A stretch of DNA of 64,000 bases from a virus (taxonomy: Duplodnaviria > Caudoviricetes), in IMG/VR virus record IMGVR_UViG_3300031853_000019, positions 1 to 64,000 of that record, one strand, 5' to 3'. Under the pieces are notes generated by a model. The model was not told the DNA's origin. It did not search any database and worked only from the letters and a program-made list of their open reading frames with translations. Below are positions 1 through 64,000 of this stretch, piece by piece. Positions within the stretch are counted from its first letter, which is position 1. Each line of letters starts with the position of its first letter. The position numbers and the translations under genes were made by a program.

Positions 1-461
1 CCTTTAAGTTTGCTTTCATCAATATAATTTCTTGAATAATCAAGATTTAAATAATAACCCGCTTTATATCCAAGTTCAGTAATTCTCTTACAGAACTCAA
101 CATTCATCTGAGTAATCAAATTACGATCAGGATATACACCATTATTACGAGCATAGTTCATTGAATCATATTCCCAGTCAAAGTAAACTCCTAAATCAAT
201 CTTGTCTTTGTATTTAGAAATTACCGAATTACAGAACTCTGCTTCCTGCCTAGCTGCTGAAGTTGTATAAGCATAGCTAAACCAATAAATACCAATATGA
301 AGTCCTGCCTTAATAGCACCGGTAATATGATTTACAAATTCATTATCTACAGTAGAAGAACCAAATCCCGCACGAATAATAACTCCACTAATGCCTGAAG
401 CTTTTGCGGTATTGTAATTAATATTTTCATTCCATGTAGATACATCTATTAATTTCTGCAT
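1..461 (-). CDS. GH25 muramidase endolysin, N-terminal part (runs off window start)
   Basis: Manual translation MQKLIDVSTWNENINY...GVIIRAGFG...GIYWFSYA...GVYFDWEY has the GH25 DVS and DxE motifs; GAGGAG RBS upstream. Confidence 0.85.
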   Translation of the reverse strand, partial: MQKLIDVSTWNENINYNTAKASGISGVIIRAGFGSSTVDNEFVNHITGAIKAGLHIGIYWFSYAYTTSAARQEAEFCNSVISKYKDKIDLGVYFDWEYDSMNYARNNGVYPDRNLITQMNVEFCKRITELGYKAGYYLNLDYSRNYIDESKLK

Positions 462-491
462 ATTAATTTCTCCTCTCTTTTGATTTATATA

Positions 492-695
492 TTAAGGCTG
501 TAATATCCATTGGGATTGATGATTTAATAAATAAACTGCACCAGTCCCAATAACAGTTACTTTACTACCAGTTCCGCATATTGGTTGCACTGGTAGCTCA
601 GAAAGATATTCAGCTGAATCTATTACATATTCTGTATAATAACTTCCACTCTGTGAATTTTGGTAAACAGCAGAATAATGCTTAGTTTGCACCAT
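492..695 (-). CDS. small hypothetical protein, similar to 10973..11155
   Basis: ORF track; GGAGG RBS; shared LP-x-G(T/S)GS-x-V-x-VI pattern. Confidence 0.7.
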   Translation of the reverse strand: MVQTKHYSAVYQNSQSGSYYTEYVIDSAEYLSELPVQPICGTGSKVTVIGTGAVYLLNHQSQWILQP

Positions 696-877
696 TTTTC
701 AGCCTCCTTTTTAGTTTTCATCTATAATATATATAAAAAAATATAATATTATCTTGAACTATTTTGTCATTAAAAGCAAAACTGAAATAAAAAAGTTGAA
801 AACTGGTTTGAAATTTAGAAACCGAGAGTAACACCCGCAACCCGCCTGAGTACCTACCCATATTCCATAACGCAAAA

Positions 878-900
878 AAGTGGTGCATAAAGCACCACTT
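878..900 (-). terminator. intrinsic terminator after phosphoesterase gene
   Basis: AAGTGGTGC/GCACCACTT inverted repeat, T-run on minus strand. Confidence 0.7.
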
Positions 901-1625
901 TATTCACTAAAATATTTAGCTTCAAATGTATCTAAATCAAGTAAAGCAATCTTCTTACTTTCAATAGTACCTAAATCTATATCAATCTTATGACCTTCCG
1001 CATATATTGCTACTTTAGGATCGTCGTCATTAATATAATACTTTAAATCATATGGATGATAATATCTTAAAGTTTGTGTAGGGGTATGACCATGAACTAT
1101 ATAATCATTATCCCGCGGTGATTCCTTGTCATGGGGCCAGGTCTCATTGATATGATCTCTATCCCAAAGGTAATCTACTCCCCACCTGCAATAAAATGAG
1201 TCAGGAGTAAAACCCGCATGGCTAAGATGTATTTCTTGACCTTTTGCATTTGTATAACTTTTGTACAAAGGAAGATTCTCTACTTCCTTTACCCACTTTA
1301 AAATCTGCTCTTCTGAATAAAGTTCAAAAGTATCAAGTGTTTTCCCGCCACCATTATAAAAAAGCCATAAATCTGCGGAATTAGCACTATAATCATCACT
1401 TAATAGCAAAGGAGTCGTGCGGGAAAAGAATTTTTCATGGTTTCCTTTAATGAAGATAATCCGCGGGTCATTGAAGATTAACTCTAGCATCCTCAAACCC
1501 CCATCCCCGCGATCCATAGCATCACCGAGAAAATATAAAGTATCATCTGCGGCAAGCGAATCTATTAACTTTTTAGCAATATCATAATGTCCGTGCCAAT
1601 CTGAACTAGCATATACTTTGCCCAT
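900..1625 (-). CDS. calcineurin-like metallophosphoesterase (phage Ser/Thr phosphatase-like)
   Basis: DxH (SDWHG), GDxxDRG (LGDAMDRG), GNHE, HAG and GHT motifs. Confidence 0.9.
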   Translation of the reverse strand: MGKVYASSDWHGHYDIAKKLIDSLAADDTLYFLGDAMDRGDGGLRMLELIFNDPRIIFIKGNHEKFFSRTTPLLLSDDYSANSADLWLFYNGGGKTLDTFELYSEEQILKWVKEVENLPLYKSYTNAKGQEIHLSHAGFTPDSFYCRWGVDYLWDRDHINETWPHDKESPRDNDYIVHGHTPTQTLRYYHPYDLKYYINDDDPKVAIYAEGHKIDIDLGTIESKKIALLDLDTFEAKYFSE

Positions 1626-1670
1626 CGTGATTACTCCTTTTCTTTTGTATATTGAGTAATCAAGATGGAG

Positions 1671-3173
1671 CTAGTCCACCTTGATTACCTCGTATCTATC
1701 GGCAAGAAGCACCTTCAGCATCATGTCTGTTGCAGTCAAACCAGCCATTACTGCTTCCATCTGTGACATTGAGAAGCCAGAGATGTAATTGAAGGAATCT
1801 CCAATCGCAGGAATGTTGTTTGTTCTAGCGTCTAAGTTCCAGAAGGTAACCTTAGGAAGCTTATAGCCATGAGCATTGAACTTCTTCTCCATGCGCTCAA
1901 GCAGAGTACCTACTGTTGCAGAGGTAACACCATCAAAGCGTTCAGTTCTCCATATACCGCCGCCACCGCAAGCTGCATCAAACTCCATATCGGAAAAGAT
2001 GTAAAGTCTTGCGGGAAGGTCGGTCTGGGATGCCTTAGTCTTGAGAGCAGTGTCTAAGATCAAGTCAAAGACCTTCTCAAGGTTAGTGTTCATGCCCCAG
2101 TCTGCCTGAATACATCTTTTTACCTTATCAACAATGTTATCTCCTTCAAACTCTACGAGCTGAGGGTTCGCGCTAAAGGTAATGAAGTGTCCAGCGAAAG
2201 GACCATGTGACTTCTCGGCTACATATGCCCCCATACCGACTGCCGCCGCTACAGGAGTACCATACATAGAGCCAGATACATCAACTACCGCAATAGCATT
2301 TTCCTCACGACCGCAGTAGTAATCCTTCAGGTTATCCCAATACTTCTGCATTGTTGCTTCAAAAACATCATCAGATATATCGTACCTATTCTTATAAAGA
2401 ATCTTATCAACAATATTAACAGGGTTAAGCACTGCTGCATTAACCTTAGTTGTCTTGCTCTCCATAAATGCCTTATATCTTGCGGCAGTTACTTCCTTAA
2501 CCGCAAAAGCATTTCTGTACTTCATGCCCGCAACAGAAGGAATCTTATCGAACTGGATTTCATCCCATCTATTTTCAGACATAAGTCTTTCAAGCACATT
2601 AATCTTCTCTCTAAGACTAGAAAGAATCTTTCTATAAGTCTTAGGGGACATATTAAACTGCTTCATGAAGTATCTAGCCATCTCCTTAGTAGTTGTGCTA
2701 GATGCGTTCTCAGAAGGCATCCACTTACCAAGAAGAGAAGGAACTTCACAATGAGTATCCTCAAGAAGCTGTCTGTGTACAATATCTCCCATAGTAGATA
2801 CAAGAGGAGTATTGTAACAAATCTTAATCAAATCATCCCATCTACCGAACTCAGGAATGACATTTAAGAACTTTGCAGCGATCTCTACATCGTTCTTAAT
2901 TAACCAGCGGTAAGCAACTCTGAAGAAGCGTCTTTCGCCCTGACCGCCACGTACATCACGAAGATAGAACAAGCACTTCATAGCGAGGTTCTTATCCTGG
3001 CGGTAAGCATCTCCGAAAAGTGCTTCTACTTCCTTATCTGTTCTATTGCGGTAAGCGCCGCCTATAGAGAACATATCCAAGACATGATCCAGCGTAGAGT
3101 TATGCTTAACCGCACCATTTTCGGTATATCCAAAGTTAGTTTCGTTCTTTAATCCATTTAAAAATGCTGACAT
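1671..3173 (-). CDS. DUF2828 / TROVE-like protein with C-terminal vWA domain (Ro60-like)
   Basis: TENGA, RDVRGGQGER, GRWDDL, KWMPSE motifs; MIDAS DVSGSM and SDMEF. Confidence 0.85.
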   Translation of the reverse strand: MSAFLNGLKNETNFGYTENGAVKHNSTLDHVLDMFSIGGAYRNRTDKEVEALFGDAYRQDKNLAMKCLFYLRDVRGGQGERRFFRVAYRWLIKNDVEIAAKFLNVIPEFGRWDDLIKICYNTPLVSTMGDIVHRQLLEDTHCEVPSLLGKWMPSENASSTTTKEMARYFMKQFNMSPKTYRKILSSLREKINVLERLMSENRWDEIQFDKIPSVAGMKYRNAFAVKEVTAARYKAFMESKTTKVNAAVLNPVNIVDKILYKNRYDISDDVFEATMQKYWDNLKDYYCGREENAIAVVDVSGSMYGTPVAAAVGMGAYVAEKSHGPFAGHFITFSANPQLVEFEGDNIVDKVKRCIQADWGMNTNLEKVFDLILDTALKTKASQTDLPARLYIFSDMEFDAACGGGGIWRTERFDGVTSATVGTLLERMEKKFNAHGYKLPKVTFWNLDARTNNIPAIGDSFNYISGFSMSQMEAVMAGLTATDMMLKVLLADRYEVIKVD

Positions 3174-3232
3174 AACTTTTTCTCCTTTTCTCTCTTTTGT
3201 ATATATATTATATCAAAAATTTGCAAAAAAAT

Positions 3233-3260
3233 AAAGGCTTAACTATTAAGCTAAGCCTTT
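3233..3260 (-). terminator. terminator at end of tRNA cluster
   Basis: AAAGGCTT/AAGCCTTT inverted repeat followed by T-rich tract on minus strand. Confidence 0.6.
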
Positions 3261-3309
3261 GTAATAAAATCTACCTCATTATATAATAATGGAGGACACG
3301 GTAGATAGA

Positions 3310-4135
3310 AGTACCATGTAGGAGTTGAACCTACTTGCGCGGAGTGCATTAAAAATGCTTATAATAATTCCCATTCCTCCTTTGAATAATTATTAATATC
3401 ACTTTTCTTTCTTGGAAGGGAATAACTATCACACCATTTTCTTATTGCATTATCAGTTACTCCAAATATTTTTCCTATTTCTGTAAAAGGCTTTTCTCTT
3501 ATTAATTGTTTTAATTTTTCTCGATCTGGTCTTTCTATTACTTTTCTTCTAGTTTTATTAATACAAGATAGACATAACCCTTCTCTACTAATTATATTTC
3601 CACATTCTTTGCAAAAATATTTTTTTGTTTTGCATTGAGAAGAAATATTATATAACTCATCATCTGTCATTCTATAATAACTATTTAATATATTTTCTGC
3701 AAGATATTGAGTATCAGTAAGTTTAATTGTCTTTTGATTTGATGTTTCATCTACTGGAATTAAATAAACCTTATCTTTCCATACAGTTGCAAAATAATCT
3801 ATTTCATCAGAAGTATATTTATGCTTTGAATGATTACTACTTTTCATATTATTTTGAGTGCAACATTGAAAAGTAAAAGATGATTCATTATTTTGAATAG
3901 ATTTTTTAGTTTGAATTTTTAAAATTTCATAACCAGTATCAACAATTAAATCATATCTTGATGCATTGTAGCTAGGTATTGAAATATCAAAACCATATCT
4001 TAAAAATTCTTCTTGGACTTTTAATTCTATAATTTGCCCCTTAAATAAATTTAATCTACTTGGTTCCATTTTACATTTAGGAATTAAATAAGTTTTTTAA
4101 TGCAGTCCGCTGCATAGCCGTTCTGCCAATGATAC
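3310..4135 (-). tRNA. tRNA-Cys(GCA) split by a 755-nt insertion in the anticodon loop (5' half 4135-4101, 3' half 3345-3310)
   Basis: Halves join to GTATCAT/ATGGTAC acceptor, GCGGA-CTGCA|AC-TCCGC anticodon arm, GTAGG-TTCAACT-CCTAC T arm, U73 discriminator. Confidence 0.85.
3359..4069 (-). CDS. PD-(D/E)XK homing endonuclease (I-Ssp6803I-like) with C-terminal Zn finger and HTH, inside tRNA-Cys
   Basis: KGQIIE...SRYDLIVD...KIQTK...YTSDEIDYFA; CxxC...CxxC; IGKIFGVTDNAIRKW. Confidence 0.8.
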   Translation of the reverse strand: MEPSRLNLFKGQIIELKVQEEFLRYGFDISIPSYNASRYDLIVDTGYEILKIQTKKSIQNNESSFTFQCCTQNNMKSSNHSKHKYTSDEIDYFATVWKDKVYLIPVDETSNQKTIKLTDTQYLAENILNSYYRMTDDELYNISSQCKTKKYFCKECGNIISREGLCLSCINKTRRKVIERPDREKLKQLIREKPFTEIGKIFGVTDNAIRKWCDSYSLPRKKSDINNYSKEEWELL

Positions 4136-4140
4136 AATTA

Positions 4141-4217
4141 TTACAAAGGACAATTATAATATGATAAGATAATCAAGATAAATTCATTGTTAATATAATT
4201 TGCTGTACGTCCTTTAA
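4141..4217 (-). ncRNA. CAGCAA-stem RNA copy 3 (candidate Y-like RNA)
   Basis: AAAGGAC-GTA-CAGCAAAT...GTCCTTT-GTAA. Confidence 0.55.
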
Positions 4218-4222
4218 AGAAT

Positions 4223-4295
4223 TTACAAGACACACCTTTTCGCTCTTTACAATCCCAAATTATACGCTAAAAAGAATTTGCTGCAAGTGTCTTAA
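4223..4295 (-). ncRNA. CAGCAA-stem RNA copy 2 (candidate Y-like RNA)
   Basis: AAGACAC-TTG-CAGCAAAT...GTGTCTT-GTAA. Confidence 0.55.
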
Positions 4296-4612
4296 CAAAA
4301 AATTAAAATAGTCTAGCCTGCAACTGGGGGACAACCACCGCCCTCCTACTCCAAAGTACTCGTCAGTCTCGGCGTGAATAAGGGTCTCTATTCACTAAGT
4401 TGTATCTAGCACTTTTGTGCCCGTCGGCACAGATCTAAAAAATTAATCCGCATACTCTATCGCTGGCGGTTCGCGTAGTGATATTTAGTACATTTCACTT
4501 CTCCTTTTTTCTGTTGAAATGGAAAGCCTTTACACTAATCACAGTCTAAACTAAAAGTCACATCCTCTTGACCATTTCTGTTCTCTAGAATCCCGTACTT
4601 TGGTCTGATGAG

Positions 4613-4685
4613 TAGCGGAGACGGGACTCGAACCCGTAACCCCCTGCCTATGAAACAGGTAACCTTCCAATTGGTCTACTCCGCG
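4613..4685 (-). tRNA. tRNA-Met(CAT), initiator-like (unpaired C1)
   Basis: Cloverleaf; CCTGT-TTCATAG-GCAGG; C1:U72 mismatch. Confidence 0.85.
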
Positions 4686-4692
4686 TTATTAG

Positions 4693-4766
4693 TTGGGGTA
4701 CAGGGACTTGAACCCTGGACCTCTAGAACCCAAATCTAGCGCTCTACCAAACTGAGCCACACCCCA
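4693..4766 (-). tRNA. tRNA-Pro(TGG)
   Basis: Cloverleaf; CTAGA-TTTGGGT-TCTAG. Confidence 0.9.
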
Positions 4767-4770
4767 ATAT

Positions 4771-4913
4771 TTACAAAGCGAAGAAAGAGGATTCTTGGAG
4801 CCAGGAGTAGTTTAAGCACACCTCTTTCAATTCAGACATAACTACTCATTTAACAGCGATCATTAATAATATTTTCAAATAACTTGCAATAAATTTGCTG
4901 AAATTCGCTTTAA
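4771..4913 (-). ncRNA. CAGCAA-stem RNA copy 1 with internal H-type pseudoknot
   Basis: AAGCGAA-TTT-CAGCAAAT...TTCGCTT-TGTAA; interleaved GAGTAGTT/AACTACTC and AAAGAGG/CCTCTTT. Confidence 0.55.
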
Positions 4914-5155
4914 TATATTAAAACTAAGAATCATTCCACGGCTTCCCACTTTATAGCCGAAATTTTTGTGCACCATCAGGGTACTGTTGTATCACAAATC
5001 TCTTCGGAGCGACCGTTACGACTTAGGTGACCTCGTGCGTGAGGCAATTCTTCAGTTTTAATTTCTTCGTTTAATATATATTGAGCATATATGAACTCTA
5101 AGATGTCTTTAATTTCTTCTGTTTTTGTCATATTTACTGCTCACTTTCTATATAT

Positions 5156-5184
5156 ATTATATAATAAATTTTTATAAATTTCAA
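5156..5184 (-). promoter_or_regulatory. sigma70/SigA-type promoter, AT-rich phage class; also at 7209-7237, 7928-7956, 8855-8883, 11549-11577 and upstream of many genes to 22.5 kb
   Basis: TTGA(A/T)(A/T)-17 nt-TATAAT with recurring TTTATAAAAATTT spacer and TATATA after the -10. Confidence 0.8.
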
Positions 5185-5194
5185 ATATTTTTAT

Positions 5195-5321
5195 TTACTA
5201 GACACGGTATAATATCTCTGAGGCTTTACCAATTAAGCTATAGAGTGAGTTGACTCTAGTGGGACTCGAACCCACAAAAATCAGACTTAGCACGATATGA
5301 ATTATTGCTGGCTGTGTCTAA
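5195..5321 (-). ncRNA. YrlA-like Y RNA: circularly permuted tRNA mimic closed by a CAGCAA stem
   Basis: TAGACAC/GTGTCTA end stem; TCTGA/TCAGA; T arm GTGGG-TTCGAGT-CCCAC placed BEFORE loop-closed acceptor TAGAGT-CAACTC-ACTCTA and D arm GCTT-AATTGGTA-AAGC. Confidence 0.75.
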
Positions 5322-5322
5322 G

Positions 5323-5394
5323 CTCCCCGAGTAGGACTCGAACCTACAACAGCTCGGTTAACAGCCGAGTGCTCTACCATTGAGCTACCGGGGA
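5323..5394 (-). tRNA. tRNA-Asn(GTT)
   Basis: Cloverleaf; CTCGG-CTGTTAA-CCGAG. Confidence 0.95.
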
Positions 5395-5444
5395 TCAAGA
5401 GCGGTTAGACTATATCTCAAACCTAACCGCTTTTGTTAGTTTAA

Positions 5445-6266
5445 TTAACCTAACAATGAAAGGACGCCTTGAGTAGACTGATTTGCCTGTGCAAGCATAG
5501 ACTGAGCAGCTTGCTGAAGAATATTATTCTTAGTGTAATTAGTCATCTCAGCAGCCATATCTGTATCACGAATCTGGCTTTCTGCAGATGTTAAATTTTC
5601 ACTATAATTCTTCAAATTATTAATTGTATATTCAAGTCTATTCTGTTTTGCGCCAAGAGAAGATCTTGCAGCGGAAACAGTCTTAATAGCATTAGTTACT
5701 CTGCTCATTGTAGCGGCTGCCGCACTGTGGCTATCAACCGCGATTGCAGATGCACCCGCAAGAGAAAGTCCTGATGTATCCATCTTTGCAATATCAATCT
5801 GCATATTTTCACCTGCATTAGCACCTACTTGAAGTTGCTTGCCAGTGAAAGAACCATCAAGAAGTTTAGTTCCATTGAACTGAGCCTTATTAGCAATAGA
5901 ATCAATCTCTGCCTGAAGTTCAGTCATTTCGTCTTTGATAGCATCTCTATCTTCATCTGCATTAATATCGTTAGCTGCCTTGTTAGACAATTCACCCATG
6001 CGCTGAAGAATAGAATGAATCTCATTAAGATTACCTTCTGCTGTCTGAATGGCGGAAATGCCATCCTCAGAGTTCTTAACTGCTTGATTGATACCACGGA
6101 TCTGATTTCTCATTTTCTCACTGATGGAGAGACCAGCTGCATCGTCTGCTGCACGGTTTACTCCAAAGCCAGAAGAAAGTTTCTCTGTGCTCTTTGCTAC
6201 TGCTTTCACATTCTGTGATAACATTCTGTTTGTATTTGCTGCTTGTAAATTGTGTTGTACTACCAT
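5445..6266 (-). CDS. fliC: flagellin (D0/D1 only, 273 aa), Lachnospiraceae-type
   Basis: MVVQHNLQAANTNRML...EKLSSG...AADDAAGLSISEKMRNQIRG...; C-terminus RSSLGAKQNRLE...SQIRDTDMA...AQANQSTQGVLSLLG; GGAGG RBS before ATG at 6266. Confidence 0.97.
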   Translation of the reverse strand: MVVQHNLQAANTNRMLSQNVKAVAKSTEKLSSGFGVNRAADDAAGLSISEKMRNQIRGINQAVKNSEDGISAIQTAEGNLNEIHSILQRMGELSNKAANDINADEDRDAIKDEMTELQAEIDSIANKAQFNGTKLLDGSFTGKQLQVGANAGENMQIDIAKMDTSGLSLAGASAIAVDSHSAAAATMSRVTNAIKTVSAARSSLGAKQNRLEYTINNLKNYSENLTSAESQIRDTDMAAEMTNYTKNNILQQAAQSMLAQANQSTQGVLSLLG

Positions 6267-6288
6267 AGTAATTACCTCCTTGTAAATA

Positions 6289-6308
6289 ATACTACTTCCT
6301 TGTAGTAT
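6289..6308 (-). promoter_or_regulatory. CsrA-type site: GGA in a hexaloop hairpin in the flagellin leader
   Basis: ATACTAC-AAGGAA-GTAGTAT; second ACAAGGAGG overlaps the RBS. Confidence 0.55.
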
Positions 6309-6345
6309 GTACTTTTTCATTGTTACTAGCGCGAACGCGCTTTAT

Positions 6346-6417
6346 CACCTCTACGGGACTTGAACCCAGTATCTGGAGATTGAGAGTCTCCTATCCTAGC
6401 CACTTAGACGAAGAGGC
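6346..6417 (-). tRNA. tRNA-Glu(CTC)
   Basis: Cloverleaf; GGAGA-CTCTCAA-TCTCC. Confidence 0.9.
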
Positions 6418-6422
6418 GTTAT

Positions 6423-6493
6423 CACTCCAGCGGGACTTGAACCCAGCATCTAAGCCTTGAAAGAGCTTTATCCTAGCCTTTAGAAGATGGAGC
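6423..6493 (-). tRNA. tRNA-Glu(TTC)
   Basis: Cloverleaf; AAGCT-CTTTCAA-GGCTT. Confidence 0.9.
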
Positions 6494-6645
6494 GTAGAGG
6501 GGAGCTATCCCATCAAATATATTTATTAATAAGATAGCTCTATTATAAATTACTTGTATTTAAGTTAAACCCTGTTTAGCATCTTTAGTTTCGCTATAAG
6601 TCTTGTGAGGTAAACGGGTTAGAAAAACATCTCAGACTGACACAA

Positions 6646-6717
6646 AGCTCCCCATGGGACTCGAACCCACAGTAACCTCATTACAAGTGAGGGGCATTAC
6701 CATTATGCTAAAGGAGC
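6646..6717 (-). tRNA. tRNA-Thr(TGT)
   Basis: Cloverleaf; CCTCA-CTTGTAA-TGAGG. Confidence 0.9.
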
Positions 6718-6893
6718 AAATAACCGAGTGAGTAGTTTCAACCTCACGCATCCTTGGCGGGTTCAACGAATCGTAACTAGGGTAGCTTACGCGGATTGGT
6801 TACCGCCGCCCTTTGTGGTGTCTCCCCACTGCTTCCCGCCATACAGGCTTTATTCTCTTCACGGCTTTTAATGCTTGCCTATCGGTTATTAAT

Positions 6894-7006
6894 ATGCGGG
6901 TAAGGATTTGCACCCTACATGATAAGCATTCCTACTTGTCCATTAAACGGATCTTCGTATCTTATCTAACAATAAGCCTTAGCGTTTACCTATTCCGCCA
7001 CCGCAA
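6894..7006 (-). ncRNA. tRNA-Leu-like RNA with an expanded, non-canonical central region
   Basis: TGGCGGAATAGGTAAACGC D arm, TAGGG-TGCAAAT-CCTTA T arm, TGCGG/CCGCA acceptor; about 60 nt insert, no normal anticodon arm. Confidence 0.55.
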
Positions 7007-7245
7007 ATGGTCTTTCCTAGTTATTGTCCTTCAGTCCCAACTGGCTGACAGTATAAGATAAGGGGAAAACCTCGAAGGGATTACATTGGAATGTTTCACA
7101 TCCCTTATCTTATTGGTTAAGGAGGTGGATATTTCAGACTCTCACCATTATTGATTCGTCCACTCTTCTGTTTATTGGATTTCTGTCATCTCTTAACCTT
7201 ACATATATATTATATAATAATTTTTTATAAATTTCAAATTTAAAA

Positions 7246-7318
7246 TGTGCCCGGTGGGATTTGAACCCACGATACCTGGATTAAAAGTCCAGTGCCATAA
7301 CCTCTAGGCGACGGGCAC
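7246..7318 (-). tRNA. tRNA-Lys(TTT)
   Basis: Cloverleaf; CTGGA-CTTTTAA-TCCAG. Confidence 0.93.
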
Positions 7319-7322
7319 TTAG

Positions 7323-7403
7323 TACTCCCGGTGGGACTCGAACCCACACGCTCTAAGCCTAGGATTTTAAGTCCTATATGTCTACCCATTCCATCACGGG
7401 AGC
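7323..7403 (-). tRNA. tRNA-Leu(TAA)
   Basis: Cloverleaf with long variable arm; TAGGA-CTTAAAA-TCCTA. Confidence 0.93.
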
Positions 7404-7411
7404 CTAATTAA

Positions 7412-7483
7412 TAGGGAGATTGGGACTTGAACCCAAAAGACAACCTTATCAGAGTTACATGATAACCTTTTCATCATCTCCCT
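7412..7483 (-). tRNA. tRNA-Ile(GAT)
   Basis: AGGGAGA/TCTCCCT acceptor; TAACT-CTGATAA-GGTTG (two G-U pairs). Confidence 0.8.
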
Positions 7484-7492
7484 TTAAAATAA

Positions 7493-7563
7493 CTGGGGTG
7501 CTGGGATTTGAACCCAGTCGCCAAGAGTCAAAGTCTTGTGTGCTACCTTTACACTACACCCCA
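7493..7563 (-). tRNA. tRNA-Gln(TTG)
   Basis: Cloverleaf; CAAGA-CTTTGAC-TCTTG. Confidence 0.93.
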
Positions 7564-7572
7564 ATATTAAAA

Positions 7573-7646
7573 TGGACATTCAGGGACTTGAACCCTAGAC
7601 CGATGGTTTATGAGACCATTGCTCTAACCAACTGAGCTAAATGTCC
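7573..7646 (-). tRNA. tRNA-Met/Ile2(CAT), elongator type
   Basis: Cloverleaf; ATGGT-CTCATAA-ACCAT. Confidence 0.9.
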
Positions 7647-7650
7647 ATAA

Positions 7651-7723
7651 CAGGCACCGTAGGACTTGAACCCACACCGTACAGTTTTGGAGACTGCCGT
7701 GCTACCATTTACACCAGATACCT
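7651..7723 (-). tRNA. tRNA-Trp(CCA)
   Basis: Cloverleaf; GCAGT-CTCCAAA-ACTGT. Confidence 0.9.
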
Positions 7724-7960
7724 ATAAACCCGTAAAGGGAAGTGAGTTTGAGTTATTGGCATATAAACCCTACATTCTTCTCAAAATACGCCTTTTCTAT
7801 GTCCAAAAAGAACACTTGTGTTAAATAAGCCATAGCCAGCACCAGCACCAGATTTTAACGAGTTTACTCTCGATAATGAATAAGAAACTTTTCTTCATAA
7901 ATACTTCATTTCTCATTCACTATAATTATTATATAATAATTTTTATTACTTTTCAAATAA

Positions 7961-8040
7961 TGCGGGCGGAGGGACTTGAACCCTCACGGTTTCCCACGAG
8001 TTCCTAAGGCTCGCGTGTCTGCCAATTCCACCACACCCGC
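7961..8040 (-). tRNA. tRNA-Leu(TAG)
   Basis: Cloverleaf with variable arm; CGAGC-CTTAGGA-ACTCG. Confidence 0.92.
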
Positions 8041-8045
8041 ATAAG

Positions 8046-8131
8046 CGCCGTGTAAAGGACTCGAACCTCTACTACCGTTAAGTAGACTACGGTTTTCAAG
8101 ACCGCTGCAATACCAATTCTGCCAACACGGC
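8046..8131 (-). tRNA. tRNA-Ser(TGA)
   Basis: Long variable arm; GCGGT-CTTGAAA-ACCGT. Confidence 0.92.
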
Positions 8132-8135
8132 ATAG

Positions 8136-8219
8136 CGCCACCACCGCGACTCGAACGCAGACAGCCGTTAAGCTGGACTCCTTAGCAGGGAGCTAGGATA
8201 CCTATTACCTCATAGTGGC
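8136..8219 (-). tRNA. tRNA-Ser(GCT)
   Basis: Long variable arm; GCTCC-CTGCTAA-GGAGT. Confidence 0.88.
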
Positions 8220-8330
8220 TTTTTTATTTTGATATTTTTTAACTTTTGTATAGAGATGTTTGTTAGCATAAAATAAATCTAACATATTGAAAATATCTTG
8301 AATTGTTTTCATATATTATCTCCTTTCAAA

Positions 8331-8404
8331 TACGAGCGGTGGGGATCGAACCCACATAAAGCAGGTTTAGAAGACCTGTGCCTATCCAATTGGGCGACGC
8401 CCGT
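8331..8404 (-). tRNA. tRNA-Arg(TCT)
   Basis: Cloverleaf; CAGGT-CTTCTAA-ACCTG. Confidence 0.92.
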
Positions 8405-8410
8405 AGATAA

Positions 8411-8484
8411 TAGATCCCAAGGGACTCGAACCCTCAACCTTTTCGTTCGTAGCGAACTGCTCTATTCCATTGAGCTAAGGATCT
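8411..8484 (-). tRNA. tRNA-Arg(ACG)
   Basis: Cloverleaf; GTTCG-CTACGAA-CGAAA. Confidence 0.9.
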
Positions 8485-8488
8485 ATAG

Positions 8489-8560
8489 TACCGACAGAGG
8501 GACTTGAACCCACAACTTCTTCCTTGTAAGGGAAGCACTCTCCCATTGAGTTATGTCGGT
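8489..8560 (-). tRNA. tRNA-Val(TAC)
   Basis: Cloverleaf; CTTCC-CTTACAA-GGAAG. Confidence 0.92.
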
Positions 8561-8564
8561 ATAG

Positions 8565-8647
8565 TGGGCAGGGATGGACTCGAACCATCGGTGTTTCTAA
8601 TGTAACAGATTTACAGTCTGCCGCCTTCGCCACTAGGCTACCTACCC
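8565..8647 (-). tRNA. tRNA-Tyr(GTA)
   Basis: Variable arm; GCAGA-CTGTAAA-TCTGT. Confidence 0.93.
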
Positions 8648-8879
8648 TTATACATAGTTTCTCTGCCTGTTTAGTTTTAGGTCGTCTCTGCCTTCAGAAA
8701 CTATGAAACCCTGTTTTGACGACCACAATGCGCGAGCACAACCTCGCTAGTAGGGGTCTATCCCCTAGAGTTCCCCGCCGTAACGCCGCAGGTAGTGGGA
8801 CTTAGATCTAACTCCTCGATAAAGTTTTTATTTATTTCTTAACTTTATGTATATATTATATAAAAAATTTTTATAAAAA

Positions 8880-9506
8880 TCAATATTCCGCATTAAGAGC
8901 TTGTATTTCATCCATCATTAAACCATATAACTCTTTATTACTTGGTATATATGGATAGAATATAGTGCTATCAGCTTTGTAAGTATCTTCTAAAATAATC
9001 ATTGGTGACCATACAAGATTATTAACTGTTTGACCTTCACATATTCTTAATGTAACTTTAAAAGAAGCTGGCTGATAAAGTTCTAAAACATCTCCTAAAC
9101 CAGTGTCAAGAAATTCAGCTGATAAAGTTGATTGATAAGCCGCACAATATGTACTTGAGCTACCTCCACTAGGACATAATTTAACAAACCATTTTCCGTT
9201 AAGATCAATAGTATAATCAGTATCATATCCGCTATGCGCAGTTCCATCAGGACTTGTTAAAACAAATTCTGAATTACCGCCTGAACAAGTACCATTAGCA
9301 GTAACCGTTCCCGCCATATGATCAACGACCCATGTAATACCATTATTTGTGTAGGTGGTTACATTTAAAGGTAATGGACATTTATTAATATTACCATTAT
9401 CCATATTGTTTTTCCAAGAAATATAACTTTTAAACTTCCCACCAATCTCACCAACAATAGTTTCTGCATCTCCATAAGCTACAAAATTTTTTCTATCATT
9501 TGACAC
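8880..9506 (-). CDS. hypothetical beta-rich virion-type protein
   Basis: ORF track; N-terminus (NFVAYGDAETIVGEIG.KF) resembles that of the neighbouring ORF. Confidence 0.6.
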   Translation of the reverse strand: MSNDRKNFVAYGDAETIVGEIGGKFKSYISWKNNMDNGNINKCPLPLNVTTYTNNGITWVVDHMAGTVTANGTCSGGNSEFVLTSPDGTAHSGYDTDYTIDLNGKWFVKLCPSGGSSSTYCAAYQSTLSAEFLDTGLGDVLELYQPASFKVTLRICEGQTVNNLVWSPMIILEDTYKADSTIFYPYIPSNKELYGLMMDEIQALNAEY

Positions 9507-9542
9507 TTTTTATTCTCCTTTCTTTAAATTTTTTATATAAAA

Positions 9543-10244
9543 TTAATCAAGAAGAGCAAGAAGTGCATTAATCTGCTCTGTTGTTAAGCTCTCAGGCTCT
9601 GCTTCTGCAATAAGGTCAGCGATATTCTTCTTATCAACTTCAGTAGCATCCCAAGGATCATTTGCTGTATGAGCAGTTTTAAACTTATAAAGTTCATTAT
9701 TATAAACAACAATATCACCAATAGCATAAGCCTGTGTATCATCGAATTCATCAGCAATCATAGCTTCGATTTCTTCAGTGATTGCAGATACATCTGAGAA
9801 GCCTGCACATACATCAAACTTATAGATTGCGGTAACAACTTTCTCATAATAAGTTGTACCTTGAACAACAATAGTATCTTCAGTAAGAATATATTCTCCT
9901 GCGTGATCAGGATCTTCCACATACCAGCCTTCCTCAGAAGGATTCTCCTTTCCCGTAGGAGTTACTTCATTATAAGATGTAGTAGATACATCTGCAATAG
10001 CAATATCTGTTCCAGCGGGAAAAGTCTTAGGACTAAGTGGATCATATTCTACGAATCTATTGTCAATAGTGAATTCATTAGTAACATTATATACATTACC
10101 AACCATTGATTTGGTTAAAACTGCGGGCAGGTTTGCAAAAGTGCTAGAACCTCTAAAGACAAAAGCGCCTTCAACAGTTTCAAATTTTTCACCAATTTTA
10201 CGCATTAAAGCTTGCGCATTATTATAAGAAACAAAATTTCCCAT
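9543..10244 (-). CDS. putative virion protein with CBM5/12-like repeat
   Basis: FDDTQAYAIGDIVVYNNELYKFKTAHT...W motif. Confidence 0.6.
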   Translation of the reverse strand: MGNFVSYNNAQALMRKIGEKFETVEGAFVFRGSSTFANLPAVLTKSMVGNVYNVTNEFTIDNRFVEYDPLSPKTFPAGTDIAIADVSTTSYNEVTPTGKENPSEEGWYVEDPDHAGEYILTEDTIVVQGTTYYEKVVTAIYKFDVCAGFSDVSAITEEIEAMIADEFDDTQAYAIGDIVVYNNELYKFKTAHTANDPWDATEVDKKNIADLIAEAEPESLTTEQINALLALLD

Positions 10245-10258
10245 TGTTTAATTCCTCC

Positions 10259-10948
10259 TTATATAAGGTCTAATAATTGCGTCATCTGTTGCTCAGTTAA
10301 CGCTTCAATATTTTCTTGCGCCCCAATATTCTCCCACTCATACAAACCAGGAGTGGATGTTTCAGTACAAGTATAAAAATAGCCTTTAGTAAAGTTTTGA
10401 GTTGTATCCCCAATGTACTGAACAATTTTAGTGCTATATGTACTACTTGCCGCGGGCATAGTTGAATACTGAGCAGTATATCTTTGCGGTATCCAATTTG
10501 TACCATCCCAAAGATAGAAGAATCCATCCTCTATTGAGTAGTATAATTTTCTATCTATTGAACTAAAACCAGAAGGTAGTAAAGTTGCATTTTCAACGAT
10601 ACTATAATCGCCATCTGCGACGCCACCAATCTTATCCCATTTTGCGGGATTAAATACTGCATCGCTATTTGCGGTTTTACAAGTATAAAAGTTTAAAGCA
10701 TAAAGAGCTAAATCTCCAACTTTATAACTTTCACCTGATTCCCAAGTATATATTGGAGTTCCATCAAGAACTGTTATTTCAGTTTCTTCAGTTGTTCCGC
10801 TATATCCTTTCCATTCAAATACTATTTTAGTCCGACCATTCTCATGAACAGCAGACTTAATAGTACATGGAGATCCTTTTACCGCACCTAGCGCATCAGC
10901 AGTTTTATCAGTATATTTTTTTGCTAAAGCATAAGTAACAATATCCAA
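10259..10948 (-). CDS. putative virion protein with CBM5/12-like repeat
   Basis: WESGESYKVGDLALYALNFYTCKTAN...W motif; C-terminus similar to previous ORF (EALTEQQ/ESLTTEQ). Confidence 0.6.
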   Translation of the reverse strand: MDIVTYALAKKYTDKTADALGAVKGSPCTIKSAVHENGRTKIVFEWKGYSGTTEETEITVLDGTPIYTWESGESYKVGDLALYALNFYTCKTANSDAVFNPAKWDKIGGVADGDYSIVENATLLPSGFSSIDRKLYYSIEDGFFYLWDGTNWIPQRYTAQYSTMPAASSTYSTKIVQYIGDTTQNFTKGYFYTCTETSTPGLYEWENIGAQENIEALTEQQMTQLLDLI

Positions 10949-10972
10949 TGGAGAACCTCCCCTCTTTATTTA

Positions 10973-11155
10973 TTATATTTCATGCCAATGCTTATCATTT
11001 CCAAGCATCCATACAGAAGAATCTTCTATTACAAAAACAGTGGAGCCGCTGCCATATGTAGTAGGGATAGTCTCTACTTCATCTCTTGCATCAGCTACTA
11101 TCTCTATAATATCAGAGCTTATTTCATTACCAGTTTTACTAACTCTATATGCCAT
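10973..11155 (-). CDS. small hypothetical protein, similar to 492..695
   Basis: ORF track; AAGGAGG RBS before MAYRV. Confidence 0.7.
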   Translation of the reverse strand: MAYRVSKTGNEISSDIIEIVADARDEVETIPTTYGSGSTVFVIEDSSVWMLGNDKHWHEI

Positions 11156-11243
11156 ATTGATCATCCTCCTTTAAAGAATTTTCTTCCATATATAATATGA
11201 AAACTCTAAAAAGAAACATAACCATTTTTGTCCAAAAAAATAA

Positions 11244-11266
11244 AGCACCTCTATTATAGAGGTGCT
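11244..11266 (-). terminator. terminator after tRNA-Gly
   Basis: AGCACCTCT/AGAGGTGCT followed by T-run on minus strand. Confidence 0.7.
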
Positions 11267-11269
11267 ATA

Positions 11270-11341
11270 AGCCCGTAGTGGGAATCGAACCCACTTCTCC
11301 TCGTTGGAAGCGAGGAATTCTAGCCGGTAAACTATACGGAC
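11270..11341 (-). tRNA. tRNA-Gly(TCC)
   Basis: Cloverleaf; CCTCG-CTTCCAA-CGAGG. Confidence 0.92.
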
Positions 11342-11370
11342 ATAGCGGGCAACCTAGGTTACCCGTAACT

Positions 11371-11511
11371 TTAAGCGGCGGTAGCCGCTAATGTTTGAAT
11401 TTCTACTAGATCAAATCTACCACGAATAAAGTTGACTTCTGCCATACTGGTAACAAAAGCCATATGTTTCTTATAAAAATCATCAATATAAATTACCATA
11501 TACTTTTTCAT
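11371..11511 (-). CDS. 46-aa microprotein ending in ...LAATAA (below ORF-track cutoff)
   Basis: Manual translation MKKYMVIYIDDFYKKH...; AAGGAGG RBS; own promoter at 11549-11577. Confidence 0.65.
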   Translation of the reverse strand: MKKYMVIYIDDFYKKHMAFVTSMAEVNFIRGRFDLVEIQTLAATAA

Positions 11512-11580
11512 AAAAATCCTCCTTTATTCGTTCACATTTGTTATATATATTATATAACAAATTTTTATAAAAATCAAATT

Positions 11581-12510
11581 TTACCAATCTGTGTAAACAT
11601 CAATTAATCCTGTTCTACTACCATCAGGACTAACATGATCGTAGACTACTGCTTTGCCAAATGGTGTGTCAACTTCTGCACCATAATCCATGCCGTCAAT
11701 AGCAACACAAATTCTTCCATCACCATCACATACAAAGCCATCTTCGTTTACATGGCGGCCAGGGATAGATAAGCCTTCGCCTGGTAATGCTCTCTGGCTA
11801 TACCAAGTATAATCATATGAACCATCATTGGCTCTGCCCTGTGAGCGGAAAGGATGGTCATAACCACTTCCCGCTTCATAAGATACACTATAATCTGTGT
11901 TAGTGTAAATTACTACTGGCTCATCTACCAAGAACTCGCCCCATGCAAAATAAAGGCTGCCGCCCGCATCAATAAGATCCCATCCATTTTCAGAGATGCC
12001 TACTACTTTTACTTCTTCATTAGTTCCAAGAATAATAGTAGGTTCAACTTCCATATTTGGAGCTTCTCTTAGGTACAAGTCTGTTGATGCGTATTTAGTT
12101 TTATCAACAATAGGTGCATACCATGATACACTTCCAGACAGGTTTGATACATAATATGCGTCATTCTTCTTCTCTATTCTATAAATTGTTGCCTTGTTAT
12201 AACTGGTCTGATTAGAAACATCAAAACCATTGTCTGTTCTATCTGCAAAAATCTCATCTGCGGTTTTGTGCAGTTGAGCTGGTGTCAAAGTTACATCTGT
12301 TACTGTTGCCACTTCAATAGAAGCATTAGCATCAGTAGCTGTTGCGGCATCTGCATCTGTTGCAGTTGCATTAGTCATCGTTGCATCTGAAGGTGTTGCA
12401 ATACCCGCTTCTTTTTCGTTTGCTATCGCAAATGTTGCGCATAATACTCCAAAAAAACAAAGTGCTACTAAAATAATAGTTGCAACTAACCTACCTATAA
12501 ATTCTTTCAT
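11581..12510 (-). CDS. secreted cell-wall protein: signal peptide, ATxxDA repeats, SH3b, 3D-like C-terminal domain
   Basis: MKEFIGRLVATIILVALCFFG...; YASTDLYLREAP...GWDLI; C-terminal VYDH...IDVY. Confidence 0.65.
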   Translation of the reverse strand: MKEFIGRLVATIILVALCFFGVLCATFAIANEKEAGIATPSDATMTNATATDADAATATDANASIEVATVTDVTLTPAQLHKTADEIFADRTDNGFDVSNQTSYNKATIYRIEKKNDAYYVSNLSGSVSWYAPIVDKTKYASTDLYLREAPNMEVEPTIILGTNEEVKVVGISENGWDLIDAGGSLYFAWGEFLVDEPVVIYTNTDYSVSYEAGSGYDHPFRSQGRANDGSYDYTWYSQRALPGEGLSIPGRHVNEDGFVCDGDGRICVAIDGMDYGAEVDTPFGKAVVYDHVSPDGSRTGLIDVYTDW

Positions 12511-12602
12511 TGTTATTTTCTCCTTTTTCTTTTTAATGTTCCATAGAATAAACAAAACTTATTAAGGAACCTATATAAGAAAAATATCGAAAAACGCTGA
12601 AA

Positions 12603-12872
12603 TTATTTTCTTTTTGTGCATTTTTCCCAGTATTGTAGATATTCTTCTAAAGTTTCTTTGGGATCATCTTTTGTATGCTCCCAATCTTTTATTGCTTGAT
12701 CTTTTGTCCATATCCAACACCAATCAGATATATTCCAAGATTCAAAGCATTTTCTATATGAACCACCATTGGGAATGTCTAATATATGACGGACTTTTTT
12801 GTTTGCATACCGCTTTACATATTTATTTGCGGGTTGCTTGCAAACAGGAAATTTCTTATAACTTCTACTCAT
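12603..12872 (-). CDS. hypothetical phage protein
   Basis: ORF track, RBS. Confidence 0.7.
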   Translation of the reverse strand: MSRSYKKFPVCKQPANKYVKRYANKKVRHILDIPNGGSYRKCFESWNISDWCWIWTKDQAIKDWEHTKDDPKETLEEYLQYWEKCTKRK

Positions 12873-12928
12873 AATTAAACACTCCTTTCTGTATGGTTAT
12901 TTATTTTATTTTTTTCGCTTAATGGATT

Positions 12929-13231
12929 TTACTGAAATGCCCAATGATTGTTTCGCGCTTGCTTATTAATCCACAAAACATATCTATGGCAATCGGCATA
13001 GTTCTTCCAAGTATAAGTTAATAATGACTTACCATTATTTGCATTAGGGTAGAATACAAAATCAGTCGCATTAAACTCATTCTTGAGTTTTAAGATCCAT
13101 TCTTCAAGAGATAAACCTAATAATCGGGCGGGGATATACCATAAGTTACTATCATGGGCGAGGTCAGACTGGTCTCCCGCATGCCACATGCCAGTTGGAC
13201 TCTGCCATTCTTCAACCTTATAGATTCTCAT
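12929..13231 (-). CDS. hypothetical phage protein
   Basis: ORF track, AGGAGG RBS. Confidence 0.7.
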   Translation of the reverse strand: MRIYKVEEWQSPTGMWHAGDQSDLAHDSNLWYIPARLLGLSLEEWILKLKNEFNATDFVFYPNANNGKSLLTYTWKNYADCHRYVLWINKQARNNHWAFQ

Positions 13232-13249
13232 AGTATATCCCTCCTTTTA

Positions 13250-13543
13250 TTATAATCCTAACTTACTAAGTAAATCTGCGATATTCTGCTTCTCTTCTGC
13301 AGTAGGCTGTGAAACCTCCTCCGTTGAAAAAGCAGATGCGGGAGCTGTCACCTCATTCTGCACGGGGGCGCCGTCGCCGCCAACATTAACCTTAGCACAG
13401 GTAAGGGCAACCTTAATCTCTACTCGCTCACCATCTTCATTCATAGGTACGCGAAGCTCCTTACCATATACAAATGCTCCATCAAACATTTCAAGGATCT
13501 TGTCCATTACAATCTGTTTTGATACTGCACCTCTTGCTGCCAT
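13250..13543 (-). CDS. hypothetical phage protein
   Basis: ORF track, AAGGAG RBS. Confidence 0.7.
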   Translation of the reverse strand: MAARGAVSKQIVMDKILEMFDGAFVYGKELRVPMNEDGERVEIKVALTCAKVNVGGDGAPVQNEVTAPASAFSTEEVSQPTAEEKQNIADLLSKLGL

Positions 13544-13588
13544 TCTTATCACTCCTTTATCTTTTGTAAATATATTATATCAAAATTT

Positions 13589-14425
13589 TTATTTGTTTTC
13601 AATCTCATTAAGTTTTTGTGCAGCATTTTCAAGTTTCTTTGCAAAGTATGTCATAGTACCACATAAGGTGCATCCGCTTCCTGTAACACATCTCTTCCTA
13701 CAATCTAATCTATGCTTGCCGAAATCTCCAGGGAGTGCTTGATTATTAAACTCTTCATCAAGTCCAATAATAATCTCATTAAGATTACCAACCCATTTCT
13801 TTTCAGAATAAGTTTTAAACATAACTTCTTGTGCTTCTGCTCCGCCAAAGAACTCAATACCATTCAGATATTCACTATACAGATCCACATCCTCAGGTCT
13901 AATATAAAAGCTCCTAGCTGTATCATCATCATACCAAGGTTTCCCGCAATAGTTAGCGAATGCCCGCAACTTAGTTCCTTTTCTGTCACATATCTTCTTT
14001 ACTGCGGGGAGGTTAAAACCAAGAAACCCGCCAACATAAATCTCATTTACTCTAATGCAATTAACCATATAGTCCAATTCTTCCCACGAACTAATAATCT
14101 CACTAAAGCAATAAGTGTGACAACAATCTTTTAATGCTTTAATCTTTGTATTAATGCTATCTTTATCTTGCGATTTAATTACATCGGTGAACCTTGTAAT
14201 TAAAGTCCAATTATCGCCAGCCTTTTCTTTCAAATCCCGCAGATAATTAACTGCTTCTCTATCTGAATATAAATACACATCCGCCGCGTCAAGATAAATA
14301 TGCTTATTTGGATTTCTATTGATAAACCCAATAAGTGTATCATCAGATGGATTATATTTTACTCTAATCTGTTGCGCTTCTTCTATACAATCCATATTTG
14401 GTTTAAGATAATTAATACATAACAT
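13589..14425 (-). CDS. hypothetical, possibly U32-family-like with C-terminal 4-Cys cluster
   Basis: FYIRPEDVDLY..IEF segment; RLDCRKRC...CTLC. Confidence 0.4.
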   Translation of the reverse strand: MLCINYLKPNMDCIEEAQQIRVKYNPSDDTLIGFINRNPNKHIYLDAADVYLYSDREAVNYLRDLKEKAGDNWTLITRFTDVIKSQDKDSINTKIKALKDCCHTYCFSEIISSWEELDYMVNCIRVNEIYVGGFLGFNLPAVKKICDRKGTKLRAFANYCGKPWYDDDTARSFYIRPEDVDLYSEYLNGIEFFGGAEAQEVMFKTYSEKKWVGNLNEIIIGLDEEFNNQALPGDFGKHRLDCRKRCVTGSGCTLCGTMTYFAKKLENAAQKLNEIENK

Positions 14426-14497
14426 AATGATTCTCCTTAAATAGCAATAGAGTAGCAGAATTTTTGCATCCTGCTACTCTGATTTGCTTTTGTTTAA

Positions 14498-14914
14498 TTA
14501 CTCCTCAACAGGAGCATCCTTTGTGTAGGCTACTACCTTACGACCATCCTCGGTCTTTACATTTACCTTGTAAACACGACCTTCCTTAGCAAGCTGGGAT
14601 GCTCTGTAAGTAACCTTTGCTCTGGTGACATCCTCGATATCGCTGTTTGCTTCTACGATGGATGCAATCTCCTCTGCGGTAATGGCTCCGTCTGCATTAA
14701 AGATAGCTTCAGCTACTGCTCCGCCAAGTGCGTCGCCCTGAGCCTTCTTCTCTGCTCTCTTAGCCTTCTCCTTCTCGTTCTTAGCATCAATAGCTGCGAT
14801 CTGAGCGTCGATAAACTCAACATACTCTGCAACATCTGCTTCGTCAAAATTCTCTACAAGTGTAGCCTTGATGCCTTCAAACATCTCTCTCTTAGTAATC
14901 TTCTTCTCTGCCAT
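14498..14914 (-). CDS. winged-helix DNA-binding protein, paralog family member 1
   Basis: KKITKRE...FIDAQIAAIDAKN...ITAEEIA...VTRAKVTYRASQL. Confidence 0.65.
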   Translation of the reverse strand: MAEKKITKREMFEGIKATLVENFDEADVAEYVEFIDAQIAAIDAKNEKEKAKRAEKKAQGDALGGAVAEAIFNADGAITAEEIASIVEANSDIEDVTRAKVTYRASQLAKEGRVYKVNVKTEDGRKVVAYTKDAPVEE

Positions 14915-15006
14915 AATGACATTCTCCTTTTCTCTCTAAAAAACAATTTTTATCTTTACTGTAAGTTCATTATATCAAAAATTTTTAAGTTTTTCAAGTG
15001 GCGGAA

Positions 15007-15372
15007 CTACTCCGCCACCTTATAGGACATGATCTTGCGGGAACCCACTTTGACCTTTTCCTTAACGATTGTGCCATCCTCAATAAGAGGACGGATATGG
15101 TAAACTACCTGAGCAGAAGTAACCTCATTGCCGATACCTGCTACAAGTTCTGCAAGAGTAATTGCTCTGCCCGCATCAGTGAGCACATCTACTGCATGAA
15201 TCTGAATCATGCTAGCGATCTCGCTCTTCTTCTCTGCGCGCTTCTCCTGTGCCTTAGTATTGCGGGCATCAATAGCCGCAATCTGTGCATCAATGAACGC
15301 AACCTGTGCAGGATCAGTTACCATAGCCTTAATTTCGTTGTAAAAGTCTCTCTTTGTCTTTCTCATAGTCAT
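15007..15372 (-). CDS. winged-helix DNA-binding protein, paralog family member 2
   Basis: KTKRD...FIDAQIAAIDARN...ITLAELV...VTSAQVVYHIRPL. Confidence 0.65.
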   Translation of the reverse strand: MTMRKTKRDFYNEIKAMVTDPAQVAFIDAQIAAIDARNTKAQEKRAEKKSEIASMIQIHAVDVLTDAGRAITLAELVAGIGNEVTSAQVVYHIRPLIEDGTIVKEKVKVGSRKIMSYKVAE

Positions 15373-15449
15373 CTACCTCTTCCTTTCAAATGTGGTTTCT
15401 TTGTTTCTTTCTGTATATATTATATAAAAAATTTTGTAACTTTTCAAAT

Positions 15450-16013
15450 CTACTTTCTGTACCATGTGGTTCCAAATTCGGTTGTGCAGATAATAGCGGC
15501 TTCATCATCGAGTTCCTCTTCATCTTCATCATTGGATAAGTTATGAATAAAGTAAAACTCCATGATTGCAGACTGAAGTTCATCCCAGAAATCTGCCACC
15601 ACTTCAGGGTATTCCATCATGAACTGTGCTGCCCAGCGGGTAGCCATAAATTCATCAGGGATAGCATGGTACCAATCTGCTCTAAGCTGGTCATCTTCAA
15701 TCTCTGTAAGTGCTTCCTTCTGATACTCGAAATACTCAAGCTCCTCTTCTGTCCACTCATCATCGGTCATTATATGACCTAACTCATGGAAGAAAAGCCA
15801 TAAAAAGGGATCTGCCTCAATACCAACATAGCGGCTATAAGCATCATTTGTGAACTCAAGAAGAGAATCCTCACTAACAGCAAGAGTAAAACCAATCTCT
15901 CTTGACTCGCAACGAGCCTCAAAGTCCTCATTCCAATATGCGGTTGCATCGAACTGCTCTAAGAACTTGTTTACGATATTCAAGATCTTGTCCATACCTT
16001 CTAAAACTGCCAT
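15450..16013 (-). CDS. acidic HExxH metallopeptidase-like (ImmA/IrrE-like) protein
   Basis: FFHELGHIM...E.MATRWA. Confidence 0.55.
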   Translation of the reverse strand: MAVLEGMDKILNIVNKFLEQFDATAYWNEDFEARCESREIGFTLAVSEDSLLEFTNDAYSRYVGIEADPFLWLFFHELGHIMTDDEWTEEELEYFEYQKEALTEIEDDQLRADWYHAIPDEFMATRWAAQFMMEYPEVVADFWDELQSAIMEFYFIHNLSNDEDEEELDDEAAIICTTEFGTTWYRK

Positions 16014-16242
16014 AATTCTTCACTCCTTTTGTTCTCTCATTTACTATAATTATTATATAATAATTTTTTATAAAAATAAAGCGGAGTAATAATACTCCGC
16101 TAAAATTAAACCTCTATTTTCTTTGGGTATGTATAGCAAACATAAAAAGGTTTGCGTCTATATATCGGCACTTCCATGTCTTTAGCAAGATAATATTCAT
16201 GTCGTACACGATTATCTTCTTGTATTGTTATATGTTGCATAG

Positions 16243-16983
16243 TTATACCTCCTTAGGATAAACTTTGCCTTTGTTATCATGAAACATATCATCCATTACC
16301 ATAATATAGGTCTTATGGTCAAGAATTGTGTCGAAATAGTTTGTCATCCATATTACTATATCCATGCCGTTAAAGTAGAAATCTGCGACGTTTGGCACCT
16401 TGCGCTGCTCAGGGCTTGATTTATAGTATCTTTTAGCGACTTCCCGCATCCATTCTTTAAGTTCTGAACCCTTATATGGCTTGTTCAACTGACAGAAAGT
16501 TTGCATTTTACTCCTCCTCTAATAGAAAGATTACAAAATAAGAATTTGTTGCATCCTTATCATATACCACATCAATAGCCTGTCCTCCGTCATCATTATT
16601 AAGAGAGAGATCGAGAAGATGCCAAGGAATGTCTAGGACGCTTCCTTCATAGATCGGATCTTCTTCATCATTAATCCAAATTTTACAGTAACTAAGACAG
16701 TTAAGATACTTGATAATTTTCTTTAACTTCATATAAATCACACCTCCTAGAAATCATCACCCATAGCCTCATGAACAATAGGTCTAACATCTAAAAGAAA
16801 TTGAAGAAAATAATTCCCATCAAACTCTTCATGATCTCTTTCATAGAAATCAACTAAGCAACCAATCAAGGCTGTAAAATAAGGCATTGAAAGATCCTTT
16901 ACATCATCATAAAACTTCATACCCTTGTTTATAAGATTCTCACACTCTCTTTTATTAAGTTCATCCATAATTACACACCTCAT
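16243..16983 (-). CDS. three small hypothetical ORFs (16243-16506, 16508-16741, 16747-16983)
   Basis: ORF track; tightly packed with RBSs. Confidence 0.65.
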
Positions 16984-17041
16984 TCTTTCTTTATTATATA
17001 ATAATTATATAATATTTTTTTATAAAAATCAAAAAGAAGGC

Positions 17042-17932
17042 TTACGCCTTCTTAATGATACATCTGCTAAACTGGGTCTGAAGCACTCCCATATATTCAG
17101 TATGTTTCTTTACAGTTCCAGAGAATTCTACCTGGTCGCCGTCCTCAAGATCATTTAATCCAGACTGAGTGAACCATGTAGCGACATTCCCGCCAATCTC
17201 AAAAGTATAAAGGAAAGAGGAACCCCACTCACCATTTACTACTCTTGCACTTTTAAATACTGCGGGAACTTTGCGGATGCGCTCTCCAATTTCTCCAATA
17301 TGCTGAGATACAGATTTCTCTTTATTGCGGGAAGCTATACACTGCGCCACATCAGCCTTGAACTCATCAAGAGCACCAGACTTGATGTAAGGATATTTGG
17401 AGTTAGGAGTCCACTCAAAAATGGAATCGAACTTTGCTTCGTACAAAAATCCACCATCGGGAAGCTCAAGATCTTCAGGAAGATTTGAAGTACCAAAGTA
17501 CCAGCCAAAACCATTGTGGTATCTTGCCCCCTTCTCCTTGAGATAATCCTTAATCTCATAAGTGTTGCATCCAACGGGGAAGAAGAAAAATTCATCTTCT
17601 CCAATACCATGATCCTTTAACCAATTCTTGCGGTTAATCTCTGCCATGGCGCGTGCAGCTTCCGCCTTCTTCTCGCGTGTGGCAGCGTTTCGCGCTTCCA
17701 TCTTATCTACTTCTTCTTTTGTATATGCGCGAAAGTCCTTGTAGGTAATAGGATTATTATTACACTTAAAGCATATTCCCTGATCCACATGCCCAAAATA
17801 ATCAATTACTCCTTTTCCATTACATCTAGAACATATTTTTTTACAATGAGCATATGTTTTATTATCTTGAGTATAAGTATTTATAATTTCCCAGCCATTT
17901 GCTTTGTTAGAAGGAGCTAAATACCATTCCAT
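17042..17932 (-). CDS. Zn-finger plus C-terminal OB-fold hypothetical protein
   Basis: CSRCNGKG...CFKC; C-terminal beta-rich GEWG...TWFT...SGTVKKHTEY.G..QTQFSR. Confidence 0.55.
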   Translation of the reverse strand: MEWYLAPSNKANGWEIINTYTQDNKTYAHCKKICSRCNGKGVIDYFGHVDQGICFKCNNNPITYKDFRAYTKEEVDKMEARNAATREKKAEAARAMAEINRKNWLKDHGIGEDEFFFFPVGCNTYEIKDYLKEKGARYHNGFGWYFGTSNLPEDLELPDGGFLYEAKFDSIFEWTPNSKYPYIKSGALDEFKADVAQCIASRNKEKSVSQHIGEIGERIRKVPAVFKSARVVNGEWGSSFLYTFEIGGNVATWFTQSGLNDLEDGDQVEFSGTVKKHTEYMGVLQTQFSRCIIKKA

Positions 17933-18023
17933 AAATAACACCTCTTTCTTTTACTTTTCTCATTTACTATATATATTATATAAAAATTTTGCAAAAAAAT
18001 AAAGTGGAGCCTTAAAGCTCCAC

Positions 18024-19043
18024 TTATAACCACTTATCCTCGATCTTTCTAATATCTTTTTCAGTCAGTGTTGAGAGATTAAGACCACAATCTTCACAGA
18101 CACTCTCGAAGATATATCCAGGGACGGTTTTCCCTGCGTATCCACGACGCTTCAATTCCCGCCCAATCATATTTAGCTTTCCTTCTTTTGTCTTAACGAC
18201 TCCTGTGCCAGAAGCCTCATTCATATATAACCAATAGTCCAATCTCATTTCCGCACCTCCTTAATATGATTCATAATAAACATATCTTACATCATCAATA
18301 GAAAGGAAATCTTTGTCTGCAAGTGTTAACGCAGCTTCTATTGTCTGCGCTAATGATTTAAATATATTTCTTGCATTTTCATCTTTCCCTTTATCCGCCA
18401 AGAGATAAAGATAAGGAAGAGAAATAACATGCCAATCAATAGTTTCTTCATCTTCATAATAGCTTTCATCAACACCCATTTCATCAAGGGTTAATTCATT
18501 TTCAAGCTCGATCTTTTCTCTCATAGAAAGCACTGATTCGATGTTGCACAAAGCTTTAACATATGCAGTCCCGCCCCAAATACTTACGTGTTCATTTTTC
18601 TGATTAAAGAGCGGGAGCAGGGTATAATCTCTACTTGCCCCTTTATACTGTATGAATCCATAAATTTCACAACTCATAATACACACCTCTTTCTTTATTT
18701 CTATATATATTATATAAAAAATTTTATAAAAAATAAAGAGGAATTATTTATGTTTCATTTACTCCCCGCACCATGCAATACATTGAGGGCTTCCATATTT
18801 TTCTATATAGTCCTCATTACCAAATCGTTTTATACAAACATGTCTTACATTCTTCCATCCAATTCTATCATCATTTCCAAGTGATTTTCCAATTACAATA
18901 TCTTCTATGGAAAACCACTCTTTTCCCGGTTTATCGTTCCATATTTTATAGATATACTCTTTCATTTCATCAATCGTTGCAAATTCTCTAGCTTCTGCCA
19001 TTGAATCTGCTAATCCTCCTCTATGAGGTCTATATTTAATCAT
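18024..19043 (-). CDS. three hypothetical ORFs (18024-18248, 18261-18677, 18759-19043)
   Basis: ORF track; RBSs and promoters upstream. Confidence 0.65.
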
Positions 19044-19773
19044 ATGTTTTTATCCTCGCTTTCCTCCATCTTTACCCCGCAATTAGGACAATATTTATAT
19101 GAATAAACATCCGCCCTCATTGTGTTGGATATAATTTTTCTACATTCTGAACAATGCCAATTTCCTATATTTGGATTACTATCATATTGGGTCCATTCCC
19201 AATATCCGGTCTTTGACTCTTGTGGAATCAATTTCTCAAACACTTCTATCGGTATTCTTATCGGCACTTCTACAATAGTAGGTGCTTTCTTAATCATATC
19301 TGCAATCAGTTCTCTACTGTCAAGTCTATCTCTCCATGCGTGTTCGATTAGTTCGTCTGCATCAATTAATCTCATTCTTTTACCTCCTGCATCTTTGCAC
19401 CACAGTTAGGACAATAATTCATCCCGTTGTTCCATGGTTCGCCGTCTATGGTTGTCCAACCATCCCCGCAAATGGAACAATCATAATCTACCTCCCCATC
19501 CCATCTGTCCTTTTTTATCCACTGCCCCATCTTTGGCTGTGACGTGACGGATGGCAAGTTTTTAATGAATCCAGCAGTAATCGCATCATTGTTGGCTTTT
19601 CTTTTGTACATTTCATCAAGCACCGCTTGTCTGCTTATTGCATCCTCACAAGATTCTTGCTCTAAGGCATTAGTAACAATATCACAAGCTGTTAGATATT
19701 CTTTGTCCCATCCTTTACTATTGGCATACATCTTTAATTCACCTATATAAATCTTTACTTCTTCATTTGTCAC
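19040..19773 (-). CDS. two zinc-ribbon small proteins (19040-19375, 19372-19773)
   Basis: CSEC/CSIC...YCPNCG motifs; overlapping stop/start codons. Confidence 0.7.
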
Positions 19774-20507
19774 TCCTTATCCTCCTTATTCCTATATATA
19801 TATTCAGGTTTATCAGGAACCACATAAGGAAAAGTTATATTTATATGAGAGTCCTTACATGTATACCAAATCTCTCCATCATCAGTAAATACTTTTCCAT
19901 TAATATTGTATGCAGTACCATCTTCGTCTTTAAACACCGCAGAATATCTTTTGTTTTGTAGACGACCGCCTCCAATATCATTCCATTCATCATCTTCACC
20001 TGTTAATGGTGAAAGAGGCTTAAACATTGCAAGTCTACTGAAAGCATCAATAACATATGGTGCAGTAAATCCAGTATGACCCTGAGAAGCAAACAACTCG
20101 ATCAAATCTAAGATTGCCTTTGTTGCAAAATTATTATAAGCTTCTCCAGAATCAATCATTCCAATTCTTTTAAGTTCGTCTTTTGCATAATTAACTAAAT
20201 TACTCATTCCTCGTCCCTCGCTTCTTGTCTTTTACTTATATTTATTATGTATCATTATCTCGTCAACAATCTTTCTCAATACTTCATTTGTGTGCTGATT
20301 TTTGTCAATTCCACTTTCTGTTATTATCTCATGGATATATGATTTAACAATTTCTGCGTCCCGTTGTCTTTCTTGTTGGCACCTTTTTGCAATAGCAGAT
20401 GACCAACAATGATAACAATTGTTGTAAAACTGCTCTACTTTACAATCTTCATCATTAAAGATATTTTCAAATCCTATATCTTTAGGACAATGTATATCTC
20501 GCATCAT
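19770..20507 (-). CDS. two hypothetical ORFs (19770-20207, 20232-20507)
   Basis: ORF track; coupled start/stop. Confidence 0.65.
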
Positions 20508-20680
20508 TACACCTCATACTTTTCGCTTTTATGATTTTATCAAGACAATCCTGACATAATTCTATTTTTCCCCCATCCGCCCTCGTACCATATCCACCAA
20601 AATCGTTTTGCTTTATATTTATACTTGATTTTTGCATCAGGCTGGTTATGTTTACATATATCACAAACATGTATTTTCAT
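20482..20680 (-). pseudogene. frameshifted paralog of 21375..21554
   Basis: MKIHVCDICKHNQPDAKIKYKYKAKR... switches frame at GGGGGAAAAA to KIELCQDCLDKIIKAKS. Confidence 0.6.
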
Positions 20681-20681
20681 A

Positions 20682-20957
20682 TTATCTCTCCTTGTCTGCT
20701 TCTATGATTGTTGGTGTTGCACCAATATCTGGTGTACTTACTGTTGTGCAACATCCATCACTTTCCCAAATACAATCTTTCTCATAAACAATTTGATTCA
20801 CGTCAATCAATCTTCCATGTCCTTTTGGAAGTGGAGTGCCGTCACGAATTGCTTTTGCCATTTCACATACATCATTTACTGCTATTTCATTATCTTCTAT
20901 GTCATTGTCAAATAATCTTGTGAATACATTTTCGTCTATATCAATTACAATCTGCAT
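20682..20957 (-). CDS. hypothetical, paralog of 21556..21879
   Basis: MQIVID...PKGHGRLID...PTIIEADKER in both. Confidence 0.75.
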   Translation of the reverse strand: MQIVIDIDENVFTRLFDNDIEDNEIAVNDVCEMAKAIRDGTPLPKGHGRLIDVNQIVYEKDCIWESDGCCTTVSTPDIGATPTIIEADKER

Positions 20958-20958
20958 T

Positions 20959-21378
20959 TTATTTCACCTCTTTCTGTAGACTCATAATATCGTCAGCAAG
21001 CCCTTCTATTGTTTGGTCACATCTGACGTTGTTGTCATACAGAAGATCTATTAGTTCGCTAGAGTCAATAAGGTTTTGCTCTAATGCTTTGATTGCTTGT
21101 TGAAAATACTCATACCCCTCTTTACTGATAGACTTCACGCCCTCGCTTTCTGCCTTGTATTTATCAAGAATTCCTAATACATATGATCTACTTATGTAAA
21201 TGCCATCGTATACTACGACTTCTTCAATCTCGGCTCTTATCTTGTCGAGCACCTTATTCTTATCATGTTCACATACTCCACTAGATACACATGGCTTGTT
21301 GATGAATGGATCTTGCTCTAAAGCATCGATTCGTTTTTCTAATTCTTTTATTTTGATTTTCATTTGTTGATGTGTCAT
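20959..21378 (-). CDS. hypothetical phage protein
   Basis: ORF track. Confidence 0.65.
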   Translation of the reverse strand: MTHQQMKIKIKELEKRIDALEQDPFINKPCVSSGVCEHDKNKVLDKIRAEIEEVVVYDGIYISRSYVLGILDKYKAESEGVKSISKEGYEYFQQAIKALEQNLIDSSELIDLLYDNNVRCDQTIEGLADDIMSLQKEVK

Positions 21379-21554
21379 TCCTTATCCTCACTTTTCGCTT
21401 TTATGATTTTATCAAGACAATCCTGGCATAATTCTATTTTCTCCCAACCACGACATTCATACCAAAAGTCCCAAGCCCTTTTAGCACGATATTTATATTT
21501 GATTTTTGCATCAGGGATATTACACTTACATATATCGCAAACACGTATTTTCAT
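21375..21554 (-). CDS. small CxxC protein
   Basis: MKIRVCDIC...ELCQDC. Confidence 0.7.
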   Translation of the reverse strand: MKIRVCDICKCNIPDAKIKYKYRAKRAWDFWYECRGWEKIELCQDCLDKIIKAKSEDKE

Positions 21555-21555
21555 A

Positions 21556-21879
21556 TCATCTCTCCTTATCTGCTTCAATGATTGTCGGTGCATTTACAAT
21601 AGTTTGTTGACAACACTCAAATCCGTTTTGGTCATACATCCTACCAAACGGCAAATAGTCTTTGTCTTTCTTTTCCCATACATCCTCATGGTTATAAAAA
21701 TTAGTCCATGCCGTTGCAAGAGTTTTATCAGCATCAATCAATCTTCCGTGTCCTTTAGGAAGTAAGGTGCCCTTCAATACCGCAACAATAAGTGTATATC
21801 TATCGTATGGTCTTGCTTCGAAAGTGCCATCTTCTATATGCTTAATAATATTTTCTGATACATCAATCACAATCTGCAT
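21556..21879 (-). CDS. hypothetical, paralog of 20682..20957
   Basis: shared N- and C-terminal motifs. Confidence 0.75.
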   Translation of the reverse strand: MQIVIDVSENIIKHIEDGTFEARPYDRYTLIVAVLKGTLLPKGHGRLIDADKTLATAWTNFYNHEDVWEKKDKDYLPFGRMYDQNGFECCQQTIVNAPTIIEADKER

Positions 21880-21893
21880 TTTTACTCTCCTTT

Positions 21894-22406
21894 TTACCAA
21901 TTCTGCTTAATCACAAGATGATTGCCGCCACACTTTCTGCATCTACAAGAGCTAAGATTCTTTAAAGTCTTGCACATGCGGGAATACCCGCCAATCATCT
22001 TAATACAATCTACGCAATAAACTTCATATTTATATTTTTCTTTCTTAGTGTAACCTGCCTCAAGATCATTAACTGCACCATCATGAGTGCAGTTAATTTC
22101 TGCGCATTTCCGCTTAAACATAGCATCATGACCATGCTTTTCCCCTGTTGTTACAAAGAGATAGTAATGCGCATACTCATGCTTGATTACATTAATAATG
22201 TCGTTATCTGTTCCATTCTCAAGGAGAGCTGCGGAAAATTCAATAGCATTAACAGAAAGAACCGTTCCTCGAAGAGAAGTAAACTTAACTCTTCCAAGAG
22301 TGGTACTAAGTCTGCCATTGGCGGTGATAGGCTCCTTAATGGGGGCAATACCATCTGTTTCCGCAAGTTTATTTAATTCTGTGATAACTCTTTCTATTGT
22401 CCACAT
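21894..22406 (-). CDS. SprT-like metalloprotease with Zn ribbon
   Basis: NGRLSTTLGR; KHEYAH; GHDAMFK; CVDC...CRKC. Confidence 0.85.
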   Translation of the reverse strand: MWTIERVITELNKLAETDGIAPIKEPITANGRLSTTLGRVKFTSLRGTVLSVNAIEFSAALLENGTDNDIINVIKHEYAHYYLFVTTGEKHGHDAMFKRKCAEINCTHDGAVNDLEAGYTKKEKYKYEVYCVDCIKMIGGYSRMCKTLKNLSSCRCRKCGGNHLVIKQNW

Positions 22407-22740
22407 AATTCTGCTCTCCTTTTCATTTTTCTATAATAATTTTATTATAAATTTTTATAATTGTCAAACGCAGTATCAGGGGGCGGGTTCCCGCAGGATT
22501 TGATTTTCAATAAAAATTTTAGTATAATTATTATAGTAAAAATATGAAAGAGGTGTATATTATGATTAAAGCACGAAATTGGAACGAACAGTTATGGTAT
22601 TTACGATTTAATTGGTAGCGGGAAAGCTGGCTTCATGCCGCGCAAGGCAAAATTTCCCGCCAGTTAAGCAAAAAGGGCAAAAATAAAGTTCGGGAGTTAG
22701 TCCGAAAAATGCGAAATTACGAGTAGAGAGGTGTTAAATT

Positions 22741-23192
22741 ATGTATGAAAGTTATACAGATTGGAAGTTAAGACAGCCGCCGCATCATGTTAGAGTTATG
22801 ATTAAGTTTGAAGATGGCGGAAGATATATAGGGTATTCAGATGGTTTTGGTTATCTCCATCTTGAAACTGGGAAGATTGTTAGTGAAACGGTTTCCCGCC
22901 CGCTTGAATGGAAAAAGATTGAAAAAGATGAATGGGGGAACTATGTATGGTAAGCATGATTATCACTTGGGTAGTGTTTTTAATTGGATTTTTGCTCTTG
23001 TTTTATCTTGTAAGTAAAGTATATAAGGCGGTATTTGCAAGTGCAGCCGCAACTGATATTCTTTTTGGCAAGAACAGACAAAAAGTAGAGGAGCTAGAGA
23101 ATAGAATTAAAGAACTTGAGAAACTACTTGAAAATACAAAAGTAAGTTGTGATGACTTTTGTAAAACTATATATGATTCTTATGATGAATAA
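22741..23192 (+). CDS. two small ORFs (22741-22953; 22932-23192 with TM helix and coiled coil)
   Basis: ORF track; plus-strand promoter at about 22500-22528. Confidence 0.6.
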
Positions 23193-23346
23193 TGAGAGGG
23201 CGCGTTTTTGCGCCCTTTTTATTGCGGGGTAGCTAGATTAAGGGGTAGGTGAATCGGCTTTCGCGCATTTTTGTTTAATTTATAAGGGGGTATTTTTATA
23301 TTTTATAGGGGGTATTAAAAATCCACAAAAAGGAGGTGGAATTTAA

Positions 23347-24141
23347 TTGACATTGCAAGAATTATGTAGGGAGTATAAACTTACGGAAAATACTGTCAAA
23401 AAGAATTTTAGTAGAGTTCAAAAAAACTTTTTGGATAAACAAAATCTTGTTCTTACTAAAACTGGTAGAGGGGAAAATGTTAATTACACTGTTGAACCTA
23501 ATACTGATGATAGAAGAGCTTCCCGCATGATAGAAGAAGCTAAAACTGAAATTACTTTATCGCAAAAACAATTTACTGATTTGGTTGATTTTAATTTCAT
23601 TATATTTTTGGGTATATGTATGACTCCAATGACTACTTTTTATGGTAATTATAATCAGTTTTTAGATTATGTAGAGGTTAAGAAAAGTAGTAATAATATA
23701 GAATTGTTAAAAGAAGGTTTAAAGTTCCTTGCCGCAGAGGAATATATTAGATATGATGTAGATAAAACTAATGAAGATTATTTCTGGGCTGGTTTATATT
23801 ATAAGACAAGATCAGAGATGGCTATTGGGATTGATATGGTGCAAAGATGTCAATTAATTGCCGCAAAGAATAAGAAGAAAAGCTGGGTGCCGCTATTAAA
23901 GACTTGGTTGGGGATACAATATGTATATGATAAACAGCCTTTTACTATGGCGAGATTGAGTGAAGTTACTGGGTTGAGTGTTTATCAGATAAGGGAAAGT
24001 AAGAAGTTATTAGAGAAGGATAATTTGTTTATTACATCTAAGGCATATATAGCATATGATAAGTGTATAGGCAGTAATGTAGAGTTAAATGGAATTAATG
24101 AAAGTAATAGGAATTTTGTGGAAAATAAGCAACGGACTTAA
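23347..24141 (+). CDS. HTH-containing protein (replication/regulatory, unassigned)
   Basis: AGGAGG RBS, TTG start; N-terminal HTH-like and C-terminal FTMARLSEVTGLSVYQIRESKKLL. Confidence 0.55.
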   Translation: MTLQELCREYKLTENTVKKNFSRVQKNFLDKQNLVLTKTGRGENVNYTVEPNTDDRRASRMIEEAKTEITLSQKQFTDLVDFNFIIFLGICMTPMTTFYGNYNQFLDYVEVKKSSNNIELLKEGLKFLAAEEYIRYDVDKTNEDYFWAGLYYKTRSEMAIGIDMVQRCQLIAAKNKKKSWVPLLKTWLGIQYVYDKQPFTMARLSEVTGLSVYQIRESKKLLEKDNLFITSKAYIAYDKCIGSNVELNGINESNRNFVENKQRT

Positions 24142-25185
24142 CCAATATATAAATCTTATTATTGTTCAAGACGGTTGCTTAATTTCCACAGATTTGCTTG
24201 ATTTTGCAGAGGTGAATTCCACATTTGGGGAATTTCGACAAATTGATGCAGATATTGGAGATTAATTAGAATTGAGAGTGAATTGGGAGAAATTGGAGAT
24301 GGGTGGTGACCCGACCTACCACCCTCAACACCTTCTCAACACGGTATAACGTCCGTTATCGTCTTCCATAATTCCTCAACTTGAAATTTTAGAAAATTTT
24401 TTATATAATATATATATGATAAGTGATTAACAGTTATTGCTTATTATTTATACTCCAATTCGATGTATTACGATACATAGTTTTGTTTGTCCTTAAAACT
24501 AAAAAAAGTAAATTGACCTTTCTTTAGCCTCAGGTAATACACACCTGAGGTTTTCTTTTTATGTCCGTACCCCGTTGTCCCCTCCGAAGGAGGGGGCAAC
24601 TTTTTGATTAAAGAGGGTTTCAAGTATAAATATTATCCCATTATATTATATAATAATATATTATAAAAATCAAATAACCATTTATGGGAACCATATTATA
24701 TGCCCGTGCAGGCGGGAATCGCTTGCAAACAACTGGCGGCCAGATCCATATTCCATAGGGCGGGCGGTAGCCGCCCGTTCCAAATAACCAGTGCATATAG
24801 CCATATAGGTCGGCCTACGGCCTCCCGAGAGGTGAAGAGCGCACTTTATTGCGTTAAAGTGTAACACTTTAATGTGTGATTCGGCAAAATTACTGAAAAA
24901 ATGAAAGATTTTCATAGAATTTTTGTGAAAAATGCTGAAAATTGTTACAAAAATGTTAAAAAAGTATTAAATTTGTGCAATTTGTTGAAGTTTTGCGGAA
25001 TTTTGGGAAAAATAAAGTGTATTTTTGTATATATTTTTTGAAAAAATTTTGTGTCAAGGGGTTGACTTTTTGAAAATTCGGCGCAGTACGCTCAGGAGCG
25101 CGCCGCCAAACAGATATAGCAAAAAAGGACATGGCTTTCTACCATGTCCTATCACTGTGGGTATCTATTCAGTTTTGGGGGAGGA

Positions 25186-25560
25186 CTACTCGTCCTCACC
25201 CTCGGTCTCCGCATCTGCGGAAACCTCACCATAGAGCATCTTGCCCTTTACCTTAGCCTTAGCAACACCCATCTGCTTGAGGAGTGCGCTTGCTCTCTGG
25301 CAAGATACATCTACCGCATTACCAATCTCGGTAGCAGTTGCGGAACCCTGTGCATCAAGGAACTCCGCAATACGAACCTTGATTTCGTCATTCTCAATCT
25401 GACGCTTAGAGGGTTTATCGCTCTTAGCATACTTCTTATCAAGCTGGGCAATCATTCTCTCTGCTACCGCAATCTCGTCTGCGGTAAAAACATCTGCCAT
25501 ACCTACTACCTTAGCAAGTACATCTCTCTTAGTTACACCAGTAATTCTAGCCATAGTCAT
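25186..25560 (-). CDS. winged-helix DNA-binding protein, paralog family member 3
   Basis: VTKRD...AERMIAQLDKK...ATATEIG..VDVSCQRASALLKQM. Confidence 0.65.
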   Translation of the reverse strand: MTMARITGVTKRDVLAKVVGMADVFTADEIAVAERMIAQLDKKYAKSDKPSKRQIENDEIKVRIAEFLDAQGSATATEIGNAVDVSCQRASALLKQMGVAKAKVKGKMLYGEVSADAETEGEDE

Positions 25561-25604
25561 CTACCTCTTTCTTTCTTTTGTGATGTTTTCTGTTTACATT
25601 AGTT

Positions 25605-25633
25605 ATTATAACAAATTTTTAAGTGTTTGTCAA
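25605..25633 (-). promoter_or_regulatory. cassette promoter; one of more than 20 minus-strand TTGAC-17-TATAAT promoters between 25.6 and 38.9 kb
   Basis: TTGACA-aacacttaaaaatttgt-TATAAT; plus-strand signature attata...tgtcaa recurs upstream of almost every small ORF. Confidence 0.8.
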
Positions 25634-26069
25634 GCACTTTTTTTTATTTATATTAGAGGGCGGTTTCTAGGCGACTCGTGGTGCCGTATCTAGTCTAGGG
25701 CAAGTACACAGAAACCTTCCACGCAAGTATGTGTTTTAACTGCTCACCGCTTCCTTTAATATCTTTACCTTACATAAGTAATTATATCAGATTTTTTAGT
25801 AATTGTCAAGAAGTTTTTTTAATTCTTTTTTATTTTTTTGGCGGGTAGGATGTTTTGCATCCTTGTGTACCCTTGTTCCTGTATTCATATTATACCATAC
25901 TCTCTTGCTCTTGTCAAGAAGTTTTTTCTTATTTTTTTCAACCATTTTTGTTTTCCTTTCTTTCCCTTACCTTGTAAATACATTATAACAAAAATTTTTA
26001 TGGTTTGCAACTTGGAATATTGCACAAATTATGGGAATAAAATTTGTGCAATATTTTTCCATTTTTCTC

Positions 26070-26179
26070 TTGACAAAAATCCCAGCGTGTGTTATAATGG
26101 AATTTCACGCGGTTTGCAGCTTTAGCGTCCGCAAACCGCGCGCCCAATAAAAAAGAACGGCTCTTTTCCTGAGCCGTTC
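26070..26179 (+). promoter_or_regulatory. promoter-hairpin-terminator unit 1
   Basis: TTGACA 26070, TGnTATAAT 26093; 10-bp stem 26108-26140, 13-nt loop; terminator 26155-26179. Confidence 0.8.
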
Positions 26180-26192
26180 AGATGGTGACCGC

Positions 26193-26570
26193 CTAGGCTT
26201 TAGGCGGTCTGTGTTTGGTGAGTTTCATGGTGTACTCGCTACCCTTGTAAGTGAAGGCGACCTCGGTTTCGGTCTTAATTGCCTTGACCTCTGCGCCCTT
26301 ATTTTCAAGAAGTTCGGCAACCGCCTTGAGTAAGTAGCCTTTGATTTCATCCACCTTGCGCTCCCTTGTACTAGGTTTGCGCTTGCGGTCTGACTTCTCG
26401 TATCGTCTTTCGGACTTAATGGAGTTGACCGCCTTTTCAGTTTCCTCACTAGGCTTGATTTTACCGCTTTCCTCAAGAATCAAGTCGCAAGCCTCTGTGA
26501 TACTACACTCTAAACTTTCAACATACTTGTCAATGAGGGCATCATCAACATCAAAACCCTTATACTGCAT
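26193..26570 (-). CDS. hypothetical phage protein
   Basis: ORF track; GAGGTG RBS before MQYKG. Confidence 0.7.
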   Translation of the reverse strand: MQYKGFDVDDALIDKYVESLECSITEACDLILEESGKIKPSEETEKAVNSIKSERRYEKSDRKRKPSTRERKVDEIKGYLLKAVAELLENKGAEVKAIKTETEVAFTYKGSEYTMKLTKHRPPKA

Positions 26571-26662
26571 TTGCAACACCTCTTTCTTTATTTGATACAC
26601 TAATTATAGCATACCTTTAGGGGATTGTCAATAGGTATTTTTGATTTTTTGCACTCTACCCT

Positions 26663-27355
26663 TTAAGAGTAGAGTGCTTTCCGCATTTTCTTATGCTTTG
26701 CCATACAATATGCAAAAATTGCGGTTTCAATAATTACATCCTCAAGTCCTGTATGACTTTCAATAAAATCGGGGTTTTGTGTAATATAGCGGTAAACAGT
26801 TTCCGCTTTTACTTGCGGTCTAGGTGTCTTATGGGCGGTTACAAAACCATTCTCAAAACAAAACCGCTTGTATGTGGGAGTTTTTGCAACTACATCTTGT
26901 ACCATTTTCATAGAATCCCAAACAATAGTGCCATAAGGTAAAAACCATCTGTATTTGCTTTTGGTTTCCCATCTTTGTGTTACATTGAGTGCGGTATCGT
27001 CAAACCTTGCATTATAGGCGATAACAATATTTGTATTGTACTTTTTCATTACATCCGCTAATGTCTTGCGGATTTCATAAAGGCTTGCGACTTTTCTCTT
27101 TCCGTTTTTAATATCCTTATAATACTGCGGTAACTTATCCGCATAATATGAAGATTTCATAAGGGATTTCTCACCGAAGAAAATTCCTCTATTTACAAAG
27201 GAATATTCCTCATATATAGTGCCATGCTTATCACAAACCGCAAATCCGCAATCATATACAAACATATTATTTGCGGAAACACCCTCAAAGTCCTTGTCTA
27301 TGGGACACGTTTCGGTGTCTAACACTACATAATACTTTCTTCTCTTGTCAACCAT
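26663..27355 (-). CDS. DEDDh (DnaQ-like) 3'-5' exonuclease
   Basis: VLDTET; AYNARFD; DSM; HTGLED. Confidence 0.85.
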   Translation of the reverse strand: MVDKRRKYYVVLDTETCPIDKDFEGVSANNMFVYDCGFAVCDKHGTIYEEYSFVNRGIFFGEKSLMKSSYYADKLPQYYKDIKNGKRKVASLYEIRKTLADVMKKYNTNIVIAYNARFDDTALNVTQRWETKSKYRWFLPYGTIVWDSMKMVQDVVAKTPTYKRFCFENGFVTAHKTPRPQVKAETVYRYITQNPDFIESHTGLEDVIIETAIFAYCMAKHKKMRKALYS

Positions 27356-27590
27356 TTTCTTTTGTCCTCACTTTCTCCACCTACCTAGGTGGTTCGCTTT
27401 TTTATTTTGTAACTTAATTATACTACTTTCAGTTGAGATTGTCAAGCATTTTTTTGAATTTTTTTATTTTTGTTTTGGCTTGCTTTCTTCATCTGACATT
27501 ATTAATTATAACAGATTGGCGGGAAATTGCAATAGATAAAATGTACAAATTGCGGGAAATAAATTTGTGCAACTTTTTTTGAAAAATCAC

Positions 27591-27691
27591 TTGACAAAAC
27601 CTGCGGCAGGTGGTATAATGGAAATTCGCCCAGTTTTCGGATAAGGCACTCGAAAACTGGGCGATAAAAAAGCACCCCATTTGGGGTGCTT
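27591..27691 (+). promoter_or_regulatory. promoter-hairpin-terminator unit 2
   Basis: TTGACA 27591, TATAAT 27614; 14-bp stem 27626-27664, 11-nt loop; terminator 27670-27691. Confidence 0.8.
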
Positions 27692-27695
27692 TGTT

Positions 27696-27863
27696 TTAGA
27701 TAGCTTCTGCTCTATAAGTAGTAAACCATCCTTCATTTGCTTCTACTTGCATAGCCCATGAAAAGGCTTTATCTTCTGCTTCTCGTAAAGTTTTAGCTTT
27801 TATTGTTCTTTTATACTCTGGGTTACCAAGATCATCACAAACATAAATATTGTATAAATTCAT
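27696..27863 (-). CDS. 55-aa microprotein (below ORF-track cutoff)
   Basis: Manual translation MNLYNIYVCDDLGNPEY...; AAGGAG RBS. Confidence 0.6.
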   Translation of the reverse strand: MNLYNIYVCDDLGNPEYKRTIKAKTLREAEDKAFSWAMQVEANEGWFTTYRAEAI

Positions 27864-28081
27864 ATTAATCGCTCCTTTACTGTTCTTTATCTTCTTTGTT
27901 TTCTATCATTATTCTTGCAAGGTTAATTCCGAATAATACACCCTCTTGGAAGTCACTAAGTTCAATTTGGTTATCTTCAGTAAAAATTTTTCTTTCTTCT
28001 TCGCCTGCACGCTTTAAAAACTTTACAATCTGTTTTCTTTTTGCCATATTATTTCACTCCTTTTTTCTATGCACTTCCTGC

Positions 28082-28540
28082 CTATACGGGAAGTGCTATC
28101 TTTTCAAGTTCTGCGATTATGTCCATATTGGCATCAATCGTGTGTCCAAGTTTCCAACCCTTGCGGATTTTCTCGTTATCATCTACTAAAATCTGATAAC
28201 CGCCATTTTTTCTTGTGCAGTTTGCTTTTGTAGTTCCATACTTTACAAGGTGAATCTCGTCATACGGAAAGTCATATTTTGCAAGCCAATCAAGTTTTGC
28301 TTTTCTTATGCGGTCGTTATATTCCTTGCTACCGCTTTTTGCTAACCATGTTGTGATTGCAACTTTCCAACCTTGCGCCCTAAGGACTTTCAAAATTGCA
28401 TTGAGGATGTCCATATCATACAAAGGTTTTGCTTTCTCATAAGGTGTGGTGTCGCTTGCCTGAAGATATTCAAGCCATCCCTCTACACCATAGAAGTCTG
28501 CGATTGTGCCATCCATGTCGAATACTAAAGTTTTGTTCAT
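28082..28540 (-). CDS. HAD-family hydrolase (5'(3')-nucleotidase-like)
   Basis: FDMDGT motif I; ILVDD motif IV. Confidence 0.8.
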   Translation of the reverse strand: MNKTLVFDMDGTIADFYGVEGWLEYLQASDTTPYEKAKPLYDMDILNAILKVLRAQGWKVAITTWLAKSGSKEYNDRIRKAKLDWLAKYDFPYDEIHLVKYGTTKANCTRKNGGYQILVDDNEKIRKGWKLGHTIDANMDIIAELEKIALPV

Positions 28541-28684
28541 AGGCTTTTGCTCCTTTCCTTTTCTGTAACTTAATTATAGCAAATTTATAGCAAGTAGTCA
28601 ACCTCTAAATGCGGTTTCGTCACTTTGCACAAAAGTGATCTAGTTTTGGGATAATATTTTGTGCAAAATTTTTTAAAAAATCAC

Positions 28685-28786
28685 TTGACAAAAGTTGATA
28701 GGTATGGTATAATGAAATTTCGCCATGCAAACGGATAGTGCGCTCGTTTGCATGGCGTCAAAAAAGCACCCCATTTTGGGGTGCTT
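28685..28786 (+). promoter_or_regulatory. promoter-hairpin-terminator unit 3
   Basis: TTGACA 28685, TATAAT 28708; 13-bp stem 28721-28757, 11-nt loop; terminator 28764-28786. Confidence 0.8.
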
Positions 28787-28792
28787 GGTTAA

Positions 28793-29251
28793 TTAGTTGT
28801 CGCAATAGGCTCTAAGTTCATTTAATTCATTGATGACGTCTATTACATCATAACCCTCTGAGGTTATTGCAGTATTATGGTCAAGAGCCTGAAAGTTTCT
28901 TAATGCGTTAAGAGCATCATCTAAATATCTAAGCATACGGTCTTTCTTTTTATCCATTAAGGCTTCATTGGCTTTATTAATAAGCATTTCAAGGTCATCA
29001 TCTGTCATGTTATCAAAGTTATAAAGGTCTTTCTGCTTAGGCATTTCTGTTTCTTCACTCCTCTCTAAAATAAGTTCTAACTCATTTTCAGCAAACCAAT
29101 ATACATAATCATTTATTGTAACTTCATAGGGCAAATCTTTATCAAATTTATCCCAATCAGTAATTATGCCAATAGTACCAGCAGGTAAAGGATGGAAATA
29201 ACGATTATTTGCTATAACTGTTTTTACCTTGTCACCAACTTTAAATTTCAT
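28793..29251 (-). CDS. hypothetical with SH3-like MKFKVGDKV N-terminus
   Basis: ORF track; GAGGT RBS before ATG 29251. Confidence 0.65.
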   Translation of the reverse strand: MKFKVGDKVKTVIANNRYFHPLPAGTIGIITDWDKFDKDLPYEVTINDYVYWFAENELELILERSEETEMPKQKDLYNFDNMTDDDLEMLINKANEALMDKKKDRMLRYLDDALNALRNFQALDHNTAITSEGYDVIDVINELNELRAYCDN

Positions 29252-29493
29252 ATTATCTACCTCGCTTTCTTTTGATGTATTTATTATATCATGCAATGGG
29301 TTACTTGTCAACCTTCTATTTTATCTTTATTTGCCTCATACCAACTTTTATACATAGCAACCACACTTCCTGGATAGTATCGCTTACAAGCAGTATAAAA
29401 AACTGTCGACCAACAATGTGTATGGTTCATTAGCCAAACGATTAGCTTATTAAAAATTGTTTCTTTTATCTCGTGAAGCATTTTTTACACCCC

Positions 29494-29724
29494 CTAAATC
29501 AACTTAATAACAATCAATCCGATTGTAATTGCCGCAAAACAAGTGTTCTTAATCTTGTCTGCAATAGGTCTGCCTAACTTGAAATCTCTAATCAAATTGA
29601 TAGTGTTACCAATCAGATATGCGCCTTGACCGATAAAAAATGCCCAACCTACTGTTACCTGACCTACCAACAGTAATCCTAAAATTACATAACCCATGTT
29701 ATCCCAAAACTTTGTCTTTTCCAT
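29494..29724 (-). CDS. small membrane protein
   Basis: hydrophobic segments; ORF track. Confidence 0.65.
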   Translation of the reverse strand: MEKTKFWDNMGYVILGLLLVGQVTVGWAFFIGQGAYLIGNTINLIRDFKLGRPIADKIKNTCFAAITIGLIVIKLI

Positions 29725-29845
29725 TTTTGTTTACCTTTGCACTCGCCGTGCTCCTTTCTTTATGTTGTACTTATTATAGCATGGCGGAAAGCACTTGTCA
29801 ACACTTTTTAGGAAAATAAATAAAAAAATATTTTTAAAAAAACGC

Positions 29846-29950
29846 TTGACAAAAATCCTGGGATGTAGTATAATAGTGATTTTGGGCGGGTTGCGAAATG
29901 AAGTGGCCGCAACCCGCCCATCGAAAAGAGAAGAGCCTTTCGGCTCTTCT
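29846..29950 (+). promoter_or_regulatory. promoter-hairpin-terminator unit 4
   Basis: TTGACA 29846, TATAAT 29869; 13-bp stem 29883-29920, 12-nt loop; terminator 29929-29950. Confidence 0.8.
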
Positions 29951-29954
29951 GTAA

Positions 29955-30652
29955 CTACTCGACTTCTTCTCTAATAGACTTGAAGAAATCTTCTACAATA
30001 TCAGTGATTTTATTTGAGGTTTGTGAGTCAACCATAGCGAATTTTAAAAGAAAATCGTAGGTTCCATAAACTTGTGAAAGTTCTCTTAAAATATTATCTT
30101 TTTTTTCGTTAACATATTCTTCAAATTCAAGAACCATTTCTTCCATAACAATCATCTCTTTATCATCCATTTTCATCTACCTCTCTTTCTTAATAAGTGT
30201 CCCAACCAAGCATTTCCGCCTCTTCTTCGGTAACTGTACCAAAGCACTTAGGCTCATCAAAATACTGCTTTGCAATCTCGATTGCTTCTTCTTTAGTGTT
30301 TGCTTCTACTAAGAAATCCTCTCCTGTTACTCTGTCATTAAATTCGTAGGTCATGTTTACTACCTCTCTTTCATTTGATGTATTTATTATAACATCAATC
30401 TTCACTTTTGTCAATAGGTTTTTCCCAATTTACCCAATTTTTTAATGCGTATTCTGTAAGTTCTTTTGCATGAAATGGAAATGTCAATTTGCTTGCACAT
30501 TCCAAAAGCCACTGAAAAACTTGATACTCTTTTTCAATGAAATCAACTGTTTTAAAGTCGTTCATGTGGAAAACTGAATCGGGATGCTTAGTGCTTGCCG
30601 CCCATAATTCACATACATAATCATTCTCATCATTCTTATAAACTTTAATCAT
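29955..30652 (-). CDS. three small hypothetical ORFs (29955-30176, 30190-30354, 30395-30652)
   Basis: ORF track; GAGGT RBSs. Confidence 0.65.
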
Positions 30653-30897
30653 TTTGTTTTACCTCTCTTTCTTTTGCTACCAACCATGATGGGAGAAAGC
30701 GGAATTAGTATTACTGTTATTAGTGTAATGATATCGTACATCTGCGACAACCCCCTTTCTCTTTATCTGTTGTACTTATTATAGCAAAAAATGGCGGGAA
30801 TGTCAAGCGAAAATTGCTTCACAAAAGGGTTTAATTAGTTTGAGATTTAGTAGGTTTTAATGGGATCCGATAAGAAACACATTTCTTTAAAAAATCG

Positions 30898-31004
30898 TTG
30901 ACAAAATGTTGGAAGTGTAGTATAATGTTAAATTCGGCTCAGATGCAGCTTTAGCGCCCGCATCTGAGCCGTCCAAAAGGAAAGGCACTCCAAATGGAGT
31001 GCCT
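30898..31004 (+). promoter_or_regulatory. promoter-hairpin-terminator unit 5
   Basis: TTGACA 30898, TATAAT 30921; 12-bp stem 30935-30971, 13-nt loop; terminator 30983-31004. Confidence 0.8.
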
Positions 31005-31034
31005 AGGAAAGGAGGTTAAACATATCTGTATGAG

Positions 31035-31134
31035 TGGAGGAGGTGGGAGTCGAACCCACGAACCAGACGGTTTGCGTGTCTGCGCTATTGCCTTTCAGCT
31101 TCGGCGGCGAAGGTACCCTTTCGCTTACACCCCC
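31035..31134 (-). ncRNA. 100-nt tRNA/tmRNA-like RNA with Ala identity elements and no canonical D or anticodon arm
   Basis: GGGGGTG/CTCCTCC-A acceptor with G3:U70 and A73; GTGGG-TTCGACT-CCCAC T arm; three internal hairpins. Confidence 0.65.
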
Positions 31135-31189
31135 AAATTTTTAAGCCTGACCCCCTAGCCCCATGACTAGGGGGAGGAACTTTTTAAGA

Positions 31190-31552
31190 CTACTCTGCGT
31201 CCTCGAAAGGATTTACAGAGAACTGAGCCTTATTCTTGCCCTTTGCAGGCTTGTTGAAGATTTCGCCATTGGCTACCATCACCTTCATTCTAGCGGAAAC
31301 CTTCTGAACACTGAGGTCAGTTGCCTTTGCAATCTCGGTTGCGGTTGCAACCTTACCATCTGCAAGGAACTCTGCGATAGTATCCATCTCGGCTCTGCGC
31401 TCTGCTTCTACCTTCTCGGATACTCCACCCTTAGAGTTTCTCTTATCAAGCTGAGCAATCATCTTCTCGATAACTGCCTTCTCACCCTCGGTGAAATCCA
31501 TCTCAAGTGCCTTTGTAAGAACTTCCTTCTTAGTAATCTCTACCTTTGCCAT
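31190..31552 (-). CDS. winged-helix DNA-binding protein, paralog family member 4
   Basis: ITKKE...IEKMIAQLDKRN...ATATEIA..TDLSVQKVSARMKVM. Confidence 0.65.
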   Translation of the reverse strand: MAKVEITKKEVLTKALEMDFTEGEKAVIEKMIAQLDKRNSKGGVSEKVEAERRAEMDTIAEFLADGKVATATEIAKATDLSVQKVSARMKVMVANGEIFNKPAKGKNKAQFSVNPFEDAE

Positions 31553-32029
31553 AATTATCTACCTCTTTCTTTCTTTATTTTGTAAGTTTATTATATCAGA
31601 TTTTTTCTTGTTTGTCAAGAAGTTTTTTTATTTTTTTGATGTCCTAGTGGGAACTTGGCTAGACATCCCGTGGTCGATTTCATTGGCGCCCCATGTGGTT
31701 CCCGACCTATTAGCGCCCCTCACACGAGGTATTCCTATCGGGTTTATTTAGTTTGGCGGTGCTCTCATGCGTGTCACATCCTTTCCTTATCTTATGTACT
31801 TATTATAGCACATCTTTTTAAGTTTGTCAACAAGTTTTTTTAATTTTTTTAAGATTGTCTGCCTAGTGTTTTCTCATTTCGCGCGACAGTAGGAGTTTGC
31901 ACTTAGTCTTTTAAGACGCTCTTTCCTTACCTTGTAAACTAATTATAGCAAAATTTTTTGTATTTTGCAAGTAGTAATGTTGCACAAAATATTGGGATCA
32001 AAATTGTACAGTTTTTTAACAGAAAATGC

Positions 32030-32133
32030 TTGACAAAAAACCTGGAGCTGTGGTATAATGGAATTTCGACGCTCGCACGGGTAAGGCATCCGTGCTCGCG
32101 GCGTCAAAAAAGAAGGTGCTCCCGCACCTTCTT
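32030..32133 (+). promoter_or_regulatory. promoter-hairpin-terminator unit 6
   Basis: TTGACA 32030, TATAAT 32054; interrupted stem 32068-32105; terminator 32110-32133. Confidence 0.75.
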
Positions 32134-32298
32134 GCTTATTTTTCAAGTATTAGTCCTCTACTATTTCTTTCTCTGTAATTTTAACAGGTCTGCACCCATC
32201 AAAATCTTCATCGCTCATAAACTTCTGAAGTGCTTCTTTTATGTCGTTAGCCGTAAATCCTACGGTGCCTACAAAATCAATCTCATAAATCGTCATTT

Positions 32299-32703
32299 TT
32301 AATCCTCACTTTCTTCTTTATCTGCCTTTATAAGTTTAGGATAGATGCCGTGAACACCTGACCAAAAAATCGTCCATAATTGTTTATTTCTTTTTTTCCT
32401 AATTTTAAGGTCTAGACAATCATCTTCTTTCAGAAGTTCGATTGCTCTTTCTTTTGCTTGTTTATAAGTTTTGTAAACTTCTTCGTATTCCATTCTCTTG
32501 CTCCTTTCCTTTACTGTAACTACATTATAACAAATTTGATTTTATCTGTCAAGCATTTTTTCACATCTTTCAAAATTTTTACAGTGTTGACATGAATGAA
32601 CCTTGTGCTTTCTTTTAAGACATATGCTTTCGCCTACATCATTCATGGGTTTGTAGTTATTATAACCAAAGTATTTACAATTTGAGCAAATCTTCTTCTC
32701 CAT
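32299..32703 (-). CDS. two small ORFs (32299-32493; 32542-32703, Cys-rich)
   Basis: ORF track; identical AAGGAGCAAGAGAATGGA leaders. Confidence 0.6.
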
Positions 32704-32806
32704 TCTCTTGCTCCCTTCCTTTACTGTAAATAAATTATAGCACAAGTATGATTAAAAGTCAAGCATTTTAGGAAAAATAATTTAAAAAATTTTTTCAATT
32801 TTTCTC

Positions 32807-32908
32807 TTGACAAAAGTTGACGAAGGTGGTATAATGGTTAATTCGGCCGGCTTGCAGACTTGGCGCCCGCAAGCCGGCCGAGAAAAAGAGAGAGTGCAAA
32901 GCACTCCC
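32807..32908 (+). promoter_or_regulatory. promoter-hairpin-terminator unit 7
   Basis: TTGACA 32807, TATAAT 32830; 13-bp stem 32843-32881, 13-nt loop; terminator about 32890-32908. Confidence 0.8.
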
Positions 32909-33637
32909 TGTCAATTGCTACTTAAATTACAAGGGTTACATTTAATGGAAATACTACATCGAAGGAATTGAAATAGTATCTTTTTCCATTCTCTAAACTG
33001 ATTGTATTTGCATCATCACAATTCTCTGTTTCCTCAAGTTTTATAAAAATTCTATCAGTCGTCATATCTCTCTTTCTGACTTATCTGAAAAAACTGCCCC
33101 AGGTTTAAGATCTGCAAAATAATACTGCTTGTTATAATTGCCAATATCAATTTTCATTTTATCTACCTCTTTTTTTAGGGTGCGTGCTTATGCACGCTCC
33201 CTCAACTTCTCTCTCAACTTTGCTACCCTTTCCGCATTATAGCGGGCATGGTCGCTAGAACTTTCAATCAACTTTGCAACCGCATTAGCAGGTGCTTCCG
33301 CCTTTGTCTTGTAAGTTACTCCATTTGCTTCGTAAACTAAATCTCTCATAGTGTTTACCTCTCTTTCTTTTTACTATAATCATTATAGCATTTTCTTTTC
33401 CTTTTGTCAACACTTTTTTATCTTTTGTTAGACCCCTACTCAAAGGGGTCTAACTTCGCCCAATACAGGGCTTCGGCGGGGGATAAACCCTCTCGCCTAT
33501 ACACGCGGAACCAATCGTAAAGTGTCATCATAGTGTTGTCCTCCTTTATCCTTTCGATGTACTTATTATAACATCCATCTGGTTGTTTGTCAAGCAATTT
33601 TGGGAAATTTATTAAAAAAATTTTTTAAAATTTTTCC

Positions 33638-33743
33638 TTGACAAAATAGACCGTGATGTGGTATAATAGTGAATTCGCTGCGGTTGCGAAATAAGTGCAC
33701 GCAACCGCAGCGTCAAAAAAAGAAGGTGCTCCTGCACCTTCTT
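33638..33743 (+). promoter_or_regulatory. promoter-hairpin-terminator unit 8
   Basis: TTGACA 33638, TATAAT 33662; 13-bp stem 33676-33712, 11-nt loop; terminator 33720-33743. Confidence 0.8.
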
Positions 33744-33745
33744 AA

Positions 33746-34472
33746 TTAGTATTCAAAGATAACTTCATCATTTTCAGAATGAACTGCGTAAACCTCTTCA
33801 ACTTCACCCGCTCCCGCTTTTAGAATATCTCGAACATTATCTTCTAACTCATCAGCAAGTTCTTCGGTGAAAGTTTCCCAAGGGATTAAAGCCTTATACT
33901 TATCATCTACTTCAATTTCTTTTGTGGCTCCATAATACACTTTTACTTTCATTTTTAGTCCTCACTTTCATGAATCGCTTTGTATCGGCTTCCAATCTCT
34001 CCATCTAATGCGGTTAAGATATCTGAAAGACTGAAGCAAAAACAGTCGCCTGCAAAAGATGAATACATTTCTACATTAATAGTATCTCTTTCTTCTGGAG
34101 TAGTAGTACACTCTAAGTTATCGCAAATCCCTTCAAGAATTTTAATCTCTCTTCTTTTCTCTCTGTTATCAAGAGCCTTTTGAATTTCTTTAAGGGCTTT
34201 CTTTAAATCCTCTGTTGAATAATCATCGTATGACATTTTAATTCTCCTTTCTACTCTCCAAAAATCTTTTCTTGACAAGAGGGGCAGAACCCAGTAATCA
34301 AGAATTCTCTAGTTACTATGGGTACATTAGGCATAGCCTTTTGAATAAGGGCGCCCTCATCTGCCCACTTGGTAAACCCCTCGGTATCAACAGAAACCTG
34401 ATTGTATTGTCCACAAAGTGGGCATCTTTCTTTTACTACCGTACTAAGTTCATCTTGATAAATTATTACCAT
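33746..34472 (-). CDS. three small ORFs (33746-33952, 33955-34236, 34251-34472 Zn ribbon)
   Basis: ORF track; 33746 ORF paralogous to 34855 ORF (MK.KVY....E.EVDDK). Confidence 0.65.
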
Positions 34473-34776
34473 AATGTTTACCGCCTTTCTTTATCTTGAT
34501 ACTATTGTATCATAGGGTATGCTTTTTGTCAAGCATTATTCTCGTTTTCTCTAGGGAAGTTGCCGTTCGGCAGTTGGCTATTTTCTAATTCCCGCCTGTC
34601 CTCTAAACAAGAACTGTACTTTTCACCATCTGTTGCGAACTATCTCTTTGAAGGGGCTTCACTTCCCGTATCTCCCTTCTGTGATTATAATATATCACAT
34701 TCTAAAGCGGGTTGCAATAGACAAGTTGCACAAAATTACGGGAATGGGTTTGTACAAAATTTATATTAAAAAGTGC

Positions 34777-34849
34777 TTGACAAATGTTGCGGCTCATGGT
34801 ATAATGGATTTTTGGCGCGGCTCGATGACCTGCGGCCGGAGCCGCGCCA
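34777..34849 (+). promoter_or_regulatory. promoter-hairpin unit 9 (no separate terminator seen)
   Basis: TTGACA 34777, TATAAT 34800; 11-bp stem 34813-34849. Confidence 0.75.
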
Positions 34850-34854
34850 CCGAC

Positions 34855-35064
34855 CTAATCTTCATAAAGAGGATATTCGGTTGCCATGTCCTCTACGTAG
34901 ACAATGTTTGAGTAGGCCGTGTTCAGTTCGTTTGCAATAGTATCCATTAGCTCCTTTGAGAGAGGTATGTAGGTGTTAATGTCTGTATCTGGCTTTGTTA
35001 AGTCGGTAAACTTGTCGTCTACTTCCATTTCTGTGATGATGTTGTGATAGACTTTGATTTTCAT
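34855..35064 (-). CDS. small acidic hypothetical protein
   Basis: ORF track; paralog of 33746-33952. Confidence 0.65.
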   Translation of the reverse strand: MKIKVYHNIITEMEVDDKFTDLTKPDTDINTYIPLSKELMDTIANELNTAYSNIVYVEDMATEYPLYED

Positions 35065-35384
35065 GGCAGCCACCTCTACTTCCTTTTATCTCTTGTTTCT
35101 ACATAGTCGCAAATCAATGCGGCAAGTCCAAAGAATAAACAGATAATTCCCATGTTTACAAAATATGCGCTCATTTAGTTTACCTCTCTTTCATTTACTA
35201 TAATTATTATAACAAATTTGTTTTTATTTGTCAATAAGTTTTTTTATTTCTTGTTCAAGGATCTGCGGGAAAGCGCCCTCATTCTTTCGTGGGGTTGTCG
35301 GTCTAGGTGAAGTTGACCAGCTTTCCCGCTTGTCCTTATATATAGGAAAGGCTTTTGTAATTCTATAAATCTTTTGCATGTAAC

Positions 35385-35576
35385 CTACTCCTCATCTTCT
35401 TCGAAGTAGGCTACTAATGCAACACCAGGGACTTTATATACTTCCCACCAACCGCCATATGCCTCAACTGAAGCTATATGGTCATCGGTGATGGGGCATA
35501 TATCACTTGCCTCAACCTCAACAACATCTGCGGTTACCATTGTTCCATCCTCTAAAAACCAAGTAAGTGTTCTCAT
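35385..35576 (-). CDS. small acidic hypothetical protein
   Basis: ORF track; GAGGT RBS; own promoter. Confidence 0.65.
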   Translation of the reverse strand: MRTLTWFLEDGTMVTADVVEVEASDICPITDDHIASVEAYGGWWEVYKVPGVALVAYFEEDEE

Positions 35577-35839
35577 ATGTATTACCTCTCTTCCTCTTTT
35601 GATATACTTATTATATCATGGAGGGTTGATTTTGTCAACCCTCAATTTCAATTTTTTTCAAGTTTCCGTATCTTTTCTGAAAATTGATAACCTCAACTCC
35701 ATTAAGTTTTCCGTTTGTCCAAACGATGTTTCTTTCAAATGTGTACTTATACATAACCTTTTACCTTTCAACCTTGCGGTTGTCCTTTCCTTACCTTGTA
35801 AACCAATTATAACATCATCAATTCTGTTTGTCAATAGAG

Positions 35840-35881
35840 TTATCAACAAGTTTTCCACAAAATTCAAAAAAGTTATCAACA
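35840..35881 (+). promoter_or_regulatory. DnaA-box-like cluster 1 (others at 36443-36474 and 37584-37625)
   Basis: TTATCAACA, TTTTCCACA, TTATCAACA in the same order and orientation in all three clusters. Confidence 0.6.
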
Positions 35882-35947
35882 TTTTCTTTTGTGCAAAGTG
35901 ATGAATTTTCAGGATCAAATTTGTGCAAAATAACAACGAAAAACTGC

Positions 35948-36060
35948 TTGACAAATGTCGCTGGCTATGATATAATGGAATGGCGTCGCGCCAACAATTT
36001 CATAGGCCGTTGGCGCGACGCCAAACAAAAAACAAAAAAGGAAGTGCTCACCGCACTCCC
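35948..36060 (+). promoter_or_regulatory. promoter-hairpin-terminator unit 10
   Basis: TTGACA 35948, TATAAT 35971; 15-bp stem 35981-36023, 13-nt loop; terminator about 36040-36060. Confidence 0.8.
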
Positions 36061-36540
36061 TTAATCTCAACTGTGAAGCCTGCTTTTTCAAGTTCCTTTA
36101 CATTAACCTCATCGAGTCTTACTTCGCCTACTATGATTCCATTTACTCTTACTAATGCCATTTTGTTTACCTTCCTTTTCCTTTTGATATGGTTATTATA
36201 TCATGTTTAATTAGGTTTGTCAACTGTTTTTTATTTGGTGGCTACTAGCAGTAGTAGCCACCAATCATAGCAACAAGGTACTGTGCTTCTTCCTCTGTGC
36301 TACACTCTGTTACAGGGATCCCCTGCTCATTGAATACTGTCCAAAGTCCTTCTACCATAATCTTTTACCTTTCACCGATCCGGTGTCCTTTCCTTTACTG
36401 TAACTAAAGTATATCACACACCGCCCACCTTGTCAACAGAAGTTATCAACAAGTTTTCCACAAAGTTATCAACAAGATCCTTTGGTAGAATTGCACAAAA
36501 TTCGGGATCTAGGTTTGTGCAAAATTTTTGAAAAAAACAC

Positions 36541-36665
36541 TTGACAAATTTCGCCCACTATGTTATAATGGAATCCCGACGCGCAAACGATTTCATAGGC
36601 CGTTTGCGCGTCGCCAATTCGCATATGCAATAAAAATAATAGGGTAGGCGTTCCCGCCTACCCTT
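36541..36665 (+). promoter_or_regulatory. promoter-hairpin-terminator unit 11
   Basis: TTGACA 36541, TATAAT 36564; 13-bp stem 36577-36613, 11-nt loop; terminator 36640-36665. Confidence 0.8.
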
Positions 36666-36672
36666 ATATGCT

Positions 36673-36995
36673 CTATGCAAGTGATACAGCCGAGAGCTTT
36701 TCATTGATGGCTCCCCAATCCTCGCTTCTCGCTGTGACCTCTACCTTATAGCAGTTCATTTCGATGATTTCCTTGCTAACGAAGGCGGGAAACTCATTGA
36801 TAACCGCACTCAGCACTCCGCTATTTACTGCGCTATTGCTCATATAGTATGTCTTACTCTTCATAACATTCACCTTTCCTTTCTCTATGTGTACTACTAC
36901 TCCATCATGGAGTAGTAGTAAGCCTGCTCTGCAAGCGCCTCTTCTGCATATGCCTCAAGTTCCTCGTCTGTCATTTCCTCGAACCAATTTTCCAT
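36673..36995 (-). CDS. two small ORFs (36673-36864; 36897-36995, a 32-aa very acidic peptide MENWFEEMTDEELEAY...)
   Basis: ORF track plus manual translation; GAAAGGTG RBSs. Confidence 0.55.
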
Positions 36996-37069
36996 GTTTT
37001 TCACCTTTCAAGCCTTTGGCTTGCCTTTCCTTTACTGTATCTTTATTATAGCATGGGTTGACTATTTTG

Positions 37070-37498
37070 TCAACCCCATTTTTCAATTTCTTCTTTTGCG
37101 GTTTTAATTGCTTTGTTACATTTAGCAATTTCATCATTCAGTTCATTGATCTTTGCTTGTCTTGTTTCTTCCTTCTTATATTTTCTTACTTTGATTTTTT
37201 CAATCTCTTCTTTACAAGCCTTGATTTCATTGTTAAGTCTTTCAATGAAATTCATGTTAAAATCATAGTCACCTTTTGTGTAGACTCTTTCCTTTTCTCC
37301 TTCTCCAATGATAACGCGGTTATCTTCATCTACATAGTAGATATTCTCACAAATCTCGCTATCACGAGCGCCCTGGTCTAAAAGAAACTTCTTTGCGCTT
37401 TCCTTAGTAGCAAAAGTCTTTGTTGTGTATCCACCATGGTCGCAAGTTACAAATCTGTCATAATATGTTGCATCAAATACTCTCATCATTTCTTTCAT
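37070..37498 (-). CDS. hypothetical protein with C-terminal coiled coil
   Basis: ORF track. Confidence 0.7.
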   Translation of the reverse strand: MKEMMRVFDATYYDRFVTCDHGGYTTKTFATKESAKKFLLDQGARDSEICENIYYVDEDNRVIIGEGEKERVYTKGDYDFNMNFIERLNNEIKACKEEIEKIKVRKYKKEETRQAKINELNDEIAKCNKAIKTAKEEIEKWG

Positions 37499-37689
37499 GT
37501 TCGTTTACCTTTAGTCCTTGTGGACTTCCTTTCCTTTACTGTAACTAAAGTATATCATACTCCATCCGGTCTGTCAATAAAAGTTATCAACAAAATAAAA
37601 AAAGTTTTCCACAAAGTTATCAACATCTTGATCCGTCAAATTGCACAAAATTAGGAAAAAATTTTGTGCAATTTTTTTTAAAAAAACAC

Positions 37690-37800
37690 TTGACAAAATC
37701 TGTTGACTATGATATAATGGTTGTTCGATGCGCTTGCGATTCGCACAGCCGCAAGCGCATCGCCAATAAAAAAAATAGCCATCCGCTTGCGCAGATGGCT
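37690..37800 (+). promoter_or_regulatory. promoter-hairpin-terminator unit 12
   Basis: TTGACA 37690, TATAAT 37713; 13-bp stem 37726-37762, 11-nt loop; terminator 37777-37800. Confidence 0.8.
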
Positions 37801-38054
37801 CGATTCTATGCTTCCTTGATGAGTCGAATAAGTGTTCGACATTTCTCTTCATCTCCAATGAAGTCACATTCTGTATAAATCTTTGCTTTGTAGTACATTT
37901 CTGAACATTCTCCATAAACTGCTTTTACACTTCTCATTAAAGATTCAATCATTGTTTTTTACCTTTCAACACTTTTTTGTGTTGTCCTTTCCTTTATCTT
38001 GAATTCATTATAACAAAAAAATGCTTGTTTGTCAAGCATTTTTTTAAAAGTTTT

Positions 38055-38363
38055 TTAGCAATATGATAAACTCATGTTTGACCATTTCAAAACTGAAATC
38101 TGATTACATTCTCTTCCGATTCTCATGGCTTCTCTTTTGGTGTCTACTCTCTTGCTTTTGTCAATGTACCAGATGCCGCCGCTAAACCAGATTCCGCAAG
38201 ATCCATTATAGTCTTTGATCATCTTCATTGCTTCTCTAATATCTGTTGTTTCTTTTCCTTCTGTTGCTACTTGCCATCCGCTTTTGTATGTGATGATTTT
38301 TCCATTCTTTAAAGTTAAACCATCATTGTCTTTGAGTTTTTTGAGTGTTCTAATGTTTATCAT
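38055..38363 (-). CDS. hypothetical phage protein
   Basis: ORF track; AAGGAAGG RBS. Confidence 0.7.
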   Translation of the reverse strand: MINIRTLKKLKDNDGLTLKNGKIITYKSGWQVATEGKETTDIREAMKMIKDYNGSCGIWFSGGIWYIDKSKRVDTKREAMRIGRECNQISVLKWSNMSLSYC

Positions 38364-39224
38364 TTTCTTTTCCTTCCTTTCCTTTTGAGTTAAGAATTGA
38401 TTGATTCAATTCTTAACTCTTTGTAAATCTCAAAACATTCAAGTGTTTCTTTCATTGTTTCAAGCGTTCCTAATTCTACACTTTTCATAACTACTGTTGT
38501 TTCTGTTGAGATTCCTACTAACTGATATTTCATGTTTGGGTTTCCTTTCCTCTTTTGATAAATCAATTATACACCCAAAGATTTTATTTGTCAATACTCT
38601 TTTTGAAAATTCTTGAGGAGAATTTTTTAATTCTCCTCAATCTCTTTTCCGTCCTCGGAGAATGCTTTTCTCGTTCTCTCTCTTTCAAGCATCCGATTCA
38701 TGTATGTGTCCATGATGCTTCCTTCTCTCCAATTCTTGTTAAGATGTTTTAACTGTCTGACCTCACCTTTGAAGTAGTAGTATGTATTCGTCATGGCTTT
38801 TTACCTTTCAAACTTTTTAAGTTTGTCCTTTCCTTTTTCTTGAGTTAATTATATCAAATTGAATCTTGCTTGTCAAGCGAAAAATAAAATTTTTTTAAAA
38901 GAATTTTTTGGATTAATTTAATTGTTTTCTCCCGAGGCTGTCGCACCAGCAGGGAGAGAAATCAAAGGCAGCAGGTCCGGAAGGTAGATAAAAAAATTTT
39001 GGCCCCCGGGTGTATTGCGGGATTGGTAGTTTTTGAAAGTGAAAATGAAATGCTCCCACCCCCACACTCCCAGAAAATGAACCCCAAAATCGAATTCACG
39101 AAAATCCCCACCACCATGATTTTTCGGACAAAACAAAAGGGAAAAAGACTTTCATCTTTCTCCCAAAATCATGCGCATGTATATCCATTTCCAAAACCGG
39201 CTGAAGCGCTAAACGCGCATCAGT

Positions 39225-39758
39225 TTAAAAGTATTTTTTACCTAGCAACGGGTCTTTATTCTTTTTATAATTAATCTTTTCCATGTCCGCGTCAGCGAGA
39301 ACCAGCACCCGATCAGTTTTCATGTAAGTTACAACCATTTTAAGTGCATCCCCGCCGAACACATCAAATATCGCATCATGAACCTCTTGCCATTTAACTC
39401 CAACAAGATGCGGGAGCTGCATAACAATTTTATCAACTCCATCCTTTTGTATTCTTTCTCTTAAATACAAGAGGGCAACCTTAATTGCGGCAATATTATC
39501 AGGTTCATAAAACTCTTTCCTCACTACAAGAGCATAGAAACTTTCAGTTTCTAAACAAGTTCCTGTTCCTTGCCAATTAAATTGCGGGAAAGCGGCCTTG
39601 AGGATGCGTGAGAAGTCTATCTGCGAAGACAATAGGCGAAGATCCCCGCAACAATTAAAATCCGCAGGAACAAAAATTACTGGTTTATATTCAGGCGCAT
39701 AATCATAGATTGTACCTTCTTTTTCATTATAATTAAAATATGGTAAACTCATTATCAT
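39225..39758 (-). CDS. Macro-domain-like protein (Poa1p-like, degenerate)
   Basis: VPADF..C; GTC; ALVVRKEFY..P..I..AL..LRE; KIVM...GVKW.EV...I..VF. Confidence 0.55.
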   Translation of the reverse strand: MIMSLPYFNYNEKEGTIYDYAPEYKPVIFVPADFNCCGDLRLLSSQIDFSRILKAAFPQFNWQGTGTCLETESFYALVVRKEFYEPDNIAAIKVALLYLRERIQKDGVDKIVMQLPHLVGVKWQEVHDAIFDVFGGDALKMVVTYMKTDRVLVLADADMEKINYKKNKDPLLGKKYF

Positions 39759-39880
39759 ACCTCTTTATTTTTCTTTTATTATATCAAATTTTTTCTTTCT
39801 TGTCAAATTAATTAAATCTTCTTGACTTCTCGAAAAATTTTTAGTATAATAATACTATAATATAAGAGAGGAGAAGAGTC

Positions 39881-40978
39881 TTGGAAGAAGAACTAAAACT
39901 AGACAATACTTTAACGACTGCGGAAGAGCGCGTCGAACTAGTTAAAAAAATTATTGAAACTTCACCTCCCGAGAAATTAAATTCTAAATATTTAAATATA
40001 TTAGCCGACTACATAGTGTTGCCGCTTAGCGATCAAGAGAAAAAGGAAAAGAAAATTCTTACCCCTAATCGAATGACTCATATCAAAGAGCGGGAAACCA
40101 GCTTAGAGGGTATGGCGGTTAAATTTGAAACAAGTGATGGAGCACATAATATTGAAACACACTTAGAAGATGCAATTTATAATTTAGCGATTAATGATAA
40201 ACATGTATATTTAACAACAAGAAAATCACCTGTTACTCAAGAAGAATTAGAAAATATACCGGGATTGAAGAAAATTCGAGACCAAATTGATAGTCTTGAA
40301 GAACAGTTCAAGGTCGCGCGGGGACGCACTAAGTATTCTATTAAAAGTAATATAATTGAATTATGGAAAGACTTCCATGAACTTCGCAAAAACTACAAAA
40401 AACCTATTGGATATGCTAAATTAACAAAATCATTAAAAAAATTAGATTTATACGAAACAGTAAAAATAGAAAATCAAGAAATTATCATAGAAGATTCAAA
40501 TATTTCATTATTAATTCCACAGCATATTTCATTCCTATTATGTAATTATTCCAAAATCAAAGAAGATAATCATGGCAATTTTGAAGCGGATATCCTTTAT
40601 ACAATGATGGCGCTTGATGAATTGGCGGAGACCGCTTTGCAAAATAATCCAATGTATAGAGATGTATTAATCTATAAAATTGATGGATTAAAAAATAATG
40701 ATATTCAGCGGGAACTTGAGCAAAAATATGGTTATAGATATTCATGTGAATATATTTCTTCTTTATGGCGTCAAAAGATACCTAAAATGATTGCGGAGCA
40801 AGCTAAAAAAGAATATCTTGTTTGGTATTATACAGAAAAAGAAGTAGGTACATGGAAGCGTTGTAGTAGATGTGGGCAAATTAAATTAGCACATCCTTAT
40901 TTCTTTTCAAAAAATAAAAGCAGCAAAGATGGCTTTTATAGTATCTGCAAGTGTTGCAGAAATAAGAAAAAGGAGTGA
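39881..40978 (+). CDS. hypothetical DNA-binding protein (HTH and C-terminal Zn finger)
   Basis: KNNDIQRELEQKYG...YISSLW; CSRC...ICKCC. Confidence 0.6.
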   Translation: MEEELKLDNTLTTAEERVELVKKIIETSPPEKLNSKYLNILADYIVLPLSDQEKKEKKILTPNRMTHIKERETSLEGMAVKFETSDGAHNIETHLEDAIYNLAINDKHVYLTTRKSPVTQEELENIPGLKKIRDQIDSLEEQFKVARGRTKYSIKSNIIELWKDFHELRKNYKKPIGYAKLTKSLKKLDLYETVKIENQEIIIEDSNISLLIPQHISFLLCNYSKIKEDNHGNFEADILYTMMALDELAETALQNNPMYRDVLIYKIDGLKNNDIQRELEQKYGYRYSCEYISSLWRQKIPKMIAEQAKKEYLVWYYTEKEVGTWKRCSRCGQIKLAHPYFFSKNKSSKDGFYSICKCCRNKKKE

Positions 40979-40982
40979 TTAG

Positions 40983-42281
40983 ATGCCAGCAGTTAAAGAT
41001 ACTAATAAATATTTTTGTGAGCGATGTAAAAAAACATTAGCGGCAGTTAAATTTTATACTTATAAAGATGGTACAAAAGTTGAGTTATGTAAAGATTGCT
41101 TATGCGCACATGTAGATAATTTTGATCCTAGTACATTTTTATGGATTCTAGAAAAGATGGATGTTCCTTATATTAGACAAGAGTGGAACATTTTGCGCGA
41201 TAAGGCTTTCCAAGCAGATCCTAAGAAAGTCGGCGGGGCAGCAGTTCTTGGTCGATATTTAGGCAAAATGAAACTTAAGCAATATATCAATCCTGAAACT
41301 GGTAAAACCTATGGATGGGCGGATTCAGAAATGCTCCAAGCAAAAGCTGATGCAAATTCTACCCCTGAGATAGAAATGACAGAAGAAGAGATTGAAGAGC
41401 TAAAGAAAAGAAATGAAGATTTAAAGATTGCTTATGAAAAGGGTGAAATTTCAGAAGCAGAATATAGAACTTTAGTTCCTACAGAAACTCAGCGGGAAGA
41501 GGCGGAAGCGGGTGCTATAAGCTTTCCTGGGGCACAACCTGCGCCATCACAAAGTGGATTTATTGAAGATAATTTTATTTCAGAAGATGAATTACCTAAC
41601 CCCGCAGCTGAATTAACTGAAGAAGATAAAATTTATCTTGCTATGAAGTGGGGTAGATTATATAAGCCTAATGAGTGGGTTGAACTTGAAAAGAAATATA
41701 CTGAAATGATGGATTCATTTGATATTCAAGATGCGGATTCCCGCAACACTCTAATCTTGATGTGCAAAACAGATTTGAAGATGAATCAATGTCTTGATTT
41801 AGGTGATATTGATGGATACCAAAAATTAGCAAGAGTAAGTGATAGTTTAAGAAAGTCAGGACACTTTACTGCAGCGCAGAACAAAGATAAAGATAATGAC
41901 CAAATTTCTTGTGTTGGTCAAATCGTTGCTTTCTGTGAGCGGGAAGGTGGTTTTATCCCTAGGTTTGTAACGGATGCTCCGCAGGATATTGTTGATAAGA
42001 TTATCGAAGATAGTAATAAATATACTTATAACTTAGTTACTAAAGACCTTGGTTTTGGTCAGCAAATTGAAAATTATTTAAAGAAGATTGCTCTTGAGCA
42101 AGAAGCTAGAGATAATGTTTCAGATGATGCTGAGCCAGAAGAAGTTTTAGATGATGATATTAGAGAATTCTATGAGCGGCAAGCAGAAGACAAAGAGCTA
42201 GATGATAAGAAACTAGATGACAAGGTAACCGCATATAATATGAAAGAGTTAGAGGAAGGTGAAGAAGATGGCGTTAGCTGA
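40983..42281 (+). CDS. Zn-finger protein upstream of terminase (possible small subunit)
   Basis: CERC...CKDC; position immediately before terL. Confidence 0.5.
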   Translation: MPAVKDTNKYFCERCKKTLAAVKFYTYKDGTKVELCKDCLCAHVDNFDPSTFLWILEKMDVPYIRQEWNILRDKAFQADPKKVGGAAVLGRYLGKMKLKQYINPETGKTYGWADSEMLQAKADANSTPEIEMTEEEIEELKKRNEDLKIAYEKGEISEAEYRTLVPTETQREEAEAGAISFPGAQPAPSQSGFIEDNFISEDELPNPAAELTEEDKIYLAMKWGRLYKPNEWVELEKKYTEMMDSFDIQDADSRNTLILMCKTDLKMNQCLDLGDIDGYQKLARVSDSLRKSGHFTAAQNKDKDNDQISCVGQIVAFCEREGGFIPRFVTDAPQDIVDKIIEDSNKYTYNLVTKDLGFGQQIENYLKKIALEQEARDNVSDDAEPEEVLDDDIREFYERQAEDKELDDKKLDDKVTAYNMKELEEGEEDGVS

Positions 42282-44016
42282 TTTAATGGAACTTTCCGCT
42301 AATAAAACTAATCAAAAGATTGGTATTTCAGAAGAGCGTTTGCATGGTTGTTTAGATGAACTTCGTAAAGCGATTGCTTTTTATAGAGAATATCCTGATA
42401 TTTATATAGATACTTGTGTAGAATGCGCGCAAGGAAATGAAAAGAAAGTATTAAAACTATATACTTACCAGAGAGTATTTTTGCGGCAAGCAATGAGATA
42501 TAGACATGTATATGCAGTATATCCTCGTGCTTATTCAAAATCTTTCTTGTCAGTATTAGTTTTAATGCTTAGATGTATTTTCTATCCCGGCTGTCATTTA
42601 TTTGTTACAACAGGTGGTAAAGAGCAGGCTACTGGTATTGTGCGCGAAAAGGCGGAAGAACTTTGTAAACTTGTTCCAGGTCTTGCAAATGAAGTAAACT
42701 TTGATCGTGGTAAATCTAAATCTTCGAAAGAAGAATTTACTTACTTGTTTAAAAATGGTAGTATTCTTGACGTTATGGCAGCAACACAACGATCCAGAGG
42801 TCGAAGAGCTACTGGCGGGTTAATAGAGGAGGTTATTCTAGTTGATGGTACGCTATTGAACGAAGTAATAATCCCTACCATGAACGTAGATAGACTACTT
42901 CCTGATGGTACTCGACATGAAGAGGAGATTATTAACAAGAGTCAAATATACGTGACAACAGCAGGCTGGAAGAATACATTCCCCTATGAAAAGCTGATGA
43001 TGACACTACTTGAACAAGTAACTAAGAAAGAGCAGTCTATTGTAATGGGCGGTACTTGGAGAATACCTGTTGCAGAAGGTCTTTTATCACACAACTTCGT
43101 TCAGCAGTTAAAACTTGATGGTACTTATAATGACAGTTCATTTGGTCGTGAATATGAATCAGAGTGGAGCGGCGATGCGGAAAATGCTTATTTCTCGTCA
43201 GAGATTTTTGATAAATATCGTATCCTTCTTCAGCCTGAATATGAATACAGCGGAAGAAGTAGCAAATCCGCTTATTATGTGCTTGGAATAGATGTTGGTA
43301 GAAAAGGATGCACCACAGAAGTTTGTGTTCTTAAAGTAACTCCTCAGCCTCAAGGTAATTCTATTAAGTCTCTTGTAAACTTACAGTCTTGGGAAGAAGA
43401 GCATTTTGAACAGCAAGCTATTAATATCAAGAAACTCTTTTATAAGTATAAGGCGCGAACTTGCGCTATAGATGCTAATGGTCTTGGTATTGGTCTTATT
43501 GATTACATGGTTAAAAGTCAAATTGATCCAGAGACAGGAGATACACTCCCGCCATTCGGTGTTGACAATCTTGATGAATATCCAGAGTATAAGAAGTTTA
43601 AAACTCCTGATACTGAAAAGGATGCTATGTATTTAATTAAGGCAAACGCGCCAATTAACACTGAAGCACATACTTATGTGCAAACGCAATTATCTAGCGG
43701 AAAGATTAAATTCTTAATAGATGAAACTACTGCTAAGATTAAATTAATGGAAACTAAATTAGGTCAGTCGATGACACCTGAAAAGCGAGCTGAATATTTA
43801 ATGCCTTTTACATTGACTACTAGTTTGCGTGAACAAATGCTTAATTTAGTTGAAGATAATGAAGGTGTTAATATCATTCTTAAACAATCTACTAGAGCAG
43901 TATTAAAAGATAAATTCTCTGCTTTTGAGTATGGACTATTATTCATTAAGCGGGAAGAAGATAGAAGAAAGAAAAAGAAAAAACTTGACATTTCAAATTT
44001 AATGTTATTTAATTAA
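42268..44016 (+). CDS. terL: terminase large subunit
   Basis: PRAYSKSF Walker A-like; GLIEEV Walker B; TTAG motif III; VLGIDVG nuclease; KDKFSA. Confidence 0.92.
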   Translation: MALADLMELSANKTNQKIGISEERLHGCLDELRKAIAFYREYPDIYIDTCVECAQGNEKKVLKLYTYQRVFLRQAMRYRHVYAVYPRAYSKSFLSVLVLMLRCIFYPGCHLFVTTGGKEQATGIVREKAEELCKLVPGLANEVNFDRGKSKSSKEEFTYLFKNGSILDVMAATQRSRGRRATGGLIEEVILVDGTLLNEVIIPTMNVDRLLPDGTRHEEEIINKSQIYVTTAGWKNTFPYEKLMMTLLEQVTKKEQSIVMGGTWRIPVAEGLLSHNFVQQLKLDGTYNDSSFGREYESEWSGDAENAYFSSEIFDKYRILLQPEYEYSGRSSKSAYYVLGIDVGRKGCTTEVCVLKVTPQPQGNSIKSLVNLQSWEEEHFEQQAINIKKLFYKYKARTCAIDANGLGIGLIDYMVKSQIDPETGDTLPPFGVDNLDEYPEYKKFKTPDTEKDAMYLIKANAPINTEAHTYVQTQLSSGKIKFLIDETTAKIKLMETKLGQSMTPEKRAEYLMPFTLTTSLREQMLNLVEDNEGVNIILKQSTRAVLKDKFSAFEYGLLFIKREEDRRKKKKKLDISNLMLFN

Positions 44017-44099
44017 AATTTTTTGGACATTTTAGACAAAATGTTTTTAAGTTTTTTTCATATACTATATAGGTAGTGGAAAGAGGTGAAAGAAAACTA

Positions 44100-44456
44100 A
44101 TGCGTGCAAGTAGAGGCGAAATAAAAATTGAAGAAATATTAGATGCAGCAGGTTTAATATATAAAGAAGAATATAGTTTTCCGGATCTCGTGTCTAGTAA
44201 TGGTCGGCCACTAAGATTTGATTTTGCGGTTTTTGATGATGATGGAGACCTTGATTTTCTTATTGAATACCAGGGTATCCAGCATTATGAACCAAAAGAG
44301 AAATTTGGTGGTTGGTCAGGTTTTCATAAACAACAATTTAATGATATGATGAAAAGAGAATATTGTAGAAAACATAATATCAAATTAATTGCAATTCCAT
44401 ATACCGATGAACATATAATTAATTATGATTATATAATGAGATTAGCTGGTTATTAA
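44100..44456 (+). CDS. PD-(D/E)XK/Vsr-like endonuclease between terminase and portal
   Basis: LRFDFAV...LIEYQGIQHY...D..KREYCRKHNIKLIAIPY. Confidence 0.75.
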   Translation: MRASRGEIKIEEILDAAGLIYKEEYSFPDLVSSNGRPLRFDFAVFDDDGDLDFLIEYQGIQHYEPKEKFGGWSGFHKQQFNDMMKREYCRKHNIKLIAIPYTDEHIINYDYIMRLAGY

Positions 44457-44470
44457 ATTGGAGGATTGTA

Positions 44471-46084
44471 ATGAGAGATATAAGAAAAGAAGCGATAGCT
44501 CAATTAATAACCGGTAACTCTAATACAAAAAACGGATTAATGGATTTCTCAAAGATTAAAGTTGATACTGGCATTTTACATGATGCGGTAGTTACATCTC
44601 CTTTGAAGAAAATTAACTCCATGTATGCTGATAAGAATTATGTTCTTCAAGCTATTAATAGCGGAAATATAGAGAACATGAGAAAAATATCTGATTTCTT
44701 TTATAAAACTAGTGGTATTTATTCAAGATTATGCAGATATTTAGCTTATTTATATAGATATGATTGGTATGTTGTTCCTTACATTGATGGCGGAGATACT
44801 TATCCGCCTAACAGTGATAATGGAGATATATCTTCAAAGAATGTAAATAAAATCTTGGATAGCTTTTTTGGAGTTCTTAAATATTTAGATTCATTTAATG
44901 TTAAGAAGTTCTTAGGAGATACGGCTTTAAAAATTGTAAAGAATGGTTGCTATTATGGATATATAGTCCATTCTACAGATTTTCCTTCCGTACAAGAGTT
45001 ACCCATTGAATATTGTCGATCTCGATATTCTGTTCAGAATCGTCCAGTGGTAGAATTTAATATGAAATATTTTAATGACTATTATCCAGATGAAGAATAC
45101 AGAAATCGAGTATTAAAGTTATTCCCAGAAGAATTTTCAAAAGGATATAAACTTTATCGTCAAGGTAAATTAAAAGGTGATTTTCAGGGTGATACATCAG
45201 GTTGGTTTTTACTTGATCCTGATTGCGCTTTTAAATTTAATATAAACGGGGAAGATATTCCTCTAATGATGGCGGTTATTCCCGCAATTATTGACTTAGA
45301 TGATGCGCAAGAGTTAGACAAGAAAAGAATGGCTCAAAAGTTGCTTAAAGTTATTGTTCAGCAAATGCCGCTTGATAAGAATGGTGATCCAGTCTTTGAT
45401 AGTGATGAAATGCAGTTAATGCATAGTAATGCGGTTAAGATGATTTCTAGTGCTTTTGGTGTAGATGTCTTAACTACTTTAGCGGATATCCAAGTTGCGG
45501 ATATGGCTGATAAAAATACCACTACTACAGTAGATGACTTAGCAAAAGTCGAGAGAGCAGTTTATAATGAAGCTGGTGTTTCACAAATGTTGTTTAATAC
45601 TGATGGTAATATTGCTCTTGAGAAATCTTATGCTAATGATGCAGCCATGATGAGTAACTTAGTTGCTCAATTTGAAGATTTCTTAAATCTTATCATTAAG
45701 AAGTTTAATAAGAGTCCTAAAAAGGTTTATTATCAAGTTCAAATCCTCGGTACTACACAAGATAATTATAAAGAATTATCTAAGATGTATAAAGAGCAGA
45801 CTCAGTTAGGTTACAGTAAGATGTTGCCGCAAATTGCACTTGGTCAGTTACAGAGTACAATTCTTGCTAATGCGTTCTTCGAGAATGATTTACTTAACCT
45901 TGTTACTGTATTTGTTCCTCCTCTTATGTCTAGTACAATGAATGCGGATTCCCTTGCGCAGCAGCAGACAGGCCGTATGAGATCGGGTTTGGGCGACGGT
46001 GAAGAGAAAACTGCCGGCCGCCCTGAGAAGGAAGAAGGAGAAAAATCAACCAAAACTCTTCAAAACTTAGAGAGTAAAAGTTAA
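44471..46084 (+). CDS. portal protein
   Basis: 537 aa after terL; helical; C-terminal GRPEK motif. Confidence 0.8.
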   Translation: MRDIRKEAIAQLITGNSNTKNGLMDFSKIKVDTGILHDAVVTSPLKKINSMYADKNYVLQAINSGNIENMRKISDFFYKTSGIYSRLCRYLAYLYRYDWYVVPYIDGGDTYPPNSDNGDISSKNVNKILDSFFGVLKYLDSFNVKKFLGDTALKIVKNGCYYGYIVHSTDFPSVQELPIEYCRSRYSVQNRPVVEFNMKYFNDYYPDEEYRNRVLKLFPEEFSKGYKLYRQGKLKGDFQGDTSGWFLLDPDCAFKFNINGEDIPLMMAVIPAIIDLDDAQELDKKRMAQKLLKVIVQQMPLDKNGDPVFDSDEMQLMHSNAVKMISSAFGVDVLTTLADIQVADMADKNTTTTVDDLAKVERAVYNEAGVSQMLFNTDGNIALEKSYANDAAMMSNLVAQFEDFLNLIIKKFNKSPKKVYYQVQILGTTQDNYKELSKMYKEQTQLGYSKMLPQIALGQLQSTILANAFFENDLLNLVTVFVPPLMSSTMNADSLAQQQTGRMRSGLGDGEEKTAGRPEKEEGEKSTKTLQNLESKS

Positions 46085-46105
46085 ATATATTAGGAGGCAA
46101 AAGAA

Positions 46106-47515
46106 ATGAATAATTATATGTCTATTTCAACTATAAGCTCTCCAGAGTTTATAAACCTTGAACCTCTTGATGTTAGTCCTTTTATTTCTAAATGTGACAT
46201 TAAAGTTTTGTATTTAGGTAAAAATAGAAATAATACTTCTATTGATAAGGAAACTGCCATGGAAATGGCAAAAACTTTAAGAGGTAATCCTATTGTAGGT
46301 TACTATAAAAAAGAAGATGAAGACTTTCAAGATCATGGTAAGAAGATTACTATTGATGGAAAGGGTGTTCATTTTGATTGCTTAACGCAACCTTATGGTT
46401 TTGTTGCTCCAGATGCAGATGTCTGGTTCCAAGACTTTGAAGTTCAAAAAGATGATGGTACGAGTATTGTTAAGACTTTCTTAATGACTACTGGTTATCT
46501 TTGGACTGGTCAGTATGAAGAAGCACAACAGATTCTTGATGATGGCGGAAAAGGTCAATCAATGGAACTTGATGATGAAACCATGCAGGGGCATTGGGCA
46601 AATGACTTTAATTCTAATAGAGAATTTTTTATTATTAGTGACGCAATGTTTACTAAACTTTGTGTGCTAGGCGATGATGTAGAACCTTGTTTTGAAGGTG
46701 CTAGTGTAACCGCCCCAGAAGTAAGTACAAATTTTACTTTAGATAAGAATTTTGCGACTACTTTGTACACAATGATGAAAGAACTAAAAGAAACTCTACA
46801 AGGAGGTATAAATAAAGTGGAAGAGCAGAATAAAGAAGTTCTTGAGAACGAAGTTCAAGAGACTGCGGAAGCTCAGACTGAGGAACTCGTAGCCGAGGAT
46901 CCAGCAGTTGAAACTCCAGTTGTAGAAGAAACTGCAGCAGAGGACGCAGGAATCGTAGAAGAGGCTCCTGCCGCAGACTTTGAGCAAAATGAGGACAACT
47001 CTGTTGAATCTATTGCTTCTGAAAATGAAGTAAATATAGAGGAACCTTCTGTTGAATTTGAAAAGAAAGAAGACGACGAGAAGGAAGAGTCTAAAGACGA
47101 CAGCGAAGATGAAGAGAATACTGAAGACGAAGATAAGAAAAAGAAAGAAGAAGACTATGCTTTATTAAAGACTGAATATGATAATCTTAAAGCAGAGTAT
47201 GAAACTTTAAAAGAGGAAGTTGAATCTCTTCGCGAGTATAAGTTAGGCAAAGAAAATGAAGCAAAAGATGCTTTAATTTCTGAGTTTTATATGCTTTCTG
47301 ACGAGGATAAGAAGGATGTTATTGATAACAAGACCTCTTATACTCTTGACGAAATTAAATCTAAATTAGCTGTTATTTGCTATGACAAAAAAATTAATTA
47401 TTCCAATAGTAAAGATTCTGATGACAAATTGGCTGATGCAACAGTAAATATGGCTCAGGTTGATTCTTCAACTCCTGAATGGTTGCAAGCAGTAGACGCA
47501 CACAGCAATCGATAA
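46106..47515 (+). CDS. prohead protease / scaffold
   Basis: PIVG; QSMEL; LCVLG..VEPCF; long acidic scaffold-like C-terminal half. Confidence 0.8.
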   Translation: MNNYMSISTISSPEFINLEPLDVSPFISKCDIKVLYLGKNRNNTSIDKETAMEMAKTLRGNPIVGYYKKEDEDFQDHGKKITIDGKGVHFDCLTQPYGFVAPDADVWFQDFEVQKDDGTSIVKTFLMTTGYLWTGQYEEAQQILDDGGKGQSMELDDETMQGHWANDFNSNREFFIISDAMFTKLCVLGDDVEPCFEGASVTAPEVSTNFTLDKNFATTLYTMMKELKETLQGGINKVEEQNKEVLENEVQETAEAQTEELVAEDPAVETPVVEETAAEDAGIVEEAPAADFEQNEDNSVESIASENEVNIEEPSVEFEKKEDDEKEESKDDSEDEENTEDEDKKKKEEDYALLKTEYDNLKAEYETLKEEVESLREYKLGKENEAKDALISEFYMLSDEDKKDVIDNKTSYTLDEIKSKLAVICYDKKINYSNSKDSDDKLADATVNMAQVDSSTPEWLQAVDAHSNR

Positions 47516-47538
47516 TAATACAAGGAGGAAATATAAAG

Positions 47539-48072
47539 ATGGCAAGTATTACAAGAAAAGGCTTTGGTCAAGTAGAGCCTAATCATCTTTCTGCACAGAG
47601 AACTGGACAGATTTATGCTCAGCTTATCGCAGATAAGAATATAAACATCATCGAGAATGGTCAGTTTATGAAGTATGACTATTCAAATAGAAAAGCTAGC
47701 CTTGATGGCACCGTTGAAGGTGAATGGCTGCTTGTTTACAATGAAGAGAAGCTTTATGATCCTAGAAAGCAGGAGCATAAGTATTTTGCACAGGTTAAGA
47801 CTGATTTTGTAGACGGTGAGATTGTACCTCGTCTTTTCAAGACAAACATTGGTGATATCTTCACTACAAATACACTTGGCGCAAATACATCTGATACTGC
47901 AACCACTAAGGCTTTCACAGTAAAGAAAGATGATCTTATGCAGGTTGGCACAAATGGTTACCTTGAGGTAGTTGGTCAGGGTGTAACTCCTACCGCTCCT
48001 GTATTTAAGGTAGTTGACATTACTACACTTGCTGATAAGCAGGATGCAGTTAAGCTTCAAAGAGTACAGTAA
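47539..48072 (+). CDS. capsid-associated (decoration) protein
   Basis: AGGAGG RBS; between protease and major capsid gene. Confidence 0.65.
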   Translation: MASITRKGFGQVEPNHLSAQRTGQIYAQLIADKNINIIENGQFMKYDYSNRKASLDGTVEGEWLLVYNEEKLYDPRKQEHKYFAQVKTDFVDGEIVPRLFKTNIGDIFTTNTLGANTSDTATTKAFTVKKDDLMQVGTNGYLEVVGQGVTPTAPVFKVVDITTLADKQDAVKLQRVQ

Positions 48073-48086
48073 GGAGGAAAAAAGAA

Positions 48087-49172
48087 ATGGCTTTAGATAA
48101 GAAAAATTTAATTGAATTAGCTAGAGTTGTAGCAAAAGCTGATTCTAATTCTCCTACTGCATATAGCTTTGGAGAGAAGAAGTATAGCTATGACGAGCTT
48201 GATAGCACACTTCGTGCTGAACTGAAAGAACTTGTTGGCACTCCTCAACTTTACAGAGAGAATAAGGGTACTCTTTTCACTCTGATTGAAGAGACTATTA
48301 CAGAAGTTCTTCCTAAAAGAGTTCTTGAGCAGTATGGTATGTTCGCAGATATCCGTACATTTGACGATGGTGAGAAGGCAATCTTCTCTATTAAAACTTC
48401 TAACTATGCTAAGCAGAGAGGTAAGAAGTTCGTAACTAAGGTTGGTCTTGCAGGTGTTTACGAGGTATTCAAACTTGATGGATACACATTAGAAGTACCT
48501 GTTGAGGCATGGGGCGGTGCTGCTCAGATCGGTTTCGAGGAGTATCTTGCAGATCGTATTGATATGGCTGATGTAATCGGTATTATCAATGATGGTCTTA
48601 ACGAAGCTGTATATCGTGAGATTGCTAAGGCTCTTAAGAGTGCAATCAATAGCATCCAGCCTACAAACATTGATTCTCAGACTGGTTTCGTAGAGTCTTC
48701 TATGGATAATCTTCTTCAGATTGCAGACTCTTATGGTAAGGCTACAATTTATTGTACTTATGAGTTTGCTGCGCTGATGGTTCCTCAGTCTGGTTGGATT
48801 TCTGACGAGCAGAGAAACGCTAAGTGGAATACTGGTTACCTTGCTAACTACAAGGGACATAATGTTGTAATTCTTCCTCAGTCTTATGAGGATGCTTCTA
48901 ATACTAAGAAGGTAATTGATCCTTCCTATGCTTACATCATCCCTACTGGAGCAGATAAGCCTATTAAGGTTGCTTTCGAGGGTGGCGTACATACTAAGGA
49001 AGTTGAGAATCAGGATTGGTCTACTGAAATCCGCGCTTACCAGAAGTTCGGTGTAGGTATGGTTGGTATTAACTCTGGTATCTGTGTATATCAGAATTCA
49101 AACCTTGCACCTGCAGCTAAGACACTTGTTCTTAATGCAGCACCTGGACTTGATGCGGTTTATACACCATAG
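48087..49172 (+). CDS. major capsid protein
   Basis: 361 aa; highly biased codons; position in head module. Confidence 0.85.
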   Translation: MALDKKNLIELARVVAKADSNSPTAYSFGEKKYSYDELDSTLRAELKELVGTPQLYRENKGTLFTLIEETITEVLPKRVLEQYGMFADIRTFDDGEKAIFSIKTSNYAKQRGKKFVTKVGLAGVYEVFKLDGYTLEVPVEAWGGAAQIGFEEYLADRIDMADVIGIINDGLNEAVYREIAKALKSAINSIQPTNIDSQTGFVESSMDNLLQIADSYGKATIYCTYEFAALMVPQSGWISDEQRNAKWNTGYLANYKGHNVVILPQSYEDASNTKKVIDPSYAYIIPTGADKPIKVAFEGGVHTKEVENQDWSTEIRAYQKFGVGMVGINSGICVYQNSNLAPAAKTLVLNAAPGLDAVYTP

Positions 49173-49255
49173 TCTGAATAAATTAATATCTTTTCTAGGG
49201 GAGATTTATATCTCCCCTAGATTAAATATTTATAGAGATAAAAGGAGATATTGTT

Positions 49256-49798
49256 ATGGAAATGAATAATAAGGTAAAGGTTACCAATAGACATAGAGGA
49301 AAGACAGGATATACTATTCCTGATTTAAATAATCTTCATAGAGATTTTGAGCCTGGTGAAGTTAAGATTGTAGACAAGGAAGAAATTTTTAAGTTGTCAC
49401 AGTTCCCAGGTGGAAGATATATTCTTGCTAATTATCTTGTTATTGAAGATAGCGAGTTAGTTTCAGAAGTATTTAATGAAGTTGAGCCTGAGTATTTTTA
49501 TACTAAAGATGATATTAAGCGTATTATGAAAGATGGCTCGCTTGATGAATTTGAAGATATGCTTAATTTCTCTCCTCTTGGCGGAATTGAAATTATTAAA
49601 CAAGTTGCAGTTGAGTTACCTCTTAACGATATTGCTAAGAGAGATTTGATTCTTCAGAAGACTGGTTTTAATGTTGCTAATGCTATCGAAATCGCAAAGG
49701 ATGAAGAGAAAATAGTTGAAGTAAAGCCTGAGAGAAAGGCGACTACACCTGCATCTAAGCCGGTTAGAAAGGTAGTTACACCAACTGCAAAGAAGTAA
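49256..49798 (+). CDS. head-module hypothetical protein
   Basis: ORF track; synteny. Confidence 0.65.
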   Translation: MEMNNKVKVTNRHRGKTGYTIPDLNNLHRDFEPGEVKIVDKEEIFKLSQFPGGRYILANYLVIEDSELVSEVFNEVEPEYFYTKDDIKRIMKDGSLDEFEDMLNFSPLGGIEIIKQVAVELPLNDIAKRDLILQKTGFNVANAIEIAKDEEKIVEVKPERKATTPASKPVRKVVTPTAKK

Positions 49799-49820
49799 TT
49801 TAATTGAGAGGAGTGATTAA

Positions 49821-50369
49821 ATGACACCGTTTTCAAAGGTTTATGATTTATTCCTCAGAAAAATTACAGATGATATGTATATGGAATTTACTCCAGAGGA
49901 CACTATGAAAATGCTTAATGAATTGCTTGAATCTGCAATTCCTTGGTTTGAGTTTCCTAGAAAGTCGCTGGAAACACAAGAGCCAGACGATCCATCAGAT
50001 GAAGAAGATGGTTATTTTATTAGTGATTTAACTAAAGAAGAAATGAACATCTTAGCTATCTATATGGTGCGGGAATGGCTTGGTCAACAGCTTGCGAGTA
50101 TCGAGAATGTCCGTATGAAATATAGCGGCAGCGATTTTAAATTCACTTCACAAGCAAATCATATGGCTAAAGTACAGTCTATGATGAAAGAATATGAAAG
50201 ACAAGGATTCCATTTACAAAGGTTGTATAAAAGACGAAAGTTAGATAGTAATGGAGTTTATAGGTCTACTTTACATACAATAATGGATACTCCAGTTTAT
50301 CCTTTTAGTAGAGGAAATGAAGATCCAGCGACCTCCAATCAAAAGGAGGAATATTATTATGAAGACTAA
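49821..50369 (+). CDS. putative head-tail adaptor
   Basis: ORF track; synteny; helical. Confidence 0.55.
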   Translation: MTPFSKVYDLFLRKITDDMYMEFTPEDTMKMLNELLESAIPWFEFPRKSLETQEPDDPSDEEDGYFISDLTKEEMNILAIYMVREWLGQQLASIENVRMKYSGSDFKFTSQANHMAKVQSMMKEYERQGFHLQRLYKRRKLDSNGVYRSTLHTIMDTPVYPFSRGNEDPATSNQKEEYYYED

Positions 50370-50679
50370 GTATGATCTTGAGGTAACTCCTGAAACACTA
50401 TATAAAAATATAAAAAAGATAATTAACTTAACATATAAGTTATTACCTATGCGCGAAGAGGGTTCCGATTGGTCTAAGTTATTAGAGACCTTATTAGAAG
50501 AGCTGGTTGGAATGAATAGGTTGCTTATCGACTTACAACCTAGACTGTTTCCGATTATCTGTAAGATGGAAGGTTTATTTAGTCTAACTAAAGATTCAGA
50601 TATGTCCCTTTATAGGAGAGTTATATTTGAGTGTCTAGGTTTACTAAGTAAAGTGTATGAAGATGGAAGCTTTAAATAA
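50359..50679 (+). CDS. hypothetical structural-module protein
   Basis: AGGAGG RBS before MKTKY. Confidence 0.65.
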   Translation: MKTKYDLEVTPETLYKNIKKIINLTYKLLPMREEGSDWSKLLETLLEELVGMNRLLIDLQPRLFPIICKMEGLFSLTKDSDMSLYRRVIFECLGLLSKVYEDGSFK

Positions 50680-51688
50680 TATGCGCAAACGCCTACAATA
50701 TAATGGCGGAGAATTTCAGCAAAGTCGAATGATAGAGGGTAAATTGCAAAGTCTGAAAAAGGCTTTGCTTTATTCTTATCAGGCTGGAACGATGGTTATT
50801 GATAATCCTAAGTATGATGAAAAAGCAAAAGAGGGTATTGAAAGTTTACCTGTATTAGAATTTAGATGTCTAATGAATCCGGATAAACTTACCTTTAATG
50901 AAGATAAAAAAATGTTATCTGTTCCATTTAAAGATATTTGTTTAAATGCGGAGCGGGTTGGCAAGATGTCCGAGGGGATAATCGACATTCCTGTAGAATG
51001 TGGAACTACCTTTATGTGGAAGGAGACCAATTCCCGCTGGTTAGTTACTTTAAGATATCTTGAAGAATTAGCTTACTTTAGAGCAGATGTTAGAAAATGT
51101 TTTCCTTATTCTCTTGATATAAATGGAAAATCATATTGGTTTTCTTCTGTTGGTGAAGATCAAGAGACTATTGAGTGGAATAAGAAAAGATATGAAGAAT
51201 GGAATCAACTTAATTATACTAGATTATTATATATTAAAAGAGATGAAAATACTTTAGATTACTTTAAACGATTTAAAGTGATTAAAGTTCCTAATATTGA
51301 TGGGAAGTTAGAATCTTGGGAGATTCAAACAGTTGCTCCCAATAGTATTGATAATGTTATTAAAGTCTATATCAAAGAGTATTTTGAAAATCCTTATGAG
51401 GAAATTAGTGAAATCGCGCAACAACAAATTGCGGAAATGCATGAATTAAATGAAGATTTAGAAATGTATGTTTATGGTTCACTAAATGTTTCTACTTCTT
51501 TTGTAGAAAATGCTTATTGGGAAATTAAAAATGCTACTTCTGGTATGAAGTTTGAATTAGATGCAATAAAGAAAGATGACAATGCTATTGTAACTATTGA
51601 ATCTTTATCAGGTAAATCTGGAAGTTTTGATTTATACTATAATGATAAATTAGTTAATCATGTTGTAGTTAAATCAATAAAGAGATAA
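50657..51688 (+). CDS. putative head-closure/neck protein
   Basis: ORF track; synteny; beta-rich. Confidence 0.55.
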   Translation: MKMEALNNMRKRLQYNGGEFQQSRMIEGKLQSLKKALLYSYQAGTMVIDNPKYDEKAKEGIESLPVLEFRCLMNPDKLTFNEDKKMLSVPFKDICLNAERVGKMSEGIIDIPVECGTTFMWKETNSRWLVTLRYLEELAYFRADVRKCFPYSLDINGKSYWFSSVGEDQETIEWNKKRYEEWNQLNYTRLLYIKRDENTLDYFKRFKVIKVPNIDGKLESWEIQTVAPNSIDNVIKVYIKEYFENPYEEISEIAQQQIAEMHELNEDLEMYVYGSLNVSTSFVENAYWEIKNATSGMKFELDAIKKDDNAIVTIESLSGKSGSFDLYYNDKLVNHVVVKSIKR

Positions 51689-51702
51689 AAGGAGAATGAT
51701 AT

Positions 51703-52293
51703 ATGCAGAGAAACGCACTATTACCGCCAATACAATCTTCGTTTCTCTCTTGCGAAAAGGATACTGAAATAATTTTGAATAAATTATTTGTAGAAAGTAA
51801 GCCTTATAGTAATTGGTTAAAAAGATTGTTGGTTATTAATACACCTGACTGTTTAGATAAACAAATTATTAAATATGATAAGATTGTTGATGAAATTACA
51901 ATCAAAGATTTAATTGATCAGCAGTATTTGCGTACTACTCCTAGACTCGAACTTTCAGAGCATGAGGATGTACAAAGTTATATTTTATTGACTTTTGATA
52001 ATTTTACAACAAATGCTGTCAATCCTAGATTTAGAGATTGTACAGTTAATTTTGATATTATTTGTAATACTAAACAGTGGGAATTAGAAGATTTTAGAAC
52101 AAGACCATTAATGATTGCGGGATATATAGATGGCATTTTAAATTTTAATAAACTGTCTGGTGTTGGAGAGTTTTTATTTTTAGGATGCCAAGAATTAATA
52201 TTAGATGAAAACTTAGCGGGTTATACTCTAATGTATGAAGCAGTTCATTTTACAGAAGATGATGCTAAGTTGGAAGAGTTATCTAGTAAATGA
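51703..52293 (+). CDS. putative tail terminator/completion protein
   Basis: FDIIC...W...RPL.IA..ID..LN pattern; synteny. Confidence 0.55.
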   Translation: MQRNALLPPIQSSFLSCEKDTEIILNKLFVESKPYSNWLKRLLVINTPDCLDKQIIKYDKIVDEITIKDLIDQQYLRTTPRLELSEHEDVQSYILLTFDNFTTNAVNPRFRDCTVNFDIICNTKQWELEDFRTRPLMIAGYIDGILNFNKLSGVGEFLFLGCQELILDENLAGYTLMYEAVHFTEDDAKLEELSSK

Positions 52294-53084
52294 GAAAAAA
52301 ATCTGTAGTGGCTAGATTAATTCTAGACACTGGAGTTCCAGTACCTTTCCCCGCAGCTCAAGTGGTTATATCTCAACCTACTATTGAAGAAATAGGTATG
52401 ATTGGTGGAGATAATATATTTTTGATGGGTGTTGAAGCTTTGACCAGAAATTATTTAGCAATTCAGGACAAAGTTGATTTAGGTGACCTGTCAAATTTTG
52501 AAATATTTATGAGGGTAATTAGTGAAAAGAATGAAAAAAATTATCAAATCGCTCATGCGGTTGAAGAAGTTTTATTTTTAATATTTCCTAACTACCGAGT
52601 AGGTTTTACTCCAGCATCTATAATGCTACAAGAGGAAAGTGATGAAAATAAAGCAATTCATATTATAGATAAGAATAACTTTGATGATTTTACTTTAATT
52701 CTAAATGATATATTTTGCTTAGATGAAATTAAAGGAGTAAATAATGATGACTATAATCCAATGGGTGACCGTGCAGCGGCGTTGGTTGACAAATTCCGCA
52801 AGAAGCGTGAATTGTTGGCTCAGTTAAGAGCAGAGCGCGGTGAGGATGATAATCAATCTATTTATGGTAGATATATTAGTATTCTTGCGGTTGGATTACA
52901 AAAAAATAAAAAGTCATTAGCTAAATACTCTGTATATCAACTAATTGAAGAGTTTAAACGCTTCCAATTAAAAGAAGCTTTTGACTATACAATTCAAGCA
53001 AAACTAGCTGGAGCAACAAAAATTAAAGATGCCAAAGATTGGATGACTGATATCCGCTTTGGTGAAGTTGATAATGATGAATAA
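52290..53084 (+). CDS. hypothetical tail-module protein
   Basis: ORF track. Confidence 0.65.
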   Translation: MRKKSVVARLILDTGVPVPFPAAQVVISQPTIEEIGMIGGDNIFLMGVEALTRNYLAIQDKVDLGDLSNFEIFMRVISEKNEKNYQIAHAVEEVLFLIFPNYRVGFTPASIMLQEESDENKAIHIIDKNNFDDFTLILNDIFCLDEIKGVNNDDYNPMGDRAAALVDKFRKKRELLAQLRAERGEDDNQSIYGRYISILAVGLQKNKKSLAKYSVYQLIEEFKRFQLKEAFDYTIQAKLAGATKIKDAKDWMTDIRFGEVDNDE

Positions 53085-53110
53085 TAAAATTAATTAAGGA
53101 GGAAAACGAT

Positions 53111-54397
53111 ATGAAATTTGGTGTTCGCGAATGCGCTAACATAGTGTTCAGAGCTAAGACTCCTACTAATATTGGTAAGTATAAGTTTAAGCCTGGACAA
53201 CCTGTTCTTTATATCGATACAGCTACTACATCTTCTGTTGAGCAGGCTACAACAACTGTATATGCTCAGGGTGGTAGAGGTAATGTTCGTCTTGTATCTT
53301 GGGAAGGTGAGAAAACTCTTACTTTCACAGTAGAGGATGCTCTTCTTTCACCTATTTCTCTTGCAATGCTTTCTGGTGCAGATCTGTTCCAGGGTAGTGC
53401 AGATGTTCAGAAGGTTCACTTCCACACTACTAGCACTGCAACAATGGAAGTAGATGCTCAGCATAAAGCTACTATTGATCTTTCTAATGCACTTGGTGCA
53501 GCTGAGGATATCTGTGATTCAAACGATTCTCCCGTATATATTATTATCACTGAAGGTGATGGTAGTTTAAAGGGTGAAATGATTGAAGGTGCTGTTTCTG
53601 TAGTTGCAAAATCTGGTGCTACTGTACATCAGGTTATTGAAATTGCAGGTGCAAAATTAACTGGTCTGCAAGATTGGGCACAGAGCGAGGCAAGTATTCC
53701 TACAACTGATGGATATGTTGATGCAGGTCAGTACACTGTTTTCGTAGATTATTATCTTGATAAGAATGCGACTGCTGTTGATGAACTTCAGATTGCAGCT
53801 GATAATTTTGCTGGCAACTACTATGTTGAAGCAGATACTCTTTTCCGTAGAAAGTCTGACGGTGTAGATATGCCTGCTAACTTAACATTCCCTAATGTTA
53901 AGATTCAGTCTAACCTTACATTCCAGCTTTCTGGAACTGGTGATCCTTCAACTTTCACATTTACTATGGACGCACTTCCTGGCTATACTTATTTCGATAA
54001 GAGTCGTGAGGTTATGTGTGTAATCCAGGTAATTGAGGATCAGTCTAATGCTGATAAGGTTATTAAACCTGTAATGCCTCACAACAAGACTCTTGAGCAT
54101 AAAGCAGATGAGATTGATGACTCTACATACATTGGTTATGGTGTAGAACCTGCAACTCATGATAATAAGAAACTCTTCATTTACGGACCTAAGACTGTTG
54201 CAGAAAAAGGAGCAATCACTCTGACTGGAACCTCTGTTCCTAGTGGAGCGACTGTTACTTGGGCATCAAGTGATACAGAGGTTGCATCAGTAGCTGATGG
54301 TGTTGTAACTGGTGTCGCTGCGGGTGAAGCAACAATTACTGCAAGCGCAGAAGGATATCCTGATGCTACTTACAAGGTAACTGTTACCAAAGCATAA
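53111..54397 (+). CDS. major tail (tube) protein with C-terminal Ig-like (Big_2) domain
   Basis: AQGGRGN..LVSW; C-terminal VTWASSDTEVASVADGVVTGVAAGEATITAS. Confidence 0.8.
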   Translation: MKFGVRECANIVFRAKTPTNIGKYKFKPGQPVLYIDTATTSSVEQATTTVYAQGGRGNVRLVSWEGEKTLTFTVEDALLSPISLAMLSGADLFQGSADVQKVHFHTTSTATMEVDAQHKATIDLSNALGAAEDICDSNDSPVYIIITEGDGSLKGEMIEGAVSVVAKSGATVHQVIEIAGAKLTGLQDWAQSEASIPTTDGYVDAGQYTVFVDYYLDKNATAVDELQIAADNFAGNYYVEADTLFRRKSDGVDMPANLTFPNVKIQSNLTFQLSGTGDPSTFTFTMDALPGYTYFDKSREVMCVIQVIEDQSNADKVIKPVMPHNKTLEHKADEIDDSTYIGYGVEPATHDNKKLFIYGPKTVAEKGAITLTGTSVPSGATVTWASSDTEVASVADGVVTGVAAGEATITASAEGYPDATYKVTVTKA

Positions 54398-54430
54398 TAA
54401 TTTAAAAACAATTTAATATTGATATATATA

Positions 54431-54460
54431 ATGGCGGATGGTGGAAACACTGTCCGCCAT
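54431..54460 (+). terminator. intrinsic terminator after tail tube gene
   Basis: ATGGCGGA/TCCGCCAT followed by T-run. Confidence 0.8.
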
Positions 54461-54494
54461 TTTTTTTATTATATATAAAAGTAGGTGATTATGG

Positions 54495-55559
54495 ATGGCA
54501 GATAGATTTACAAATTTTAAGATTTATAAGGATCTAAGTAAAGTATTAACAGACCCAACAAAGAAACTTATTATAAAAGACATAAGTGAATGTAAAAGAG
54601 TTATAGAAAATGCAATAGATAAAACTAAAAGATATACAGATGCACAATTAGTTAGTTATGGGTTAAAAAAGAGATATGGATCTAATCTTCGTAAGGGGCA
54701 AAGGGTAAAACTAAAAGAAGTAACAAATTTATATATGGATGTATATAATGCTATAATGTTAACAAGAGAATTTTTCACCGGAGCAAACATTGAATATACT
54801 GGAGCAATACTTGAAGATAATACCCAAAAAGTAACCGGTACTTTTACGGTAAGTAGAGAAGAATTTTTTAACAGTATGAGTTTTTCCAAAGGAAAAGGAA
54901 AAGAAGCTAAAGATATTATATTAAAAACGACAAAGCCTTTGGCTGATTTTAAAGGAAAAATAAAACAAGTTGTAAATAGTGAAACTATTGATACAAGAAT
55001 AGAAGCATTTAGTGGAAATAAACAAAAAGTATATGACACTTTTGATAAAATAGTAAGGGAAAGAGTTGGAAATTATGAAGGTATTGGAGGATGGATTTTT
55101 GAAGGATTCCAAAGAATGTATTTTACTTCAAAAATTAAAAATGATATACAACAAACCAAATTTCTTCTTAATATAGAAAGCGGGAGAATTAAAGATGAAA
55201 AATATAATTATGAAAATTATAAAGATTATATTACAAACCTCATAAGGTCAATACAATCTGCACCCGTAAAAGGTTTTCAAGCTGGTGATGTCAATAATCA
55301 ACAGTTAAAGAAAGGTAAAGCAAGCTTAGTTTCATCAACTTATTTAATTGCAACATTAGATAAATTATTAAATATTTTTAATAATTTAGAGCAAGGATTA
55401 GGAACTGAAGCAGAAAAAGGCTTACAAGAAATTTTTACTGCAAATATTCAGGCTGGTGAATTTATTGATCAAGCAGAAGTTGTAAGAGATCAAGCATCAA
55501 AAAGACATATAAAAGAGGTTATAAAATCTATTGATGGAGTGACTTTTAAAGAGTCTTGA
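54495..55559 (+). CDS. A-rich, Lys-rich hypothetical protein
   Basis: ORF track. Confidence 0.65.
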   Translation: MADRFTNFKIYKDLSKVLTDPTKKLIIKDISECKRVIENAIDKTKRYTDAQLVSYGLKKRYGSNLRKGQRVKLKEVTNLYMDVYNAIMLTREFFTGANIEYTGAILEDNTQKVTGTFTVSREEFFNSMSFSKGKGKEAKDIILKTTKPLADFKGKIKQVVNSETIDTRIEAFSGNKQKVYDTFDKIVRERVGNYEGIGGWIFEGFQRMYFTSKIKNDIQQTKFLLNIESGRIKDEKYNYENYKDYITNLIRSIQSAPVKGFQAGDVNNQQLKKGKASLVSSTYLIATLDKLLNIFNNLEQGLGTEAEKGLQEIFTANIQAGEFIDQAEVVRDQASKRHIKEVIKSIDGVTFKES

Positions 55560-55617
55560 CATTATATAAAAAATTTTGTATAATATAAATATATAGAGTT
55601 AAAAGGAGAAAAATACT

Positions 55618-56118
55618 ATGGAAATTTTTGGTAAAGAAGTTACAATTAAATCATATCTTCCCGTGGAAGATAAGATCGAGTTGATTCAGCTTGTCCTTCA
55701 AGAGTCGAGAAATCTGAATAATACTTTTAATGAAATTAAGTTATCTACTTTATTTCCTTTATTTTTAATGTATTATTATACAGATTATGATTTTACAGAT
55801 GAAGAGAAAGCGGAGCCATTCAAGTTATTTGATAGACTTTACGAAGATGGTGTAGTTACTAAATTTTTAGTAGAAATGCCTGCAACAGAATATGACTATT
55901 TAAGAGAGAGCTTAGATACTCAAACTGCGCGGGAAGAGGAATATTTAAACTCAACGAATTTTATTATTTCAAATCTCTTAGCGCAGTTACCCGCACAGAT
56001 GGAGCAAGTTGGTCAAATTATTAATAATTTTGATCCAGCAAAGTATCAGAATGTTATTGATTTTGCAACTGCCGCAAATGGTGGTAGAAACATTAATACC
56101 AACAAACCCGCCGAATAA
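55618..56118 (+). CDS. putative tail assembly chaperone
   Basis: acidic, helical, immediately upstream of tape measure; own promoter at about 55557-55585. Confidence 0.5.
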   Translation: MEIFGKEVTIKSYLPVEDKIELIQLVLQESRNLNNTFNEIKLSTLFPLFLMYYYTDYDFTDEEKAEPFKLFDRLYEDGVVTKFLVEMPATEYDYLRESLDTQTAREEEYLNSTNFIISNLLAQLPAQMEQVGQIINNFDPAKYQNVIDFATAANGGRNINTNKPAE

Positions 56119-56232
56119 GAATGGTCATTTTTAATTAAAATTATCACTCCTATAATTATAATATTATAGGAGTGATTTTTTTATTTATAAAAAATCCAAA
56201 ATGATTCGTGATTATAAAAGGAGGTAAAAGGA

Positions 56233-59200
56233 ATGGCTCAAGGTGGAAGAATAGATTATACCATTGGGTTTAATGTTGATAAATCTGGGTTACAGAATAT
56301 TCAAAAAGAGCTGGCAAAGATTAATCAAATGTCAGCTAAAGATATACAAAAAGTAAATCCTGCTTTAAATGTAAATGAAGCTAAAAGCGTATTAATGAAA
56401 GCTAAAATTGCAGCTAATGAAGTTCAAAAAGCGATGCAGGAAGCTTTTAATCCAACTATTGGTGTTACTAATATAGATAAATTACAATCTTCTTTAAAAA
56501 GGTTAAACTTAGCTGAAATTCAAAAAAGATTTTCGGCTATTGGACCTACTGGGCAAAAAGCTTTTTTAGATATATCTAAATCTGCTTTAACTACTAATGT
56601 TCAGTTAAAACAAACTAGTAAATTAATGGATAAAGTTGGAGAAACTCTTACCAACACTATTAAATGGCAGTTTTCTTCAAGTATTGTTAATAGATTTATA
56701 GGGACGGTTCAACAAGCAGTTGGATATGTTCAACATTTAGATAGTTCATTAAATGATATTCGTATTGTAACTGGTAAATCTGCTGATGAGATGGAAGTAT
56801 TTGCTCAAAGGGCAAATAAAGCAGCACAATCACTTGGTAAATCTACGACAGATTATACTGAAGCTTCTTTAATTTACTATCAACAGGGTCTAGCTGATGA
56901 CGAAGTTGCAGCAAGAGCCGAAACTACTTTAAAGGCAGCTAATGTAACTGGACAGTCTACAGCTGCAGTTTCTGAAGAGTTGACTGCTGTATGGAATGGT
57001 TATAAAGTAGCCACAGAAGATACTGAGGCAGCTGTTGATAAACTTGCAGCAGTTGCTGCAACAACTGCATCCGATCTTGAAGAATTATCAACTGGTATGT
57101 CTAAAGTTGCATCTGCAGCAAATAGCATGGGTGTTGATATGGATCAACTCAATGCTCAGATTGCTACTATTATATCTGTTACTCGTCAAGCACCTGAATC
57201 TGTTGGTACAGCATTAAAAACTATTTATGCTCGTATGTCAGACTTAAAACTTGGTGATTCAGATGAAGATGGATTAAAATTGGGTGATGTATCCAGCTCT
57301 CTTGAAAAAGTTGGAATTAATATTCTTGATGCAAATGGTAATTTGCGGGAAATGGGAGATGTTATTGAAGAGGTAGCTGGAAAATGGGATACCTGGAATA
57401 AGGCAGAACAGGCAGCAATTGCGCAATCCTTAGCTGGTAAAAGACAATATAATAATCTTGTTGCATTATTTGATAACTGGGATATGTATTCCAAAGCATT
57501 GGATACATCCCGTAATTCTCTTGGTACTTTACAAAGTCAACAAGACATTTATATGGAGTCTACTGAGGCTCATATTCAGATGTTAAAAACTGAATTGGAA
57601 GATTTATATGACTCTATTATAGATGAGGATGCAATTAAAGGTGTTTCTGATGGTTTAAGAAATATATTAAATATTATAACCAATATTGTTGATGCTATTG
57701 GAGGCGGAAAAACTTTAATTACTGGAATTATTGCTTTTGTTGGTAGTAAACTAGGAAAGCAATTAGCTAATACTTTAGCTCCTTTTATTAATAATATACA
57801 AAATGCGAAGACAAACGCAGAAGCATTAGCTCAAGTATATAAAAATTTACAAACTTATGCAACAGCAAATAGTTTTGGAGATAAAGCTACTGAAGCTATG
57901 CGCGAAGTACAAGAAGAAACTTCTCAGTATTGGCATCTAATGTCTGAAGAAGAAATTAATGCTAGTATGGAAGCGACTCGCGAACTTGGTACATGGGTTC
58001 AAAAGCAAGAAGAAGTAAAGAAAACAACTGAAGCTTTAGAGAATTATATAGCAGTTGCGGGAACTGCAACTCAAAAAAATGCTCTTAAGCAAGGTGGTCA
58101 AATTTTTAATCAAGGTGGAGGAGAAGCATCCTCTCTTAGTGTTGGAGAAGTAAGTAAAACTGTATTAGAAGAAAAAAATAAAATTGATACTTTAAAGAAA
58201 GCATATACAGATCTTGAAAAAGAAATCGAAAAGGTTAATAATAGCAAAGGATTTATAGGGAATAATGAAGAAGAGTTAAAAGAAGTAAGTAAAAATGTTG
58301 ATAATTTAAAGAAAAAGCTTACTAGTTTATCAACCGCTCTTAATACTGTTAAACAAAATAATGAAGGTCTACTTCCCCCAGGTACATTTGAAGACCTTGA
58401 AAGAGGTATTGAACAGTTACAGTCTAGACTTGAATCTTTACGTTCTGGAAATAGACTAATGATACTTTCTGATAATGACCGTGAAGAGATGAAAAGAATT
58501 GAAGAAGTATTAAATGAATTAATTGCAAAATATCAAGAATATACTAAGGTAGTAAAAGAAGCGGCGGAAGCAGAGGATCATGTTAATAGTCTTAGAGGCA
58601 AGTTTCAAAATAACAATGAAGAACTTGCTCTTCAAGATAAAATTAATGGATATAGTCAATTAGTTGGAGCAATATCAAGTTATGCATTTGCTTTACAAAG
58701 TTTAACTAATATAGGCTCTATTTTTAATAATGATGATTTAACTGATGGAGAAAAAATTTTGCAAATAGTGTCAGCTTTAGCTATTGCTATACCAATGCTT
58801 GGAGGGGCGTATAAAAATCTTACTTTAGGTTTAAATGCTCTTCTTAAAGCTAAACAGGCAAATGCAGCTGCATCTGCTGCAAATGCGGTTGCAGATAACG
58901 CAGCAAAGAAAGCGTCTAATGGGTGGATTCAAGCAATATTGGGACAGACTTCTGCAGCAAAAGGTTTATCTACCGCTTTAAAAGCAGTTTCTATAACTAT
59001 GATTGCTGTTACCGCTGCGATAACCGCAATCTCTTTTATCTCTAGTCAATATAAAAAACATCTTGAAGAAGTTGCCGAAAAAACTGAGCAAACAGCTCAA
59101 GCTCAACAAGAAATTGTTGACAAGGCAAAAGAAGAATCAGAGTCAATAAATAATCTTCGTAAAAATTATGAAGAATTAAATAGATTGCGTGATGAGAATG

Positions 59201-62200
59201 GAACTTTTACAGATGAACAGAAGCAAAAGATTAATGATCTTTTAAAATCATATGACGATGAACATTTAAAAGTTTTAGCTTTAGTTGAGGATTATGATGA
59301 ACTCCAAAGGGCTATTAGAGAAGCGAATGCTGAAAAATTAAAAACTTTAGGAGAAGGACAAGAAGAATTACTAGAAGATGAGTTTTTAGTTTTACAAGCT
59401 AAGATAGATGAAAATAAAGGTGGAATTGGTGACATAATTAAAGCAGACATGGCAGGTTCTGCATATAACCTAGCATTAAAGTATAACAAAGATTTAGAAG
59501 TTAATACAAAATTAGGACAAAATTATTTTAAAGATTTACAATCTCAATTAAATCCTGAAGATTTTAAAGCGTTAATTCAAGATTTAAAACAAACATATCC
59601 TGAGTATGTAGAGATTTTAAACGATATTTACACTGCTGCAGAAGGTGCTCAAAAAACTTCTAAAGATTTTGCTATACAAGAATTTTTATCTGATAAAGAT
59701 ATAAAAAACGTACAAGAGTATGATAATGCAGTAGAAGATGTTGCCAAAATAAAAGTTGATGGGCAGGAAATTGGTAAAGAGTATGCTAGATCTTTCTTAG
59801 CGGGAGAATATGAAGAATTTTCTGTCGGCTCCAAGCAAAAAGAAGAGATTGCTGATATACTTGGAGAAGATTTATTTAACCAAATTCAAAATAAATATGA
59901 TTCATATACAGAAGACCAAAAGAATTTCTTATATAGTAATGCACAGTTAGCAGCAGATATAGGAAATGTCGATAAATTTTGGGATTTATATTCTGCAAGG
60001 AAAGAAAATCAAGAGAGTATTTCTTTAGTTGAAGGCTATTTAGATAAAACAGAGTTAAAAGATGATGATATTAATGCTCTTTTCAGTAATGCAAGCTTCG
60101 CAGATAGTTTTGGTTATACTCAAGAAGAATTTACAGATATGTCTCATAGAGAGCGAATGAATGCACTTGATGAATATTATACCGAAAGTTTTAAGAAAGA
60201 ACAAGCATATCAACAATTAGTGCAAGATGGCATCAATAAAACTGGAGAAGAAGTTCAACAAAAGCTTAATGAAGAGAGACAAGCCTTTGATAAAAACATT
60301 GAGGACTTTCAAGCATATCTAAGTGAAGAATTTGGAGAGAAATTTGCAACAAAAATTTATAATGATCTTTTTAATAATGAAGAAGTTTTTAATGCTTTTA
60401 ATAAAAAGGTTAATCATGAAAAATTAACAGACGAAGAAAAACAAGTTTTAAAAGATGCTGATTTAGATAGCATTTTAAATCCAATTCGGTATAAAAAAGC
60501 TCAAAAGGCACTCGAAAAATATAAAGAGACTACTGGTCAAACCGGAAAAACTATTAAATCTGTTACAAAAATTACAGATAATTTTGCAGCGAGCCAAGAA
60601 GAATTAGAAGGAATTTTAAAGAATAATACATCTGCAGCATTTAAAATGAATGCAATGATGAAAAATCAAAAGAATAAGATTAAAGAATTAAATGCTGAAA
60701 TAGATGATATTCAATCTAATTATCAATCTTTACAGTCTATTGTTGAGGACTATAATGAAGATGGTTATATTTCTTTAGATAATGTTCAAAAATTAATGGA
60801 GATGGACACCAAATATGTAGCCACTCTTAAATTTGAAGGAGACCAATTATCTATTAATGATGAGGCTTATCAAAATTTAACTCAAGCAGAAGCTCAAAAT
60901 CTTAGAATTGAAGCAACTGAACTATTTTTAAAAGAACTTCTTGCGATTCAAAATGGAGAGACTGCTGCTAGTGCGACGGTATTAACTGCTTCTACTTACG
61001 AAACGGCAGAAGCTATGGGAGTGTTAGAGTCTGCAGCAGATAGAACGACTAGTTCTTTAGTTAGATTACAACAAGTTCAAGCGGCAATGAAAGTTGATCC
61101 AACAGCAACTAAAAATGCTATGCAAGGCTATTTAAATAGACTTGCTATGATAGATAATTTTGCTAATCAACCAGTGGCTAGGGCAATTGGCAGTGGAGGC
61201 TCAGGTTCTGGAGGCGGTGGAGGTTCCGAGAAGGATCCTGAGCATGAAGAGTACCTCGAGCGCGAAGCAGATATTTACCGCACGATTAATGAAGAACTTG
61301 AGCAAATTGAATCTACATTAGAGCGTATCCAAAACATTAATGACCATGAATGGGGCATTGATGCTCAAAAGACTTTAGAGCAAGAAAACAAGTTGTTAGA
61401 TCAGCAGTTAGAGAAGTTGCAGGAGAAAAAGAAACTGCAAGAGCGTGATCTCTCTACCCGCAGAAAACAACTTGAAGATGTAGGTGTTAACTTCTCAGCA
61501 GATGGCTCCGCAATGACTAATGCGGAAAGCACCTTGGATGCAATGTATGCGCATTATAACTCTATGGTAGATATGTATAATGCTATGTCCGCCGCAGAAC
61601 AAGAAACCTACAAAGCTAATTTAGAGGCTGAAAAAGATAGAATTGATAAAGTTGAACAGAAAATTGATGATTATGAATCAACCTTCTCAGATTATCAATC
61701 TACTCTTGATTCTTTAATAGATGTTCATTATCAGCAAATTGAAAATACTGTTAAACAGTTCAATAATATGGTGGACGTACATCTTGAACTTGATGAAGCT
61801 AAAGAGGAATGGAATGACTTCTGGTTTGATGTAGTTCAAGATATTGAAGATACAGACTTTACAAAGCAAATTGAAAAGAGTGTTAAAAAGCTAGAAGTTT
61901 TAATTGGTACTACTTTAAGTAATACTGATAGCGAAGTAAGTATTTTAACAAATCATTTGCTTGAAACTGTATCTGAAGTACAAGATCAAATTGCATCCGC
62001 AAATCGTGGCGGAGAAGCAAGTATCTTCGGTGATGATAGTGCTTTATCTAAGGAGACTCTTGAGAATTACAGAGATCAATTAATGGAAGCGCTTACTTCC
62101 GCAAAAGAGGAGTTAGATAATATATCTGATAGTTATTTAGATATGTTAGATAGCGCGCAAGATAAGATAGATAAACAGGTCAAAGCTTGGGAGTCTATTG

Positions 62201-64000
62201 GAGAGCACCTTGAACATAATGTGTCACTGATTAAGTTGATTAGTGGAGATAAGAGTTATGAAGCTCTTGATAAAATATACCAGCAACAGTATCAAAATAA
62301 TTTACAATTATTAACTACTCAGCGTACTAGTATGGAATACTGGCAGAATATGATTGATAAATATGCTAACTTACTTCAGACCACTGAGGAAGGTAGTAAA
62401 GAATGGAAAACATATTCTGAAGCATATGAAAAAGCTAGTATGAATTACAAAGAAGCAGTTAGTAACTTAGATAAGACTATTGAAGACGCTCTTAATAAAC
62501 TTGAAGAGTGGAAGAAGAATCAGTTAGATGCTATCAATGAGACTTTTGATAGAACTTTATCTAGTAATTTAGGTTTAGACCAGCTTGAAAAAGAATGGAA
62601 TGTAATTAATGATAGCGCAAGTAGATATTTTGATAATGTTGAACGAGCACTTGAGATGGAAGGTCTTGCGGATGCTTTTGACAAGGTTATTGAAAATACT
62701 AAAGAAGCATCTAGAGCACAGCAAGAACTTAACCAGATGCGGGATGAAGAAATCGCTAGATTAAATCAAAAGACTAAGTTAAGTCAGTTTGATATAGATG
62801 AAGTTAAAGCGAGACTTGAAATTAGAAAACAAGAACTTGCTTTAGAAGATGCTCAAAAGAACAAGACTAATTTAAGATTAAGAAGAGATAGTCAAGGTAA
62901 CTATAATTATCAGTACACTGGTGATGATAGTCAGATTGAAGAAGCATCAGAAGGATTACTTTCTGCAAAGAAAGAATGGTATGAATTAGTTAAGAATAGA
63001 AATATTGATTTAGCTAAGGCAGTACTTGAGAACAGAAAGAATCTACAATCTGAGCTTGCTGCTCTTGATGATATGTACTTCGAGAATGATGATGCACGAA
63101 GAGCTAAGCAGATTGAGATTATTAATAAGTATGCAGAGCGTGAAAAGGACATCATGGGGGATGCGGAAAGCGCGAAGCAAATATTCTTTGATGGAACTGC
63201 AAAATTCTTTGCAGATGTTGAAAATAATACAGTATTACCACAGTGGAATACTACCATTGAAGGAATGATTGATGCTTGGTCTGGTGGCGGTGAAGATAGT
63301 TTCACCAATGCAGTTAAACGCGGTATTGAAGAAATTGAGAAGGTTCAAGATGAATTTAATATTAGAACCGAAGAAATTCTTACCAAAGCTGGTGTTAATT
63401 ATATTAAGTTAAAGGAAACTGGTATTGATCCTACTATTGATTCTTTAAATGAGTTAACTGAATCTAACGAAGAGTTAGAAAGTGCTCTTGAAGAAGTCAA
63501 TGACCAGTTAATTGAGCAAGAAAGTTATTTAAGAGACTGTGAAGAAGCTTATAATAACTTGAAAGATGCTGCAGTCAATGCGATTGCACAAGCTAATAGT
63601 GCTTTAAATACATTAGCACAAACTGCTATTAATACTAGTCAGCAAGTGCAAGCTGCTATAAGTGCAGCACAGTCTGCAGCCGCTATTATGAGTGAAATAG
63701 CTGCTACTGCAAGTGCACTTGGTGGTGGAGGACTGGGAGGATCCAGTCCTGGTTCTGGTAGAACATTCTCTGAAATATTAAGAGGTGGAGCAAATCAAGC
63801 TGGTAGATATGGAGGTTCCTCAGGATATGAAAGACCTGGAATTAGTCCTTCAAGTACAACTGGATTAGATAGTCTTAGAAATGCAGGTAAAAATAATGCT
63901 AAAAATCAAAACCTTATAATACAGTCTTTAAAAAATAGTATCCGAAGTATTGCAAGGAATTTTGCACCAACAATGTCAGAACAAACTATAGAACAATATG
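56233..64000 (+). CDS. tail tape measure protein (TP901-type core), more than 2580 aa, runs off window end
   Basis: GGAGG RBS, MAQGGRIDYTIGFNVD...; LDSSLNDIRIVTGKSADEM...KAANV...LKLG core; absent from ORF track, consistent with no stop in window. Confidence 0.9.
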   Translation, partial: MAQGGRIDYTIGFNVDKSGLQNIQKELAKINQMSAKDIQKVNPALNVNEAKSVLMKAKIAANEVQKAMQEAFNPTIGVTNIDKLQSSLKRLNLAEIQKRFSAIGPTGQKAFLDISKSALTTNVQLKQTSKLMDKVGETLTNTIKWQFSSSIVNRFIGTVQQAVGYVQHLDSSLNDIRIVTGKSADEMEVFAQRANKAAQSLGKSTTDYTEASLIYYQQGLADDEVAARAETTLKAANVTGQSTAAVSEELTAVWNGYKVATEDTEAAVDKLAAVAATTASDLEELSTGMSKVASAANSMGVDMDQLNAQIATIISVTRQAPESVGTALKTIYARMSDLKLGDSDEDGLKLGDVSSSLEKVGINILDANGNLREMGDVIEEVAGKWDTWNKAEQAAIAQSLAGKRQYNNLVALFDNWDMYSKALDTSRNSLGTLQSQQDIYMESTEAHIQMLKTELEDLYDSIIDEDAIKGVSDGLRNILNIITNIVDAIGGGKTLITGIIAFVGSKLGKQLANTLAPFINNIQNAKTNAEALAQVYKNLQTYATANSFGDKATEAMREVQEETSQYWHLMSEEEINASMEATRELGTWVQKQEEVKKTTEALENYIAVAGTATQKNALKQGGQIFNQGGGEASSLSVGEVSKTVLEEKNKIDTLKKAYTDLEKEIEKVNNSKGFIGNNEEELKEVSKNVDNLKKKLTSLSTALNTVKQNNEGLLPPGTFEDLERGIEQLQSRLESLRSGNRLMILSDNDREEMKRIEEVLNELIAKYQEYTKVVKEAAEAEDHVNSLRGKFQNNNEELALQDKINGYSQLVGAISSYAFALQSLTNIGSIFNNDDLTDGEKILQIVSALAIAIPMLGGAYKNLTLGLNALLKAKQANAAASAANAVADNAAKKASNGWIQAILGQTSAAKGLSTALKAVSITMIAVTAAITAISFISSQYKKHLEEVAEKTEQTAQAQQEIVDKAKEESESINNLRKNYEELNRLRDENGTFTDEQKQKINDLLKSYDDEHLKVLALVEDYDELQRAIREANAEKLKTLGEGQEELLEDEFLVLQAKIDENKGGIGDIIKADMAGSAYNLALKYNKDLEVNTKLGQNYFKDLQSQLNPEDFKALIQDLKQTYPEYVEILNDIYTAAEGAQKTSKDFAIQEFLSDKDIKNVQEYDNAVEDVAKIKVDGQEIGKEYARSFLAGEYEEFSVGSKQKEEIADILGEDLFNQIQNKYDSYTEDQKNFLYSNAQLAADIGNVDKFWDLYSARKENQESISLVEGYLDKTELKDDDINALFSNASFADSFGYTQEEFTDMSHRERMNALDEYYTESFKKEQAYQQLVQDGINKTGEEVQQKLNEERQAFDKNIEDFQAYLSEEFGEKFATKIYNDLFNNEEVFNAFNKKVNHEKLTDEEKQVLKDADLDSILNPIRYKKAQKALEKYKETTGQTGKTIKSVTKITDNFAASQEELEGILKNNTSAAFKMNAMMKNQKNKIKELNAEIDDIQSNYQSLQSIVEDYNEDGYISLDNVQKLMEMDTKYVATLKFEGDQLSINDEAYQNLTQAEAQNLRIEATELFLKELLAIQNGETAASATVLTASTYETAEAMGVLESAADRTTSSLVRLQQVQAAMKVDPTATKNAMQGYLNRLAMIDNFANQPVARAIGSGGSGSGGGGGSEKDPEHEEYLEREADIYRTINEELEQIESTLERIQNINDHEWGIDAQKTLEQENKLLDQQLEKLQEKKKLQERDLSTRRKQLEDVGVNFSADGSAMTNAESTLDAMYAHYNSMVDMYNAMSAAEQETYKANLEAEKDRIDKVEQKIDDYESTFSDYQSTLDSLIDVHYQQIENTVKQFNNMVDVHLELDEAKEEWNDFWFDVVQDIEDTDFTKQIEKSVKKLEVLIGTTLSNTDSEVSILTNHLLETVSEVQDQIASANRGGEASIFGDDSALSKETLENYRDQLMEALTSAKEELDNISDSYLDMLDSAQDKIDKQVKAWESIGEHLEHNVSLIKLISGDKSYEALDKIYQQQYQNNLQLLTTQRTSMEYWQNMIDKYANLLQTTEEGSKEWKTYSEAYEKASMNYKEAVSNLDKTIEDALNKLEEWKKNQLDAINETFDRTLSSNLGLDQLEKEWNVINDSASRYFDNVERALEMEGLADAFDKVIENTKEASRAQQELNQMRDEEIARLNQKTKLSQFDIDEVKARLEIRKQELALEDAQKNKTNLRLRRDSQGNYNYQYTGDDSQIEEASEGLLSAKKEWYELVKNRNIDLAKAVLENRKNLQSELAALDDMYFENDDARRAKQIEIINKYAEREKDIMGDAESAKQIFFDGTAKFFADVENNTVLPQWNTTIEGMIDAWSGGGEDSFTNAVKRGIEEIEKVQDEFNIRTEEILTKAGVNYIKLKETGIDPTIDSLNELTESNEELESALEEVNDQLIEQESYLRDCEEAYNNLKDAAVNAIAQANSALNTLAQTAINTSQQVQAAISAAQSAAAIMSEIAATASALGGGGLGGSSPGSGRTFSEILRGGANQAGRYGGSSGYERPGISPSSTTGLDSLRNAGKNNAKNQNLIIQSLKNSIRSIARNFAPTMSEQTIEQY

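Follow-up and report, generated by a model that had tools for sequence, protein, structure and literature searches.

Consensus promoters firing into GC-rich hairpins at early-operon boundaries of a phage family: candidate genes for early non-coding RNAs

Twelve units on the plus strand, in each of which a perfect consensus promoter is followed by a GC-rich hairpin, mark the operon boundaries between 26 and 38 kb of the window (the whole stretch of 64,000 nucleotides that was analysed, part of an 82.7-kb record of an uncultured gut phage). Our tentative reading is that these units are genes for abundant early non-coding RNAs, each protected by a hairpin at its 5' end.

Twelve units behind perfect plus-strand promoters

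All twelve TTGACA-17/18-TATAAT promoters described in the sequence-only reading, each with a GC-rich hairpin behind it, are present on the plus strand. They match the consensus at 12 of 12 positions, have A/T-rich tracts upstream and carry a GG discriminator; the spacer measures 17 nt in ten and 18 nt in two, and the extended TG is found in ten, as had been read. The hairpins begin 5-10 nt after the promoter and have stems of 10-15 bp, loops of 9-17 nt and predicted energies of -35 to -51 kcal/mol (z-scores -3 to -9). Since neither a Shine-Dalgarno sequence nor a start codon follows any of them (0/12), the units are non-coding, again in agreement with the first description.

In unit 1 the promoter (26070-26098) precedes a hairpin at 26106-26142, with a perfect 10-bp core (26108-26140) and a 13-nt loop. 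Promoter and hairpin lie at 27591-27619 and 27626-27664 in unit 2, at 28685-28713 and 28721-28757 in unit 3, and at 32807-32835 and 32843-32881 in unit 7. The extended TG is absent from unit 4 (29846-29874; hairpin 29883-29920) and unit 5 (30898-30926; hairpin 30935-30971), and the 18-nt spacers belong to unit 6 (32030-32059; hairpin 32068-32105) and unit 8 (33638-33667; hairpin 33676-33712). An internal loop makes the hairpin of unit 6 imperfect; the other eleven stems are perfect, as had been stated. Unit 9 (34777-34805; hairpin 34813-34849) has no adjacent terminator, unit 10 (35948-35976; hairpin 35981-36023) carries a 15-bp stem, and units 11 (36541-36569; hairpin 36577-36613) and 12 (37690-37718; hairpin 37726-37762) complete the series. 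Note that unit 5 converges on a minus-strand tRNA-like/tmRNA-like gene.

The pairing of promoter and hairpin is far beyond chance, because in the whole 82.7-kb record a hairpin stands behind 12 of the 13 perfect plus-strand promoters and behind none of the 23 on the minus strand. Nearly all of the latter are followed by a ribosome-binding site and a start codon. Moreover, a search for perfect GC-rich hairpins of at least 9 bp elsewhere in the genome found none except one terminator.

The units might also be sinks for RNA polymerase and sigma-A, in which slowly escaping holoenzyme complexes would titrate the host polymerase or form a protein barrier on the DNA. Perfect consensus promoters with an extended -10 box and the GG discriminator would suit such a role, as would a GC-rich block that starts at about +1; in related phages, promoters that face each other at a distance of about 45 bp would trap a pair of polymerases in a head-on encounter. 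We consider it extremely unlikely, however: a sink needs neither a palindrome nor conserved loops, and the phage early genes rely on the same holoenzyme.

Stem covariation, loop classes and related phages

The earlier claim that pairing is preserved while stem sequences differ was borne out. In the window 92.9% of the cells are paired and double changes occur at 10 of 13 pairs, and none of the shuffles and slid registers came near these values. For 76 distinct units from relatives the values were 93.4% and 12 of 13 pairs, with 230 compensated cells. Two near-identical copies from two contigs (L051 and L053) differ solely by a compensated C-G to T-A change. The stems, generic in sequence and rich in GC, differ even among close relatives and range from 7 to 16 bp in the family; identity between units extends over no more than about 17 nt. 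The 790 stem pairs contain 5 mismatches and no G-U pair, whereas terminators of the same DNA have 37 mismatches, of which 16 are G-U, in 1,620 cells.

These almost purely Watson-Crick stems, unlike the terminators, would also be compatible with palindromes that act as DNA, be it as cruciforms, single-strand DNA hairpins or PeSL-like recombination linkers that shuffle the early cassettes, with transcription merely helping to open them. Stems that turn over fast and stay perfect, as from templated correction of quasi-palindromes, would fit this, and so would the position of the units at operon boundaries in a highly plastic region where the neighbouring genes differ between relatives. Nevertheless, a role as DNA is very improbable. 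Loops of 9-17 nt and a site between converging transcription units, where positive supercoils arise, disfavour extrusion, which makes the extrudable cruciforms first suggested unlikely. Against it also stand the strand bias of the loops with respect to the promoter, the tie of the hairpin foot to the predicted transcription start, and the shortness of the stretches of identity. Nor is there an associated recombinase, HUH nuclease, conserved nick motif or common loop sequence.

The loops are better conserved than the stems, and their classes are common to different phages. The loop families noticed before are real and comprise units 1/5(/7), 2/3/6, 4/8 and 10/11. Units 1 and 5, for example, share 12 of 13 loop positions, but each arm agrees at just 4-5 of 12 positions and the promoter spacer at 6 of 16. 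Stems with no relation to one another, from separate contigs, carry the same loop classes, among them (G)AGGAACG(T), TGGRCCGTG and ACAACC. Read in the direction of the promoter, the loops contain 24% A vs 14% T and one-sided k-mers (AGTGG 8:0, GGAAC 6:0, ACAA 10:0, GGAC 11:1), on a strand whose background has more T than A and more C than G. Of the 139 distinct units, 106 have the first base of the stem 7-8 nt past the -10 box, at the predicted +1. The strand bias of the loops relative to the promoter, together with this position of the stem at the expected start, points to a role at the RNA level. Complementary targets for the loops in the phage genome were not found beyond chance level.

The 139 distinct units were collected from IMG/VR contigs and from gut or rumen MAG contigs; one narrow pattern matched 47 viral-contig loci, and a model search gave 93 matches. 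Five near-complete relatives (130-146 kb; portal 54-63% identical) carry 4-12 units each, most of them in the early gene array and opposite to the early genes, and the published phage phAss-1 carries two modules. Absence of the hairpins from related phages was among the results that would have spoken against the sequence-only reading; related phages do carry the same module, which is therefore very probably functional. Gene content beside the units differs between relatives, and at matching positions the loop class is not kept (unit 5 vs L092 8165; unit 2 vs L094). Two variants occur in relatives: gene-strand minigenes of promoter, hairpin and U-tract (L091, L092, L093), and hairpins between two converging consensus promoters. 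Both always retain a promoter firing into a hairpin. An orientation test covering six gene-strand-only variants was weak.

If the units are RNA genes, as we favour, the host sigma-A RNA polymerase would recognise at each of them the same perfect early promoter that is used for the phage early genes, and transcription would start with the outermost stem base of a highly stable hairpin, GC-clamped and fully Watson-Crick, or 1-2 nt ahead of that base. In Firmicutes, the aprE, ermC and SP82 leaders act as 5' stabilisers. With its 5' end inside the helix, the transcript would likewise resist decay that depends on the 5' end, and thus protected the RNAs should become abundant a few minutes into the infection, each presenting a purine-rich, U-poor loop. 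We infer that the product RNA is what is selected, because different phages retain the same loop classes on stems that turn over. It could serve as a stable decoy or as a regulator, with a protein or an RNA of the host or the phage recognising its loop.

A stronger form of this reading, which is possible but doubtful, is that the genomes of large gut/rumen Clostridia phages, some with TAG-recoded late genes, each encode about 8-12 ultra-stable hairpin RNAs with a 5'-triphosphate, which serve as trans-acting decoys or sponges of host factors. Fired from the strongest possible host promoters during the first minutes after infection, these would display a small set of conserved purine-rich loops on fast-evolving GC stems, and might target RNA-binding regulators, RNases or RNA-sensing defence proteins.

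Placement against the converging operons

Between 26 and 38 kb the units alternate one to one with operon ends, and a unit lies behind all 11 intrinsic terminators of the converging minus-strand operons there. These terminators lie 4-27 nt past a unit hairpin, at 26155-26179, 27669-27692, 28764-28786, 29929-29950, 30983-31004, 32110-32133, 32889-32909, 33720-33743, 36038-36062, 36641-36664 and 37777-37800 (minus strand). The A-run and second hairpin that had been noticed after the units are present, but the supposed shared terminator is the intrinsic terminator of the converging operon, and the A-run is its U-tract. The terminators of units 7, 10 and 12 (at 32909, 36062 and 37800) contain G-U pairs solely in the minus-strand reading. 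A plus-strand T-tract terminator is found at just four of the twelve units (1, 2, 6 and 8), so the description of a promoter-hairpin-terminator unit that transcribes just a hairpin is not borne out. A defined RNA length of 60-100 nt is not supported either, as in the family a T-tract occurs in 12 of 94 second hairpins and an A-run in front in 65. With most units devoid of a terminator on their own strand, the length of the putative transcript is undefined.

Back-to-back with every unit lies the divergent promoter of the next operon. These twelve partner promoters (minus strand, within 25982..37577) are positioned at 26010, 27532, 28601, 29801, 30806, 31970, 32762, 33593, 34717, 35834, 36436 and 37577, and the distance from the -35 box of the unit to that of its partner is 45, 59-60, 84-92 or 105-114 bp. 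Several of them look regulated: their -35 box is weaker (TTGCAA), and at about -60 they carry an inverted repeat (TTGCACAAA-N14-TTTGTGCAA). Read in the gene direction, CGAAATTCC comes after the unit hairpin, a proximal U-tract is absent and a separate canonical terminator precedes.

This arrangement could mean that the units are operon insulators, for which head-on transcription matters and the RNA product does not. A fully occupied consensus promoter behind the terminator would put an open or young elongation complex before polymerases that read through, the nascent 5' hairpin would prevent this complex from backtracking, and each early operon, with the next operator-like repeat and promoter, would be sealed from its strongly transcribed neighbour. 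The close apposition of a unit to every minus-strand terminator at 26-38 kb is what an insulator would show, as are the divergent partners at the four spacings given, the regulated look of several of them, and generic, GC-rich stems of variable length. Moreover, in the gene-strand variants the same hairpin becomes a true terminator with a U-tract, ahead of the same repeat and promoter. However, a mechanical block does not need conserved, strand-biased loop classes, and just 65 of 138 family units, about half, adjoin an opposite-strand terminator. Since a promoter that fires into its own terminator, as in the gene-strand variants, adds no insulation, and since the need for tight sealing is not obvious when all operons point the same way, we regard insulation as the main function as unlikely, though well worth keeping in view.

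Head-on transcripts would also allow control by antisense in cis, similar to that of OOP. The hairpin-stabilised transcripts would run into the converging operon and pair with its 3' end, or the polymerases would collide, and the early messages would be progressively shut off or tuned, for instance by RNase III cleavage of the duplex. The units do converge on the operons, mostly with no T-tract on their strand; the three terminators with gene-strand-only G-U pairs would form weaker hairpins on the unit strand, and in a Firmicute an antisense RNA would require a 5' hairpin to be long-lived. Yet the unit promoters equal the gene promoters in strength and show no obvious delay, so the antisense RNA would oppose early expression from the first second. 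The gene-strand minigenes are antisense to nothing, the conservation of the loops is left unexplained, and the final genes of the operons encode ordinary small acidic proteins rather than hydrophobic type I toxins. Altogether, this mode of action seems decidedly improbable.

The RNA-gene reading has to be weighed against the same evidence. Placement at operon ends favours a role in cis, because a purely trans-acting RNA gene does not need it. The converging double-promoter forms would yield both strands of the hairpin, which could anneal, and this is hard to reconcile with a loop that is read by its sequence. Since most units have no terminator of their own, their product is no neat small RNA, and the loop targets at chance level and the changes of loop class at matching positions also count against it. 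We nevertheless retain, tentatively, the early non-coding RNA gene as the primary reading. Because most units stand head-on against an operon and abut its terminator, polymerase and possibly an antisense RNA would be sent into the 3' end of the preceding operon, with an insulating effect that would be secondary.

Phage early regions are interpreted almost wholly as sets of small protein genes. In this family of uncultured 130-146-kb gut/rumen phages, nearly every early-operon boundary is occupied by a conserved non-coding module whose promoters are of the same top-strength kind as those of the genes. If its RNAs act in trans, they would represent a new class of abundant phage effectors, and in the decoy or sponge form an RNA-based arsenal for host takeover interleaved with the protein-coding one. 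If the module acts in cis, it would be a compact natural insulator or counter-transcription device. Either way, it would show how dense tandem maximal promoters stay orderly, and it might be reused in synthetic biology. Finally, hypervariable Watson-Crick stems with conserved, strand-biased loops are unusual for structured RNAs and deserve an explanation of their own.

Comparison with known systems

Two known elements were rejected as identities for the units. They are not intrinsic terminators: their trailer consensus on the unit strand is CC(A)AAAAAA, and a U-tract is found solely in the gene-strand variants of relatives. Nor are they integron attC sites, defined here by R''/R' core sites (RYYYAAC ... 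GTTRRRY), an imperfect stem with extrahelical bases and promoterless cassettes; the units have flanks of the form TTTCG...CGCCAAAA, perfect stems and promoters on every operon.

The resemblance to the PeSL cassettes of T4-type phages, which had been pointed out, is partial. Both combine a strong sigma-70-type early promoter, AT-rich upstream, with a GC-rich stem-loop, in many copies scattered among small uncharacterised genes of a plastic early region. However, the PeSL promoter drives a downstream ORF, the element ending in a Shine-Dalgarno sequence and ATG (PMC2839356), and its stem-loop, which in most cases overlaps the promoter, ends transcription arriving from upstream, with G-T pairs drawn in the stems (PMC2839356, PMC4122927). 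In the units the promoter points away from the genes, which lie on the other strand, the hairpin is transcribed first, and the main form has no U-tract in either direction. PeSL cassettes also mediate cassette shuffling and give rise to mini-circles; for the units, the one hint in that direction is that the genes beside them vary among relatives.

Lambda OOP (pO-oop) is a short constitutive antisense RNA of 77 nt, with its own terminator, that converges on the 3' end of cII. Like it, the units have their own constitutive, host-type promoter between genes, converging on the end of an early gene, and by analogy they could give rise, as soon as infection begins, to a small structured non-coding RNA. 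Unlike the single OOP, they number about 12 per genome, carry a GC-clamped 5' hairpin, have gene-strand variants and mostly lack an intrinsic terminator of their own. OOP has a defined ORF overlap and RNase III-dependent cleavage, whereas transcripts of the units would certainly overlap the terminator, and the ORF only given read-through.

At the Rfam gathering threshold only tRNAs pass, and no unit does. Under loose settings unit 2 matched Phe_leader and ctRNA_pGA1, in both cases below threshold, the latter with 23.7 bits against a threshold of 45 (E 0.44). The ctRNAs of Gram-positive plasmids resemble the units as small two-hairpin RNAs with a strong constitutive promoter opposite a regulated transcript, but they pair with a leader at the 5' end of their target and stop at terminators of their own. 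RNA anti-CRISPRs (solitary repeat units) are likewise promoter-driven, GC-rich hairpin RNAs on phages, and a decoy role of the units would be analogous to theirs; they copy one host CRISPR repeat, whereas every unit has a different stem, of 7-16 bp. Finally, the 5'-terminal stem-loops of the aprE and ermC leaders and of SP82 early RNA in Bacillus share with the units a stable stem-loop a few nucleotides from the 5' end (predicted here) of a sigma-A transcript. Those stem-loops head protein-coding messages, whereas the units are non-coding, with longer and GC-richer hairpins that form a multi-copy family with its own loop classes.

The early region and its promoter-hairpin units

The record is 82.7 kb long, with an estimated completeness of 61%, and the window, its first 64 kb, includes genes for a portal, a terminase, tail proteins, a sigma-like factor, about 20 tRNAs and a flagellin. 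The portal shares 59% identity with one from a human-gut fragment, 37% with the phage phAss-1 portal and about 30% with the portals of 140-kb Enterococcus phages, and Megablast of the 12-kb unit region revealed no close relative in the phage collection. The flagellin gene (5445-6320, minus strand) lies within the phage tRNA cluster and is complete, with both the Flagellin_N and the Flagellin_C domains. Downstream of this cluster, the gene for a DUF2828/DUF7788 protein (1671-3173, minus strand), which PHROGs names 'RNA-binding protein', adjoins that for a metallophosphoesterase (900-1625, minus strand).

Small early genes form a dense array on the minus strand at 25.6-39.8 kb. They are transcribed from 23 perfect TTGACA-17-TATAAT promoters, and an RBS and a start codon come after nearly every one. 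Two putative enzymes are encoded among the small genes, at 26663-27355 and 28082-28540 (both minus strand); motifs read by eye point to a DEDDh-type 3'-5' exonuclease (DTET...HTGLED) and a HAD-type nucleotidase (FDMDGT). The exonuclease has an orthologue, 72% identical and with units on its flanks, in contig locus L094. Seven of the early genes (after promoters 38876, 38035, 37577, 37073, 36436, 35834 and 29801) have a common 5' leader, which runs from AAGGAAAGGA through a 4-7-bp hairpin, its stem different in each copy, to AAAGGTAAA, 4-6 nt and the ATG. This leader consists of two Shine-Dalgarno-like boxes with a covarying hairpin between them and, in the plus-strand reading, resembles a weak terminator (hairpin plus TCCTTTCCTT).

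Scanning for promoters at 25-39 kb gave 34 perfect (12/12) matches, 12 of them on the plus strand. The sequence-only reading had described these 12, each with a GC-rich hairpin, and all were recovered exactly where it had placed them, ten with the extended TG and two with an 18-nt spacer. The hairpins are present 5-10 nt downstream of every promoter, imperfect in unit 6 only; their energies range from -35 to -51 kcal/mol and their z-scores from -3 to -9. The remainder of the record has one further perfect plus-strand promoter (55556), ahead of a gene, and no other perfect GC-rich hairpin of at least 9 bp was found in the whole record except one terminator. Moreover, a model built from the 12 units recovers exactly those 12 in the genome. 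The 12-unit observation is confirmed, and it cannot be chance.

The pairing was also said to be preserved while the stem sequences differ. In support of this, 92.9% of the cells in the 12-unit alignment are paired, double-sided changes occur at 10 of the 13 pairs, and no pair varies on one side only. None of the shuffles or slid registers approaches these values. The base pairing of the unit hairpins is under selection.

Occurrence in related phages

Conservation in related phages, on which the sequence-only reading had staked the element, was found, with 139 distinct units when all sources were pooled. Five near-complete relatives of 130-146 kb, whose portals are 54-63% identical to that of the window, carry 4-12 units each in their early array, and most of these units are on the strand of the portal gene, opposite the early genes. 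A single narrow pattern, which fits only three of the 12 units, occurred in 47 IMG/VR loci and in 19 stretches of MAGs, many classified as Clostridia, Eubacteriales, Acutalibacteraceae or Ruminococcaceae. The model gave 93 matches on the viral loci, often several in one locus.

Stems of the pooled units are 7-16 bp and loops 3-19 nt long, and the stem starts 7-8 nt past the -10 box in 106 of the 139, within the consensus frame TATAAT-GGAAWTTCG-[stem-loop]-CGCCAAAAA. Among 76 distinct aligned units, 93.4% of the cells are paired, with double changes at 12 of the 13 pairs and 230 compensated cells. The covariance model had no match in phAss-1, Enterococcus phage VRE9_3 or MT836163; a scan by hand of the published phAss-1 genome located two unit modules that the model had missed, and the phAss-1 paper mentions neither promoters nor hairpins. 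The module is family-wide and not private to this genome.

Note that in four of the five relatives (G002, G003, G004 and G006) the portal gene has 1-7 in-frame TAG codons; such codons are absent from the window portal, and the window yielded no CTA suppressor tRNA. TAG-to-Gln recoding has been reported for phAss-1 (PMC10607447), and the codons of these four portals agree with it.

Operon ends, repeats and variant forms

At 26-38 kb, a unit lies within 4-27 nt beyond every minus-strand terminator, and the promoter of the following operon stands back-to-back with each unit at a spacing of 45, 59-60, 84-92 or 105-114 bp. That units and operon ends alternate one to one speaks for action in cis, in which the units would insulate the operons, a reading that we consider possible and somewhat unlikely.

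The description of a terminator shared with the converging gene needs correction. The hairpin past the A-run belongs to the converging minus-strand operon as its terminator, and the units' A-run is the U-tract of that terminator; the terminators at 32909, 36062 and 37800 have G-U pairs in the minus-strand reading only, and the scan accepted a plus-strand terminator after just four of the 12 units. Family-wide, a second hairpin is found near 94 of 138 units, preceded by an A-run in 65 of these 94 and followed by a T-tract in only 12. Since unit-strand T-tracts are so few, the units are not self-contained promoter-terminator genes. The missing terminators would suit a cis role, including antisense control of the kind exerted by OOP, the antisense RNA of lambda, which we regard as unlikely here. 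Two other roles were rejected: type I toxin-antitoxin pairs, because the converging last genes encode small acidic proteins and not hydrophobic peptides, and read-through promoters for the first plus-strand gene (sigma-like, start 39881), which has its own 11/12 promoter at 39822.

Unit 5 converges on a tRNA-like RNA (31032-31134, minus strand) that matches tmRNA below the threshold (30.6 bits, E 3e-9) and is followed by the anti-Shine-Dalgarno-like CCTCCTTTC and a terminator. The same arrangement adjoins a unit in L092, a contig locus of a relative (about 8270-8400).

The 59-60-bp spacing class has an inverted repeat, TTGCACAAA-N14-TTTGTGCAA, between the two promoters. With a spacer of N13-15, this operator-like repeat (TTGCACAAA-N13-15-TTTGTGCAA) separates the unit promoter from the divergent gene promoter at 26020-26051, 27541-27572, 31980-32010, 34726-34757, 36491-36522 and 37641-37671, and its centre falls at about -60 as counted from the gene promoter and about -70 as counted from that of the unit. 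Relatives and phAss-1 also have TTTGTGCAA, the half-site, directly upstream of -35 boxes. Units 10-12, which make up the 105-114-bp class, additionally have three DnaA-box-like 9-mers each. These tight trios (TTATCAACA, TTTTCCACA, TTATCAACA; 35840-35881, 36443-36474 and 37584-37625, plus strand), in which every 9-mer is one mismatch from TTATCCACA, are just upstream of the minus-strand promoter after unit 10, 11 or 12. The injection-stop region of T5 is likewise marked by ordered DnaA boxes next to repeats and palindromes (bioRxiv 10.1101/866236).

Relatives carry variant forms. Some hairpins lie between two converging consensus promoters, as at 7250/7357 in contig locus L087 and 3189/3284 in L094. 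In others, promoter, hairpin and U-tract follow each other on the strand of the early genes and make up true minigenes, about 35-45 nt long, with the same inverted repeat and the gene promoter downstream of them; among the variants found on the gene strand only, a k-mer test favoured the transcribed loop orientation in four of just six cases. Finally, 23 of 138 units have a solitary -35-like box (TTGACA/T), with no -10 box, that faces the hairpin and abuts its far side (loci L089, L090, L091, L058 and others). These boxes may be what is left of converging promoters, or may have a function; a cruciform-dependent promoter was discarded because the resulting -10 box would be poor. Common to all forms is a consensus promoter that fires into a hairpin. 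That the units act as a sink for RNA polymerase is the reading to which we give least credence.

Stem and loop evolution and comparison with known systems

The stems are nearly all Watson-Crick, with five mismatches and no G-U in 790 pairs, compared with 37 mismatches, 16 of the G-U type, in 1,620 cells for terminators of the same DNA. Such near-perfect stems would suit palindromes acting at the DNA level; however, the long loops, their orientation and the site between converging transcription units make this very improbable. Stem turnover is fast: near-identical copies of a unit in two contigs differ solely by one compensated pair, and at matching positions beside orthologous genes the stems are unrelated.

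Loops are more conserved than stems or promoter spacers. Between units 1 and 5, the loops agree at 12 of 13 positions, the arms at 4-5 of 12 and the promoter spacers at 6 of 16, and loop classes repeat on unrelated stems of different contigs. Relative to the promoter, the loops have a strong strand bias, with 24% A and 14% T and with one-sided k-mers (for example AGTGG 8:0, GGAAC 6:0 and ACAA 10:0), a bias that opposes the T- and C-rich background of the unit strand. An oriented, conserved loop on a variable stem would be expected of a single-stranded hairpin whose loop is read and, because the hairpin is coupled to a promoter, RNA is the likely molecule. Four observations make us tentatively prefer an RNA product under selection, which would be an abundant non-coding transcript of the early phase, protected by its 5'-terminal helix: the distance from start to stem is locked, the loops fall into classes, they are strand-biased, and the variants are independent of orientation.

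Several loop functions were rejected. Reverse complements of the loops in the phage genome were at chance level (about six non-self 10-mers, about eight expected), which disposes of loop targets there, and the match of the unit 10/11 loops to a tRNA-Met anticodon loop falls among these 10-mers. Anticodon-loop mimicry fails because most 7-nt loops of the relatives do not have the Y-U-NNN-R pattern. A tRNA minihelix ending in CCA fails as well: the stems span 7-16 bp, and only about half of them are followed by CCA. Kissing loops would form through 6-nt palindromes, which are about as frequent as by chance.

The units had no Rfam match at the gathering threshold and nothing convincing at loose thresholds. 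Their likeness to the PeSL cassettes of T4-type phages stands in part: both combine an early promoter with a stem-loop in a plastic region. However, PeSLs drive a downstream ORF and terminate upstream transcription (PMC2839356), and the units have neither of these defining features. Literature searches returned no description of a hairpin-capped counter-promoter module. The nearest functional analogue is OOP of lambda, from which the units differ in being multi-copy and without its terminator. As a non-coding element, the module is real and conserved and has not been described so far, and its evolutionary signature is unusual.
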